A stretch of DNA of 61,931 bases, counting the filler, from Hausera hauseri (taxonomy: Eukaryota): assembly GCA_046269625.1 (NCBI GenBank). It is 10 parts of 10 records of this genome, joined end to end, with 100 filler letters (N's around TTAATTAATTAA, not from the genome) between each part and the next. Parts side by side here need not be neighbours in the genome. Positions count along the whole stretch, not along the records: positions 12,414 to 24,432 come from JBJURY010056662.1; positions 24,533 to 29,980 come from JBJURY010253403.1; 8 more parts are not named here. One strand, 5' to 3'. Each line of letters opens with the position of its first letter. The first letter of the stretch is position 1. A program made the position numbers and the translations under genes. A model generated the notes under the pieces. That model was not told the origin of the DNA. It made no database searches and saw only the letters and a list, made by a program, of their open reading frames with translations. Positions 1 to 61,931 of this stretch are shown here, piece by piece.

Positions 1-207
1 CTACAATAACTTCATGTATTTAACATAGTAAAATAACTTTAAAGCAAAACATCGTCAGTTTTAGCACACAATTAAGTGTTGTGATTGGGTTCCTGAGGCA
101 TGGGAAAGGTCTATAAAAAGCATGAAATTTGATTTGGCATGGCAGTATAAACCCTGTAATGGAAACAAACTAGCTTGCAACAACAACGTTTTCTTAGTCA
201 CATAACA

Positions 208-516
208 TCTTTGATTCACAGTCATCGAGCGTCAGCCCTTGTTGACATAAAACGTTTTGTCTTTGATTCACAGTCACCGGGCATCGGCGCTTGTTGACAT
301 AAAATGTTTTGTCTTTGATTCACAGTCATCGAGCGTCGGCCCTTGTTGACATAAAACGTTTTGTCTTTGATTCACAATCCTCGAGCGTCAGCCCTTGTTG
401 TCATAAAACGTTCTGTCTTTGATTCACAGTCATCGAGTGTCAGCCCTTGTTCACATAAAACGTTTTGTCTTTGATTCACAGTCATCGAGCGTCAGCCCTT
501 GTTGAAATAAAACGTT
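208..516. repeat. Tandem repeat, 52-bp unit x ~6, with internal palindrome (GACATAAAACGTTTTGTC)
   Basis: TTGATTCACA recurs at 211, 263, 315, 367, 419 and 471 (period 52). Units are near-identical with no unique spacers. Confidence 0.95.
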
Positions 517-1204
517 AAGGACAGTCACAAAGTAACGTCAGCTATAGAATAATATTAAAATAAAAGCTGATATTTCATGCAATTCATATTTATCAAAGTT
601 TAATATATAATCAATCGGCAATAATCTCTAGTTATCATCAAACATTAAACATGAATAGGGAATGCGAGATAGATATAGAGAGATAAACATACACAGACAA
701 AGAGTCGACCAGGCCAGGCGAGTAGCGGTGAGGCGAGTCGCTCTCTGACAGAGTCACGATCACTACATTTTCACTGCCTGATTCAACATTTGCTCGAAAC
801 ATTCATAAACACATTCTGACTTGCAAAAACCAATTAAATTTCAAAATAACCGAGAAAACGAATGATGTTGTCGTTTCAGTTTGCATGCGGTTCGAGACCT
901 GTTTTAGATAAAAATTTTATTGTGTAATTCTGTCGTTTCAGGTATGGGTTTGATATACTTACTGGCATTCTACAGGCACTCGTCGATACGAAACATTTGG
1001 AAACCGGAAAAGTTGTATTGCGAGTCTTGTAAACTGTACGGTGTTGAGTTCAAAGACGACGCGGTGTGACAAACACCAATAAGACTGTTTGTGTTAGATG
1101 ACAATCTAATACTCGACCCCCTGCCGCTGTCATAGCATATGGTGGCACATCCATGTCAGATTGGCAAAGGTAATTTGGTGCGATTTGAATTAAGTTTAGA
1201 TTCG

Positions 1205-1990
1205 AATAGTAGGGGAAAAATGACGGTTCTCTCTCACCCACTTCGAGGGTAATCGATAAAATCAATTTTGCACATGTGCAAATCGATAGTGTACATGGAG
1301 CACTATCAATCGGTAATGTTCTATGCGACGATGCCATTAGGTTCCGTTGCTAGGCACGTTTTTGCACATTTTACAAATCGATCACTGCACATTGCTTAAT
1401 TGATGGAATCGATCGGGGAAAAGTGCTAATAGATAGTGCACATTAGTGCATATCGATCGGTGCATAGTGTAGGTGCACAGCACATGTGCAAGTGTGCAAA
1501 ATCAAAAATATCGGTTTTCCGATATTTCCAATATTAATGATTAGAACATGCTACTTCGTTCAGTCAATTGGAAATACAATGCACTATGTGAATGTGCAAT
1601 TAGAATTTAAATCGACCGAGTCGATCTCGAATAATATAGATCAAAATTGCAACTAATGCAGACTTTCCATAGTTTTTTTAGGTCCAAAGGAGTCAAAGTT
1701 CGACAAATGTTTTGGCGGGAACAGATAGGAAGTACCACATTGTAACCCGGGTCGTCCATCTCAGGTTTTAGAAATTCGGTGCACAATTCGAATAAATATC
1801 GATTTTCATCGAATAGTATCGATTGTGTTGACACACATAATTTTTTGAGGAATCTGAGAGCGCCAGTCGATTCCCCATGTCTTAATGCATTTATATATTA
1901 CTTTGAAGATGTGTCACACATGTGCAAGTGTGCTTTAATAAATAATAACGGTTTTCCGATAAAACCTATAAAGTTGATTTTAGAACACAA
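1205..1990 (+). mobile_element. Probable Polinton/Maverick terminal inverted repeat and subterminal region (left end of contig-1 element)
   Basis: Begins AATAGTAGGGGAAAAATGACGG and aligns for >400 bp with the reverse complement of 6760-7173, which begins AGTAGTAGGGGGAAAATGGCGG. AG/AGT-repeat termini are typical of Polintons, and a pPolB follows downstream. Confidence 0.7.
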
Positions 1991-2581
1991 GTAAGTGGAA
2001 ATAAAAAAATATAAAAGCGTATACACATAGAAACTAATATTTGTTATATCCGATTATAACATCAGTTATTCGAAAACTCGAATACAAGTCGAACTTTTCT
2101 AACAATTGATATTCTATTCGAGTAGAAGAAAAAATCGAAAAATCTAAAAGCGTAGAGAGATAGAAATACATATATGTAGAATCCGAATATGACATTAGAT
2201 ATTCCAAAAGAGGCTTAAATAAAAATGCCGATTTTTCAATCGAATTAGAATATTCAAATACTACCATCGGATTACACATGTCTGAAAAGCTTTGACGACC
2301 AAAAATAGGGTGTGAAAAGTGTTTTGAACAGTCTCTAAATGAATAAAGCATTGTGAAAATATCGATAATATTCGGTCAAGCATGCATTATTGGAACAATC
2401 TTATCACTCCATTCAATTGCCCATGTATGAAAGCTTATAAGCAAATTGGCACCGATATGCAATTAATTTATTTCATGCATTAAAACGAAGTGTTCTAGAA
2501 TCTTCGAAAATTTAAAAAATCCATAAATGAGGCAGTATGTGTTGATATGGCTATNNNNNNNNNNATCTATGCAAACAGTGC

Positions 2582-2970
2582 TTGGCTAAAATCCACGAGC
2601 CTGAAAATTGCCACAATATTATGCAGAAATACTTTAGCCATCTGTACAACAGGAATGATTATTGTATATACCCTACATGTGAGGTAGTGTGCCAGACCAA
2701 ATATGAAGACTTTTACAACGCCGATAAACAACACCTGATTTCATTCACCAAGTTGAAAAAACAAATATTCAATACCACTATGCCAATAATGACTTCCGTG
2801 TCTAAACAAAATCAAAGACGCAGTTCATACATGTATTGTTCATGCGCAATACACAATCCTCAGAACTGTCATAATACTATGAGCAGCTATTATGGATACA
2901 AATATGCTTAAGATGTGAGGCTGTATGCGATGGAGAATACATGCACTTTTTCGAAGATCATATTGCCCAT
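2582..2970 (+). pseudogene. Cys/His-rich ORF remnant with an internally duplicated motif, upstream of pPolB
   Basis: HEPENCHNIMQKYF...CEVVC recurs as HNPQNCHNTMSSYY...CEAVC. Function unknown. Confidence 0.3.
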
Positions 2971-3083
2971 TTGACAGACTTCAAGTCAAAGTCAAAGAAG
3001 GTCATCTTTAATGAGCAGCAGCCTGCTTTGCCAGCACAAACTGTTTTGTCAGCACATCCAGTTGTACAGCCTGCTTCGACAGC

Positions 3084-5785
3084 ATGAATAAAGCGCATAG
3101 CAACAGCAGCAGAAGCCAAAGACAGCGGCCAGTTGATGCTGCAGCATTAATGAGAAAATGCCGCAGATATGTTATTGAGGCAATTGATCAAACAACCCTT
3201 CAAGAATTCCTCCTATACACAAAGGACGAGACAAAGGAAAATCTTCAGGGCAACATGGCTGAGCTCAAGGCACTTAAGGTTAATATAAAACTGGAGGTCA
3301 CGTACGTCAGTGTTGATGGAGAAGAATCCAATAGGGCCTTCAAGACCAAAAATAGACCCATATTGGAAAACACCAATATAGCAGAATTGATACAAAAGGC
3401 GCACAAGAAGCTGATCCGTAAAGCTGGGGACAGCCAGGATAAGAAAAGCAGACGGACTCTGGCAACCATCAAAGATTGGTTGTATATGTTTACAAGTACT
3501 CTGCAATTCTGTGAGGTGCATATATTCAAATCCCTGATTTGATCGCTAATAAAAAAGCATGTGTCAATATCCATAATAACGACAATATATTTTTCATGTA
3601 TGCCACTCTATCAAAACTCGTAACGGATCAAAATCATGCTTTACAAGTTTGCCTATATAAGGATGTGCATCACAACTATGACTTTCAATGTATCAAGTTC
3701 CCTCCATCCATAGATGAAGTCAAAAAATTCGGGCAAATCAACAACATGTCCATTAATATCTTGGGATTGGATGAGGAGGACAAATTCTATCCTCTGCAGA
3801 TATTCGATGCTGAATTTGAAGATCATAGGGATCTGCTCCTATTAGACGATGGAGAAAAGAAACACTACGTTTGGATCAAAGACTTTGAGAGGTTAGTCAA
3901 ATCACAAATTACGAAACATCATGGACAAATAGAAATATGTAAACCATGCCTGTCCCATTTCAACGGCGATGTAGCTGCATTAAAGCTGAAAGAGCACAAG
4001 ATGTACTGCGACAATAATTATTGCATCAGGCAAGAATTTCCCAAGGAGGACTACATTGAATTCAAGGAATTCGAGAAGATCAAGTTCCCTATAGTTATCT
4101 ATTGCGACTTTGAGGCTATTCTGCGTCCAGTACAGAGTTTCGGCCCCAATCCCCAACATAGCAGCACAACGGCATACCTTATCATGAGCTCTCATCATAT
4201 TGCATGTACGCCAAAGGATTGGACAGTGAACCATATCTATTCAGAGATCCAGGCGCAGAAGCTTATATTATGAAACGACTTGAAGACGTGACTCATAGGA
4301 TTGGAGATATGTAGCAGCAGCATAAGGATACAGTAAGCATGTCGAATCAGGAAGAAGAATGGCACAAGGCAACAGCATGTTACTTGTGCTCCAAATCATT
4401 CACTAAGGAGAATCATAAAGTCAGGGGTTATTGCCATTTTACAGACAAATATCGGGGCGCGACATGCAACAACTGCAGTCTACGTAGCAAAGCATGTGCA
4501 TATATGCCTTTAGTGTTCCATAATCTCAGTGGCTATGATTCCTATTTCATTGTTCGGGAACTGGGCAGCATTGAAGGAAACATTGATGTGATCACCAAGA
4601 GTAAGGAAATATACATCACCTTTAAGAAGCATGTTGGGAAAATCAGGCTTTGCTTCATAGACAGTTTCCGTCCTGAAAACATCCCTATACTGGACCTAGA
4701 TCCCACTGAAATACGGACTACATATTGGAGGTGGATATGGTATATCCTGCTTCTATCCACACAAGTCATCAACATCTGCATTTCCTCCTTGAGAGCAAAC
4801 CTCCACCCCATGGAAAACATAGAAAGCTGCTTTTCCATCTGAATAGTAGGGAGAGGTATGTAGTCCACTATATAAATCTCCAGAAGGCAGTCAGGAATCG
4901 ACTCTGCATTACTAAGATCCCTCGGGCCCTGCAGTTCAGCCAATCCAACTGGCTGCAGCCATATATAGATGTCAATACGAATCTGCGGACAAATGCCAAG
5001 AACCACTTTGAGAAGGACCAATTTAAGCTTTATAACAACAGCGTTTTTGGCAAGACCATGGAGAATATTCGCAACAAGATCAACATCCAGTTGGTATCTG
5101 AGTGAAAGCGGGCAAAGAAGCTCATTGCCAACTTTCACAGAAGCATCATATATGCGGAGAACTTGATCACCATCCATATGCTGAAAACATCCTTGCAATT
5201 CAACAAGCCCATATATGTGGTTATGGCAATACTGCACCTGTCAAAGATACTAATGTACAAATTCCACTATGACATTATGGTCCCCGCATTCAAGCCCATA
5301 CAGCTGATGTATATGGATACTGATAGTTTATCTATAAGATCCATATTGAGGAAATTTATGAGGACTTTGTTAAGTTGGCACAGCATATGGATACCTCGGT
5401 CTATCCGAAGGAACATCCCAATTATTCAACTGCCAATAACAAAGTTCTAGAGAAATTCAAAGACAAGGTGAATGGGGCAATCGTCTCTAAATTTGTAGCT
5501 CTCAGATCTAAAATATATGCTCTAGACGTATGTGAGCAGATCAATTATAGAGCTAAGGGCGTTCAAAGGGCTACATTGGCTAATAAGATCTGTTTTGATG
5601 ACTATGTGAGAGTTCTGCATGAGCAGACTCATATCATATCAGAGATGCGAAGGATCCCGTCTAGGACTCATAACATTAAGACAGTAACACTACAGAAGAA
5701 AAGTCTAGATTGGATGGACGACAAAAGGCAGGTGCTGGGTGATGGAATAAGCACACTACCTTACGGGCATGTTACATTAATGTAA
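3084..5785 (+). pseudogene. Polinton-type protein-primed family B DNA polymerase, frameshifted and internally deleted
   Basis: NKKACVNIHNND, HYVWIKDFERLV, ExoI IYCDFEA, endonuclease-VII-like CYLC..HFTDKYRGATCNNC, ExoII FHNLSGYDS, KLYNNSVFGKTMEN, YMDTDS, AKGV, DDKR..TLPYGH, spread over several frames. Pol motif A (YxDxNxLY) is missing after FIDSFR. Confidence 0.92.
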
Positions 5786-5910
5786 ATATCTTTATGACGT
5801 GTTGTATTTTTGGTGTTAATAAATCTTATACAAAATATCGTGTTGTCTACTTCATCAAGTAATGTGGGATATAAGATAAGGCCAAATAATTTCATAACAC
5901 ATTTATTTCG

Positions 5911-6010
5911 NNNNNNNNNNNNNNNNNNNNNNNNNNNNNNNNNNNNNNNNNNNNTTAATTAATTAANNNNNNNNNNNNNNNNNNNNNNNNNNNNNNNNNN
6001 NNNNNNNNNN
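5911..6010. other. Artificial contig linker (N-run + TTAATTAATTAA + N-run); also at 12314-12413, 24433-24532, 29981-30080, 34597-34696, 39778-39877, 45434-45533, 50988-51087, 56781-56880
   Basis: Identical 100-nt spacer with stops in all six frames, present nine times. Confidence 0.99.
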
Positions 6011-7173
6011 AATGCACATTTTGCTTAATTCGAAATATTGATTTTATGCCTATATAGTACATTTTCATGGAATAATTTTTATGCACATAGGGGTTTTCGA
6101 ATACAAAGAATCGATTTCCATCGTTGGATTTTTCGAATAGTTCGAAATTCGATATTCGAGCTCGAAAATCTTCGAATTTCAAAATTTCGATTCACGATTC
6201 GAGCTCGCCATGGTAGATTTCTATCTGTCCCCGCTCAATGTTGAATAGAATTTTGCTTCCTACGGCATAAAAAACATATTGAAATTATAGCCAATTTGCA
6301 CTTTCGATCGATATTAATCGATAACTAATTGATAAATTTAAATTCTAACGGCACATTCATATACTACACCGTGTTTGTGTTCGAATGCACCCGGTGCCGA
6401 GTGATAATCATCTATATTGGAAATATCGGAAATTCGATATTATTCATTTTTGCACACTTGCACACATACTTTTGCACTGCACTCCATACATCAAAGTGCA
6501 TCTCGATGTTCTCTATTTACCTGCACTTGACCCAGATTAATTCTGTCAATCCTACGCTGCCCAGTGACCAAAATGTGAAAAGTGAAAAAGTGCTCCTGCA
6601 CACCGATCAAGAAACATACTAATCTCGATTAATGCACTATTCGATATTACATCAAGTACTGCACACGCCAGTATATGTGCCATATTCATAGCATTAATTT
6701 AAAATTTATAGCGGAAAGGACTGTGGCGGTTCGGCCCCACTTGCGAATTATTCGAAAACCAATCAATAGATTTAAATTCTAACTGCACATTCACAGAGCC
6801 CGTCATGTGTGCTACCGATCGCACCCGGTCCCGAGTGCTAATTATCGATTTTAGATTTATCGGAAATCCAATATTATTGATTTTTGCACGCTTGCACATG
6901 TGCTGCACAACTGGAAAATGCACCAATCGATGTGCACTGACGTGCTCTATCGATTAGCAATTTGTTCCGATCGATTTGATGAATAGTGCACTGTGCAGCG
7001 ATCGATTTGTTAAAAGTGCAAAAATGTGCATAGCAACGGAGCCTAGCGGCACCGTTGCTAGGCACTTTTTGGATCGATAGTACACAGTGTGCACTATCGA
7101 TTGGCACATATGCAATATTGATTCGGTACACCCCTGGAGGGTGGGACCAAACCGCCATTTTCCCCCTACTACT
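6011..7173 (-). mobile_element. Terminal/subterminal region of a Polinton-like element inserted into the adenain gene of another Polinton
   Basis: Ends CCCCCTACTACT at 7173, homologous to 1205-1990. Contains a ~170-bp direct repeat at ~6333-6500 and ~6768-6940. The adenain reading frame is cut exactly at this point. Confidence 0.7.
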
Positions 7174-7410
7174 AACAATGACGGATAGTAAAATCCGAGA
7201 GGATCGAATATCCTGACGACGTTGGTCGGATGGTGGACGTACACAGCAATCTAATGTTCGCCCGGCAACGATGAAATGTGTGTATTGACAATGAAGTCGC
7301 CGACGCCAATTTGTCGTAAATCACGCGGCACACAGTTCAGTGGAAAAACGCCACGAAATTTCGCGCCCAAGAGCAGTTTTCCGTATTTACTGAGCTCGGT
7401 TGAGCTAAAT
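7174..7410 (-). pseudogene. Adenain-like (adenovirus-type) cysteine protease, N-terminal half, truncated by insertion
   Basis: Manual translation gives ELSKYGKLLLGAKFRGVFPLNCVPR...FIVNTHISSLPGEH*IAVYV...IFDPLGFYYP, matching the Polinton protease motifs FxGVF, IxNT, GxHW and FDSxG. Confidence 0.85.
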
Positions 7411-7488
7411 GTGAATTAAGTACAATAGTAATAGTAATAAATTACTTCATAGAACGACGAAGACGAAGTGAGACACAGCGGATTTTGT

Positions 7489-8728
7489 TTATACAATGAC
7501 GGTTCCGCTTTTTGTTATTTCAACTTCGGCATCAAATACACCTTAAATGTACATAACGGTATATTGCTTTAACGCTTTAGCAAAGTGAACCTCCAGTCGT
7601 AGGTTTCCCTGCTGGAGTAGTTGAGCATGCTCGACGTCATAGTCTGGAGCCAGGACGAAGGTGAAGAATGGATAGGTGGACTTGAACAAATCCATCGATA
7701 TGTCATTGTTGATGTTTTTGTTCAGCCAACCCATGTTGCGTACAATAGATTGCATATATGTGCAAACATAATCATTAGGCTCAAAATCTTGTTTGTACAT
7801 CTCAACGAAATCCGCATTCCAACCCCAAACTGATGTAATTTACATTGCTATGGGCAAACGTTTCCGAATCGGTTGTATAACTGCCCGTTTGTTGAACAGT
7901 CGTTTGAAATGTAAGGGGCACAAATTTCGGCAATCGCATGTCGCCATACAGTGCATGTTTGTAAAACGTAGTTGAACCTTTCGGTATGGTGTAAAAGACG
8001 AGTATCGGGTAACAGGCATTTTGCGTTTCCAAGCTTAAGCGATGTCCCATGAGCACAGATGGTTTTACCTTTACACGACGTACGTATAATCGTGCCTTGG
8101 TAATTTTCAGCATGAATTTAAGCTGTGCAACGGCAGTTTCCAAACAAAATACATTGTCGCTACGTTTTAGCCGAATCATGGCTTTAACATTGAGAAGTAG
8201 GTATTTCGGCTGATCGAAAAAATCAAAGTACAGCGGTTCACACATGGTAAGTTCTTTTGATTCTGCCACCCAGGCATGACGCTTTGCCGCTGTGGCATCG
8301 TATCCCATGGTTTTTGTGAAATGAGTCGTTATCGTGACTGTGCTGTAATTTAGATACATTTCAATTAGTGCTTTGATACTGTATAGACTGTTGTTGGCTT
8401 TGATTTTGACGCTGTTCAGAGTCAGTGAAGCCTCCTGGAACAGTGTGAGGAAAAGGTAATTGGCTGGTGTGACAGTGTTTGTTGCAGCGAGAACCGTTGA
8501 CGAATCCTTTTTAACAATGACTTTTACATAGATTAACGTATCGTTCAAATCCAGGTATTCATTGTACGAAGCCATAATGTTAAATTGAATGTCACTGTTA
8601 TCGTCCGTTGAAACCGAATCAACGGGGTAGATTTCTTCAAATGCCGCATTGTCAATAACAAGTTGTGGCGTCGCTTTGTCGAATATACACAATTCAGATT
8701 TTGCAGATACCATTTGTCTATTAATCAA
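7489..8728 (-). pseudogene. Major capsid protein (double jelly-roll, Polinton PY/hexon-like), frameshifted
   Basis: KSELCIFD..PQLVI..EEIYPV..IQFNI...YLDLNDTLIYVK; ARLYVRRVKV; LPKFV; C-terminal GNLRLEVHFAKAL..FDAEVEI (ORFs 7802-8728 and 7543-7800, read through to ~7489). Confidence 0.9.
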
Positions 8729-8770
8729 TCAATCGAAAATCGTACGACGACGACGTTTGTTTATAGTTGA

Positions 8771-9088
8771 TTAGATCGATGATGCTCTATGGCGTTTTCT
8801 CAAGCCACTGCCAGCGAATTGTTTTTTGACTGATTCAACGATCCGCGGTGCAGCGCTTTTTATTTCTGACAGAGTGTGTTCCTTCGGTGATGATAAAATT
8901 GATTTGTTTTCATATAGTACGTCCTCTGCTGTTTTTGCTGCCATATCTATAATACGCTTCAACACCGGAAATGCAAAACGTGTCAATGTACGCAACCGTC
9001 CAGAACCGTACTTTTTACCAACGAAATACGGCAGTTCACCGCCCTGATGGGGTTTACTGTAAATGGAAACGATTTCGGAATCAGTCAT
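8771..9088 (-). CDS. Small Polinton virion core protein with adenain-type GG/GxG cleavage motifs and an amphipathic helix
   Basis: HQGGELPYFVGKKYGSG followed by RTLTRFAFPVLKR; basic C-terminus GSGLRKRHR; lies just upstream of the MCP. Confidence 0.7.
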   Translation of the reverse strand: MTDSEIVSIYSKPHQGGELPYFVGKKYGSGRLRTLTRFAFPVLKRIIDMAAKTAEDVLYENKSILSSPKEHTLSEIKSAAPRIVESVKKQFAGSGLRKRHRASSI

Positions 9089-9101
9089 GTTGTTGTTGGA
9101 T

Positions 9102-9810
9102 TCAACAGAAATGAATAGTTAGACTGGTTGTGGTACCGTACGAAAATTCAACAAGGTAGCCCGCATCACATCGGATATTCACTTCAACATTTTTTATAGA
9201 TTTAGAAGCCACAGGTATGTACATTGGATTAACGAGCTTGATAGTAACATTGTCGCCGGCAGTATAGTTGCTGCTTTCCGTATAAATTGTACGGAGTAGC
9301 AGTATACGTACTTCACCGACCAAAATCGGTTCGGTGACGTTCACGTAAATATACATTTGACTTAGTCCCGTTTTCAGTTTGGGTTTAAGTGTTGCAACAT
9401 GTGCCGCCACCACCGCAGTCTTCGATGCTTCAAACCGCTGTTTTTCAAAACCCAATACCATGGCCAAAACTTTGTCCAATTAAATGTCAACAATATCCTT
9501 AGCCAGTTCAATTTTAATGTACCAATTTGCATCTGACTAGAAAACCTTAAATATCGCATTGTACTTTTGATTTGAAGAAGAAGAAAAGGGTTGACAGAGG
9601 ACAAGAATGTGTTTTGGTTTCAGTAACAGTCTTATTGTACGTTATATTCATACTACCTTTCAATGTCACCGGTGCGTAGAAAAAGTTAAATTTCGTCAAT
9701 GCAACCTCCCATTTTCCAGGTAAATCCAGAGAATTGTTCCAATCTACAACGTATTCACTGGCTGAATTGTTAGGACGAATCATCGGACAACTGTTTCTCG
9801 GCAACACCAT
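9102..9810 (-). pseudogene. Minor capsid protein (penton, PX-like) copy B, frameshifted
   Basis: N-term LPRNS..PNNSASEY..LDLPGKWEVALTKF; C-term MYIYVNVTEPILVG..LLRTI..PMYIPV..VEVNIR..G..LTIHF. Confidence 0.88.
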
Positions 9811-9867
9811 GTAAATACTTATGATCTCAATGATGATAATGATGATAGTAATGACGCACTTTATTTA

Positions 9868-10828
9868 TTATCGACGACGACGTCGGAAATGTAACGTCAA
9901 ATGTGTTGTTGACCCGAACAGAATTTTAATGGGTTCCCAAAATTTATCAAGCATATACACGGCAATACTGTACGCAATATTGTGAGACAATGATAAGTAC
10001 ATGGATCTGAACATAATAACGCGAACAGTTTCACCCGATGATGTTTTGTACGTGTCAGACAACAGTGTATTTGACAACAGTAGATCATCCAACAATGCTT
10101 TGATAGAATTCGCGTTGTGAAAAACCCAGATTCCGAGCCAAAAATTCATCGAAGGCAAAATATGTAACACTTTCATGTAGTATAATTGAAATATGACCAT
10201 CTGCGTTTATTTCACATGTCTTTACGGCTAATGCGGCCGTTTTCGTGACGTATTCACACAATTCCACTTCCGTTTCCATTAGTAAATCGTACGGTATAAT
10301 ACATGAGCAGAAGACTGATTCTGACTTAGTCCACTTTACAATAATATCAAATTCCGCATGGGATAAAAGGTACAATTTTTTACCAATTATAACATGTCCA
10401 CCTAGCCGTAGACGTTTTTTGTGTACATTGACTGATTGAAAACCCCATGCCTGAGAATCAGGTATAGATTTAAACTGCATTTCCATGGGATTTCGATGCA
10501 TTAGTTTCATACAGTAGTTTGAAAAATAAGCATAAACCGAAACATTTTCTCGCGAATAATTGCAAAGAACATATCGGTTATTGTGTCGGAATGTCCGCAA
10601 GCGACTTGAAATAAGGTTTGTTTCTTGTCTGGTAATGTAAATACCACTGTTCTGACGTATTGTCATTGGTGAAAATGTAAATATGAATTCCGTCAAAGCC
10701 ACTTCCTGTGCTCCGTGGCGTAAATCGGCCGGTTGGTTCAAGTGCACGGTAAACTGTTTAGCGGTATTGTCATTTTCGTCATGTTGTGATAAAGATCTGT
10801 TACTATCAAGTACCAAATGAGTGCTCAT
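9868..10828 (-). pseudogene. Minor capsid protein (penton, PX-like) copy A with a long insertion, frameshifted
   Basis: N-term HLVLDSNRS..NTAKQFTVHLNQPADL..EVALTEF; C-term MYLSL..IAVYMLD..GSTTHLTLHFRR. Confidence 0.75.
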
Positions 10829-11925
10829 TACTCAATCTGCGATGCAAAAATCCAACTCGATGTAGTTTATCCGTGCCACTTAACGATATATTGTTTATTC
10901 GAATCTTTGTCACGTGAACGTAGAAATTCCTGAATACGATACACAACAGGTTTTTTCCATAGTACTTGCAGTTCCTGTTCGTAAAATTGGCCACGTATAT
11001 CGTCACCATTTTCATCCTCTAAAACGTACATAACCGGACTTTGTTTTGTGTTGATTGCTGAAATTCGGAAAACCTCATCTCTCCAGTTCTGATTGAAATT
11101 CTTAATGAATGGTGCCATACTCAGTTTGAAATACGTACGTAATCACCGATTTTATATTTTTGGCGAAGTTTAATTGCCTGTCGTCCTCGTTGAGTTCGGC
11201 TATTTTGATAAAGCCACATGTCCAAGTCATCGATTACGTCAACCGGCCGCAATCCATTGATATCACGATGTGTCGAATGATTGTATGCATGAATAATATC
11301 CGGCAGTACATCTACCCAGCGTTTGTTGCCTTGCTTCTTAAATAATTTGTTTAGGCGAGCGCGCAATATTCGACTAAATCGTTCGAAAAGTGCCGCCTTG
11401 TATTGCGAAAACACCGAGTAGTGGTTTACGCCGAATCATTTCAAGACCTCTGTAACGTGGGCGTTGTAGAATTCCTTACCCAAATACGTTTGTAAATGCT
11501 TCGGCTGCTGCTGCTGCTGCTGTTCTTGTTGCATCAGCAGTGTCTGAACAGCGTCGGCAATCTCTTTACCGTATTTAGATTTCACGGCAATTGCACGTGC
11601 AAAACGACTAAACACATAAACACATATCGGTACGTACCGATACCCATCGTTGATGCTGGTGTATGAAATATTTCCATCAGATCCATTTGCCATACATTAT
11701 TTACACCGGCAGCACGGTATGCGCAAGTTGGAAACCGCTTTTTTATCGGTTTGTTTAGGCTGTTGCTAAATGTTTCCCGAGCCAACGTTGGGTTTGTTTC
11801 CGAGTCTTTTTGACAGTCTTTGCTAATTTGTCGACGCCAGTATAGCCGACGGGATGACGTGGGTCGAACCACCCGTAGCCCATCGTTGCCGCGGGTGTTG
11901 TCGTCGCCCGTTTTGCTGCTTCCAT
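10828..11925 (-). pseudogene. Polinton rve (c-)integrase with C-terminal chromodomain, frameshifted
   Basis: DPRHPVGYTG, WQMDL, YRY..VFSR, LQTxxGKEFYN, ERF, YNHSTH, YKIGDYVRIS, NWRDEVFRI, FYEQELQ, chromodomain YIVKWHG..SW. Confidence 0.93.
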
Positions 11926-12039
11926 TTCAACAATTTGAACGAAACTTAAATGAAAGATTCGGTAAACTAGTACAGAAAGATGAAAACCATGCATCTGTAT
12001 CGCCGAATCACCATATACTTACTGTCATTGTTTATACTA

Positions 12040-12313
12040 TCATGTTGTTGCAGAACCAATGAATCCACCCAGTAATGACGTGACAATAAGTAGAATTGCA
12101 CCAAGGAATCCGCCATCTTTTTGGTACATGACCGCCCGTTTCAATCGTTTACTACGGGCGTTGGCTAGGCCAATGAGTCGTTTTCGATACTTTAGTAAAT
12201 TCCGCTTTCCACTACCAATGCCAACGTGACCCACAACGATATTGTATAAAATTTCCATCAAATCGTCTACTACAAACTGTGAGAATGATCGCAGCATGTT
12301 TCGCTTATGTCTC
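12040..12313 (-). CDS. Small basic Polinton core protein ending in QxGGFL + hydrophobic tail (5'-truncated by contig end)
   Basis: EILYNIVVGHV...KYRKRL...QKDGGFLGAILLIVTSLLGG, a conserved Polinton small-protein pattern. Confidence 0.75.
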
Positions 12314-12445
12314 NNNNNNNNNNNNNNNNNNNNNNNNNNNNNNNNNNNNNNNNNNNNTTAATTAATTAANNNNNNNNNNNNNNNNNNNNNNNNNNNNNNN
12401 NNNNNNNNNNNNNCATAAGGTAATCTAAATTCAAGAGTAATTCTG

Positions 12446-13440
12446 TTATATATAAGGGGCGTGAGTTAAGGGCCACCCATATATATAACAAGTGTAAAAT
12501 AGAATTTTATCACTTTTTGCCAAAATCCTAACTGGTATATTTCCTACTAGTTCTTCCGGTATTACGGTTGCGGTAGTTAGAGTTGTACTCGGAATAGTGG
12601 ACGGTTTTCTTGTAGTGGTTGGGAACGGAAGCTTCCATATTCCACTTCTTGGACGGTATCCTCTTAAATAAGTGCTTGGCTGATTTGGACTGACCTTATA
12701 TAGGTCTAATTGTATCTCGTAACTGTACCCTTGGGGTATTTCACAGCACGGTTCTGGGTTCCATCGACTAATACCGCAATATTTAGCTGGCGCACTCGGT
12801 TTTTTAGATGATATAAATCGAACCGAGATCTGGTAGGATTCGGTTAAACTTGTTTTAGTTTTTATTTGAATACATGCATTTTTAAAATGCGTGGAAACTT
12901 CCATTTTATTTTCGCTTAGTAATTTAATTCGAGGGTACGTACTTTGAACTATGTCGGATAATTTTACGTCATCCGTTTGGACCTGCTTGGACATAGCTAT
13001 TTCGACCAATGGTTGTATCTCCGCTCGAATGACCTCGTAAGGGTAATAATACATGAGTATTACGTATCTGTATGATTGTCCGAAATCCAGTTCGCAACAT
13101 TGCTTATAATTTCCATATCGGAACTCGCAATCTCTTATCCTTCCATTGTTCGGATCAGTAAATTTAAATGATTTTTTATATATTTTCTAGTAGCTTTGTC
13201 AGTTTTGAACCAGATACAGGGCTTTCTTTTGTCTATGTCATATGCTTTTATTGTTTCTAAATTTTCCGCATCTTTTTGTCCTTCCAGACGTTGTTGTTCC
13301 TCTTTGTTTTTAGCTCCTCCTCCACTTTTGCTAATCCCATACACATCTGCTAAACTGGATTCACGATCGTCCCACCATTGTGCTTTAGTCTTAGGAGCGT
13401 AAGAGGCGATTTACGATAAGGCGATGACTATTTGCACATA
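12446..13440 (-). pseudogene. Post-integrase ORF: hydrophobic signal-like segment, Cys-rich domain, Thr/Pro-rich stalk
   Basis: PISYVQIVIALS..YAPKTKAQWWDD..DVYGISKSG; ACIQ..KYC..PCC; PTTTRKPSTIPSTTLTT. Homologous to 44460-45433. Confidence 0.6.
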
Positions 13441-14650
13441 TGATATTGGTCTGGTTACTATCGACGACGTTTTCTTTTCTTTATTGGTTTTGCTCGAACG
13501 CAAATTATCACGTTTGTCTGGTCTTATTTCCGTTCTAACTACTCTCTGAATTGATATGACCTCTTCCTTGCCGTTTTTATTTATATAAACTGTGGTTGGC
13601 GTAACCTTGGTAACTTCATAAGGTCCTCTGCCTGTTCTAGTAAGTTTGAGAGATGTGCCTTTCTTCGCCACTGGATAGTGTACGTAAACCCAGTTTCCTG
13701 GTTCTAAGTCGTGTGGTTTAGACTTCTTCTCGTATTGTTTCTTAAATTGTTCCTGGTATTCTTTAGATAATTCCTTGGCTATTTTCCAACACTTGTACAA
13801 TCTCAATTGTAATACCTCGACAAAATTCTGCTCCAAATCTTCCGTTTTATTTGTGTAGGGAATCAATCCTAGATCTGTAAGCAGTACAGCTTTTCTACCG
13901 TACATCATGTAAAACGGAGTGAATCCTGTCGCCATATGCGAGGTAGTATTGATGGCAAACTGTGTACCTTCTAAGAACTCATCACAATCTTTCTGGTCCT
14001 TTGCGACTACGGTCGATAAGATCCGTATAACTGTCGCGTTCATTCGTTCGACCATTCCATTACATTGGGGATGATAAGCTGTGGTAGTTAGTCGTTCAAT
14101 CTCAAAAATTTTTGTAATTTTGTCGAACAATTCGCTCATAAAGTTTCTCCCTCAATCTGTCAAAATTTGTTTAGGTGGTCCATATCTACAAATAATCTTC
14201 AGGACTACTACTTCTGCCAAGGTCTCGGCCTTTTGGTCTACTAATGTTACGAGCTCGACGAAATGAATCAGTCGATCTACGCAGGTCAAAATGTATTTGT
14301 TTTTCTTGTGAGTCGTCGGTAATGGTCCTACAATATCCATAGACATTGCTTGCATTGGTCTGTCAGGCACATTGATAGGTTTAAGCTCCGCTATGTAGTT
14401 TTCGCTTTTATTTGTTAGGTTGCACACACTTCACAATCATTTACCCAATTTCTCACGTCGATGTAGATGCTCGGTCAATAATATTTATTTAATATTCTTT
14501 CCAATGTCTTTTTCCATGACATGTGTCCGGCCAGATATAAATCATTTTCGGCCATGAACACTTCCACTCATAATCCTTTCGGTATGACAACTAATTTTCG
14601 TCCTTTATGTTCGTAGTACAACACATTTTCGTGATTCATATCTCCAACGA
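13411..14650 (-). pseudogene. pol: Gypsy integrase (HHCC remnant, DDE core, GPY)
   Basis: GHMSWKKT..WVNDCEVC; MDIVGPLP; ILTD; AYHPQCNGMVERMN; TGFTPF; GPYEV. Confidence 0.95.
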
Positions 14651-14859
14651 CGCAGTATTTGTGACCATATCGTCGTAGGTGTTTCCGTAATTGATGACCC
14701 CTTTGTGTTTTGTTGGTATTAACGAACTCTAAAATTTGTTATATGACTTTGTCTTTTCTTTGTTCGATAGAAATTTTCATTGCCTTATCTAGCGTAAGAG
14801 TCCGTTGTCTTTCTACTAAATCTTCAAGGTGGGCTATCCTCATTACCGTAACTGCGCTT

Positions 14860-16372
14860 GCTTTAGTTTTAAGTCTCGATAATGCATTGGAATGGATGTG
14901 TTTATTTCCGGGTTTGTATTGGAATTAGATATTGTAACGTGAAATCTCCTCTATCCATCTGTTAAGTCTACAGGTTGGGTTATTTGCCCTACCTTTTAAG
15001 GTGGTAACTGCCTTGTGATCGGTAACGATTACGATCTTTTGTCCATAGACGTATACATAAAAATGTTGCAAGGCTTCTTTCACCGCTACCGTTTCCAACT
15101 TCGTTACTGAAGAGTTCTTCTCGGCTTTCTTTAGAGACCGCCCTTCGTATGCGATCGCGTGTTCTTGCTCCTTGTCTTCACGTTTCTGAGCTAGCTCATA
15201 TCCGATACCTTCCTTACTGGCGTCTATTTTGATTATAAACGGTAGGTTGAAGTCAGGATATCTTATAACAGGTTCACTAGTTAAAATTTTTTTAATTTCA
15301 GCGAAAGCCTTTTGTTCGACATCGGTCCATTTCCATTTGATCCCTTTTTTAGTAAACGATACAAGCGTGCATTTATCTTTGCATTATCCGGTACATAAGT
15401 GGAATAATATCCACATAATCCTAACCAGTGCCTCAGTTCCTTTTGATTCTGGGGTTCCATGCAATGTGATATCTTACTTAATTGTGATTTATCTGGCTTC
15501 GACCCTCCTTCTCAAACTATATGTCTAAGGTAGGACACGGCATTCTAAGCCCATTTGCAATTCTTGGGATTCAGTTTCAATTCAGCTTGCTCCAATCTCA
15601 TGAGTGTACCTTCAATGTCTTTTAAATGTTTCTTTTCTATTTTCGAGGCAATCATGACGTAATCTAAATTGGCGAATGCGTGTTCCAGTATCATCAGCAT
15701 TTGGTTCATCATGAGGGTAACGATGGCTGGTCTGGTAGTTATCCCAAATGGCATAACGTTGAATTCGTATATGCCGTCGTGTGTCTTAAATGCCGTTTTA
15801 TAACGGTCTTCCTCCTCTATCTCTACTTGCCAGTATACGGATTGTAAATCGAAAGTGGTGAACCATTTAGCTCCCGAAAGTCTATGCAATGCTTCCTTTA
15901 CCGATGGCAATGGGAAGGAGTCTTTTATTATAAGTGTGTTTAGCGTTCGACAGTCGATACAAAATCGGTGCTTAGCGGTGTCTTTCTTCTTAACATTGAG
16001 GATAGATGAATACCAAGATCTATAGCTTGGTCTGATTATGTCAGCCTTTAACATCCGTTCAACTTCCTTAGTTATTTCCGGCCTTAACGAGTGTGGAGGA
16101 GGGTACAATTTGGGCATCTTTTGATCTTCCAAATCTATTTCATCGTTAGAACCAGGCTTCTTCTTAAGTGGGATTGTGAGTCTTAAGGTTTTGGCTCGGT
16201 CAATATCCTCTTCATCTTTTGCGATAACCGAGCTGTAACGAAAAAGTAAGTCGTAAAATCGGGGGGGGGAATTCGGCATCCTTATACGGTTTGTCTTCGA
16301 TCGTAATTGATGAAACTCTATACGTGTGCCCCAAAGTGGTATTAGCGTACAGTTTAATTGGAGTTGGTGCAT
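14860..16372 (-). pseudogene. pol: Gypsy reverse transcriptase and RNase H, decayed
   Basis: RFCIDCRTLN, DSFPLP, FTTFDLQSVYWQV, KTAF, VMPFG, degenerate YxDD (NLDY), KLNPKNC; RH IDAS..GIG..IAY.GRSL..AEKN..VTDHKA. Confidence 0.95.
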
Positions 16373-17159
16373 TATTCGCCATTCTAATTGGTACGCGACC
16401 CGTCGATACTCTGGTCAAAATGTTATTGGTCGGACTGAGAGATTCTTTTGGCTCAAAATTTACCGGCTGGTCGTCATCTTGATGTATTTGAGCGTATATT
16501 AATATTTCGGTTCTGGGTGGCACGTTTTCGTCTACGGGAATCCACACTTCTCCGAACTTTCTATCTTTAGTAGTTTTGACTCCTTTTATTGGGTTAAGTT
16601 CTATCAGCTTGCCTGCATTGACGTCGATTGCTATATTGGGTAGTTGTCTCAATAAATCGCATCCTAATACTACATCATCCGTTAGTTGCTCCATTACTAA
16701 AAATTCCTGGTGAAAAGACTGTCCCATTATGTGAATTTCTGGTTTCCATCGGGATTTCCTTTTTGATGATTGTCTGAAGGTTCCGATGCTTCCTGGATCT
16801 GTCGTAGGAGGCGGGTACAATTGTCCCCATAGAAATTGTGGTATTGAATTGTATTTGAACAGTGATATTTCGGATCCTGTGTCTATCAGCGCATATACTT
16901 CCCAATCTTCTAATCTAATTTTTGCAAATGGCCTTCCTTCATTTATGGTACCATAATAGTTTGGTGCCACCTGAAGGCGTCGGATCGTGGACACTTTGTA
17001 CCCGTTAATGGTAACATCCGTGGTTCCAACTGGCTGGTCAATTAGTTGTCTTAATTCTTCAATTGGATATAGTCCATTAGTCGCACCATTCGTGTTTCCT
17101 ATTCCTTGGTTCCTTAACTGGCGTTTGAACGTCTGGGTTCTGGAGATTGTGCGCTTCAC
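16212..17159 (-). CDS. pol: Retropepsin aspartic protease followed by a degenerate dUTPase-like spacer
   Basis: ALIDTGSEIS and DVVLGCDLL; downstream VPPRTE..VPIRMAN..IKLY..TTLG pattern. Confidence 0.9.
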   Translation of the reverse strand: MKRTISRTQTFKRQLRNQGIGNTNGATNGLYPIEELRQLIDQPVGTTDVTINGYKVSTIRRLQVAPNYYGTINEGRPFAKIRLEDWEVYALIDTGSEISLFKYNSIPQFLWGQLYPPPTTDPGSIGTFRQSSKRKSRWKPEIHIMGQSFHQEFLVMEQLTDDVVLGCDLLRQLPNIAIDVNAGKLIELNPIKGVKTTKDRKFGEVWIPVDENVPPRTEILIYAQIHQDDDQPVNFEPKESLSPTNNILTRVSTGRVPIRMANNAPTPIKLYANTTLGHTYRVSSITIEDKPYKDAEFPPPILRLTFSLQLGYRKR

Positions 17160-19438
17160 GGCTTCTCATAAATATTGATTGCGTTTCGTTTGGTTTAGGT
17201 ACTCTAGACGAGTAAATTATACCGTGATCGTCGACTACCGATCGACAATGTGGGGCAGTCGTTCTTTCCGTTTCGTCGATCTTACGCAATATCCCGTATG
17301 GTTTCGTTCCCTCGTAATGATTCTCCAAATTGAATGGCTTCCGATAGATATCTGTCTGGCACGAGCTCATAGATTGTATCTCACAATCTTCATATGTAGG
17401 TACCGTCGGCGGTAATATTGGTAACGGCAGTCTCATCACAGAGTAATTTTTGTGCCGGTTTGATCTAGAGATGACGTCCCCTCCCTTAGGCTCGTAATTA
17501 TCGGAGTTATTTTTTCGTTTCTTACTGTCTAGGAACTTTTGCCTACAATTGAATATGTACCTCTTACGTTTTCGGTTATGGTAGCCAACATGTCGCTCCA
17601 CATCTGTTTTCCATCTATTCTCTTCATAGGCTTTTAAGAACGTGCCGAAAGGCGTAATAATAGCCGTCAAAATTTTGCACGAAAATCCTGTTAAGGTGAA
17701 TATCTCATATCCATTTATGACTGCTTGTATTATAGCTTTTACCAGTTGAATTAAGAAGTACATCGCTTGAAATTTCGACACGACCTGCCCGAATATTAGG
17801 AATCTTCCCCAAATTTTGTACAATATTTCCGTAGTTACCTTTTTATAATAGCCGACGCCAAGTAATGACTCCCATTTCGCTTGGTAGCGCGAGTACTGTA
17901 ATATTGTATGCATTGATCGATTTAGTTCGTGCGTACGCTGACGAGGGAAGGCGAGAAACTGTCTGAACGCTGCTACTTCTTTTGGTCGGTAAATACCCTT
18001 CGTGGCTAAATCTTGAAATTTATCGTCGGTTATTCCTTTTATTAAGTTTGTCCCTGTCAACTTGGCAGGTGGTGCAATAATACCGCAGTTCGGTAAACTT
18101 ACCCAGTCGGTTTCGCTTTGTCTAAACATTGGCTCACCTAGACTGGTTTTACAGTCTCTTAAGATTGTCGGTTGAGTGGAATTAGCCAATAGTACCCTGG
18201 AAATCGGTGTTACTAATCCCGGTACGACCTGGTGTATTACTGGAAGTTCTTGTATACATCTCTTCTCTTCCACATTAATCGGTACGTCTTTCTTCTTGCA
18301 CTCATAAGTCAGTAAGACTTCTGCGGTTACCCGTCCAAAAACACCTTCCTTCATTGGAATTATTGGTGAGGTCAACTCGGGATTGGCATATATTAGAGCC
18401 AGTTTAGTTCTCATGATTTTCAAATCCAACTTGCAGCCGTTCGTTATCATTTTATGGTATAGCTCGGCCATTCCTGCTTGTCCATTATAATAGAAATAAT
18501 CGTCTCTGTTTTTCAAGTAATCTTTAATCCAACTGTCCTGAGTCTCGAGGTTGAACGTTCTGGCGTTTATTTCCGTCTCCGCGACAAAAAATGCTTCATA
18601 GTTGGTAGCATACATTATAACGTCGCATCTTGTAAGTACATCTTTAATCACCAACCTTAGTCCATGGGTATCCGAGATCAGTATTGTCGCTGTGGACTGT
18701 TCGGCTACATTTTCTCGTGTTTTCGAATTAGTTTCCATGTTACTTATGTATCGTTTTCCTTTCGTCTCGTTGAACTTAAGTTTTTTAATTCTGATAAAAT
18801 TGCAATTGGTCTTTTCTGGCGGTTCCCAAATTACCACGGGACTTCGGAAGGGGCACGTGCCATCCTGAATGTGATATTTGTGGTTTTCTGTGTAAAGCTT
18901 TGTAACGCTATGGAACATTACCTTTTGTAAGCGCATCTCGGTTTCGTAAAAGTCTACTACTACGATGTTTGACTCTAATCCCTTTCCCGTGTCGTACTCT
19001 GAACTATTACAATCCCCGGTATGCATGTCTAGTCTTTCTTACGTGACTTTACACACTGATTATTTTTCCTTCCTGCACTTCCAGTTCCATGCTGTCCCAT
19101 TTTATCCTTCCTGTCACTCTAGCTTGCTTACAATGATGACGTTCTAAATTCATCGGAATTGACGGAGTCGTGGGCTTGATTATTGAAGAGTGTCCATGTA
19201 CCAGTCCATAATGGAAAATGCTGCGAGATCGTCGCAACATACATTCTACTCCATCCCAGGTAACTAGTTCGCGCTGTTGATATAGCATATAATTTTTCTC
19301 CTTCGTTTCTAATTTATGTGACCTCGCGTCTTCGCATATTTCTAAGTCAATTAGTGAATATTTTTGGCCAAGTCTAAATTTATCACAATCATATACTGTA
19401 ACTGCACCCATTTGTCTTATTAACATTATCCTGGTCAA
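17077..19438 (-). CDS. Chuvirus-like (Jingchuvirales-type, class III/gB-like) envelope glycoprotein, one break near 19030-19050
   Basis: VYDC..YSLIDLEIC..LYQ..C..R..HYG..HSS..C...TG; GDC..Y; WEP..C; LY...C...LALI..P; G..AEV...C; C.QELPV..TP.SRVL..C; LATKGIY..FP; C-terminal hydrophobic helices WGRFLIFG..IKAII..GY..TGFS..LTAI. This follows the motif order of chuviral glycoproteins. Confidence 0.88.
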
Positions 19439-19456
19439 AAATTTGATTAGCCAGTT

Positions 19457-22400
19457 CTACTCATCTACTCTGGCATTTCCAATTACATTTCGTAGAAGAT
19501 CCACGAATCTATTGTTACCGCAGAAGAATCTATTTTGATCTTTCTCTTCCCTTTTGAATAACTTGGACCAACTCACTTCTCGAGGTAGTTGCCTGGCAGT
19601 CTTTCTTGCCAAGCTAGTAGCCTTGTTGAATTGGTTGGTTTTGATGGCCAGGTATAACAACAATTTTCTTAATTTTTCTATGACATTTTCTACCATAATC
19701 TTCTCGATTATCATTTCATCGCTCAAGGTACTTCTAGATAATTTACATCGGCGGCCTTTCATGGTCTTGGCAGCATTGAATATGGCCTTCTCTTTTTCAT
19801 CTAATGTCACTGCCGAGACTAGAGTGGTTTACTATTCGTATCAAACTTTTCATAAGTTCGCTCAGTTCCTCGTGGTCCGCATTGCAGGTTGGTATGGACA
19901 TTTGTCTCAGCTCTTTGATTAGGGCTCCATTATAGTCGATTTCTTCTTGTATCTTCCGTGGTCTGCCGACAGGACGCTTCTGTTTTGTTGCAGTAGGTAC
20001 GCTGCTATTGATCGGTACTAAATTTTTATCATATTGTTCCTTATCTTCGTCTGTCTGTAGGTACTTGAAGTATACTGCTGCGTCCCGAACTCCTATAATT
20101 CGTCCTACCCACTGTTCCTCTTTACCCTTTCTTATATCTTCTTCTTTTGTTTCTTTGATAGGAATGGTTACAACAATCCGGTTGGCTTCACCTGGAATAA
20201 TGCTGACTTCTATTAATAGCTCCGTTTCCTCTAGTATTCTCCATCTAAAATAGAGTCTGTAGCTTAACTCTTGTTTATATCCATTATTTTTTATCCGCAA
20301 TATTACGTCTTCCACGCAGGAGTGCGTAGTGAACTCGTGTTTCTTCTCGACCATTCAGTCAGATACTATCTTTACTGGGATTGTCTCCTCTAACTTTGCC
20401 TTTAAAATCCTAGCATATTTTTTAAGTAAAAGCTTAGGTACCGTGCTAGATATCGTACCTTCGCTAGCTAATTTAATTAGAGTGGGGACCAATAGCCTTA
20501 ATGGATTTTCCGTGAGGTTTACTTCGATCAACTGAATTAAATCTTTCTCAGCATTTACTGGGTCTAGGAGCATTCCCACGTTAAATCTTTGGTCCGAAGA
20601 ATATACCTCCATTTCATCCAATTGTATGGGAGTTTTCGGGTTTTCGGCAATCATTGCGTCTAAATATTTCTCCCATTCTGTTTCATTCTCGTTATTCGGA
20701 AGTTCATAGTCTCTTGTCGGTGCATCGGTTGGTCTATCCACACCTGCGGTCCATATAGTTTTTCTGAGTTCTTCTAGTTTCTGTTGCATTTTGACCATTT
20801 TCGTCGTTCGGAAACAGCGCCCATTAGCAGAGGTTTGACGTAGCAGTGTTAACAACGAACATAATTCTTCAGCCGGAATTAATCCTTGTTCTTGATAGCC
20901 TGTTAGTTTGGCGGTGACGTTTTTTGCCACCTTTGCACGAATTGTGACTTATCAGCCTTTTCTGCCTCTGTAAGGGCGTATTTGTTTTTATAAACTTCGA
21001 GTTCCCTAACTAGTTCGTCTAATCTCATTGCTCTCTGTTTAGTCTTAATGCAAGTTTCTTCGGCTTGATACATCTGCTGCAACAATTGTCTTAGTTTCTC
21101 GTCACTAATTTCTGCCATTTCTGCCTTCAATAGCGCTAATTCATACATCTCGTTAATACTGTTTGCATCTGGGTATATCGCATCTAGTAATTTTTTTACA
21201 AATTTAATCTCTTCGAAGCTAAGTTGGTGGTCGTTCTTTATTTTAATAAGTTCGGTATGATGCCTTTGATCCGTTCCATCCATCCATCTTTATGGGTGGT
21301 GTAAGAATTTCACCACTTCTTCAACAACTGACCGATATGCGGGACAAAAGTCCAGGATTTCAGGATCTCGAATCGGGATTTCCTCGATAGGTTTGGTTGT
21401 CAAATGTTGGATTTCTTTTAGGCGGATATCTCTTAATCTCGGATAAAAATCGCAAGTTGCATTTCTTTCCGCATGAAGTTTGTTTCTTCGCTCATCTTAT
21501 ATATATCATTTAGTATTGTCTTTTCATGTTTTTTTCCATAAAGTTTAATTGACGTAATGCCTCGAACTGGGTTCGGATGTCAACTTCTACCTTCATAGTA
21601 TCTAGGTTTCGGGCGTCTTCCTCTAATCGTTTCTTTACTCTAGGTTCGCTCTCCGGAAATTCTTTTTTTCGATTGTTGATTAATTCACTCAACCTGGTTA
21701 TTACTTTGGATTATTCGTTCAACTGATTAGTGATTTATGGCGTTCTCAATTTCGTTTTGTCTAACCTTTTGCAAGCGTCCTCTAATTCGTTATTCGGAAC
21801 TTTAATAAAATCGATGACCCGACGGGCGTAGTCGAACTCGTCTTTATATTAGTCAAACTCAAGAATACAATCCATAATTATTTTCTGTGTTTCGCCGTTA
21901 TTTGGATACATAATTATATTCCCCAGACTATATATTTGGGATCTTTTTTCAGCCTCAATTCTGATACGACTTTCCAGACTTGTATACTGTTTTGATGCCG
22001 TAGAAGCGGCCTTTATCATTTCCATCAAGGATGTAATATTTATGGAATCTATGCTTAACATATCTAGATCAATTGCTTCTCGTTCCTTGGCCGGTTTTTC
22101 CTTAAGTCGTTTGACTATTGCAAATTTCGGATTGGCTTCTAATGCAGTTAATAGAGACTGGGCTTGGTTGACTCTAGCTTCAATATCTTGGGTAGTTTTA
22201 TCCCACGTCTCCGGAATTTTCGTCTCAGTTTTAGTCCACCGTTCTAATTCGCGTTTCCATTGAAATAGTGTTTCTTTTGCCACCTCTTTAGGCTGATCTA
22301 AGTCAACAGTTTCACTTAGTTTCCCTTCACCATATAGCTTAATCTTTTTACATGATCTCTCTACAAACTGTTGTTCCTTGCCAGAAATATCCACTTGTTC

Positions 22401-23057
22401 ACTTATGGCTTTGAATTTTTCTAGATTTTGTTATACTACCTCTGGGTTGAGACAATTCATCCTCATTCTTTTTAATTCTTCGGCGTTTTTCCATGAGCGT
22501 CTGATTTTCCACTTCTTAGGATCGAGTTTCTCCTCTTGTTATATTTCCTCTTCGATAGCAGGTAAGGGACATACATCATTTATCTTATTTACAGATTTCG
22601 TCAGCTCACAATTTCGCCGGGCGTAGCTAAATTAATTTCCGGACCGTTCGAGGTGCACTTTATGTCGCTTTCTAATGCGATTTCGGTTTCTCTCTTTGTG
22701 TTAGGCTTCTCCTTAAATATTGGGGATCTCAAACGATCTCAGTGATAGACTACGGACTCTATTCTTGGTAATTTTAAGTATGAGAGGTTCTAAAAATTCT
22801 TCTCCATCGTCGGTCTCGGCCTCCTTGGTTACCCTTTTTATAGTACACTCGGGGTCTACATCTAAATCTACCTTATTCGGAGTCTCAGGTTTTTCTGTTT
22901 CGATTAACTCTTTGTTTGTCGTAGGAACGTTCTTTTTCTGTGCCATATCATTCAGCCTTGGTAGGGCAATGGAATGTTCATATTCTGTTTCTGGTTCGCG
23001 TATACCGTGATAAATGTCCAATAATCGTAGCTTATGCTCGTACTCATTTCTAGCCAC
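19457..23057 (-). pseudogene. Series of fragmented unknown ORFs (charged, coiled-coil-like; AT-hook KRPVGRPRK) between gag and the glycoprotein
   Basis: Near-continuous minus-strand coding in shifting frames. 20930-20355 and 20354-19797 are in frame across one stop. Confidence 0.6.
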
Positions 23058-23079
23058 TAAAACTTTAGTGTCTTTAGTA

Positions 23080-24373
23080 TCATGTTGGGCCTTTAAAAAG
23101 TGTTGTAAGTCTTGTACCGTAAATTGCTTCTAAGTTTTTATTTTTAATTACATTAGTTTTACTAGGTTCCACAAACGAGACACTTCGCGAGTTTGGACAG
23201 GATCTCGCTATATGTCCTTCTATTCCGCATGTAGATTGCGTTGTCATTTCTCCCGATCCTTTGTCGGCCATCTTCGTTCACTGTAGATTTCGATCTACTC
23301 GGATTTCTATTTTAGCCCTGCCGCACCGGGGCTTGCCTACTATCCACATTTTGGCGCTTATCATAATTCCGACTGTCATTCTGTCGATTAAAATTTTTGG
23401 AACCGTCTAGGCGTTTATCCGTATGATAGTTTGATTTACTAGAAAAACTATTTCTACTATTATCAAAATTCTGGTTGCTGTATCGATAATTCATGCGATT
23501 ATAATTACCGTTCTTGTTCCGATCGCCATAATTCCTGTTAAATCGTCTATCATTTCTATTATTCCGATTTTTATCGCTTCGGTCACTTCGATCATTGTAT
23601 CTATCATTTCTGTCGCTGTTTCTGGCATATCTATCCAATGACATTTCTAGGTCCTGAGCTAATTGTAATATCATATCAAAATTCTCCGGGCGTGCTAGAA
23701 TCAGTTGCTTTACTATGTCTTTAGACCAAATATCGTTTATTAACTGCGTCATCATCATGACGTCTAAATCTGGAGGGCTTGCCTTTTCTGCGGCTTCACG
23801 TTCTGATTCGTTTTTAGCCTTGGCTAAGTTTGCTATTCTTAAGGTGCTCACATAACTGTTCGTCAATTTTTTTTAAAGCAAAAGCGAATTGGGTTATCGA
23901 TTCAGCCTTTCGTTGAACTCTATTCTGAAAAACCATAAGTTTTTGTTGCGGCGTTACAGTCGATAATAATTTTCGGTTCAAGGCTCCTACCAGGGAGGAC
24001 CAATTTTTCTTCTCATCATCGGTGTGCTCGCTATAGGCATCAGAGGCCAAATTCTTTAAATATAACGACAGGCGTTAGCTGGAAGTCCAGCACATTCTGC
24101 GTGCAACTCATATGTTCTTAAGAATTCATTGAGTCCGTCCGGGTCTCCGTCGTACGCCAGCAGATTTAGGGAATCAAATGTGGAAATGTCTAACTTCTGA
24201 GCAACTGCTTGATTTTCAACCATATTTTCAACATTTATTAAATTTTGCTTAACTATCTTACGAGGTCTAATTCTCTTATCAGGAACTGTAAATTCCAAGG
24301 GTTGTTCAACAGCGTTTAAGTCGATTGGCTCAGTATTAGCTAAGTTTGTTTCAGATAAAGTACGTCTACTCAA
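23080..24373 (-). pseudogene. gag: Gag (capsid, Asn/Arg/Asp-rich region, degenerate CCHC knuckle)
   Basis: YDGD..EFLRTYE; WSSLV..L; RVQRKAESITQFA..L; CGIEGHIARSC. Confidence 0.85.
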
Positions 24374-24730
24374 CGTCTCACCTTGTCTATATATTCTATT
24401 ACGCGTTTCGCGAAGTGTAATATTTTCTTTACNNNNNNNNNNNNNNNNNNNNNNNNNNNNNNNNNNNNNNNNNNNNTTAATTAATTAANNNNNNNNNNNN
24501 NNNNNNNNNNNNNNNNNNNNNNNNNNNNNNNNATGCTCATAATTCGCTTAAGTGAACAATTATTACATACCACCATTATCCCTACATACACTTCACCATT
24601 AGTACAAGCTCACTTACTTAGACAATTGTATAATCTTTTGTCGAATTCATTGTATATCGAAGATGCTGACAATATAAATCATAATATTATTGAATTAAAT
24701 TTTAGTTAATTCTATCTATATTTAGATCCT

Positions 24731-25822
24731 CCAGAATGCATGTATTGCAGAGTAGTTCTCAGCGAAGTGTACAGATTAACACCATGCCTGCATATGGTTT
24801 GTCTATTTTGTATAGAGCGAATACGATCGCAAGCCCATCCTACACCTTACTGCCCTGTTTGTACATATGAAATCAAATATTGTATTCATCATGATGCATA
24901 TCCATCTGATGCTGACCAATCATTACTAGATGCACCAACCTTCGATGTTGTGGAACCCACGGATCATACTACCTACTATTACACCTGGAATGTATCAACT
25001 CCTTTTTCCATTCCAAATTTCCAATTACACATGTGCTGCCTATGCCAAAAACCTAATAGAATAGCTTATCAATTTAGTTGTTGTAACGCTGAGTACTGTG
25101 CCCATTGCTATCAATTAGAATCCCATCATCGATATTTAATCTGTAGCATATGTTATTTTTGCCCTCAATTCATCTACTCGTATTTTCATCATCCTAGAAG
25201 AGCCCTCCTTACTATTACTAATACGCCAATTCCTCAAATACTTCCAACGAGATACTTTCGACTAGAACAACAAGCATCAGTTCGAATTGAATTCCCAATT
25301 CATAAATTCGACCCTTCTACAATAACTAGACCACCACCAATTACTTTTCAAACACCTTTACCTCACATCAATGTTATGACTCTTTTACGCCAACCGTCTT
25401 CAATACCACATCCACGTTACCATCCTGAACAAATTACTAGATCATTGCCCGAGTTGCCAATACCTACACCTACAATAATACCTACACCCATTATTTCTTA
25501 CAGTCCACCACTACCAGTATCCCTGCAGGAAGATTGGTTCCCTGTCTTCAATAAATGCCCAATCGATCTTATATCTGATCTAGCCCCTCCTGACTTATGG
25601 GCAACACTACAATCTCACTACTACGACCAACTTCCTACCTACGAATGTACTATATGTCTTACCGAAAGAATAACAGTAGTTCAATTCCAATGTAACCACA
25701 AATTATGCGCAACCCGTTTCAACAAACTTCGATCTCAATCCCTCAAATCGATCGATCCAGAATATGCTCTTCAAATGACTTTTCAAAATGGTATCTCATG
25801 TCCATACTGTCGAGAACCATAA
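24731..25822 (+). CDS. Triple RING-finger protein (putative E3 ligase), probably the last exon of a spliced gene
   Basis: After acceptor TATATTTAG: ECMYC..PCLHMVCLFC..CPVC; CCLC..CC..YCAHC..CSIC; ECTIC..CNHKLC..CPYCR, with a Pro-rich linker. Open for 360 aa. Confidence 0.8.
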   Translation, partial: PECMYCRVVLSEVYRLTPCLHMVCLFCIERIRSQAHPTPYCPVCTYEIKYCIHHDAYPSDADQSLLDAPTFDVVEPTDHTTYYYTWNVSTPFSIPNFQLHMCCLCQKPNRIAYQFSCCNAEYCAHCYQLESHHRYLICSICYFCPQFIYSYFHHPRRALLTITNTPIPQILPTRYFRLEQQASVRIEFPIHKFDPSTITRPPPITFQTPLPHINVMTLLRQPSSIPHPRYHPEQITRSLPELPIPTPTIIPTPIISYSPPLPVSLQEDWFPVFNKCPIDLISDLAPPDLWATLQSHYYDQLPTYECTICLTERITVVQFQCNHKLCATRFNKLRSQSLKSIDPEYALQMTFQNGISCPYCREP

Positions 25823-25960
25823 GTCAATTACCACTTTTCTTATACCTATGACAATCGTACTCAACGTTTATGCCATTGGATGAATCCAGTGAACGATGCT
25901 ACTTTAACCATCAAACCTCGAAATCTCAGCTTCATCGATGTTGCTACCCAGAGTGATCCG

Positions 25961-25992
25961 GAGGACCGAATCCTTTTCAAAGGGGGGAGAAG
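25961..25992 (+). promoter_or_regulatory. Gypsy-type polypurine tract
   Basis: GAGGACCGAATCCTTTTC-AAAGGGGGGAGAAG is followed immediately by TGTTAG. Confidence 0.75.
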
Positions 25993-28900
25993 TGTTAGGA
26001 GCGACAAATGTGCGACAAAGACAAATGTGAGACAAATGTTAGAACCAACGACGATAACAACAGGTGCGACAAATGTTAGAACCGACGACGATAACAACAG
26101 AGTCGAGAGACAGGATCGATAATCGGCAACTCAAATCGATAACAAATTAAAAATCGATTAATCGATCTAACACTGACTAATGAACAATGACATGAAATTC
26201 GAAACACGAAATTCGAAATTGATTTTGTACGATCACTTTGACACGAAATTTAAAATTGGTTTTGCATGAACACCTTTTGAACTCGAACATTCTAGCTCGA
26301 TCGTACATTTTGTGTATAATAAAAACACATCTTGTAAGTTGTATATCAACCTTATATCAGTTTTCTTTTCTTGTGTCGAGCCCTCATGATGGGTATTTTT
26401 ATTGTGCTGTTGTATGGAAATTGCTTGTGACCCTTTTTTTACAATCAATTTGTTGGCCATCATGAAAAATACAAAATTAATAGAATCGTAAATTGAACTA
26501 GAAATTAGTTGGTAATTTGGTTTGACTTCGAATTAGTCAGTGAATTAATTTTAGAAAATGAATCATCAAGATGATGTTAATAATAAAATTAGATTTTAAA
26601 ATAATGCAATGATATACGAATGACGGCAAAGGAATGTAAAAATTAGATTTAAAAAATCCGTTATCAACCAGATTGACGTCATCCATATTAAAATAAAAAA
26701 TTAAAAATAAAAATTTGTCATCGGTTTGACCGATGAGTATAAATACGCAAAGATATTGTCAAAAAATACACACATCGTTATATTGCACCATAGACTAAAT
26801 CAAAATATTCGAAAAGGTATATTAGAGTTTAGATTGTCTAAATAATTATTAATTCCATACCATAGACAATCATACAAATACAGATAAATCGTTTCTAAAA
26901 TATTCGAAGTTAAATCTTGATAAATACTGATGGCTACACAGAGGAACCTTAATGCCGAACTCCCTGAGGATAATGTTGGTAAGTGTAAAATATTATATGT
27001 GTATCAATTGATTTATCACTAAAATTGTATTTGTTAATGTATAATGTTGTATAATTAATTGTTCTAAAAACAAATTCGAGAGATTCGATACGATTACTAG
27101 AATCTTAAAGAATCAGAATTGTTATTATTATGAATGATTTATTCAGATATTTCTAGACGTTTGGTAGCAATTGATCGTAGAAAACTACTCCAAAATATGA
27201 ACCCAAAGATCTACTTACTGGATAGGAAGAGAATTTTCATCGATAAATATTGTATTGTACGAAAAATCCAATTGATTTTAATATGAAGTGATAATGAGAA
27301 ACTATATGGATGGGGATACGATTCTAATGCTTTACAATGAAGATTGGGTCATTTTGTATACCTGAAATGTCGAAGAATTGTTGAGTTAATACCTTATTTA
27401 TGATCTGTCTGACTTAGTAAGACTAATTTGATAAAACGTTTCGTATATTCAATGCCTTTGAATTGTTTCATCTATTAATTAAAATTCGATATGTGTTTAG
27501 AGATTATATATTGATTAAATTGTCAAAAGGTTTTTTCATGGTGGATGATGCTGATAATATTGCAATATGATATACTCACAAGGTTGGGAAAGAAAGAGAG
27601 AAAATCACTATATTCCATCTTGACCCATTCTCCACTTATATGTCGTATCGGCTGATTCGATGACAATTATGTCCAGGAAAAGTTTTGAACCATAGATGAT
27701 TTTATGTAATAAAAACTAAACTAGATTTTTATTGGATAGTATATTTAAATGACGCTCGCTTGACGACGAAGTGTGACTCTGTGGTTAATTCATGTTGTCA
27801 TTACTCCATGAATGGTTAGTGAGGTGATATTCAGGATGTTTCTATGAATCGAAGCGGTTTGGTGATTGAAAGAATCGATGACTACAATGAAGTATGTTGA
27901 AAGTTGTCGGGACTGATTATGATAGAGTTATTCTTTGGTGTTTACCGACAATTCACTACCAACCTATATATTTAAAAATAACAACTCCCTTTTATTAAAG
28001 AATAAAAGGTGATATTAGTCGCGATAGATTAAATGGGTTAACACTCATACTATAACCCCTATAATACAATAAGGTAAATATATTTATTGTAAAAATTCTC
28101 CTCATTATTTTATAAATCTTCTCAATAAAAATGATATTAAAATAACTACCCGCATGACTGATAATTGTATAGAATGACGGATTGGTCGAGGTTGTACATA
28201 ATTTCATACATTATGAGGATGTGAAAATGATTAGAATCTTGAAATGGTCACGTCTACGGAATTCCAGTCGTTGCAGTAGTCCATTCAACATTTTAGGATT
28301 TTTAAGGAACGTTGATAATGGAGTATGAGCATTTGTAGAAACCATATAAGTATATACTTTAAAATCTTGGTTTAATGGAAATCGATTAATCGTTTGAACT
28401 TACACTAAAGGATTGGTTGGACAGAATATTGCACCCGTTCAGTTGGGTTATCATTACAGGAATTAAAAGGAAGGAATTGTTAAGATCGATACAGAGAAAC
28501 AATAGATAGATAGATTTGAACATGCATGGGTTAAGATTATCAATAAAACGTTTGTGATAGTTTCTGGAGAGTTATCAGTAAAGGTACGGAAATAAATTTT
28601 AGTCGTTATAGGATGTTAAGTTTATTTATAAAGAAATAGAGACATTAAATAAGCTAGATATTATAGTGATAAACCAACTTAACAAGAACGGTTGAGGGTT
28701 AGAATAGAGTATATAACAAACAGAAGTACAATAACCACATAATAGCATTGGGCGCAGATTACTTTAGTAATCGTACCGCCACCGAACAGACACGCCTTCA
28801 GGTTATATATGTTGGGGGTAATAGAAATAAAAGGGAAACGAAGAATTCGATACAGAAGTCAAACATATTGTAAATGTTATAGAAAATGTCATGAAAGCAG

Positions 28901-29001
28901 TTACATATGTTTCGGATAATATAACCTTCCAACATTGTAAATGTTATAGAAAATGTCATGAAAGCAGTTACATATGTTTCGGATAATATAACCTTCCAAC
29001 A
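25993..29001 (+). mobile_element. Candidate ~3-kb LTR
   Basis: Starts TGTTAGGAG after the PPT and ends CTTCCAACA (imperfect inverted termini) before a PBS. GACAAATGT repeats occur near the start, and a TATA box at ~26738. Confidence 0.55.
28868..29001. repeat. Perfect 67-bp tandem duplication at the candidate LTR 3' end
   Basis: TTGTAAATGTTATAG...CCTTCCAACA starts at 28868 and again at 28935. Confidence 0.95.
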
Positions 29002-29008
29002 TATAAAC

Positions 29009-29026
29009 TGGTGCCCCGAGTGAGGA
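29009..29026 (+). promoter_or_regulatory. Primer-binding site, complementary to elongator tRNA-Met 3' end
   Basis: TGGTGCCCCGAGTGAGGA is the complement of TCCTCACTCGGGGCACCA, resembling the animal tRNA-Met(e) 3' end. It lies 7 nt after ...AACA. Confidence 0.75.
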
Positions 29027-29156
29027 GCACTCTAGTAAAACCCACTAGCAAAACCACTCTAGTAAAATCACACTAGCAAAATTATTCTAGCGTAAATATA
29101 AGAGATATGATAATGACACTGTATATTGATATTTAATTGTTATAGGTAAACTTCAG

Positions 29157-29426
29157 GTGGAATGCCCGATATGTTTTGAAGAATTGGGCTTGAAATATGC
29201 TCTGTTCAGGTGTACACATTACATGTGTACACGGTGTGCGGATACGTGGATAGCAAAACGACAGAACTGCCCTTTCTGTCGCCGTAAGGTGACCATTTAT
29301 CAATACTGGAATGCCATAGTTGTCGTACTGCCCGAAGAGGATGAAGAAGAACCAATGGTGATCAACGAAGATCCGAACGACTTATACGTAGTGGGTCCCA
29401 ATGGACTCGTGTATATGGCAATTTAA
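29157..29426 (+). CDS. Small RING-HC protein exon with acidic tail
   Basis: ECPIC..RCTHYMCTRC..W..CPFCRR, preceded by AG acceptors (TTATAG, TTCAG). Confidence 0.8.
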   Translation: MECPICFEELGLKYALFRCTHYMCTRCADTWIAKRQNCPFCRRKVTIYQYWNAIVVVLPEEDEEEPMVINEDPNDLYVVGPNGLVYMAI

Positions 29427-29607
29427 TTTAATAAAATATTCATTTTATGGCCTTGATGAAGAACAATAGTAGATTATGGGCGGCCCAACGGAATTAGTAA
29501 TAGGAGATAGGGAGAAAATAATTTGATTATAGTATCAATAACAGCATAATGTTTATCTTAGAAAAGAATAAATCGAAGAATTAAGTGAATTATATTGATT
29601 TCAGGTT

Positions 29608-29840
29608 GCATCATCTGTAAAAGATTTCCAGAAACTTGGGATGAAGAGGAGAATCCCTGTCCCCTATATTATTTAGTGGAGAAATTAATTTAACCAGAAG
29701 ACCTATTCGAGTGCGGTCATTGTGGGGAAGAGGCTAACTTAGGCTTAATGACGTTGTATGAAGATTACCGTTTATTATGTCCTGTTTGCGCTCTGACGTT
29801 GAATGATATAGAAGAAATTAACAAATTGATTAACTTATGA
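29608..29840 (+). pseudogene. Cys-rich zinc-binding ORF remnant
   Basis: Manual translation CIICKR..CPLY..*..ECGHCGE..LCPVC after acceptor TTTCAG. Confidence 0.4.
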
Positions 29841-31261
29841 AATTTGTAATGGAAATAAACAAATTGATTTTTGTACCTAGTGAAATTTGGTTTCGTTGAT
29901 TTTAGAAAGATGCCCCATCGGTTTGGATAACATAGCAGGCGAAAGGACGGTGCTACCATGTCAACACCAGTATTGTACTCNNNNNNNNNNNNNNNNNNNN
30001 NNNNNNNNNNNNNNNNNNNNNNNNTTAATTAATTAANNNNNNNNNNNNNNNNNNNNNNNNNNNNNNNNNNNNNNNNNNNNCTTGAACAGGCAACTCTTGA
30101 ATGTACCCAAAAAATGATTAGGACAGAAAGTCCAAAATATTGGTAGTCTGGGTGTTACATTCAGAATATACAGCTTTTGGGAATGAAAAAGGTGGCCAGT
30201 TACTGCTGCTTGGGAAGATTTCATTTAAAAATAACACTACTCAGGCATAAATATATTAAGAATAATTACCCTGTTCAGAGAAGTACAGATACTTCTAAAC
30301 AATATCCTGTACATATGAATATATGTACTTGCAATAAGTACTCTTTGCCCATAAATGTATGAACTTGCAATAAGATCCTGTTCACTAGTTTAGTCAAAAG
30401 GTCAACATCTTTGCACATGGATATGTATCCATAAGTTCTCCATTCTCCTCCAATTTGTATATCTCCTCAGTGCACATGCTCTGTTGCACCAGCAGATTTT
30501 TCCTACAATTTTTTTTTTGGACAGTAGCTGTTAGGCCTACTATTTTTCAGTTTCCAACTGCCAAGGGATTCTTAATGTATATGACAATACACACGGACAT
30601 CTGATCTCACTACCCAGAGATCAGGAGAATTTTTTTACCAGATGATCCATGACAAAAAATCATGAGTGCTTCCCTCAGGGATTTGAACCAGTACCTCTAG
30701 CATTCAATCCCAGCTGTGTGCATTAGATTTTGTTTTTGACCAAAATGGCTCCAGATGCCCACCCAGCCTCACAAATGTGTACCAGAGAAATTTTCTGGGA
30801 AAGTAAAGGTGGCCTGGTGTTATGCTGACAACATCTCGGGAACCACTACATGGGAAGCGACTAGCCGACGTCGTTGACTGAAACATCCAACTGTCGATAA
30901 TGGGGACACACGTATTCACTATGCGACACTACAGCTCGCAGTGTCGCCAGGAGCACTCTGTCGCTCTGGCAGCAGACCGGACCTCCACAATGGAACACAG
31001 CGAAACTGACACAGTCATTACACAGGAACAAGGCCACAGCTGCACTTCTCAAACTGACGTGACTGGTCCTGCCGCCATGTTGGAACTGGAAGTGTGTGGG
31101 AAGAATCTTACAGCAATTAACCAGTAATTATGATTTATGCTATTACAAATTTTTCATACAGTTTTAAAGACTGTTTTGTTGTATAATATTTATAATTATC
31201 ATTAGATTTATTTAGATACAATTTCAGTAAATTTTACATGAGGTCAAGATGTAACATTTAA

Positions 31262-31390
<129 letters not shown>

Positions 31391-32064
31391 TAATATTACT
31401 TCTTTACTATAAATACTAGAGGGAGATGGAGGTGCTGTTTTTGCTACGTCTCTGATATACGGTGTCTGGGCTGACGAATCATAGTCAGCCAGGATCCTCT
31501 ACCCACGTCCAAGTCATGTTTCCATGCTAATGGTCGGCAAACCTGAGGTGCAGAGGCCCGTGATGATCCCTGGTTGAGTAGTGGATCATTTCTAGATGGT
31601 CAAGTATTGCAATGTCGCCTGGAGGACCTCGGGCCACCACCAGGACAGGAAGGATTACCGACCTTCCTCCATATCCTTCTTAGAATTGCAGAGCTCATCC
31701 AGAAGAGCCAGTGCTCAGTGATGTGGAGATGGAACAACAACAGCAATAATAGAGAAATAGACTTAGCAAGATATTGACCACATTGTCTTGTTACTTTCTT
31801 TGTCTCAAGTCATCTGAGAGGATTGTTCACACTGTTTGTCGTATACAAGAATATCATGTCATATTACTTGATTGATTCCCTTATCTGTTTTAAAGGCAAG
31901 AATGGAGTCCATTTTTATTGCTTTATTGTAGTTAGTTTCTCCAGATAGGAATTATTCATTATTATTTAAATTGTAGTGAAACCATTGTTGCAGCATGCAA
32001 ATTGTGTCATGAGATCTAGTGTATGAAATTAAAAAGTAAATGCTGATTACTGTTTTGTTCACAG

Positions 32065-32243
32065 TCAAACAACAACATACCTTCGTTGCTGGGCAAAGCA
32101 TGTATTGCGTTTAATAAAAAAGATTACAGAGGTGCTTTAGCCTACTATAAAAAGGCACTTAAGACAAATCCAACCTGTCCAGCATCAGTTCGACTAGGCA
32201 TGGGCCATTGCTTTGTGAAACCGCATAGGTTGGCTAAAGCAAG
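32065..32243 (+). CDS. CTR9: CTR9 next internal exon
   Basis: AG|[55 protein letters not shown]|GT, in frame with the previous exon. Confidence 0.95.
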
Positions 32244-33199
32244 GTAAAAGATACAATTTATATTCTTTGTATTCAATTTACAAAAGAGTTTATTGTCTGT
32301 AGCAGTTAAAATCATAATCAATAATCATGAGGTGCAAAGCTGTGCAATTTAGGTGGCTATGGATCTCCATCTCTCATGGTTCACTGTATCCCTAATCATC
32401 TCTGCTGTTGACTGTCTCTGAAGTCGTTTACGCAAACCACCCGGACATTTCTTCCACTGCTGTCCACTACTTCTGTTTCCTTGTATTTTGACAGTGATTC
32501 TTCAGATATTCTCTTATGTCCAAGGTTCTTAGCAATAGAGGAGAATGGGTTGAATATAACACTGTGGGATTCTTTAACTGTATTGACAAAGAGTACATAT
32601 AAACATGAGGTACTGTGCTTTGTGGGGTTGCAATAATGAGTAGTCAGGTTCCTACTGGAGGTTCGAAAACTGGTGTCAACATCTTCGCTCCATTCTGGAG
32701 GATTTCTGCTCAGTGCACTTAACTTGTTTGCTCCGGCGAGGACCCTGTAGGTTAGGTATAATGAATTTTTTTTTCATGTTACTCTGGCAGAGCAAGTCCT
32801 GCATCAGATGCTGGGCCCACCGTTGCGTATATACTTGTCCTGGGAACATACCCAGGTAAAAGAAAGCAGAGGATGATACTCTTCTAAACCTCCAATGTCT
32901 TGTGGGCAGTGACTGGACAAATAAGAACACGGATAGGATGAATCCATAGCTTACTCTGAAGAAGGAACATGCTAGCCTTCCAGTAATGGAAATGGGGCAT
33001 GTATGCACCATATGCTTTATGATTATGCTCATATATATATCACTGAATGGTGTTGCCCCTGTGGCACCAGGCAGGTGTGGCCATGGACCCCCCAACCTCA
33101 AAGGGTCCACTCAATGTTATTGACTATGACTCTGCATATCTGTGGCCCAGAATTAAGCAGATTAGAGTTACTGGCCAAAACGATGACTCAATCAGGATT

Positions 33200-34596
33200 A
33201 TTCAGTGAGCAGCAAGGGAGTAATGAAGAAAAAAACTAGAACTGCAGAACTTCCTTCAGAAAGAAAGGATTGATATTCTGTATATTCAGGAAAGCCATTT
33301 GAATGCAGATTTTCCATCAGAGGCTTTGAATGTTTCAGACATGATAGACCAGGTAACAAATGTGGACCAGGTCACAGCTACATGAACTACTCTTCTGCTA
33401 GGAACAACATGGAAAGAAACCCACCTGACACTAATATCATTGTGAACAACAAGCTATATTTAAGAAAGAAAAACTAACCAGTGGAAGATCCAGCTGAAAA
33501 TAAAAAACTGCTTCTCTAAATATGGAAAAGGACACAGAAAAATTATGGCAGCTGGTTGAATGTCTTAGAGAACAAAGCACAAGGTAGTGTCATTGAAAAA
33601 TTATACACTGACTGTCAGGCTGCAGGTGTACTTTCAAACTTCTATGTGGAAGAAAGAATAAAAAAAATGCCAAGAGGCGGGACTGCTTAAGTAAGACAGG
33701 GAAAGAAAACACCTCTTTCAAACCCAGCAGCAGTGTCCAGATTCAGTGACACAAAGTAGAGCTAGTTCTAGCAATCAGAAACCTAAAAAAAGAAGTCTCC
33801 TGGACCCCATGGGTCACAAATGAAATGATCCAGAATCTAGGACCCCATGGTAAAGCCACACTACTAGAACTCTGTGATCTAACAAATACTTTTGATAGTC
33901 TGGAAGGAAGGTCCAATTCTGAAAATGGACAAACATGCCGAACATGCAGAGGCAATATGCCGAAATGAATCAAACATTTTCTCCATAGAAGACAAGCAAG
34001 AGTTAAATTGCAGGGAAAGAGGAGCAGAATGATTAGGATACCAGTAGGGGTCCAACAAAGAGGAATACTATCCCCAGCACTGTTCATTATTTTCATTGAC
34101 GACCTTCCAAAGTAGTTCACAGTGCATATCCATATGGCACTGTATGCTAGCTGTATGGGCACAGTCCAAACACTTAGGAGTTGCAAGAGTAAGAATGCAA
34201 AAAGCAGTAGACAAAGTAGATGTATAGACAAAAGATTGTGGTGTCCAAATAGACAAAAACAAACCAGTCACAACACTTTTCTCTCTACAAAATCCGAAAG
34301 CTGCACACTCACGCTGTACAACATACCCCTCCCAGAGGAAGAAAACCCAGTGTACATGTGAATAAAATTTCACAAAAGACTAACTTTGGTGCCTCACATA
34401 GAAGAAACAGAAAAAAGGCAATCCGCAGGCTAGAGGTAAACATACAGGCTGACATACAAATAAGTATATATCGGACATGTTCGCCCAGTGGTGGAGTATG
34501 GAATGAGCACATACTCATCTAATGCAAACACAAACCTCCAAAAGCTAGACAAAATCCAAAACTCAGGACTGCGAATAATAACAGGACTAAAAAGTA
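33200..34596 (+). mobile_element. Degenerate non-LTR retrotransposon (LINE) fragments, probably intronic in CTR9
   Basis: APE-like IDILYIQESHL near 33270; RT motifs PGPxxVTNEM, GVQQRGILSPALFIIFIDDLP..ALYA, KLDKIQNSGLRIITG. Confidence 0.75.
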
Positions 34597-34949
34597 NNNN
34601 NNNNNNNNNNNNNNNNNNNNNNNNNNNNNNNNNNNNNNNNTTAATTAATTAANNNNNNNNNNNNNNNNNNNNNNNNNNNNNNNNNNNNNNNNNNNNAAGA
34701 AGCTGCAAAAAGAAAAGGATCACGCGAAGAAGACGAGATTGGAGATGGCTGCGAATCGTGCGATGAAGGTGAAATGAGTAGTGGATGTGCAGGCGATGAC
34801 GCAGAAGCAAATGGTAAAGGAGCAGTAGATGACGACGGAAGTGAAGAGAAGTGATTGTGACGCGATAGTGATTGCTGTGAAGGATTAAAATCATCAAGGA
34901 AATTAGATGATGACTCGAGGCAGAGAAGTTTAAGTTGGAATTTGAAACA

Positions 34950-37900
34950 ATGCTATTATCTTGGCCATCGTCAACGAAGAAGGATAGCTTAAGATTAGAG
35001 ATGTGTACGTTGTGAGGTCTGTCCTTGCGTAAAATAGTGGCGGTTTTTGAAGAAAGGTTAAGTAGTTTGTAAGGACTAACGTATTGAGGCCGAAAACAAG
35101 AAGTCGACGGATCCTTCAGCCATACAAACTTGGCTGAGTATAAGTCCTCTGGGATATAAGATTTGTCTTTATTTATTAGACAGCAAAATGGCATTTGAGT
35201 TGACATCAGGAAAGTGGGACTGTGCCGCACGAATAACTTCATCTGACGGCCTTTCATTGAGATTGGAGAGCTCAAATAGTGCACGAACTGGTGTCCCAAA
35301 GAGAGCCTCAGCTGGTGCACAGCCTGTGGTGGTGGATGGCGTGTTGCGTCAACCGAGTAGGACAAGGGGAAGAATTGAGGTCCAGTTCTGATTGTTGTTC
35401 GTTAGGATTTTTAAGGAAATCTTCACGGGGCGATGAAATCTCTCTAGAAGACTATGTGCTTGGGGATGGTACGGCGTCGTATGGAGATGGATTATCCCTA
35501 AGTGCTTTACAAGAGATTTGAAAAAATCAGCTTTAAATTGCGGACCCTGGTCCATTATGATGTGACGTGGTGAACCAAAATGACTAACCTATATCTTGAT
35601 AAATGCATCTGCTACTGAGTCAGTGTTGGTTGATCAAAGCGAAAAGGCTTCCGGCCAGCGAGAAGCGCGATCCATCATGGATAAGATATATTGATAGCCG
35701 TTATCGGATAATAAAGGAGCGACAATATCCAAATGAACAGTGTCAAAAGGACATGAGCTAGGGAAGTGGTAAAGTGGTGTTTTAATGTGTTTGTGACCCT
35801 TGTATTGCTGTCATGCTGCACATCCCCTAACCTAAATCTGTACATCTATACGCACAGTTGGCCATACAACGTGGTGTTGCAGTAGACGGAATGTGGCTTT
35901 TGAACTCGGATGATGAAGACAGTGAAAATGAGTGAAAGCCGTCTTTTGTAACGATGGAGCAAAAATGATTGTCTTGTTGGTCGAATTAGAAGTGTCATGG
36001 GCGATTCCATCGATGATTTTAAAAGATTTAAAAGCTTGGAGAATATCAGATGATGACTGATTGCTTCTCAAGACCTCAGAGGAGAAAATTGGCTGCAATG
36101 TAACTGAGTTAACCGACCGCGAAATAAAGTCTGCTACTAAATTTTAGGTGCCTGAAATATATTTCATGGAAAAACTAAATGTCGACAGGTATGATATCTG
36201 TCGTTTTTGTCTGAGTGATGGCTGTTTTAACGTCATTATATGAAGTAGGGGCTTATTGTCGCTTTGGATGGTGAATTGACGTGACAGAAGCAAGTGCGTG
36301 AAATGCTTTACCGCTAGAACTACAGCCAAGAGTTCACGATCGAATGTTGAGTATCGGCTTTCTGGTTGTGTGAGCTTTCGGAAATAGAATTTTAATGGTT
36401 CATCGACGCCATTGTATATTTGGTGTAATATCGCACCAATTGCTGTGGTTGAGGCATCGGTAGGTAACATAAGTTCAGCGTTGGGTTTTGGAAAGGCCAA
36501 GATTTCCACAGTTTTCAGACCTTCACGAAGGCGATCAAATTGGTTTACTATATCGGGAGTCCAGTGGATTAATTGTCATTTTTCCCATATGATAGGTGTG
36601 CGAAAGGTGATGTTAGTTCGGAGCAGTGTGGCACGTATTTGTGTACGAAATGCAATGTTCCTAGAAAACTCATCTTATAGGTGGTAGTAGTTGGCTATGT
36701 TACATTTTTTAATTTTTTAAGCGATCAGGCTGTGGCGAATGCACTTCAGGAGTAATTATTTGGCCTAGGAAGTTGACGCGTTTCTGGAAGAAATTGCATT
36801 TGGCGAAATTAATTTGCATGTTACTTTTGATGCAATCTGCAAAAAATAATTCTAAGGTGCTTATGATGTTGTTTGATCGAGCTAAAAGCGACTAATATGT
36901 CATCTATGTATGGGTGATCAAAATCAAGACCAGAAAGAACGGTGTCAATGTGGCACTGAAAGGTCTGAGATGCGCTACGAAGGCCGAAAGGCATGAAGAT
37001 GTATTTATAAAGACCAAATGGTGTGATGACAGCAGTTTTTTGAATGTTATCAGGGGCAACAGGAATTTGATGGTAGGCTTTGTGCAGATCAATGGTAGAA
37101 TAGGTATTGGTGTTGTTGAGTCTATAAAGAATATCCTTAATGAATAATAGTGGATAGGTATCTGTAATAGTTAGATTGTTTAATTGTCGATAGTCGCCAC
37201 ATGGCCCATAGGTTCCATCTTTCTTTACCACTACATGAAGAGGAGAAGCCCACGGTGAATTAGATCTTCGAATGATGCCAAACCTTTCCAGTTCATTAAA
37301 TTCTTGTTCCACAGCTTTAGTTCTGCGTGGCGACAAAGGTCTGACCTTTTGTTTGATCTGCCTCTGATGCAGTGATGGTAAGTTGTGGATGGAGGCTTGA
37401 AGTTGACGTCCCTTTTATCTATGCGAAAGCAAGACGTTGTGACGTATGATTTAAGATTGGAGTCTAGAAACAAGAATGAATGAGGCACATCATTAGAGAG
37501 AACAGCTCCAGTGATTGACGAAAAGCAACTGGCATCGCTACTGTCAACGCCTATATTGGATTTTTGTTTTAGAATAAATTTAGGATTTGTCGTTCATAAC
37601 TGAAATATTACCGACTTTATCGGAAGTTTTTTATAGATGACGAAGCGTTCAGCATATTCACAGACGATTGCAATGAATTGCTCGCTAAGTTGTCTACGAG
37701 ACACATGTTTGGAGTTGCAATCGAGTTCCTGCTTAAAAGACAGCTGTATTTGCAATCGAACAATGGATCATGTTCGACAAGAAAATCTGAGATCATTATG
37801 GGTGATTTAATGTTGGCCACGTGGAACGTCCAGACTAACTTATCTGGCAAATTGGCGAATGTAAAAGTCAATTCCGTGGTTCCTGCTACGTGCAACGGTT

Positions 37901-39100
37901 GACCACTGGCAGTAAAAAGCGGTGGACAGGAAATCATAGTCGACGTAGGAACGAAGGACAAGAGAAGAAGCGAAAAGGCAGCTCCTGAGTCTATAAGAAA
38001 GTCGATATGTGAAGTATCTCTGCATAACAGTACAGCTTTCAACAGAAAGACTGCAGAGGCGGTGTTGAAATGGCCAGAAGATTCAGCGACACTGCCTGCA
38101 TTAGAATGTGCCGTAAAATCTGGCGGCACTATTAGTTTTTTGAAGTTTTTGGAGAAAAGGAAGAAGAGGAAGAAAAGCGAGGAAATTTATCGTTGTAATG
38201 TTTACAACCAGGCACGCATGATCTAGCCTTTGACTGGAACTTATTGTGGTAGACACAAATAGGGTTGTCCACAGCGTACCTTTTGCTGTAGAACTGACAA
38301 CCCAAAAAGTATTTCCTAGCATCCCTTCGAAATCGCGTGTGATAGAAGCAAGTCATGCGTCCGCCAGGTGAAATGGATCGAGCACTGTGTCTGGAAATGC
38401 TTATCTCCCTTGAAGGTCTGGTTTCGCTTCATCGAGGCCCATTAAGATTATTTAGTTGGGTAGTAATGGCCGAAATCGACTGCTGTAATTTGTCAAACTG
38501 TTGCTGCATCATTTGCAATTGTTGAGTAAAAATGTTGTGCCCGTAGTTGGAGCACACGTGGTTGCAGCCGCAATAGGGAGAGAACTATTGGTATAAAGAA
38601 TCTCAAGGGATTTTTCAGACATTATTGCCAGTTTTTCGATAGCAGTGGACTCGTGGACAACGGTGAGTAAGGCTCTGATTGAGGTGGGCAAAGACGATAA
38701 AAAATAACGGCGAATCAAATCCGCATTATTTGTAGGTGTCACTCCTAGCGCGCTGAGCTGCAGAATGACCGTTTGGAGAAAGTCGGATGGCTTTTGGCTT
38801 CCTATCGCGTGGTCATTAAAGTACTTTTGTATTATATTGTCAATCAAAGGATCCGTGATATGCAGTACAGTTTCACAGAGTGTCTCTTAAGGTGTCGAGG
38901 ATTGTAGCTGTTCGGAGATATTATTAATCTGCTGTTTGACATTGGCAGGCAGAAGAATTAAGTGGCTATTGGCTCGCACAAAAGAATCAATGATGTTGTT
39001 CGATTTTAGCCATTGTTTGTGGAATTGGAGCCATGGTTTGCTGGAGTTGTTTCTGTCGAGGAAAAATTCCCCACAAGGTAATTTTAATAACCCTCATGAT
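34950..39100 (-). mobile_element. Ty3/Gypsy element, CsRn1-like, decayed (gag-PR-RT-RH-IN)
   Basis: Gag QKPSDFL and double CxxH..C..C; PR FLIDSGA; RT SPWASPLHVV, CGDYRQLN, MPFGL, YIDD; RH TDAS..YSTFDRELLA; IN DQGPQF..TTPYHPQ..ERFHR. Confidence 0.93.
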
Positions 39101-40299
39101 TATTTGGAATATGGCAAACGATAGACGTTGCCTGTATTTGTGAATTTGTCATCTGAGAAAGATGGATTTGAGTCCGATCCATCCCGAAGGCGAAAATCAA
39201 GCATGAGATAGATGACTGGACGTTCATGACAGAAGAAAGACCGGAATGCGTCGATAGGATGTGTAGTGATGCCTCGGTGTGTGAAACAGAAGTTGGAAGT
39301 GTTGAGTGAAGTGGATAAAGAAGTGTATAGGAGCTGCGCCGTGGCGTAGAGTGTAGCTCTAATGGTTCTAATGTGTTGATTATTGCTGAAGACTAGGAAG
39401 GAGAGTTGCAGCGAAATGATCCCAAGGGAATGGTAAAATGCATGGGAAACTTTGTGGGTTTCCTTCTTTGTTAACAAGGGGTACGGGCGTGCAGCTGCGG
39501 TAGCAGTGGCTAATGATGATTGGGATAAAGGGGTATCCAAAGACATTAAGCTTAAAAAACTTTTAAAATGAAAAATTGTGTTAGCGCAAAAAGTGGTAGC
39601 ACTGGTGGGTGTAAACCGGCAATAAGAGTCTCACCCACCTGTGTTTTAATGTCCGAATACTGATTGTAGCAAATTGCCACATCTGAAGTGTTTTTCCCAC
39701 TGGAAGGTCCTTGTTGATGAAATTGACGCCCGTCTCGTCCACACATCTCGAATGTTTGTTCTTTCTATTGTCGAATANNNNNNNNNNNNNNNNNNNNNNN
39801 NNNNNNNNNNNNNNNNNNNNNTTAATTAATTAANNNNNNNNNNNNNNNNNNNNNNNNNNNNNNNNNNNNNNNNNNNNTAAAGAATAAAGTGGAACAATGG
39901 TTGAATAGAATAGACGAAATTTATTATCTGAGGATTAAAGAAAAGAAGTGTTTTGTTAAAATGGCCTAGAATCGCAACGAAGGTAAAAGTCATGTCGGAA
40001 TAATTGCAAAATGTATTAGCAACGAACGACTTTGTTGGATATTGATTGTATTTTAAAAGTCTCAGGCAAAAGAAAGCGTACGGAATCATAAAAGGCAAAG
40101 AGAGAGGGTTATACTGACAAGAGGGACCAGTAACAAATGCAACCAAATTGAAACAGCAAATAGAAACTGCAATAACCGGATTTTGGTCAACCTCTATTCC
40201 ATTAATCCCTGTGTAAATATTAATGGTATTTTTACAGAAAACGGCCAGTGTAATTGAACTATTATTCGAAATTGGCATAAATAAGAATATTATGAAATA

Positions 40300-43200
40300 A
40301 ATAACACCACGCCGTGAACATAGTGTTTCAGGTCGATCGTCTACGTTTACAAAACAACTGGTAATAAAATCGTAAGCCTATTTGGACATCCTGTCACTAA
40401 CTTGGGGTATGTTTGGTTTTTTCTTCAATTCTAAGTTATAATAAAAAGTATATTGCTGTGTATCTAACCAGGGGCTGCGTCAAGTTACCATGTAAAGTGC
40501 AACGCATTCCAATGACCAAATGTCAACTTTATGATTATATACTGTTTTCGATACATTTTTGGCACTGTCGACGATTATAACTTCATGAGCTATGTACCTT
40601 ACAGTACCAGTAATTTCCTTAAGACCATCTACATGATTTTTCAAGCATTTTGCAACTCCAAAGTCACTAAGTTTTGCACGGCACATATTGGTATCCTCGA
40701 CCTTTACAAAAATATATTATCGGGTTTGATATCACGATGAACAATTTGATGGTCATGCAAATATACAACAGCCTCTAAAATCTGTTTTGTCCATTGTCTA
40801 ATGATAAAATCAGGGATATCACGTATCGTTATTTCGGATAGCGAACCACTATCGCAGTATTCGGTAAATATTCTAACGTAGCTGAGACTCATACCAACAC
40901 CGTAATATTCGATGAGTGACGGATGATTTAATTTACAGAGAATGTCGTATTCGAATGGGTTAAGAGTATAAGGTTCATTGCTAACAACTTTTTTCATGGC
41001 CATTATTTTCATCGCATCCAAGTATCATACTTTAAAAACCTTTCGGATCGACCTTGTCCAATAAAGCTTTTCTTAATCCATTGAAACGATGCTCGTTTAA
41101 TGTAATGTAATTTATTAGTTTCGCTACTAGAATTTCGAACAGTACCCATCAGTTTATTATCGAGTCTCTTTTTCTCATTGTTTTTCTAATAACTCTATTT
41201 TATGATTTAAATTCTTTTGTTTGCGACACAGTTTCCTCAGTGCTACTGCCATCAGTTGATTTGTTGCTGTGATTGTTGCTGCCAATATACTGTATCGAAC
41301 CATCAATTGATATCGTCGTAGCGTTCGGTGAAGATATTTCAAAGGAGATTTCATTATACGATTCCATTGGTTCTTTATTAACAAAGAAGTTCTTCATTTT
41401 TGAAGAGAAATCTTTATCAGTCTGAATTATGTCAGAAGGTTCACTAAAAACCATTCGCAATGTTCCACCATCCCATACAGTTTTCCAATTCTCAATTTTA
41501 TTGCAATTGGAAAATTCATCAGAATTTTCATTGCCTCTAAAACTGGTGGCTTCGTCTGAGAAAGCCACGATCTGCTCGAGACAATTCGACTACTTGTCGT
41601 AGAACGAGCAGCACTGCTGAAACTGTTTTGTCGGCTATTTCTGCCAACGCTAAACTCAACGAAATTGTCAATGCTCCTTTTAAAATCAATCCATTCATTT
41701 GATGTCATATTCAATACTACTCGGCTTTGGCAAACTTGGAGAAGGAAACTCAAACCGTCGTTGGCCCATCTCGGAACAGTTCCTTGTTCACTTGGTTCGA
41801 ATCGTTTCGAAAATTTAAACCTTTTATCCATTAAACCGATAATTGTATTCTTTAGAATGTTTTTAAATGCATCACCTGTACAAATCCGTATTAGATCGCG
41901 ATAAAATTCAAATGTAATAGTATAGGAATTTTTCAATGAACTTCTAATAGTTTCTTCGATTAGATTACTGCCACTTTCACTGGTGTTAAATATATCTTTG
42001 TCATCATTGACAAAATGATTCTGTAAAGTGTATGCCACTTCAATTACTTTGCTTTTCAAAGAATTTAAGTTGAGCTTCGAATTAAAGTGAAAAGCTTCGA
42101 TTTGATAGTCAACAGTATTCTGAACGATATCACGAAATGTATCGTTAGTTTTCGTTGTATGATGATGCAGAATTTTGTAATCTAGAAGCTGATTAAATTG
42201 TTCAACCAATTCATCTGGTCTTCGAGCAATGAAAACAATATTCGATCTTTCTATTCGTTGTTTTAAGTTACCAATATCCAGAGGATAATTGCAAAATACT
42301 CTTTCACCTGTCCAGTTTATCTTAGACTTTTTATTTATTATCAAAAGATATTCTCTTGAGATCTGATGCTTCGATGACTGAGAAGATGAGGATGTTTGAA
42401 CTAAACACTCATCCATTTGCTGTAAGGAAAATCCGGTAACCAGAGGATGAAGCAATTCTTTTAGGTAAGGACTGCTTTCTTCCGGAACAATAAGTGTGAG
42501 ACCGGATTGAGTATCACACAAACATAAATCCACCAATTTATGTCGTGTTCTGCTCAGATACAACAAGAGATCATTAATGGAAAAATTGCTATTAAGTTCA
42601 ACTTGAATGCATATTTCCAAGTCAGATCGGAGCATTTTAGCAAATTCTGTAGCTTGTTTCAATCTACACTGTAATGCTTTACATTCATTTTTATATGATT
42701 GACAAGATTTAGATAATTTTCTATTTTTCGAACTGATTATAGAAAACGAATCGTCCTCTACATTCGATGTGGGACTATCGTCTGGACTCAGGCTCGCGTC
42801 AAGATTTAATTTTGGACTTGAGATAATGGTTGAATTAAGAAGATCGAATAAGTATTCGGTTAGTTTACAAAAAGAGCTGGCAACAATTTCCTCTTCTTGT
42901 TTTATACTATGACAGTAACTTTTCACAAAATTCCATTCTTCGGCCAACAATTGACGTGGTTTATGTTGAAGCTTGCAGGATAAAGGTTCTTTACTCCATT
43001 TCTTTAACAGTTCTTTTAAACATTCCATATAGTGGCATAACAAAATGGATAAGTCTGCATCAACTTCTTTCATACTTGATCTCATAAATTCTGAATGATC
43101 AATATCTTGTTTCGGTGCAAAATTCTGACACCAATTTGTGGGTTGGAACAAATCTACTGTGTTGTAATTCATTAAATTCCAAGTCTTTAGCGAACGAAAT

Positions 43201-43780
43201 AAATTTACCAAAAACAAAACAATTGTCACTCTAAGGCAAAGTTTATTCAAACGTTTTGATCAATTCAATAATAAATCTATTATATTTACAACTATTTACA
43301 TTTACTGAATAGATCATAAAACTTTATTTGAGACTATTTTAGAACTGTCCAAAATTTCTTTACGGAAACTGATGGCCTTGTCTTTTGCACCAGGCAAATG
43401 TTGAACCTTTCAGTTTAATAATTTTTGTTAAAAACTGACAAATGCCGCTGATTCTCGGAAGGAGACATTTTTGAATAGATTCAAGAATAAATTCGGATAA
43501 ACACAAAACAGATCCACATAGAGTATTCAAGCGCATTGTGATCATTTGTAAAACTTGTTATTTCTTGTCTTGTAATCATCATCATTTACAAATGTTTTCA
43601 CAATTTCAAAATTTCCATGAATTGTTAAATTACAATCATCAGTACATCTGGAAGTACATTGTCTATTATGAAATAATCGATGGTGTATACTGTCGTCTGT
43701 ATGCAGCTGCCTGTAGATCCTGGACATATAAATTCGTTAAAGGTATTTAGCACTGATTCAATGCACATTACTGAACGATT
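40300..43780 (-). pseudogene. MAP3K4: MAP3K4/MEKK4-like kinase, intronless, diverged and frameshifted
   Basis: N-terminal GTVPRWANDGLSFL (MEKK4 GxxPRWAxxGxxFL); kinase FQWIKKSFIGQGR, MAMK, HPSLIEYYGV, IVHRDIKPDNIFL, KLSDFG, GT..Y.A.EV, DIWSL. Several frameshifts. Confidence 0.8.
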
Positions 43781-43807
43781 TCATTGAACACGCCCACGAC
43801 CGCGGCA

Positions 43808-45433
43808 CCACAGAACTGTTTGAGAAAATTACTAAAATATTTGAGATTGAGCGGTTAACTTCCACCGCATACTATCCTCAATGTAATGGAATGGTTGAGC
43901 GAATGAATGAAACTGTTATACGTATATTATTGATAGTAGTAGCTAAGAACCAAAAAGATTTGGACGAATTTTTAAAAGGAACTCAATTTGCCATTAATAC
44001 TACATCTCATCCAACGACAGGATTTACACCATTCTTTGTGATGTATAAACGTGAAGCAGTGTTACCCACAGATTTAGGGATGACGCCATATACCCACAAA
44101 ATTTTTCAGAAGTGCTACAGACAAGACTACACAAATGTTGGGAAATTGCCAAAGAATTATCGCAAGAATATCAAGAACAGTTTAAAAAGCAATATTATAG
44201 AAAACAAAACCACACAATTTAGAAGAAGGAAATTGGATTTATGTACATTACCCGGTAGCTAAGAAAGGAACGTCGTTAAAAATGACCCGTACAGGCACAG
44301 GACCGTATTAAGTTACTAAAGTTATGCCAACTATGGCATACATCAACAAGAATGTAAAGGAAGAGGTCATTTCAGTACAGAGAGTCGTTAAGGCAGATAT
44401 ACGAGTCAATAAACGTTACAATTTACGACAACGCGATATAAAAACTTCTTCAATAATTGTCAGACCGATCTCATTCCTTCAGATAGACTTAGCACTCTCG
44501 TTAATTGGTTTTTATATCCCAAAAACCAAATTCAATGGTGGGAAGATAAAACTACGCTAGGAGACGTATATGGAATTCGAAAAAGCGGATTAAAGCCGAA
44601 AAACATTATAACGGAAAATAAACCAACGGCCGAAGAAATCCAAAAACGAGAAAACACTATCTTGTTACAATCAATGAAGGCTCATTACTTTTCAACAGAC
44701 TCCTTATGTGTTTTATTTAAAACTTGGCGACCGCATCATGATTTCGGAAAATTTCAAGTTGTACTATATAATGTAACAACAAAAGAAGTGAAAACTGTAA
44801 TTTTGAACCAGGAGATTATACACAGTGCTGCGACATACATTATAGACACATCTACATCCTTACTTATCGACTGTACTTACCAGACTCATCGGAAGTCTAT
44901 ATTGAAGTAAATCCACAACTTCAGTTAGTCATCCCTGCTTGAACCAGACGATTTGAAGTGAAGTTCGACGAAATTCTGCAATCCACCGACCCAAACATAA
45001 GGCTATTAAATGAAAATATCAGAGGGATCTCAATAAATAAGGAAAAACAATGCATCCAAGTAGATGTCCGAATAGGATTAACTTTTAGTCAAAAAATTGG
45101 TATCGTTTTTGAACCAGTAAACGGGAAACCCCCGCAAATAGAATACTGTTCTCTTTATGCCGGTGTGCAACACCCGTGTTGTAAGCTGGCAGTAAACCAA
45201 GAATTGAAAATAAAATTTGATTTATATGAAGTACGACCGAATAAACCGAGCAAGCACTTGCAAATTTATTACTCAGAGAATAGAATATAGAGAATTTCAG
45301 TAGAAAGGACTACCAAAAGGTCGACCACTCAAGTTAGTGCCATTACGGAAACCATATATTCGGCATATCGATTTAAAATTGTTTTCTTTGCAGAAGGAAA
45401 ACTAAATTACGGTATACACATAAGCTGCCGAAC
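43808..45433 (+). mobile_element. Gypsy fragment: integrase C-half plus post-integrase Cys-rich ORF, related to the contig-3 element
   Basis: ELFEKITKIFEIERLTSTAYYPQCNGMVERMN..TGFTPF is closely similar to 13411-14139. 3' ORF QWWED..DVYGIRKSG..QCIQ..EYC..PCC is homologous to 12446-13440. Confidence 0.9.
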
Positions 45434-45533
45434 NNNNNNNNNNNNNNNNNNNNNNNNNNNNNNNNNNNNNNNNNNNNTTAATTAATTAANNNNNNNNNNN
45501 NNNNNNNNNNNNNNNNNNNNNNNNNNNNNNNNN

Positions 45534-46141
45534 GGCTAATGTAGCCATTTTATTGACGTATTCACACAATTCCAGTTCCATTTCCATTAGTAAATCGTGT
45601 GGTATACTAAATGAGCGGAAGACCGATTCTGACTTAGTCCACTATACTATAATATCAGATTCCGCATTGGATGAAAGATCCCATTTTCACCAATTATAAC
45701 ATTTCCACATAGCCGTAGACGTTTTAAGTGTACATTGACTGATTGAAAACCCCATGCCTGATCATCAGCTATAGAATTAAACTGCATTTCAATGGGATTT
45801 CGATGCACTAGTTTCATACGGTAGTTTGAAAAATAAGCATAAACCTTGAAATGTTGTCGCGAATAATTGCGAAAAATATATCGGTTATTGTATCGGATTG
45901 TCCGCAAATGACTTAAAATAAGTTTCGTTTCTTGTCGAGTAAAGTAAATACCACTGTTCTGACGTATTGTCATTGGTGGAAATGTAAATCTGAATTCCGT
46001 CAAAGCCACGTCCCTGGCTCCGTGGCGTAAATCGACCGGTTGGTCCAAGTGTATGGTAAACTGTTTAGGGGTATTGTAGTCATTGTTGTCATGTTGTGAT
46101 AATGATCTGTTACTATCAAGTACAAAGCAAATGCTGCTCAT
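45534..46141 (-). pseudogene. Minor capsid copy A ortholog (partial)
   Basis: MSSICFVLDSNRSLSQHD..KQFTIHLDQPVDLRHGARDVALTEF, homologous to 10085-10828. Confidence 0.8.
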
Positions 46142-47200
46142 TGAATCTGTGATGCAAAAATCCAACTCGGCGTAGTGTATCCATGCCACTTGACGAAATA
46201 TTGCTTATTTGAACCTTTGCCGCGTGAACGTAGAATTTCCTGAATACGATATACATCGGGTTTCTCGGGCAGTACCTGCAGTACCTGTTCGTAGAATTTA
46301 CCGCGTATTTCCTCACCTTTTTCATTCTCTAAAAGGTACATGACAGATGTTTGTTTTGTGTTGATTGTCGAAATGCGGAAAACTTCGTCGTTCCAGTTCT
46401 GATTGAAATTCTTAATGAATGGCATCGTACCCGGCTTTGAAATAGGTACATAATCACCGATTTTATATTTTGGGCGTTTAATTGCCTGTCATTGTGTTCG
46501 GTTTTGATAAAGCCACATGTCCAAGTCATCGATTAAGTCAAACGGCCGTAATCCATTGATGCCACGATGTGTCGAATGATTATGTGCATGAATAATATCC
46601 GGCAGTACATCTACTCAACGTTTGTTGCCTTGCTTCGTAAAGAATTTGTTTAGGCGACCGCGCTATGTTTGACTAAATCGTTCAATGAGTGCAGCATTGT
46701 ACTGGGAAAACACCGAGTAGTGGTTTACGCCGAACTGTTTCAAGACCGCTGCAACGTGGGCATTGTAGAATTCCTTACCCAAATCCGTTTGTAAACGCTT
46801 CGACTGTTGTTGTTGCACCAATGTCTGGACAGCGTCGGCAAATTCTTAGCCGGATTTATATTTCACGGCAATTGAACGTGCAAAACGACTAAACACCTCA
46901 ACGCATGTCAGCACTTAACGACACCCATCGTTGATGCTGGCGTACGGAATTATTTCCATCATATCCATTTGACATACATTACTTTCACCGGCAACACGGT
47001 ATGCACGAGTTAGCAACCGCCTTCTTATCGGTTTGTTTAGGCTGTATGCTAACGGTTTTCCAAGCCACCATTGGGTCTGTTGCCGAATCTGTTTGACAGT
47101 CTTTGCCAGTTTGTTGACGCCAGTATATCCGACGGGATGACGCGGGTCTAACCACACGTCGCCCATCGTTGTTGTCGACGGCGTCAGTTTTGCTTGCATT
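46138..47200 (-). pseudogene. Polinton rve integrase with chromodomain
   Basis: DPRHPVGYTG, QMDMME, QTDLGKEFYN, ERF, NWNDEVF, YFVKWHGYTTPSW. Confidence 0.93.
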
Positions 47201-47310
47201 ACAACAATTAGAACGAAACGTAAATGAAAAATTCGGTAAACTGGGACAAAAAGATGAAAACCATGCACTCATATCGCCGAATTAACATATACTTGCCTTC
47301 ATTGTTTATA

Positions 47311-47862
47311 CTATGATGCTGCTGTAGAACCAATGAGTCTACCCAGTAATGACGTAACAATCGGTAGAATTGCACCAAGGAAACCACCTACTTGCTGGTA
47401 CATGATCTTCCGTTTCAGTTGTTTACTACGGGTGTTGGCAAGGCCAGCGAGTCGTCTTCGATATTTAGTAAATTCGGCTTTTAACTACTAATGTCAACGT
47501 GACTAACAACGATATTGTATAAAATTTCCATCAAGTCGTCTATTACAAACTGTGGGAATGATTGCAGCATGTTTCGCTTGTCTCGTAGGTGCCTTGAGCA
47601 AAGCAATACAGTACGGCTGTCTACATTTGAATTGCCTGTTTTTTTTTTCGTGGACGTATTGATGCTGATGAGACGTAGTTTTTCATAGCCGTTGCCACTG
47701 TGACGGTAATTTGCGTTTAGCTGCTGCTTTTGTTGTTCGACGAAACACAGAATTGATTAATCGCTTGAGTGTAGTGGTGCTTCGTTTTGATACACGTTTC
47801 TTGCTGCCGGACACCCGCTTGGTAGGTTTACGTTTAACAATTGTTTTTCGGAAATACTTCAT
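47311..47862 (-). pseudogene. Lys/Arg-rich core protein plus QxGGFL core protein
   Basis: MKYFRKTIVKRKPTKRVSGSKKRVSKRS..; EILYNIV..QQVGGFLGAILPIVTSLLG. Confidence 0.65.
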
Positions 47863-47869
47863 TTTATCA

Positions 47870-48420
47870 CAATAATGTCGTCGATTTTCGAATTTGTTTA
47901 TAAAAACATACACCACTTTTTGATTGAAAATGTCTGTTCGTACACGCATGTCATCGGGACACTGTTGTGTAAAGTCGATGAACAAGTATCAGTGTGGCTC
48001 GGTTGTAGCATCATGATATGCATCTACTAAGTAGGCTTGATTGTGAGGAAATGCTTATGTTGCAACATAATCAATAATAGTCTGATCACGGGGATTTTCG
48101 AACGACACCAAATAGTGTACATTTAGATTTCTTGTTCGATACTGTCCGCCCTGATGGAACATGTTTTGCGTAATGAAAATGACCGTTACGTCACGGTGTC
48201 GTGCAATCTTCGTAAACAGGTTGTTGAAGTCAGATTGTTTCGTTGTCTCTTGAAATAAATCGTCGATGACAATAACGTCACTGCTGCCTAGTCGATCTGA
48301 CTAGTTCTCATCAAACTCATCAATTACCGTTATCGATTTCAATTTACAAAATTCCCGATGTGTCAAACCGGACTCACCATAATCACAAACACCGTGATGC
48401 CAGTATATTTGATTGTATCG
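47870..48420 (-). pseudogene. A32/FtsK-like genome-packaging ATPase (Walker A region deleted)
   Basis: Manual translation VIVIDDLFQE..LFTKIARHRDVTVIFITQNMF..YRT..LNVHYLV.F.NPRD..YLFIDF..RVRTDIF. Confidence 0.9.
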
Positions 48421-48449
48421 CAGTGACTGAGCTGCTTTTTGTCGTGTTT

Positions 48450-50240
48450 GCTGCTGCTGCTGCTGGCAAACTGTCTATCATTGTATCCAGTTCTTGTTTG
48501 TCCCTTGTCCATTCAAATGAACCGTACGGCAAGGGTTGCGAAAGCGCCCAGGCGTACAGGTTATTAATATCGATGTAGAACATTGACGTTGTATTACAGT
48601 CATCACTGGTTACGTGATGCTTGTTGACAAATGTCTTGCCACCACGAATACTAACATCAAAATTCGATATATTTCCGGATCTTGCAGTGGCTCGATATCC
48701 CGATCTAGTGACATCAGAGCTAATGCCCAACTCATTCCGGGTATTGAGTAAAAGTTGACTGGCTCCAGCCTACCTTCTGCTAACGCTTTAGCTCGAAATG
48801 TTTGAAACACATCGGCTAACAGGTACACGTTCAATTTCAGATACTGAAGCATGTAGTCCAACAGGTTTCTGCAGCCAGGCTCTGCCCAAAACGACTGTGC
48901 TTTGTGATATTCTTCTTCGTCTCTAATACCGGGCCTTTGCGGTGGTAATTCGTCTCTCGTCTGGAGCCGCTTGTACCATATCTCAAAGTCTTATAGGAAT
49001 ATGCTTTTGGTGCGTGCAATATGCGCGGTTAACTGTGTCAGTGTTAGCGCCATATCCAGCAAGGTATTTACCAGCTTTGCTAAAAACTCATTGAGGAACT
49101 GTAATGAGTCAAGGAATCTCACCTGGAACCGGTTTATGCGTGCTAACAGAGACAGGTATTTCTCCATCGTTGTTGGGATTATGGACAGTTCCAAGTGTGG
49201 AAATCCAATAATGGCCAATTTCAGAATATGGTGACAGTCAATACCCCTGAAGTTATGAAATATCACCGGCAGGAATGGCCGCACCCGTCTTGCCAAATTG
49301 CATGAATTGCATGCTGCTCCCAAGTATCGACCAGTGAAATGATCGTGATCCGGTACGAGCCGTTTCTGTGCATCGAACGGCAATATTTTGTGGCACAGGT
49401 AACATTCGTGAGTGGCAGCGAAAAGCAGCGGTTCATATTCGTCTGTCTAGACCAAGGGTTTAGTGCTATTATTCCGATACCACGGCGCCATTTCCGTTTC
49501 CATTATAGTCTCCAATTGATGTAGGAAATCACGCACACAATTCCAACCGTGGAAAATGTAGTATTGTGGTTGTCCGTCGGCTTTAATAAGCACAACCAGC
49601 ATGCCGACGGCGATTGGAACATGCTTCTTGTCATACACGTTGTGCTGTGGTAAAATTGCTTCGATATCGGCATATACGACATATGCCGGACTGTCAGTTT
49701 TTGATCAGTCTTAAAGCTTTTTTGATGGGCACGACGTACATTGTTGTTCCTAAGCAATATTGTCTACGCAAAGTCACATGCTTTTTCCATGTAGTTTCTG
49801 ATCTGAATCCGTGTAAACATACAGGACACCATTTACATTGTGTTCAATTTTTGATGAACTGCTCATGTGCCATGTTCAAGCAACCTGTCTAGATTTGTCA
49901 CTGCAGCGTAATGGAACTTTTCTTTTTGCTCAAACAACAACAAATATATTGGCTGTACATTCAACTTTCGACTGCGGTAGATCATATCCACATGTGGATT
50001 TTTGTATATTTCTTCATCTGCCGATATTTCAATTATTGTGTTGCACCGGAACACGTTGATTGCCAGCATCGAATTACGCCATTTAAATGTTTCAATTGTT
50101 TTTAGTTTTATCGGCATCCAGCTTTCATCGAAATCCAGTTCCGAAAAAGACTGCCGATACTGACTTGGACAATTTGCTTGTTGCCTGGAAATTTTTATAT
50201 TTTAATATTGCTAGAATACTGTACAGAAAATATTCGAGGT
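48450..50240 (-). pseudogene. Polinton pPolB, fragmented and 3'-truncated
   Basis: AINVF, HYAAVTNLDRLL, DHDHFTGRYLGAACNSCNL, FHNFRGxDCH, FLDSLQFL, LLADVFQTFR, IRGG, YIDINNLYAWA. Confidence 0.92.
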
Positions 50241-51087
50241 TGAATATATTGAATTACTGAAATCAGGACATTGTGTGGTTTGTTCTCAAACCAAAGGTAG
50301 ATCGTATGTTATTAACGTATATACGGTTAAACTTTCCGCAGAAACAAATTTTTGAATTAGATGACCAAAAAAGTAATCCGAAATTTCCATAATTGTGCAA
50401 ATCTGCCCACAACAAATCGGTGCAACGCGTGAAATCTAGTCGATAGATAAAATATGAACGCATAAAAAACTTTTAAATTCAATCATATGTACAATTTGAT
50501 GTTAAAACCGCAAATTCAAATCAAAACACAAATTCTTAAAATAAAATGGCTAAAAGTTTTGAATTGGAACTGTAAAAACATTGTATTTAAACAAAATTTT
50601 TTACATTTTACAAGGTTACACGAATTAATATATACAGGGTCGGCAAATCCGGTACATCGTAAAATGAATTGTAAATGAATCACATGATCAATTGGTGTAC
50701 AAAATTGCATGATGATATAAGATTTCGTTAGCAGACTTCTGTCGGTCGGTGATTTACGACTGATAATTGACAATCGAAAACCGTTGATGATTTTTGTCAT
50801 TGCGGAAAGGTAGTTTTTTATTTTTGTAAATTGTAGTTGTTCGATTCGGTGAGATTTATTGATTTTGAAAATTTCGTTTACTTATAACTGTTTCAATCGA
50901 TTTAAAACGTGCTTTTCGAAATTATCCAAAATGATTTGTAAACTTTCTTCGGTATATTACACATTTTCGTGGAAATATGTCAAATTCNNNNNNNNNNNNN
51001 NNNNNNNNNNNNNNNNNNNNNNNNNNNNNNNTTAATTAATTAANNNNNNNNNNNNNNNNNNNNNNNNNNNNNNNNNNNNNNNNNNNN

Positions 51088-53150
51088 GCCTGAAAGAACT
51101 GAGTCAATGTGCCGTTGGAAAGTTTGTGCTGCTTTCTTTAAACCGAACGGCATGAATACGTATTCGAAAAGACCAAAAGGTGTTATAATGGCCTTTTTTT
51201 AATTGTCTTCAGGTGCTACAGGTATTTGATGGTAGGCTTTTTTCAAGATCTATGGTTGAATAAATTGTTGTCTTGTGTAAGGAATGTAATATATCTTTAA
51301 TCAAAGATAGAGGATAAGCGTCCATAGTAGTGATGTTATTAAGTTGGTGATAATCGCCGCATGGACGGAATGTGCCATCTTTTTTGGGGACGACGTGGAG
51401 TGGTGATGCCCAAGATGATTTCGAGCGCTTTATTATGCCAGCTTGCTCGAGTGCAGAGAATTCCGCTTGTACTGCGTGTCGACGGCGTGGTGAAAGTGGG
51501 CGGAGTTTCTGCCTAACGGGCCTAGGATTTTCTGTGATGATATGATGAAACGTCGTGTTAGCCGATCGGAATGCTGGGTCTTTTTTAATTGTATGGAAAC
51601 AAGACTTGACTAAATATTGTTGCATTTCCTGGCTAAGTGTAGTAAAGGCTGCTGTTATAGCAGGATTTAGTGTGAGAAACGCTAGAAATCGAGTTGGTTT
51701 TGTTGAACTGCTTTTGATGATTCGACGTTGTCTACAATCTACAAGGAGGTTGTAGAAAGATAAGAAATCAGACCCACGTATTAAAGATTGTGTCGGCAAC
51801 GATGAATGTCCAATTGAAAATGTCGGCGAATGGTGGTAAAGTGAATGAAACCTTGGACGTGCCGAAAATGCGTAATGTTTGGTCATTAGCTGTGTACACT
51901 TGTGTTAGATGGTGAGATGGATGGTGTTTTGATGGATGGTGTTAATAAGGAGACAGCTGCCACAGAGTCAATGAGGAAGTTAATTGATTGATTGGGTTTG
52001 AATGTTAAGGAGACTTTTAATGTGAAAACAACGTAGGTACGGCTATCGGAATGAAGACGTTTGCCTGTACCAGTATATGCCGAAACTTCTGGCGGCTTTG
52101 TCAGTTTTTTTTTATAGAAGGATTTGGGTAATCGGTAGAATTACAATGGAATCGGTTAAGTCTACTGGGAAACGTGCAACCGTTGATGCAGTTTCGGGCT
52201 TTATTGCTGAACCTATTATGGTAAATACAAATGATTAGATTTTTGAAAAGCGGTTGTAATGAATTTACACCAAAGCAACATTTGTTTGATTGGTCCTTGA
52301 ATTTAATGTGATAATAGCACACCATAGGTCGAGTTGAGGACCTAGCGGATCTCGAATTTTGCGATGAAGCACGGCTATGATTGGGTGGGAATCGACCTTG
52401 TCGTGGCATGGATAAATTTTCCAGTTTAGAAGTTAAAGCAGAAATAGCTTGGTGTATTGCCGTGTTTTCAACCCGGAGAGCGTTTATTTGGTTATTCAGC
52501 GCTAAGATTTCTGCATTGGGTAATGTCATAGACGATTGTAATATTGCTGCGACAATAGGAGTATGGTGTGTATTTAGTATTTCATAGCTTTTATCAGCCA
52601 ATTGTGCTAACTTTTCTAACGTAGCGGTGTCTTCAATGACGGTTAGTAAAGCGCGTATTTCTTTCGGCAACGATTGGAGGAAATGTCTGCGCAATAAATC
52701 GGTATTGTTGGTCTGGTTCACTCCTAACTTGCTTAATGGGGTTAAAGATGTTTGTAAAAATTCTGAGGGTTTCTGGTTTCTTATCGAATTATCATTGAAA
52801 TATTTTTGAATAATGTTATCCAGAGAAGGTTCCGTGATTTTTAGGATCGAGCTAAAGAGTGTTTTGTATGGATCACCGCTTTGGAAAATTTCCGACAAGT
52901 TTGGAAGCTGCGACTTAATGTTGGAAGGCAAGAGTATAAGCAAGTTGTTTGCTTTAGAAAAGAGTCGACAATATTATTCGACTTCAACCAAGCCGCATGA
53001 AAGTCCAACCACGTGCGGCAGGAATGTTGCATGTCAACGAAGTATTCTATGCAAGGTAGATTTACAGTAGACGACGGAGGTTGATGTTGGACATCGGTTT
53101 CCTGTAACTTTGATAAATTTTTTCTGCATCGATTCATCTGGCATGTCTCT
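51088..53150 (-). mobile_element. Ty3/Gypsy element, CsRn1-like (gag, PR, RT part)
   Basis: Gag QKPSEFL and double CYYH..C/CIYH..C..C; PR FLIDSVA; RT SSWASPLHVVPKKDG..CGDY..LN, MPFGL. Paralogous to the contig-6 element. Confidence 0.92.
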
Positions 53151-53399
53151 AACCGACGATTTAGTACTGGAATGTATACCACAGTCATTAAGATAATTCT
53201 GTAGAAATTGTGAACTATTGTCAAAATTTGAGGTAACCAATTCTTCGGGTAAAATTTTATGTTAACAACTTAGTAGATTCATTAACATATGCATAACAGA
53301 AATATGATAGACTCACCGACCTTTTTTAACGCTATTCTTTAAATCTTCGTGGACTGCAATGATTTCTTTCGTTTCAATGCTTGTCGTCATCGGTAACTG

Positions 53400-56300
53400 A
53401 CAAAGTAATATTTGACATAGTACCGCATGGAAAATGATGAGCAATTCTGGGAAATCATGCCACAATAGAAATATCAGATTGCTGGTACTTTTAGACTATT
53501 TGAACAGGTTTTGGTAGGTGTAGATTCTCGAGATATGGACGTAGAAATGAAAATATATCACAAAGTAATTGCATGTAGAGTCCATGTGTGTATTCCATTG
53601 TTGTACTATGGATCATTTTGGAAATGAACGGTCGATGGGAAATGAGTTCTAACCATGAGAATACGAATGACGGAGCACATTTTGTTCTGCTGTCATTAAA
53701 GGTTTGTGCGAATGCAGTCAGGGAATAATATAGGAACTCGACCATTTGTTCTTCATCAACAAGGTGCTTTCTATGACATTTGTGATTGAAGCTACATACA
53801 AGCATCGCATAAGCATTAATTTCCATAAGCCGGCAATATGATTTGCTATGAATATTGATGTATCTTGTCTCAATAGTTTATGCGCTCGATCAACAATATA
53901 CACTGATGCTAATCGTAGGAATCTCACAAAGGCCTCACCATTGCGTATAAGTTGATGTTGCGTCATCGCGTTGGCAAGATTTTGTACGACAACAACAATT
54001 CGTTGATTACTGGAAAAATTATTCTCCATCCATACACGCAAAATAATTTCGGCCGTCTCTGGCATTGATGGCGGATCATCAAATCCACGTGACGAATTAA
54101 TTCCATTGTACAAATAAATTGATGACGGTGATCTCTCCAGACAACCGAGATCCGTCAATCGGCTAATTCTTGCTAAATTCATTTGGAGTAATTTGGTGAG
54201 TTCCTGATGCAATTTCATTTCTCCATTAGTAGCCAGATCGGATTCACTGAGAAAGGTAAACTCGAGTTTGTCGCTGTTAACAAAATATTTCAATGATTCC
54301 AATTCAATATCTGTAAAATTATTACCAACATTAATACGATCTCTTTGGCCGTATAAAATAACTTGGATCAATTCTTCCGATATTAATCGTCGCCCTTCAG
54401 GTTGGCTATGTTCATAAATCGAAGCCAACACTCTGGAAGCAGTATCTTGTGTAATTTCATCTTTATCACCTGACGTAATCAACATCCGTGAATGCCACAA
54501 TGACAAATTAAAATTCGGAACCCATCCCAAATTCTGAACAATACACAAACACCAAATGGTAACATTATGTCTACTAATGTTGTTGCTTTGCATTAAAATG
54601 TAATGAATTTTGTTTAGAACTAATCGCAGATTGGTTGATATTCCGCTATCTGAATGTTTCAACTGCTCCGTCGGACTACCAAAACGGCGTGAATACCAAC
54701 GACATTTGTTAAGTGAATGGGTTCTCATGACAGTAAAAACCATTGTCTGAGCTATATACTCCGATGTAAAAGTGGATCTTTCATAGAAAATGTTTGCATA
54801 AGAAGTTCAATAATAATTGGTGAAAAATTACTATTAGTTTCACCCATCGCTAATCCAGCGAGTGCTTTTAAAACTCCTCCTTTAGCTTTTGCGTCGTACG
54901 TATCACGAATGTAAGCAAAACACCCTTTAGCAGTAGTAGTTTTTGTTGGCCATTCATCATTTGTTAAGTTACCAACAGTAAGAATTTTCAAAGCATCATA
55001 TTGACCAAAAGACTGAATATATTCGGAGATGATACAGAGTTTCGTGTAAGGAACTAGATTTAATAGACGTTTCCGATAATGCAGCTGTTGTTGAAAGCAC
55101 AATTCCTATAGTTTCCAGAAATAAAACAGTAAACTTCTTAACAAGGACGTTGCGTTTTTGATCTACTAGTCGTTCGAATAGAAACCCTGACTTCAATATA
55201 TGTCCTTGAAAGATAAAATCATGTGGAAAAGCCTTTTGTGCTAATATTTGTTTGTTTACCAGACATAGCAAAGCATCAAGATGAACTTTAATGTATTTTC
55301 TATGGTAGAATCATCTTCGGTTTGCACAGTTAAAATAGTAACAATACTAGCACAGCTTTCTCTGTTAAACAACTCATGAGGACAATCGCATGTAAGAAGA
55401 ACCTTTTTTATTTTTTTAGTATCGCTTTACCATTTCTAAGTATTTTGGTTGACGAACCGGCAACAATTTCTTTTAGGAAATCAACGAAGTAACCTTTTGT
55501 GTAGAAAACCACTTGTAAATACTGGGAATATGCATCAGTAACTATTCGAGTTAGTGAATTAACATCGGATTTGTGTTTCGTGTTGAACAGCATACCCATG
55601 ATCCTATAGATTCGGAGGCGGTAATCCTAGATTTTATAATATAACAGTTTGTGTTCCATATAGTCGGTGAGTCCGACATTCATGGAGAGGATACACATAT
55701 GCATGTACTCAACAACCGGAATCAATTTAATATGATCAACAAATACATTTTTGTCGTATAGTTGAGGGTAATTATTAACCAATTCGACAAATGATTGTAA
55801 CTTGATTTTTTTCATCACGATGTCATGCAAAGTCGTCGGACGATGGAGGTCTGGTAAAACGTTTTCGGCTTCTTTAACAAACTTGCTTGTCTCAAAGTGC
55901 TTCCAATAGCAGGTATCTTGTTGGAATATGGGTTAATGGATAGATAAGTCCAGCAAAGTATACAACCGCTACTCGACATTCATTTTCACTTTGGTTAAAA
56001 TTTTCGTGTAGAACAGCTTCAAGATTACAAGACATCGAATGGTCATTGGACACTCATTGCTTAGAATATGATGGCAATATTTTCCAAATCATTACTACTC
56101 AATAAATCAAATAGTTGAGAAAGGTAACTTTTGTCTTTCAATAAAAATTTGTGATCTCTGGAGAAAATTAACTTGGGGGAATAAATTAAGAGCTTTGACT
56201 TTCAGGTTAGCTTCGTGTTGTTCAATCGGCCTTTGAATAAATAATATTAGATTTTTCAATACTTTATCAGAAACATTCTCCGTGAGTTCAGTCAAATATG

Positions 56301-56700
56301 AATACAACTGAGCAAACAAATTAAATTCCGTTTCAATTTGTTTCGGATGAACAAATTTCCACTGTTCAAGAAACGTAACCGATGTTGACTCTGCCATAGC
56401 TAATGCCAATTTATTGGGCAACGTTATTTTTGAGCGCGTTAAAAGTCCGCCCATTTTAATTTGGATGGCAATTGGAAATCTCGAAAAAAAATATTAGAAT
56501 TCGTTTGATTCAGAGGATCGGTAGTTAGCACTTGAGGAATAAACCAACTGAGAACCAAATTGAGAAAATCAGATTTTTCTCAGTCGATTTGCATGTACAT
56601 GGATTTAGCTTCTTTGTCGACGAGAGAAATAGACGAATAACAGGTATCAGAATGAAAATCCTTCATATTCTGATATTGAAATACAAATCTATCAACAGGT
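53400..56700 (-). pseudogene. CNOT1: CNOT1 (Not1)-like gene, intronless and strongly diverged; homology clear only at 53400-54200
   Basis: FDDPPSMPETAEIILRVW (CNOT1 YDDPPGLxEKAExLLREW), FVRFLRL, PSFVFSWLELISHRPFI, YMQLL..F.FL.PYL, LLWHDFPE. Upstream fragments are unassigned. Confidence 0.7.
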
Positions 56701-56922
56701 GAAGTAGATATTTTCCATGAGAATCCATTCATACGTAATTCCAAATATTTGACACCATTGTAATACGTGTACTGAACGAANNNNNNNNNNNNNNNNNNNN
56801 NNNNNNNNNNNNNNNNNNNNNNNNTTAATTAATTAANNNNNNNNNNNNNNNNNNNNNNNNNNNNNNNNNNNNNNNNNNNNTTATAAACAAAAAATGATTT
56901 TTTTGTACCAGAGAGATAAGTA

Positions 56923-57391
56923 ATGGCGACAGGATTTATAGATATTGAAGCTTTCCAGAATGATAATGCCCGGTACCTGATAAAGGAATTATGCATTATA
57001 TATGACGGTAACATGTTCGAACCGCTTGTATACGTATTTAAGCCCGATGTTGTGTGGAATAACCTGACGGAAAAGGCGAAATTTACAAACAGATTTCTCT
57101 TTCGACATCGTCATGGACTTCACTGGTATGAAGGCGATTCAATTTTCTGTGCGACGTGTATTATGGGAGAGATTTGTGATCGTTTTGACATTGAAAACAC
57201 AATATTATACATTAAAGGTCAGATTGACGGACGAAAGTTTACACAGCTTTATTCGCTGTTTCCCAAGTTGCGAATGACGACGTATTCAACATCAAACGGT
57301 ATCTGGCAATATCCGATGTCCGTATTGTGATCATTGACCGCACTGTGCTTACACGAAATGTCTACGGCTTTGTATTGACTATATTTCATAA
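56923..57391 (+). pseudogene. DEDD-superfamily nuclease-like protein (arenavirus NP-exonuclease/Maelstrom-like motifs), one frameshift and one stop
   Basis: FIDIEAF..KELC..FKP..HGLHW..YIKG; the +1 frame continues CPYCDH*PHCAYTKC. Confidence 0.6.
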
Positions 57392-57519
57392 AAATAAATA
57401 TATATATTTCTCCGTTTCTTTCTTTCTTTCTGTAAATAAGGTCTGCCACATGTTTAGCCGTATGGTCAGTTGAATAATTCAAAAACTATAAATACGTGTA
57501 GGTTATAGTAATAATAATA

Positions 57520-57992
57520 ATCATCACGGAAATAGATAATCAACTAAAGCAATTGCCAAATTTTGATGGATTGTCAATTTGAGACTTGGTACAATGGTGA
57601 CAAGTATTTTATAATGAGCTGGTTGCGAGAGCAGCAGGGGAATTTGGATTTAGACAAGATTTAGTGTCAATAGCATTGATGACAGTAACGGATTGTAGCT
57701 ATTTAGAAAATCTAATTATTGTGTTAAATTTAATGTACATTCACCGATTGTATGATACAAATTACTTTAATACTGTTGAAAAGGTACGCGGTGAATTAAC
57801 GAACTTGAAAGACAAAATAATAGACAAAGTACGAGACTGTCAGTTTATGTGTGATTATGTAAACAAAGAAAAGTGGATACGGTATTCTTAATGTGCGGCC
57901 ATCTCGTTGTTTGTCAAATGTGTTCCACCATATTAACCCAATGTCCATGTAAATGTGCTATAATGGAAACTAAACACATTTATTACGAATGA
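57520..57992 (+). pseudogene. IAP-type UBA-like + coiled-coil + RING-HC protein without BIR domains
   Basis: ARAAGEFGFRQDLVSIAL; after a 1-nt shift, LCVICKQRKVDTVFLMCGHLVVCQMCSTILTQCPCK..HIYYE*. The RING half is duplicated at 57993-58100. Confidence 0.7.
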
Positions 57993-58169
57993 CTTCATCT
58001 CGTTGTTTATCAAATGTGTTGCAACAACACCAAAGCAACCCACCAATATCCAGAATGTAAATGTACTGTAATGGAAATTGTACACATTTATTATGAATAA
58101 ATGAATACATTGACTTTTGTAATGTGTAACTCAACAGCTTCATGAAGTTTATTGGGGTAATTTGTTACA

Positions 58170-61100
58170 ATGACTCTCTATGTAAATGGCCGATTTCCGT
58201 CTGTCTCAGCTGGACTCCTTTAGCCCGCATTTTCTGACCACACTCCGTCAGAAGGCTGTATCACTTTGGGCGTAGGAATATCCATTCGCGATACCAGATA
58301 CGATCTTCACTTTCATCCTCGAAGCAGCCGTTTTATTGTTGATCGCGCTGCTGTACAACAAATGATCCGGTTGATAGTTGGACATGTCCAGTAATCCATC
58401 TAACTGCATTTGCCTCAGTAACTGTTTGCGATTGACGTTTTTTAGCTGCAGGAAAAAGCTGTCTGTATCATCGGAAATTATGTCAATATTGCAGCCGTCA
58501 AACATTTGCTGGTGACGTGCCAGGTAGCGATACTGCAGGTCATACATCCGCAACTTGTTAAGATCCAATACCACTTGTCTGATGTAACTTGGCCGGTCCA
58601 GAATGACTTCGCCTCTCTTTAATAGCCCCGCAACCAATCCATAGGCAATATGCATTGACCGCCAAAACTGTGCCTTGCTGGTATATGTAACCAGCCAATT
58701 TTTCGAGTTACATAGGTATATATTGAGCCGCTTTCAGATTCGCCACTGTTTTTCCGTACAGGGAATTGTTTTTCAGCTTTTAGTAGTACCTTTCGAACTT
58801 TGTACAAGATGCGGCTAGTTCCTCCGAATTTCCATCTATGTACGCTTTGAATACAGGAGCCTGGTCAAATCGGATTGCACGATGCAGCTGTGTGACGCGT
58901 TCACCAAGCTGCACGTAGAACTGTAACAGACGGAAATAAACCACGTAATTCATTTTTGCTTCACGCTCCATAAGCAGTTTCTTCACTTTTGAGCCTGACG
59001 GACATTGGTTAAATGATGCTACCGGTAAATCGTCCAAAACATCATGCAGCTCATCTGGTATCTTGAGATTGACCTACATCAGGTATCTGACTGAGTCTGC
59101 CATGTCTGCTCGTTGTATGTTGACCATTATGTCGTCCAGATTTTATCTGTCTACTATCCATTCAAATGAATCGTACAGTAGGATTCCAAAAGCGCCCAGC
59201 CGTAGAGGTTATTAATATCAATATACAGTAGTGTTGTGATATCGGTAACCCTGACCTGATGTTTGTTGACAAATTTCATGCCGCTGCGAATACCAACATC
59301 AAACAGCCGGTATATTTCCGGATATTGCGGCAGCTCAATGTCTCGATTCAGTGACATTAGAACTGACGCCAAACTCATTCCCGGTATGGAATAAAATTTG
59401 AGTAACTCCAACCTATCTTCCACCAGCGCTTTGGTCCGAAATGCTTCGAACGCGTCGGCTAATAAGTACGAGTCTGGTTTAAGATACCGGAGCATGTAAG
59501 CCAACATGTTTCTACAGCTCAGTTCTGACCAAGATTCTTGTGCTGTCTGATATTCATCTTCTGCGATACGTGTTCGTCGCGGCAGTAATTTCTCTTCTGT
59601 CTAGAGTGGCTCATATGATGTTTCAAAGTCATATGGAAATATGCCTTTGCTGTGTGCAATATATGCAGGGAACTACGTTAGTGCTATCGGCACACATGGC
59701 AAGGCATTTACCAGCTTTGCCAATGATTTGTTGAGAAATTGCAGTGAATGAAGGAAGCGTACCTAGAATCGGTTTACTCGTGGTATTTCTTCACTGTCGT
59801 TGGGATTATGACAGTTCCCAGGGCGGAAGGTCGTTAATGGTCCATTTGAGAATATGATGACAGTCATAACCTCGGAAATTAGGAAAGATCGCCAACAGGA
59901 ATGGTCGCACTCTCCTTTCTAAATTGCATGAATTGCACGCTGCTCCCAAGTATCCACCGGTGAAATGGTCGGGATCCGGTATGAGCCGCTCCTGTGCATC
60001 AAATGGTATTATTTTGTGGCACAGATAGCATTGATCTGTGACAGCAAAAAGCAACAGTTGATATTCGTCTGCCTAAATCAATGGCTGATTGCAATTGTTG
60101 CGATACCACGACGCGATTTTCGTTTCCATTATGGTTTTCAACTTCTTAAGGAAGTCACGTAAACAGTTCTAACCATGGAAAAAGTAATACTGCGGTTGTC
60201 TGGAGGCTTTTATTGGTACTAGAAACATACCAACGGCAATTGTAACGTGCTTTTGATAGTATACATTGTGCCGTGGTAGAATTTCTTCGATATCGGCATA
60301 CATCACATATGCCAAACTGTCCGTTTTAGACCAATCACTGAATCAGAGCTCCTTTTTGACGGGCATGACATACATTGTTGTCCCATATGCGTTTTGCCTG
60401 ATAGCGTGATATGCTTCTCCCACAATGTTTCCGGTCTGAATCCATGCAGACATACAGGACACCATTTGCATCGTATTCACTTTTTGATGAACTGGTCATG
60501 CTCCATGTTCAGCAGTCTATCCAGATTTGTCACTGCCACGTAATGAAAATTTTCGGCCTGCTCCAACAGCAACAAATTTACCGAGCGTCCATTCGTGTTC
60601 CGTCTACGATAAATTATGTCCACATGGGGTTCTTATAAATTTATTATTCTTCCGGTATTTCAACTATTGTGTTGTAGCGAAAAACGTTGATTGGCAGCGT
60701 CAGATTACACCGTTCAAAAGCAGGAATGGTTTTCAGTTTCATCGGCATCTAGCATTCATTAAATTTCAATTCGGAAAAATACTGCCGATACTGATTTGGA
60801 CGATTCACATGTTATCTGTTCACTTCGCTGTACTTTTACACAGCCAGAATACTGTACAGAAAACTGTATTCGTCGTCAGTATTTTGTACATTTACTACCG
60901 TCAGATACTGCTTTCGAGATGCAGGTGTCGGTATGAATGACCATCCAGACAAATATAGCACGTCATTCGACTTTGTTATGATAAAACCGAGTGTGACAGT
61001 GTGTATAATTTGCCATCCACTACCCTTTTCGGTGTAGTTGGCAATTTTCTCATCCACCTTTTCGCCTACATGGGCAATAAAATCTTCCGAATTCAGTACG

Positions 61101-61453
61101 GCTCGATGTGAAAGGTACCATTGTTTCCTGTTAACTCCAACGTTTTTAAATTCTGCCAGTGCATAATATTGCACTTTGCAGTTTTTGAGTTTGAATTTCT
61201 CCACCTCTAATTTCAACCGGCTGCGCACGCTGGACGGAACATGCCTCAGCAGTAGTGTTTTTGTCCCCGATATATTTAATTTCACGTCAATGTACGATTT
61301 GTTTAGATCGTACTTGACAGTAATGACAGGTTCCCGCTGTTGCATCTGCTGCTGCTGCTGCTCGGTACTTTTTCGGATTAAGTCCTCAAGACTTGTTGAA
61401 GCCTGACGTTTCCTGCTTGTTGAGGGGATACTAGTTTTTCTTTTCGCCATCAC
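58170..61453 (-). pseudogene. Polinton pPolB, near full length but heavily frameshifted
   Basis: YTEKGSGW, VVNVQNTDD..FLYSIL, YADIEE, DHFTGGYLGAACNSCNL, NFRGYDCH, YIDINNLYG, YVVY.RLLQFY, RPSYI..VLDLNK, DTDSFF. Confidence 0.93.
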
Positions 61454-61482
61454 TATTTTGTTTTTTGATCGCTGAAACTGGT

Positions 61483-61710
61483 TTAATAGTTTTTGTGCTG
61501 GTTATAAAATTTTTCATAGTTAATTTCATCAACCGTAGAACAACCGGGACAAACGTATGCACGTTTACCGTGCACCGTTGTGGCGCCATAGTACTGCTCC
61601 ATTACACCATGGCAACCATTAACGTTTTGCACTCTACTACTACAGTATCGCGGGTACGTGGGGCAATGCACAACCATCATCTTCCTTGCACGGGAAACGG
61701 GCCAAGATGA
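61483..61710 (-). CDS. Small Cys-rich ORF upstream of pPolB
   Basis: CPTYPRYC..GCHG..YVCPGC, co-oriented with pPolB. No family recognised. Confidence 0.35.
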   Translation of the reverse strand, partial: SSWPVSRARKMMVVHCPTYPRYCSSRVQNVNGCHGVMEQYYGATTVHGKRAYVCPGCSTVDEINYEKFYNQHKNY

Positions 61711-61931
61711 TGCTTGTGCATCGCATAAAAGTCGGAGTGTAGACAAGGGTCCGAATTACTACCTCACGTTGGGCACAAATATGAGTCCGTGCCAACGTAG
61801 TAATATTTAGCCATTTGCTGATGGCACTGTTCTTGCTCCAAATGTATGCGCAAAACGCAATACATGGGATAATTAGTACACTTCTGAATGGAAAACAAAA
61901 TAAAATAAATGTTTTATATTAAGTTATAAAT

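Follow-up and report, generated by a model that had tools for sequence, protein, structure and literature searches.

A 12,019-bp contig (JBJURY010056662.1) carries a dead, many-times-broken copy of a many-copy retroelement family, rather than a nested insertion. Its genes, all on the minus strand, run gag, a long coding region (X), a fusion glycoprotein (G), protease, reverse transcriptase (RT), RNase H, integrase and a further ORF; copies of the family have diverged, and unbroken relatives share the order. Taken as a whole, the evidence is very probably best explained by a dead Ty3/Gypsy copy, likely from a flatworm and likely Burro-like, whose ancestor would have encoded one polyprotein, comprising Gag, X, G, Pol and another surface protein, that worked by the mechanism proposed below.

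Gene order and decay of the element

The window, that is, the whole stretch of DNA analysed (61,931 nucleotides), contains this contig at positions 12414..24432; both positions are ends of the single assembled contig, flanked by artificial spacers. The following features were annotated, in order of transcription, with a second contig given last:

23083..24430, minus strand: gag, split over several frames, with a capsid-like region, a low-complexity N/R/D stretch and a degenerate CCHC (weak Pfam matches)
19457..23082, minus strand: region X, ~1,200 broken codons, E/K/R/Q-rich, of unknown function (open-frame coverage, strand skew)
19403..19456, minus strand: decayed internal signal-peptide-like stretch right before the G start (position shared with relatives)
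17077..19402, minus strand: G, predicted class III gB-like, Monjiviricetes-type fusion glycoprotein with ectodomain, membrane region (about 17650-17790) and cytoplasmic tail (PF24664, fold searches)
17052..17072, minus strand: YPx3L motif, in the linker that joins the G tail to the protease; late-domain-like or a Tyr-Pro protease site
16215..17165, minus strand: protease frame, DTG motif at 16883 (RVP, E 1.9e-6)
13450..16260, minus strand: RT, RNase H and integrase, the last with zinc finger, core and GPY motif near 13626 (RVT_1, RT_RNaseH_2, Integrase_H2C2, rve)
13402..13446, minus strand: another signal-like stretch, past the integrase C-terminus and in frame with it (hydrophobicity)
12449..13401, minus strand: further coding region, a linker and then a Cys-rich ORF at 12449-13186 (homologue on another contig)
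43741..45433, plus strand: 3′ portion of another, diverged family member on a separate contig, with integrase, linker and the corresponding further ORF

The gene order read on one strand in a first-pass annotation was confirmed by Pfam matches on the minus strand, and the succession protease–RT–RNase H–integrase is that of Ty3/Gypsy (Metaviridae) elements. Assignment of pol to this group likewise held up, with Ty3 RT as the best PDB match of RT (E 1.9e-29) and an RT grouping, from a tree without BEL/Pao rows, that is described below. RT and RNase H are of Gypsy type (PF17919 and PF17917), the integrase has a GPY/F-type motif, and the element frames scanned gave no Pfam match to the Pao-type domains Peptidase_A17, DUF1759 and DUF5641.

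Within gag, Pfam detected a weak Retrotrans_gag match (23817-24074, E 0.016) and a weak zf-CCHC knuckle (about 23191-23232, E 0.008), and a search of 14 proteins matched it to the gag part of the relative P0075 (E 1.6e-5). The ~3.6 kb of unknown coding initially noted proved to be 3,626 bp in which open stretches of at least 100 aa cover 76%, as compared to a mean of 1% and a maximum of 19% in 200 shuffles. Because this coverage exceeds the shuffles and the strand skew is the same as in the rest of the element, we consider region X to be coding. It holds one YPxL-like motif (at 21445), and searches returned no Pfam match under E 0.001, no PHROGs match at E 0.01 and no usable match in the ESM Atlas or PDB.

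Pol carries seven stops and three frame changes and has lost the YxDD motif of RT. We found no LTR, primer site, target-site duplication or long direct repeat within the contig; LTRs and target-site duplication are out of view because the contig ends first, inside gag (which is thereby truncated at its 5′ end) and just behind the last ORF. Calling this an LTR element is thus a label given from its genes.

The family is many-copy, with diverged copies, within a single run that holds the element (X1, possibly the source sample): 18,047 contigs match at no less than 85% and together reach all 30 of its 30 bins, those of G among them, where summed depth is not to be read as the element's copy number. 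A 432-base contig of this run spans the G–protease boundary with zero differences; among the pieces listed, none bridges the X–G boundary. Among 19 Gypsy RT loci from a metagenome scan, the seven listed gave no gag, X or G match, and scans of viral contigs with G, RT and integrase as queries found no relative. No RNA data set was listed as containing the element. Elsewhere in the window, positions 41430-43259 carry a MEKK4-like fragment, a probable host gene.

The fusion glycoprotein and its relatives

G is interrupted by one frame break near 19050, and Monjiviricetes_fusion (PF24664) is matched in two frames, at 19052-19456 (E 1e-9) and 17080-19038 (E 1.9e-41). The long frame and its overlap with the protease frame, both noted at first pass, are real, and their figures are now revised to 653 codons from stop to stop and 89 bases (17077-17165). 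The suggested chuviral, class III gB-like identity found further backing, and we predict a class III gB-like fold from profiles and models: all 33 PDB matches at E up to 1 of a profile built from 96 relatives were herpes gB (best 0.002). Foldseek likewise placed herpes gB first (E 2.8e-4) for a model with pLDDT 86, at TM-scores that are low (0.15-0.31) for a partial monomer model without the first ~120 mature residues; a single-sequence prediction reached pLDDT 35. Searching the ESM Atlas with G gave a first match of 0.95.

A signal or membrane stretch precedes the ectodomain and a membrane anchor follows it. The signal-like stretch is in frame with the last X segment, from which one stop codon separates it, and a hydrophobic stretch occupies the same position, before the YDC/FDC start, in all 12 relatives listed. 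In the analysed copy, signal and anchor are weakly hydrophobic (peaks 1.3-1.6), with two adjacent peaks; we assume a single membrane pass because the relatives show one and Pol must be cytosolic.

Among the ten best of 424 G relatives, a protease follows G in the same chain in eight at E up to 0.001 and in a ninth at E 0.0018. The remaining relative stops at G; upstream of G it matches Bcl-2 weakly, a feature of Burro elements (PMC6431247). Eight G relatives continue through RT in one chain, and a CCHC knuckle lies 234-626 aa before G in five of the nine checked. Identity to relatives is ~30% for G and 40-46% for RT, and the five best RT matches in the set of long proteins searched either belong to the G-bearing polyproteins or share a cluster with them. 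In the trees, RT groups with G-bearing env-pol polyproteins (SH-aLRT 91, with neither a BEL/Pao row nor a named reference included) and G joins the full set of 12 G-then-protease rows (at a support of 82), apart from the ~650-aa stand-alone glycoproteins in the match list; both supports lie below the starred level, and the analysed copy's branches are long in both. An integrase search returned 66 proteins, none with PF24664, which served as tree background.

Since nine of the ten closest G relatives read on into protease and RT groups with the same elements, the proposal that Gag-X-G-Pol had been a single membrane-spanning polyprotein is well supported, and this was likely the ancestral state. 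A clue within the analysed copy is that the protease frame, which has no Met upstream of the catalytic motif, contains the motif found in the G–protease linker of relatives. Alternatively, G and Pol may have occupied separate frames, with programmed ribosomal frameshifting in the overlap yielding more Gag-X-G than Pol. Frameshifting is common in Ty3/Gypsy elements, it would fit overlapping frames with a Met-less protease, and it would ease the stoichiometry problem raised below. We nevertheless judge it improbable, given the one-frame passage from G to protease in those nine relatives, the many other frame breaks in the analysed copy, and the length differences that other X1 copies display in some of its frame-change zones, as lesions would.

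A single ancestral chain also accounts for G better than does a chuvirus-derived endogenous viral element inserted into, or mis-assembled with, an env-less Gypsy element. This latter origin draws on the breadth of PF24664, which spans viral glycoproteins too, on the mostly viral content of two of the three best Atlas clusters, and on an initial short-word protein search that gave zero relatives; it is highly improbable in view of G grouping with retroelement polyproteins instead of stand-alone proteins, of RT and G leading to the same relatives, and of strand skew, GC and CpG ratio that are uniform over gag, X, G, pol and the last ORF. Together with the equal coverage of G and pol by diverged copies and the boundary-crossing contig, these results largely refute a nested insertion, the test for which thus went against insertion or chimera. 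Given its place among retroelement polyproteins of a known kind, G is not a fresh chuvirus capture. The ‘independent lineage’ of the first-pass annotation is not supported. Nor did we find support for G being better preserved than its neighbours, as that annotation had it. Host co-option of G for a fusion or antiviral role, keeping its frame long while gag and pol decay, could be read from 653 stop-free codons and from one break in 586 codons versus ten in 1,127 in pol; but this comparison was chosen after the fact (P 0.067; 0.14 with signal and tail included), G has kept conserved columns at the rate of RT (57/93 versus 57/90), and the frame break severs the long frame from its signal and N-terminal part, making co-option very unlikely.

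Linker motif, post-integrase module and a proposed mechanism

The YPx3L sequence between G tail and protease may be an ALIX-binding motif. YPxL or YPx3L recurs, besides the analysed copy, in the linkers of 6 of 11 relatives; shuffling gave a mean of 0.53, and none of 2,000 shuffles reached this count. Retroviral proteases are flanked by aromatic-Pro sites, and for this motif alone a rival reading, namely that the element's protease cleaves at Tyr-Pro, which would then be no budding signal, is a real if somewhat doubtful possibility. It would explain why Tyr-Pro is present in 10 of 11 linkers and the full motif in just six; against it, the distance to the catalytic motif (28 to 88 residues) varies more widely than a protease N-terminus would predict, and 2 of 31 tails of stand-alone G proteins, which no protease follows, carry the motif as well (shuffle mean 0.2).

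Past the integrase, the last ORF is a 246-aa open frame with two similar halves (internal repeat E 9e-4) and a Thr-rich end. Its homologue on the other contig (30% identical, E 4e-29) lies behind a 79%-identical integrase and has an equivalent hydrophobic stretch at about 44470-44515 on the plus strand. All six relatives that extend well past integrase have two or more hydrophobic stretches there. The ORF had no Pfam, PHROG, ESM Atlas or PDB match, and profile comparison with the relatives' post-integrase domains scored within the shuffled range; a motif likeness hints at a possible fibronectin-type-III character. This ORF likely encodes a second surface protein's ectodomain.

In intact ancestors, a single polyprotein would have comprised Gag, X, the class III fusion glycoprotein, Pol and the second surface protein. 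Gag-X would be made in the cytosol until the internal signal stretch threads G into the ER, where host signal peptidase may free the N-terminus of G and leave Gag-X on a membrane anchor. A single G pass would return the chain to the cytosol, so that protease, RT, RNase H and integrase would stay attached to the Env tail, at the membrane where budding takes place, and the element's protease would then set them free. Budding may draw on ALIX/ESCRT, recruited through the YPxL-like motif of that tail, and the second signal stretch would export a Cys-rich surface protein, maybe for attachment; the product may have been an enveloped particle moving between host cells. The analysed copy itself is incapable of all these steps. 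An output of Gag, Env and Pol at one to one is odd for particle assembly, and the data do not indicate a source of Gag excess.

Tentatively, and with some doubt, we propose that one repeatedly membrane-crossing polyprotein could constitute a full enveloped-virus design, comprising a fusogen plus a post-integrase attachment protein, Pol tethered by the Env tail, and a budding signal on that tail and not on Gag, with the analysed copy marking a branch that is deep, separate and equipped with 1,200 residues of cargo of its own. Should the motif in the tail act as a late domain and the protein behind integrase serve in attachment, budding and entry would follow a plan unlike that of retroviruses and insect errantiviruses; these two readings stand as short predictions for planarian biology.

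Comparison with known elements

An env between gag and pol is already in print, and the layout is not novel as first supposed: the Burro elements of planarians, giant gypsy-like LTR retrotransposons described in 2019, have env in frame at this position (Arkhipova and Yushenova, PMC6431247), and gB-type GAG-ENV-POL Ty3/gypsy errantiviruses are catalogued from Platyhelminthes, Bryozoa and Nematoda, with nine flatworm and ten bryozoan elements listed (Chary and Hayashi, eLife 2026, PMC13524379). As the layout is known and the copy dead, this copy alone changes little; what it contributes is a divergent branch of a poorly studied group, in whose members a single chain yields envelope, capsid and enzymes.

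Compared with the published description of Burro/GYPSM1, the element shares retrotrans_gag with CCHC knuckles, a long cargo region and then PR-RT-RH-IN, an env between gag and protease (in Burro with matches to mononegavirus glycoproteins) that is in frame in the relatives and predicted to have been so in the ancestor of the broken copy analysed, and a many-copy state with decayed copies (PMC6431247). Burro-named domains occur in close G relatives (Bcl-2-like in P0070, ankyrin in P0217; PMC6431247), whereas X of the analysed copy gave no Pfam match to BIR, MATH, Bcl-2, ankyrin, RING or dUTPase, at a sensitivity lowered by decay. Because no Burro cargo domain was found in it, the element is likely, by its sequence features, Burro-like and is not filed as Burro itself. 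Burro also differs in size: it exceeds 30 kb in length, its ORF has 4,873 aa and its internal region measures up to 25 kb, versus ~11 kb from gag to integrase here (PMC6431247), and several relatives have two or more protease domains versus one in this element. Two further papers, in the text available, mention Burro without structure (PMC6884822, PMC8532177).

With C1a errantiviruses the element shares a Ty3/gypsy pol and a gB-type ENV before pol with homology to Chuviridae-like glycoproteins, but those are intact, often with LTRs, and the analysed copy is a dead one that the contig ends truncate (PMC13524379). By eye, domain I-II of G and its relatives looks like that of the six C1a ENV rows from Schmidtea mediterranea and unlike that of the ten rows from Bryozoa (PMC13524379 supplement). 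The words polyprotein, late domain, ALIX, fibronectin and Burro are absent from the main text of that paper, and the sections covered describe neither a 3.6-kb spacer between gag and env nor a surface protein behind integrase. Our literature search found neither a YPxL-like anchor-protease motif nor a post-integrase signal-plus-ectodomain module described; Sacco 2022 and Grohme 2018 may already describe them. The literature covered contained no test of particles and infectivity of such elements.

Endogenous retroviruses of nematodes reportedly have a continuous gag-env-pro-pol frame. These Metaviridae (Sacco et al. 2022, J Gen Virol 103:1739, via PMC13524379) also bear an RNA-virus-type glycoprotein before pol, in nematode hosts. 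Troyka elements were ruled out, as none encodes an envelope (PMC12440569). Anakin (Dezordi et al. 2020, PMC7642597) has a glycoprotein of the same Pfam family, but on a BEL/Pao backbone and with env after integrase; the sole match with a BEL-type DUF5641 (P0084) falls elsewhere in the G tree.

Gene order and decay of the element

The element occupies exactly one contig (12414-24432), which begins within gag and stops shortly past the last ORF. No long direct repeat, LTR or target-site duplication was seen between these ends. Every long open frame is on the minus strand.

Features of the element, 5′ to 3′
Minus strand: Retrotrans_gag, the 5′-most Pfam match (weak, E 0.016)
Minus strand: CCHC knuckle, after Retrotrans_gag (Pfam, weak, E 0.008)
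Minus strand: Monjiviricetes_fusion, first frame, profile positions 6-123 (E 1e-9)
Minus strand: Monjiviricetes_fusion, second frame, profile positions 151-607 of 653 (E 1.9e-41)
Minus strand: retroviral protease, RVT_1, RT_RNaseH_2, Integrase_H2C2 and rve (Pfam), in this order, 3′ of the glycoprotein
12449-13186, minus strand: Cys-rich last ORF, 3′ of integrase

The Pfam scan returned no match over the 3,626 bp between CCHC knuckle and glycoprotein (region X) and no Pao-type domain in the element. Region X is coding, since 76% of it falls inside open stretches of at least 100 aa, as compared to 1% in 200 shuffles. The closest solved structure to the RT is that of Ty3 (E 1.9e-29), and the integrase carries a GPY motif. 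Pfam and open frames thus agree with the gene order proposed in the first-pass annotation, namely gag, unknown coding, glycoprotein (G), Ty3/Gypsy pol and a further ORF on one strand. From gag through X, G and pol to the last ORF, the sequence varies little in A content, strand skew, GC and CpG ratio, as expected for one element. CpG is undepleted throughout 12414-24432 (observed/expected 1.06-1.32); the decay of the element therefore lacks a methylation signature.

This copy is dead, its pol having accumulated seven stops and three frame changes over 1,127 codons and its RT having lost the YxDD motif. G had been thought better preserved than its neighbours. It does contain fewer frame breaks than pol (one in 586 codons, P 0.067; P 0.14 with signal and tail counted in), but retains 57/93 conserved columns against 57/90 in RT; a special preservation of G is thus not supported.

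A class III glycoprotein probably inherited with pol

The ESM Atlas matched G to PF24664 clusters (first hit 0.95), then to rhabdovirus G and then to herpes gB, while all 33 matches at E ≤ 1 of a profile of 96 G relatives against the PDB were herpesvirus gB (best 0.002). Residues 1-479 of the long G frame were modelled from an alignment (mean pLDDT 86), and the model contains a 48-residue central helix. Foldseek with this model returned herpes gB in every row shown to rank 45 (best E 2.8e-4), at low TM-scores of 0.15-0.31, and baculovirus GP64 at rank 49. The class III, gB-like assignment made at first pass is therefore well supported, with the caveat that the model represents a partial monomer.

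Had G been present in this copy only, a nested insertion or chimeric assembly would have been indicated. One public run, which may be the source sample, contains the stretch (share 0.46), and 18,047 of its contigs match the 12-kb element at ≥85% identity (882 at ≥99%, 2,439 at 95-99%, 8,232 at 90-95% and 6,494 below 90%; their summed depth does not equal copy number). These contigs fill 30/30 bins of the element, G and pol alike. That so many diverged contigs cover the element, G included, means that it belongs to a large family and argues against a G confined to one copy. A 432-base contig without any difference spans the G-protease boundary (17029-17460); no piece crossing the X-G boundary was among the run contigs listed. 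Inside some frame-change zones, other copies differ in length from this one.

A full HMMER search with G returned 424 relatives at E ≤ 0.001; among the best 150, the top-ranking ones are long polyproteins. Protease follows G in the same chain in eight of the best ten, and in one more at E 0.0018; the tenth stops at G and has a weak Bcl-2 match upstream. Scanning 18 long relatives (E 0.001) revealed G followed by protease in ten, G after integrase-region domains in two and neither in six. The RT tree (69 rows, quick IQ-TREE, rows below 200 aligned residues removed, BEL/Pao and named references absent) placed the element, on a long branch, with the database relatives P0074, P0068, P0071, P0217 and P0218 (SH-aLRT 91), also the five best BLAST matches of its RT. 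The G tree (91 rows, FastTree, 61/151 hits removed for short alignments) grouped it with 12/12 G-then-protease rows and two others (support 82), apart from stand-alone glycoproteins of ~650 aa. Relatives P0082 and P0090 fall outside its nearest group in both trees. Given this agreement, G and pol were likely co-inherited over a long time.

Several relatives, namely P0067, P0069, P0071-P0073, P0076 and P0217, carry 2-7 protease-like repeats behind G, some also past integrase. P0068, an animal-type retroelement polyprotein, is filed under a bacterial metagenome bin, likely through contamination. P0147 fuses Ig domains to a PF24664 glycoprotein, and P0135 has an RNase H-like match behind G.

A predicted membrane-spanning polyprotein

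In relatives, a single chain comprises signal-like stretch, ectodomain, membrane anchor, tail, protease, RT, RNase H and integrase; G continues through RT in eight, and a hydrophobic stretch immediately precedes the glycoprotein's first motif in 12/12 relatives printed. A CCHC knuckle lies 234-626 residues upstream of G in 5/9 relatives checked, and ~1,270 codons upstream in this copy. By analogy, the element's family was probably built as the same chain. In this copy, the signal-like stretch shares its frame with the last X segment, one stop intervening, and the protease frame lacks Met over 94 codons upstream of the catalytic motif, so that neither G nor protease would be producible alone. 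Under established membrane-protein rules, such a chain would hold Gag-X on the cytosolic side, at the membrane by its signal helix, place G in the lumen and leave Pol cytosolic, attached to the Env tail. Of the Gag-X-G-Pol polyprotein with membrane-tethered Pol suggested earlier, the portion from G through pol is borne out in relatives, its extension to this family being by inference.

The tail-to-protease linker contains Tyr-Pro in 10/11 relatives and YPxL or YPx3L in 6/11 (shuffle mean 0.53; 0/2,000 as high), these 11 not being independent of one another. This copy has YPx3L at 17069; only 2/31 stand-alone G tails have either form. The motif resembles an ALIX-binding late domain and, as a putative late domain, would fit an enveloped particle. 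Its reading as a protease cleavage site seriously competes with the late-domain one.

In all six relatives reaching well past integrase, a second signal-like stretch is followed by a domain with Cys residues and, further on, by a membrane stretch. In this copy, and in a diverged one on a separate contig whose integrase is 79% and whose last ORF is 30% identical (E 4e-29 for the ORF), a hydrophobic stretch after integrase precedes the Cys-rich ORF, which is internally repeated and has a Thr-rich end. Since homology of the last ORF to the relatives' post-integrase domains was not significant, position and build suggest the link. The predicted module would likewise fit an enveloped particle.

Known relatives and genomic setting

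The layout had been considered novel. However, the paper of Chary and Hayashi (PMC13524379) already describes gB-type ENV only, in GAG-ENV-POL order, for elements of Nematoda, Bryozoa and Platyhelminthes, reports this order in several clades and Chuviridae-like glycoproteins adjoining gypsy pol, and refers to Sacco et al. 2022 for nematode elements. By eye and unscored, domain I-II of the relatives and the element is like six Schmidtea mediterranea C1a rows and unlike ten bryozoan rows in its supplement. This copy has those features of the group that were tested. Its design is probably also that of Burro, the giant planarian gypsy-like elements in which env was described in frame between gag and pol (PMC6431247), but Pfam found none of their cargo domains in it, and it is therefore not classed as Burro itself. 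The name Burro does not occur in the main text of PMC13524379; we infer that Burro env is the flatworm gB-type ENV. The element is thus real, rightly read, and a divergent dead copy of an already-known group. The part of the literature that was searched yielded no description of the linker motif or post-integrase protein.

The window consists of ten separate contigs with artificial spacers between them, each a 12-base linker flanked by 44 N on either side, so adjoining parts are not genomic neighbours of the element. The other contigs carry decayed copies of further mobile elements along with host-gene fragments that lack introns, and the source accordingly looks like repeat-rich animal DNA. 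The region 39878-45433 is mosaic, combining pieces of a related element with pieces of host mRNA.

Other features of the window
~43810 onward, plus strand: integrase of a related element's 3′ part, within 39878-45433
41430-43259, with kinase fragments below, minus strand: decayed, intron-free MEKK4-like gene adjoining that 3′ part
39880-40377, minus strand: glycosyl-transferase-4-like fragment, same mosaic
1-5910, 6011-12313, 45534-50987, 56881-61931: decayed Polinton-like fragments, several copies, 75-90% identical; weak DNA_pol_B_2 match at 4315-4839, remaining genes named presumptively
24710-25819, plus strand: 370-aa frame with RING-finger matches
~29200-29800: more decayed RING-like motifs, same contig
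36824-37414, 51212-51904, minus strand: two distant Gypsy-type RT fragments, distinct from the element
156-568: tandem repeat with a 52-base period

Follow-up and report, generated by a model that had tools for sequence, protein, structure and literature searches.

A candidate 3-kb LTR junction with predicted RING ligase exons on both sides in a likely Ty3/gypsy-type family of Hausera hauseri

In the relevant section of PMC6431247, Burro and GYPSM1 are described as giant, high-copy Ty3/gypsy elements of planarians with accessory ORFs, one of which lies upstream of gag in an element from Dugesia. The same section lists ubiquitination-related domains (MATH, Ubi2/SUMO-like and BIR; PMC6431247). 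An untested suggestion put forward for Burro is that giant elements interfere with host ubiquitination. Errantiviruses with the order GAG-ENV-POL and a gB-type env occur in flatworms, nematodes and bryozoans, according to the main text of PMC13524379. LTR retrotransposons of bdelloid rotifers have an ORF3 downstream of pol, described as being expressed by way of spliced messages (in sections of PMC5408684), and LTR-mediated retroposition places intron-free pieces of host mRNA inside an element (in sections of PMC5131818). Giant size and multi-kb LTRs, as well as accessory ORFs and domains related to ubiquitination, are already known from the parts of PMC6431247 and PMC5408684 cited here. Titles and abstract starts contained no report of C3HC4 RING accessory genes in LTR retrotransposons or of such genes standing free at both ends of a gypsy element, most subscription literature and Repbase being outside that scope.

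RING E3 ligases are also carried by viruses, including herpesvirus ICP0, baculovirus IE2/PE38 and poxvirus p28. Here we describe a locus in a window of 61,931 nucleotides from Hausera hauseri (GCA_046269625.1), which consists of ten contigs with N spacers between them. The subject is contig 4 (24533-29980, JBJURY010253403.1), taken whole, and all of its features given below are on the plus strand. Our main reading, to which we assign a probability of about 0.6, is that contig 4 joins the 3' end to the 5' start of a high-copy Ty3/gypsy-type family across a likely single 3-kb LTR, flanked on either side by RING exons that would encode E3 ubiquitin ligases acting against host proteins. We hold with equal confidence that this is one Burro-like Ty3/gypsy family, with fixed LTR ends, a subfamily-specific long U3 and spliced RING cassettes.

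Landmarks and depth of the junction

A polypurine tract (PPT, 25979-25992) is followed directly by the TG of the candidate LTR start, as is typical of Ty3/gypsy elements. As a chance control, contig 4 was resampled 2,000 times with a first-order Markov model, and a comparable purine run with TG appeared in 14 of the resamples. The candidate LTR (TGTTAG...CCAACA, 25993-29001) is 3,009 bp long and has a low-abundance interior between family-wide ends. It starts with TGTTAGGAG (25993-26001) and ends with CTTCCAACA (28993-29001), and the match between its termini, TGTTAG and CCAACA, is imperfect. An exact 67-bp tandem duplication over the LTR end (28867-29000) creates another CTTCCAACA at 28926-28934, and the LTR length without this duplication is 2,942 bp. 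Behind CCAACA, a 7-nt spacer (29002-29008) leads to a primer-binding site of 18 nt (PBS, 29009-29026) that is complementary to tRNA-Met(CAU), so that the terminal CA is followed by a tRNA PBS. The spacer is longer than the usual 1-3 nt and lies within the shared part, as family-wide similarity begins at 28995-28996. The LTR head does not recur inside the 3 kb (head against rest, score 23; shuffled mean, 22), which also contains neither a PBS-like site nor a purine tract linked to TG, and TGTTAGGAG occurs only once in the whole window. Contig 4 holds a single LTR copy, and neither a second copy nor a target-site duplication was found. The PPT with its adjoining start sequence, the terminal CCAACA, the length between them, the lack of a second start copy and the tRNA-Met PBS are all located where the original prediction had placed them.

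In the supplement of PMC13524379, two Met_CAU tRNA ends each differ by one base from the 12-nt complement of the PBS, and the exact 12-mer is absent from the entries there. This 12-mer arose in none of the 2,000 resamples. The identical 18-mer is present at 58 metagenome loci (L001-L058), none of which contains a RING motif; the 15 of them that were scanned contain no tRNA genes. In 48 of these 58 other loci, AACA lies 1-3 nt upstream of the PBS, as at the end of an LTR. We note that one metagenome assembly accounts for 48 of the 58; their sequence varies ahead of a common AACA end, and these 48 loci are another high-copy Met-primed family. The PPT motif had no match in viral or prokaryote genome contigs.

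When two LTRs are longer than the reads, their collapse during assembly gives the order 3' internal, LTR, 5' internal. On contig 4 this permuted order would have arisen where a short-read assembler merged two LTRs that are nearly identical, or would reflect an LTR shared by tandem copies. The locus L033, from another metagenome, contains an integrase, a 709-aa ORF ending across the PPT, 1,804 bp from TG to AACA, the identical PBS and a gag-like ORF (recognized by eye). The layout is therefore an ordinary one, because L033 has it too. We note that the 709-aa ORF (L033:2313-4442, minus strand) lies between pol and the PPT and has no Pfam match, and that L033 pol has a long terminal extension with a hydrophobic C-terminal stretch.

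Two runs, X1 and X2, contain the stretch, and X1 may be the source sample. Depth is given here as summed contig depth at 85% likeness in run X1, which is not a copy number. Values are 11,673-28,452 for ORF-A, the exon 5' of the PPT described below, 17-95 for the 3-kb interior and 131-974 for the 5' side. The PPT bin (32,074) and the PBS bin (13,265) have depths of similar order, and all 30 bins are covered, none being at zero. An LTR at about twice the depth of the internal region had been anticipated; at this likeness the interior departs in the opposite direction, being lower than ORF-A by two to three orders of magnitude. In run X2, ORF-A and the PBS were covered and the 3-kb interior was almost bare (0-3.6), which marks an uncovered part and is given no evidential use.

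Contigs that leave or join unlike sequence mark both borders of the 3 kb. Among the rows listed (6 of 71 loose-end rows of run X1), 23, 22 and 26 contigs exit behind 25977, 25996 and 25997, with agreements of 0.77, 0.54 and 0.51, so that at least 71 contigs exit into unlike sequence at or just past the PPT. Because agreement behind 25996 and 25997 is near 0.5, many unlike sequences follow one PPT and TGTT(A). At the other border, 15 contigs enter from unlike sequence before 28995, just ahead of CCAACA (agreement 0.49, among the same rows). Both ends of the 3 kb are thus points where family-wide similarity stops or starts, and family members share only a few bases at each LTR end. Of the breakpoints that had been predicted, the loose ends at the two borders are present; host flanks were not found among those 6 of 71 rows, which include none 'before 25993' or 'behind 29001'. 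No contig among the pieces listed spans the whole stretch, and the 3' side, the interior and the 5' side may therefore stem from different copies.

RING and zinc-finger exons on both sides

The contig begins with an AT-rich, intron-like stretch (24533-24725) that has a depth of 11,673 in its first bin and belongs to the family-wide 3' internal region. It ends at a candidate splice acceptor (AG at 24725), where splicing may occur. The accessory exon that follows, ORF-A (24726-25998), was delineated with Pfam and homologues and carries a C3HC4 RING, then a Cys-rich finger in the middle and a Pro-rich linker, and lastly a second RING. Its Pfam RING matches, at residues 3-51 (E 1e-4) and 308-364 (E 5e-6), are both under the curated cut-offs; in the first finger, the C3HC4 motif itself is present with a score below cut-off. 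The middle finger has invariant Cys without a His ligand and no match in Pfam or the PDB. Two AlphaFold models, one of them touching the middle finger, had pLDDT values of 30.6 and 38.8, too poor for a fold search. The 'triple RING' that had been reported 5' of the PPT is thus retained for the two outer fingers, at sub-cut-off scores, and the middle one is a Cys-rich finger that may or may not be a RING. In this copy ORF-A is broken by a premature stop (25820-25822) and a frameshift near 25973, and one metal ligand is gone from the third finger. The contig-4 copy of the element is decayed.

Relatives of ORF-A are few. Two were found in 677 candidates, and a profile search returned six, namely three family members and three weak RING matches (E 3e-4 to 8e-4); there were none in viral or metagenome contigs. 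P0001 is 65% identical with an open frame of 425 aa and is encoded on a 19,467-base contig, and P0002 is 58% identical with an open frame of 383 aa. In both, the frame extends over the PPT and terminates where the LTR begins, and P0006 terminates in the same PPT/LTR-start stretch. Across the family, 22 of 24 scored Cys are invariant, compared with 156 of 355 positions overall (7 sequences, some of them near-duplicates). Because the frames of the relatives pass over the PPT, terminate where the LTR begins and keep their Cys, ORF-A is, as far as sequence can tell, selected cargo of the element and not flanking host DNA. We note that the open relatives, the kept Cys and the fixed stop argue for selection on ORF-A; they do not bear on RING-B.

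Three further exons lie 3' of the PBS, each beginning at a candidate splice acceptor. RING-B (29146-29426, AATAAA at 29430) is an open 92-codon exon with a C3HC4 RING and an acidic tail. It matches Pfam zf-C3HC4_3 with 38.3 bits against a cut-off of 27, has eight ligands in C3HC4 spacing, and finds 34 PDB sequences at E<=0.001, almost all of them named E3 or RING proteins. No ATG precedes its RING, and it is only about 30% like ORF-A over the RING. Exon C (29605-29840, AATAAA at 29854) is a Cys-rich, zinc-finger-like ORF with one in-frame stop and weak Pfam matches only. Exon D (29906-29980) is the beginning of a further RING (zf-C3HC4, E 0.026) that is ended by the contig end. The RING and zinc-finger exons foreseen on this side are therefore present as RING-B, the sole exon here above the Pfam RING cut-off, and as the Cys-rich exon C; exon D is a weak match truncated by the contig end. 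Five candidate acceptors, chosen by eye, all open in phase 1, and each has 1-5 local phase-1 ATG leaders; a leader shared by the cassettes is only a hypothesis. It is worth noting that just past the PBS (29026-29195) skips of 98 and 163 bases occur in single contigs, the 163-base skip leading into RING-B, and that six contigs diverge behind 29031. The 5' cassette region therefore varies between copies.

The predicted junction of 3' internal region, LTR and 5' internal region of a Ty3/gypsy-type element, with RING exons on both sides, is upheld by the tie of ORF-A to the PPT, by the divergence points at the borders and by the L033 layout with its pol and gag-like ORF. Under the main reading, splicing is predicted to release the cassettes as individual messages: unspliced genomic RNA would be packaged, which would keep the introns, and spliced RNAs would express the cassettes. 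The RING cassettes have predicted E3 activity, and their RINGs would recruit host E2 enzymes for the removal of silencing, antiviral or cell-death factors. We name this target class only tentatively, and Gag self-regulation or a decoy role are alternatives. The cassettes resemble the viral RING ligases in being small RING proteins of a genetic parasite, without specific homology beyond the RING fold; the herpesvirus RING 1chc was met in the PDB search.

The 3-kb interior and competing explanations

Two islands inside the candidate LTR are shared more widely than their surroundings. The first (26260-26469) is common to more relatives, has a depth of 61.5-94.6 against about 23 on either side, and contains AATAAA at 26318 with a T/GT-rich tract behind it. 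This AATAAA, ~330 nt into the LTR, is likely the poly(A) site of the ORF-A message. The second (28751-28831, depth 83-88) has a TATA-like box near 28800 and AATAAA at 28826, and is likely a promoter/R region. Ten contigs have loose ends before 28751, and two joints or contigs jump from this island to 28996, the LTR end. Between the islands, the segment 26738-27970 begins with TATAAATA at 26738 and is probably a decayed spliced gene, putatively coding. Its signals include a TATA box, an ATG exon of 16 codons (26930-26978) with a GTAAGT donor, and an acceptor at 27146, followed by stop-riddled frames. A six-frame Pfam scan of the 3-kb interior gave no match and recognized no host gene. PHROGs and PDB searches gave no match either, Rfam gave nothing credible (one match, E 0.84), and the interior contains no tRNA gene. 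The interior is repeated: near-exact pieces of it recur, and 3 of the 8 pieces listed are about 12-13% diverged (26-66 differences within 223-504 bases). Because diverged versions exist, the interior is a small repeat family and not unique DNA. In our preferred reading, it would be a long subfamily-specific U3 that can carry small genes of its own, and promoter and R would lie near 28750-28830.

Some observations do not sit easily with one family. The 5' side (131-974) is far scarcer than the 3' side (11,673-28,452), and a sense-strand AATAAA follows each cassette, which would need read-through by the genomic RNA. It is conceivable, though unlikely, that two different elements or copies meet on contig 4, whether through tandem or nested insertion, through recombination between elements or through a chimera of the assembly, and that the 3 kb is a mosaic and not one LTR. 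Such a meeting would fit the 20- to 100-fold lower depth of the 5' side, the lack of a spanning contig among the pieces listed, the imperfect TGTTAG and CCAACA with a 7-nt spacer, and the low likeness of about 30% between ORF-A and RING-B over the RING. It is harder to reconcile with an interior that contains no second head, PBS or TG-linked purine tract, with borders that are both family-wide divergence points of similar abundance, and with coverage of 30 of 30 bins. Less probable again is that short true LTR parts, a head to about 26470 and a tail from about 28750, surround captured foreign DNA. The low-depth middle between two shared islands, the poly(A)-like site about 330 nt into the LTR and the gene-like exon/intron signals would agree with a capture, and contigs 7 and 9 do carry host-like gene pieces beside gypsy sequence. 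However, Pfam finds no host gene in six frames of the 3 kb, diverged copies of the middle exist, and an intron is apparently kept, unlike in the mRNA capture described in sections of PMC5131818. A captured middle also overlaps with our best reading, as filler enclosed by fixed ends would go on being copied as LTR.

The cassettes themselves could be neutral hitchhikers or dead captures without a role for the element, the least probable of these alternatives. ORF-A and exon C are broken in the contig-4 copy, RING-B has no start codon before its finger, and RING activity is a prediction, all as expected of neutral cargo. It is countered by relatives of ORF-A that stay open over 383-425 aa, are 58-65% identical and retain 22 of 24 Cys, and by the stop fixed at the LTR start.

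Relation to neighboring contigs and to described elements

Contig 3 (12414-24432, minus strand) carries the decayed remains of a gag-env(gB type)-PR-RT-RH-IN element, in which the integrase is followed by a hydrophobic stretch and an extension. It is collinear with the intact single ORF P0022 of 3,865 aa (27-45%), whose cluster has four members on contigs of 11.8-12.9 kb. Contig 4 had been proposed to supply the missing ends of this element. There is no gag, pol or env on contig 4 and no overlap between it and contigs 3, 6, 7 or 9; against contigs 3 and 7, neither an end overlap nor a blastn or tblastx match was found. A search with the last ORF of contig 3 gave 0 of 608 candidates, and a search with the integrase region gave 27 of 2,498, and no match sat on a contig of P0001's length, 19,467 bases. 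An element size above 20 kb is plausible because P0001 is encoded on a contig of 19,467 bases, and it is unproven because no second LTR, target-site duplication or contig-3 link was found. Contigs 6 and 9, which represent a second gypsy family, could equally well be the partners of contig 4.

The contigs around contig 4 contain gypsy relics, Polinton-like relics and host-like gene pieces, and from this content the DNA is probably that of an animal. Contigs 1, 2, 8 and 10 are Polinton-like relics with protein-primed polymerase B, endonuclease VII and chromodomain, and contigs 2 and 8 are 85% alike along 2.1 kb. On contig 9 (51088-56780), gypsy sequence related to contig 6 adjoins Not1 (E 8.6e-16) and weak FANCI-like pieces. 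Contig 7 (39880-45433) has an integrase and extension with 69% identity to the contig 3 counterpart; on the opposite strand before the integrase are a 610-codon unbroken MEKK4_N frame, a kinase piece, Glycos_transf_4 and a weak ER match. These host-like pieces look like stacked mRNA capture.

The contig-4 family resembles Burro, as presented in the relevant section of PMC6431247, in being a high-copy gypsy family with accessory ORFs and ubiquitination-related cargo, and contig 3 has the same gag-env-pol order. There are also differences. In that section, the extra domains of Burro lie mostly within one polyprotein and RING is mentioned only as an AIR1 annotation (PMC6431247), whereas the contig-4 family has free-standing C3HC4 RING exons at both ends and member-specific LTR interiors, which the section does not describe for Burro. 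A Burro element would have one gag-env-pol polyprotein of ~4,900-5,100 aa and a total length over 30 kb. Contig 3, which is broken, is collinear with a 3,865-aa single ORF. The Burro marker domains (MATH, BIR, BCL2-like, ankyrin, dUTPase) were found in none of the 15 contig-3 and 4 contig-4 ORFs or the contig-4 frames, both contigs being partial. The contig-4 family would work like a Burro-type element; it may or may not be a member of that clade, contig 4 being without pol and the marker domains not having been found.

Contigs 3 and 7 share the errantivirus order and env type (PF24664), the PR-RT-RH-IN order being found on contig 3, and tRNA-Met(CAU) priming occurs in the same data set (PMC13524379), in whose main text 'RING', 'zinc finger' and 'ubiquitin' appear 0 times. 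Rotifer ORF3, an extra ORF downstream of pol for which spliced expression is described, is like the contig-4 cassettes, whose splicing is predicted; its cargo differs, being DEDDy, GDSL, TM or env, and 'RING' and 'ubiquitin' appear 0 times in the sections of PMC5408684 cited. Template switching, as in the LTR-mediated retroposition described in sections of PMC5131818, could bring in new cassettes and LTR interiors. Unlike the products of that process, the contig-4 pieces seem to retain introns and match no known host gene.

A more far-reaching proposal, which we regard as speculative and rather doubtful, is that the family, a giant and very abundant one of animals, is a modular chassis. A few fixed bases per LTR end would hold swapped multi-kb interiors with their own spliced genes, and at least four intron-bearing RING/zinc-finger cassettes on both sides would, much as accessory genes do in complex viruses, arm the element with ubiquitin ligases against host silencing. 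If LTR interiors do differ between members, such a family would be hidden from repeat annotators, and the rule that LTR copies outnumber internal copies would be broken. Retrotransposon counter-defence is rarely tied to a biochemical activity, and selected RING cassettes may offer a direct test of the suggestion, put forward for Burro, that giant elements interfere with host ubiquitination.
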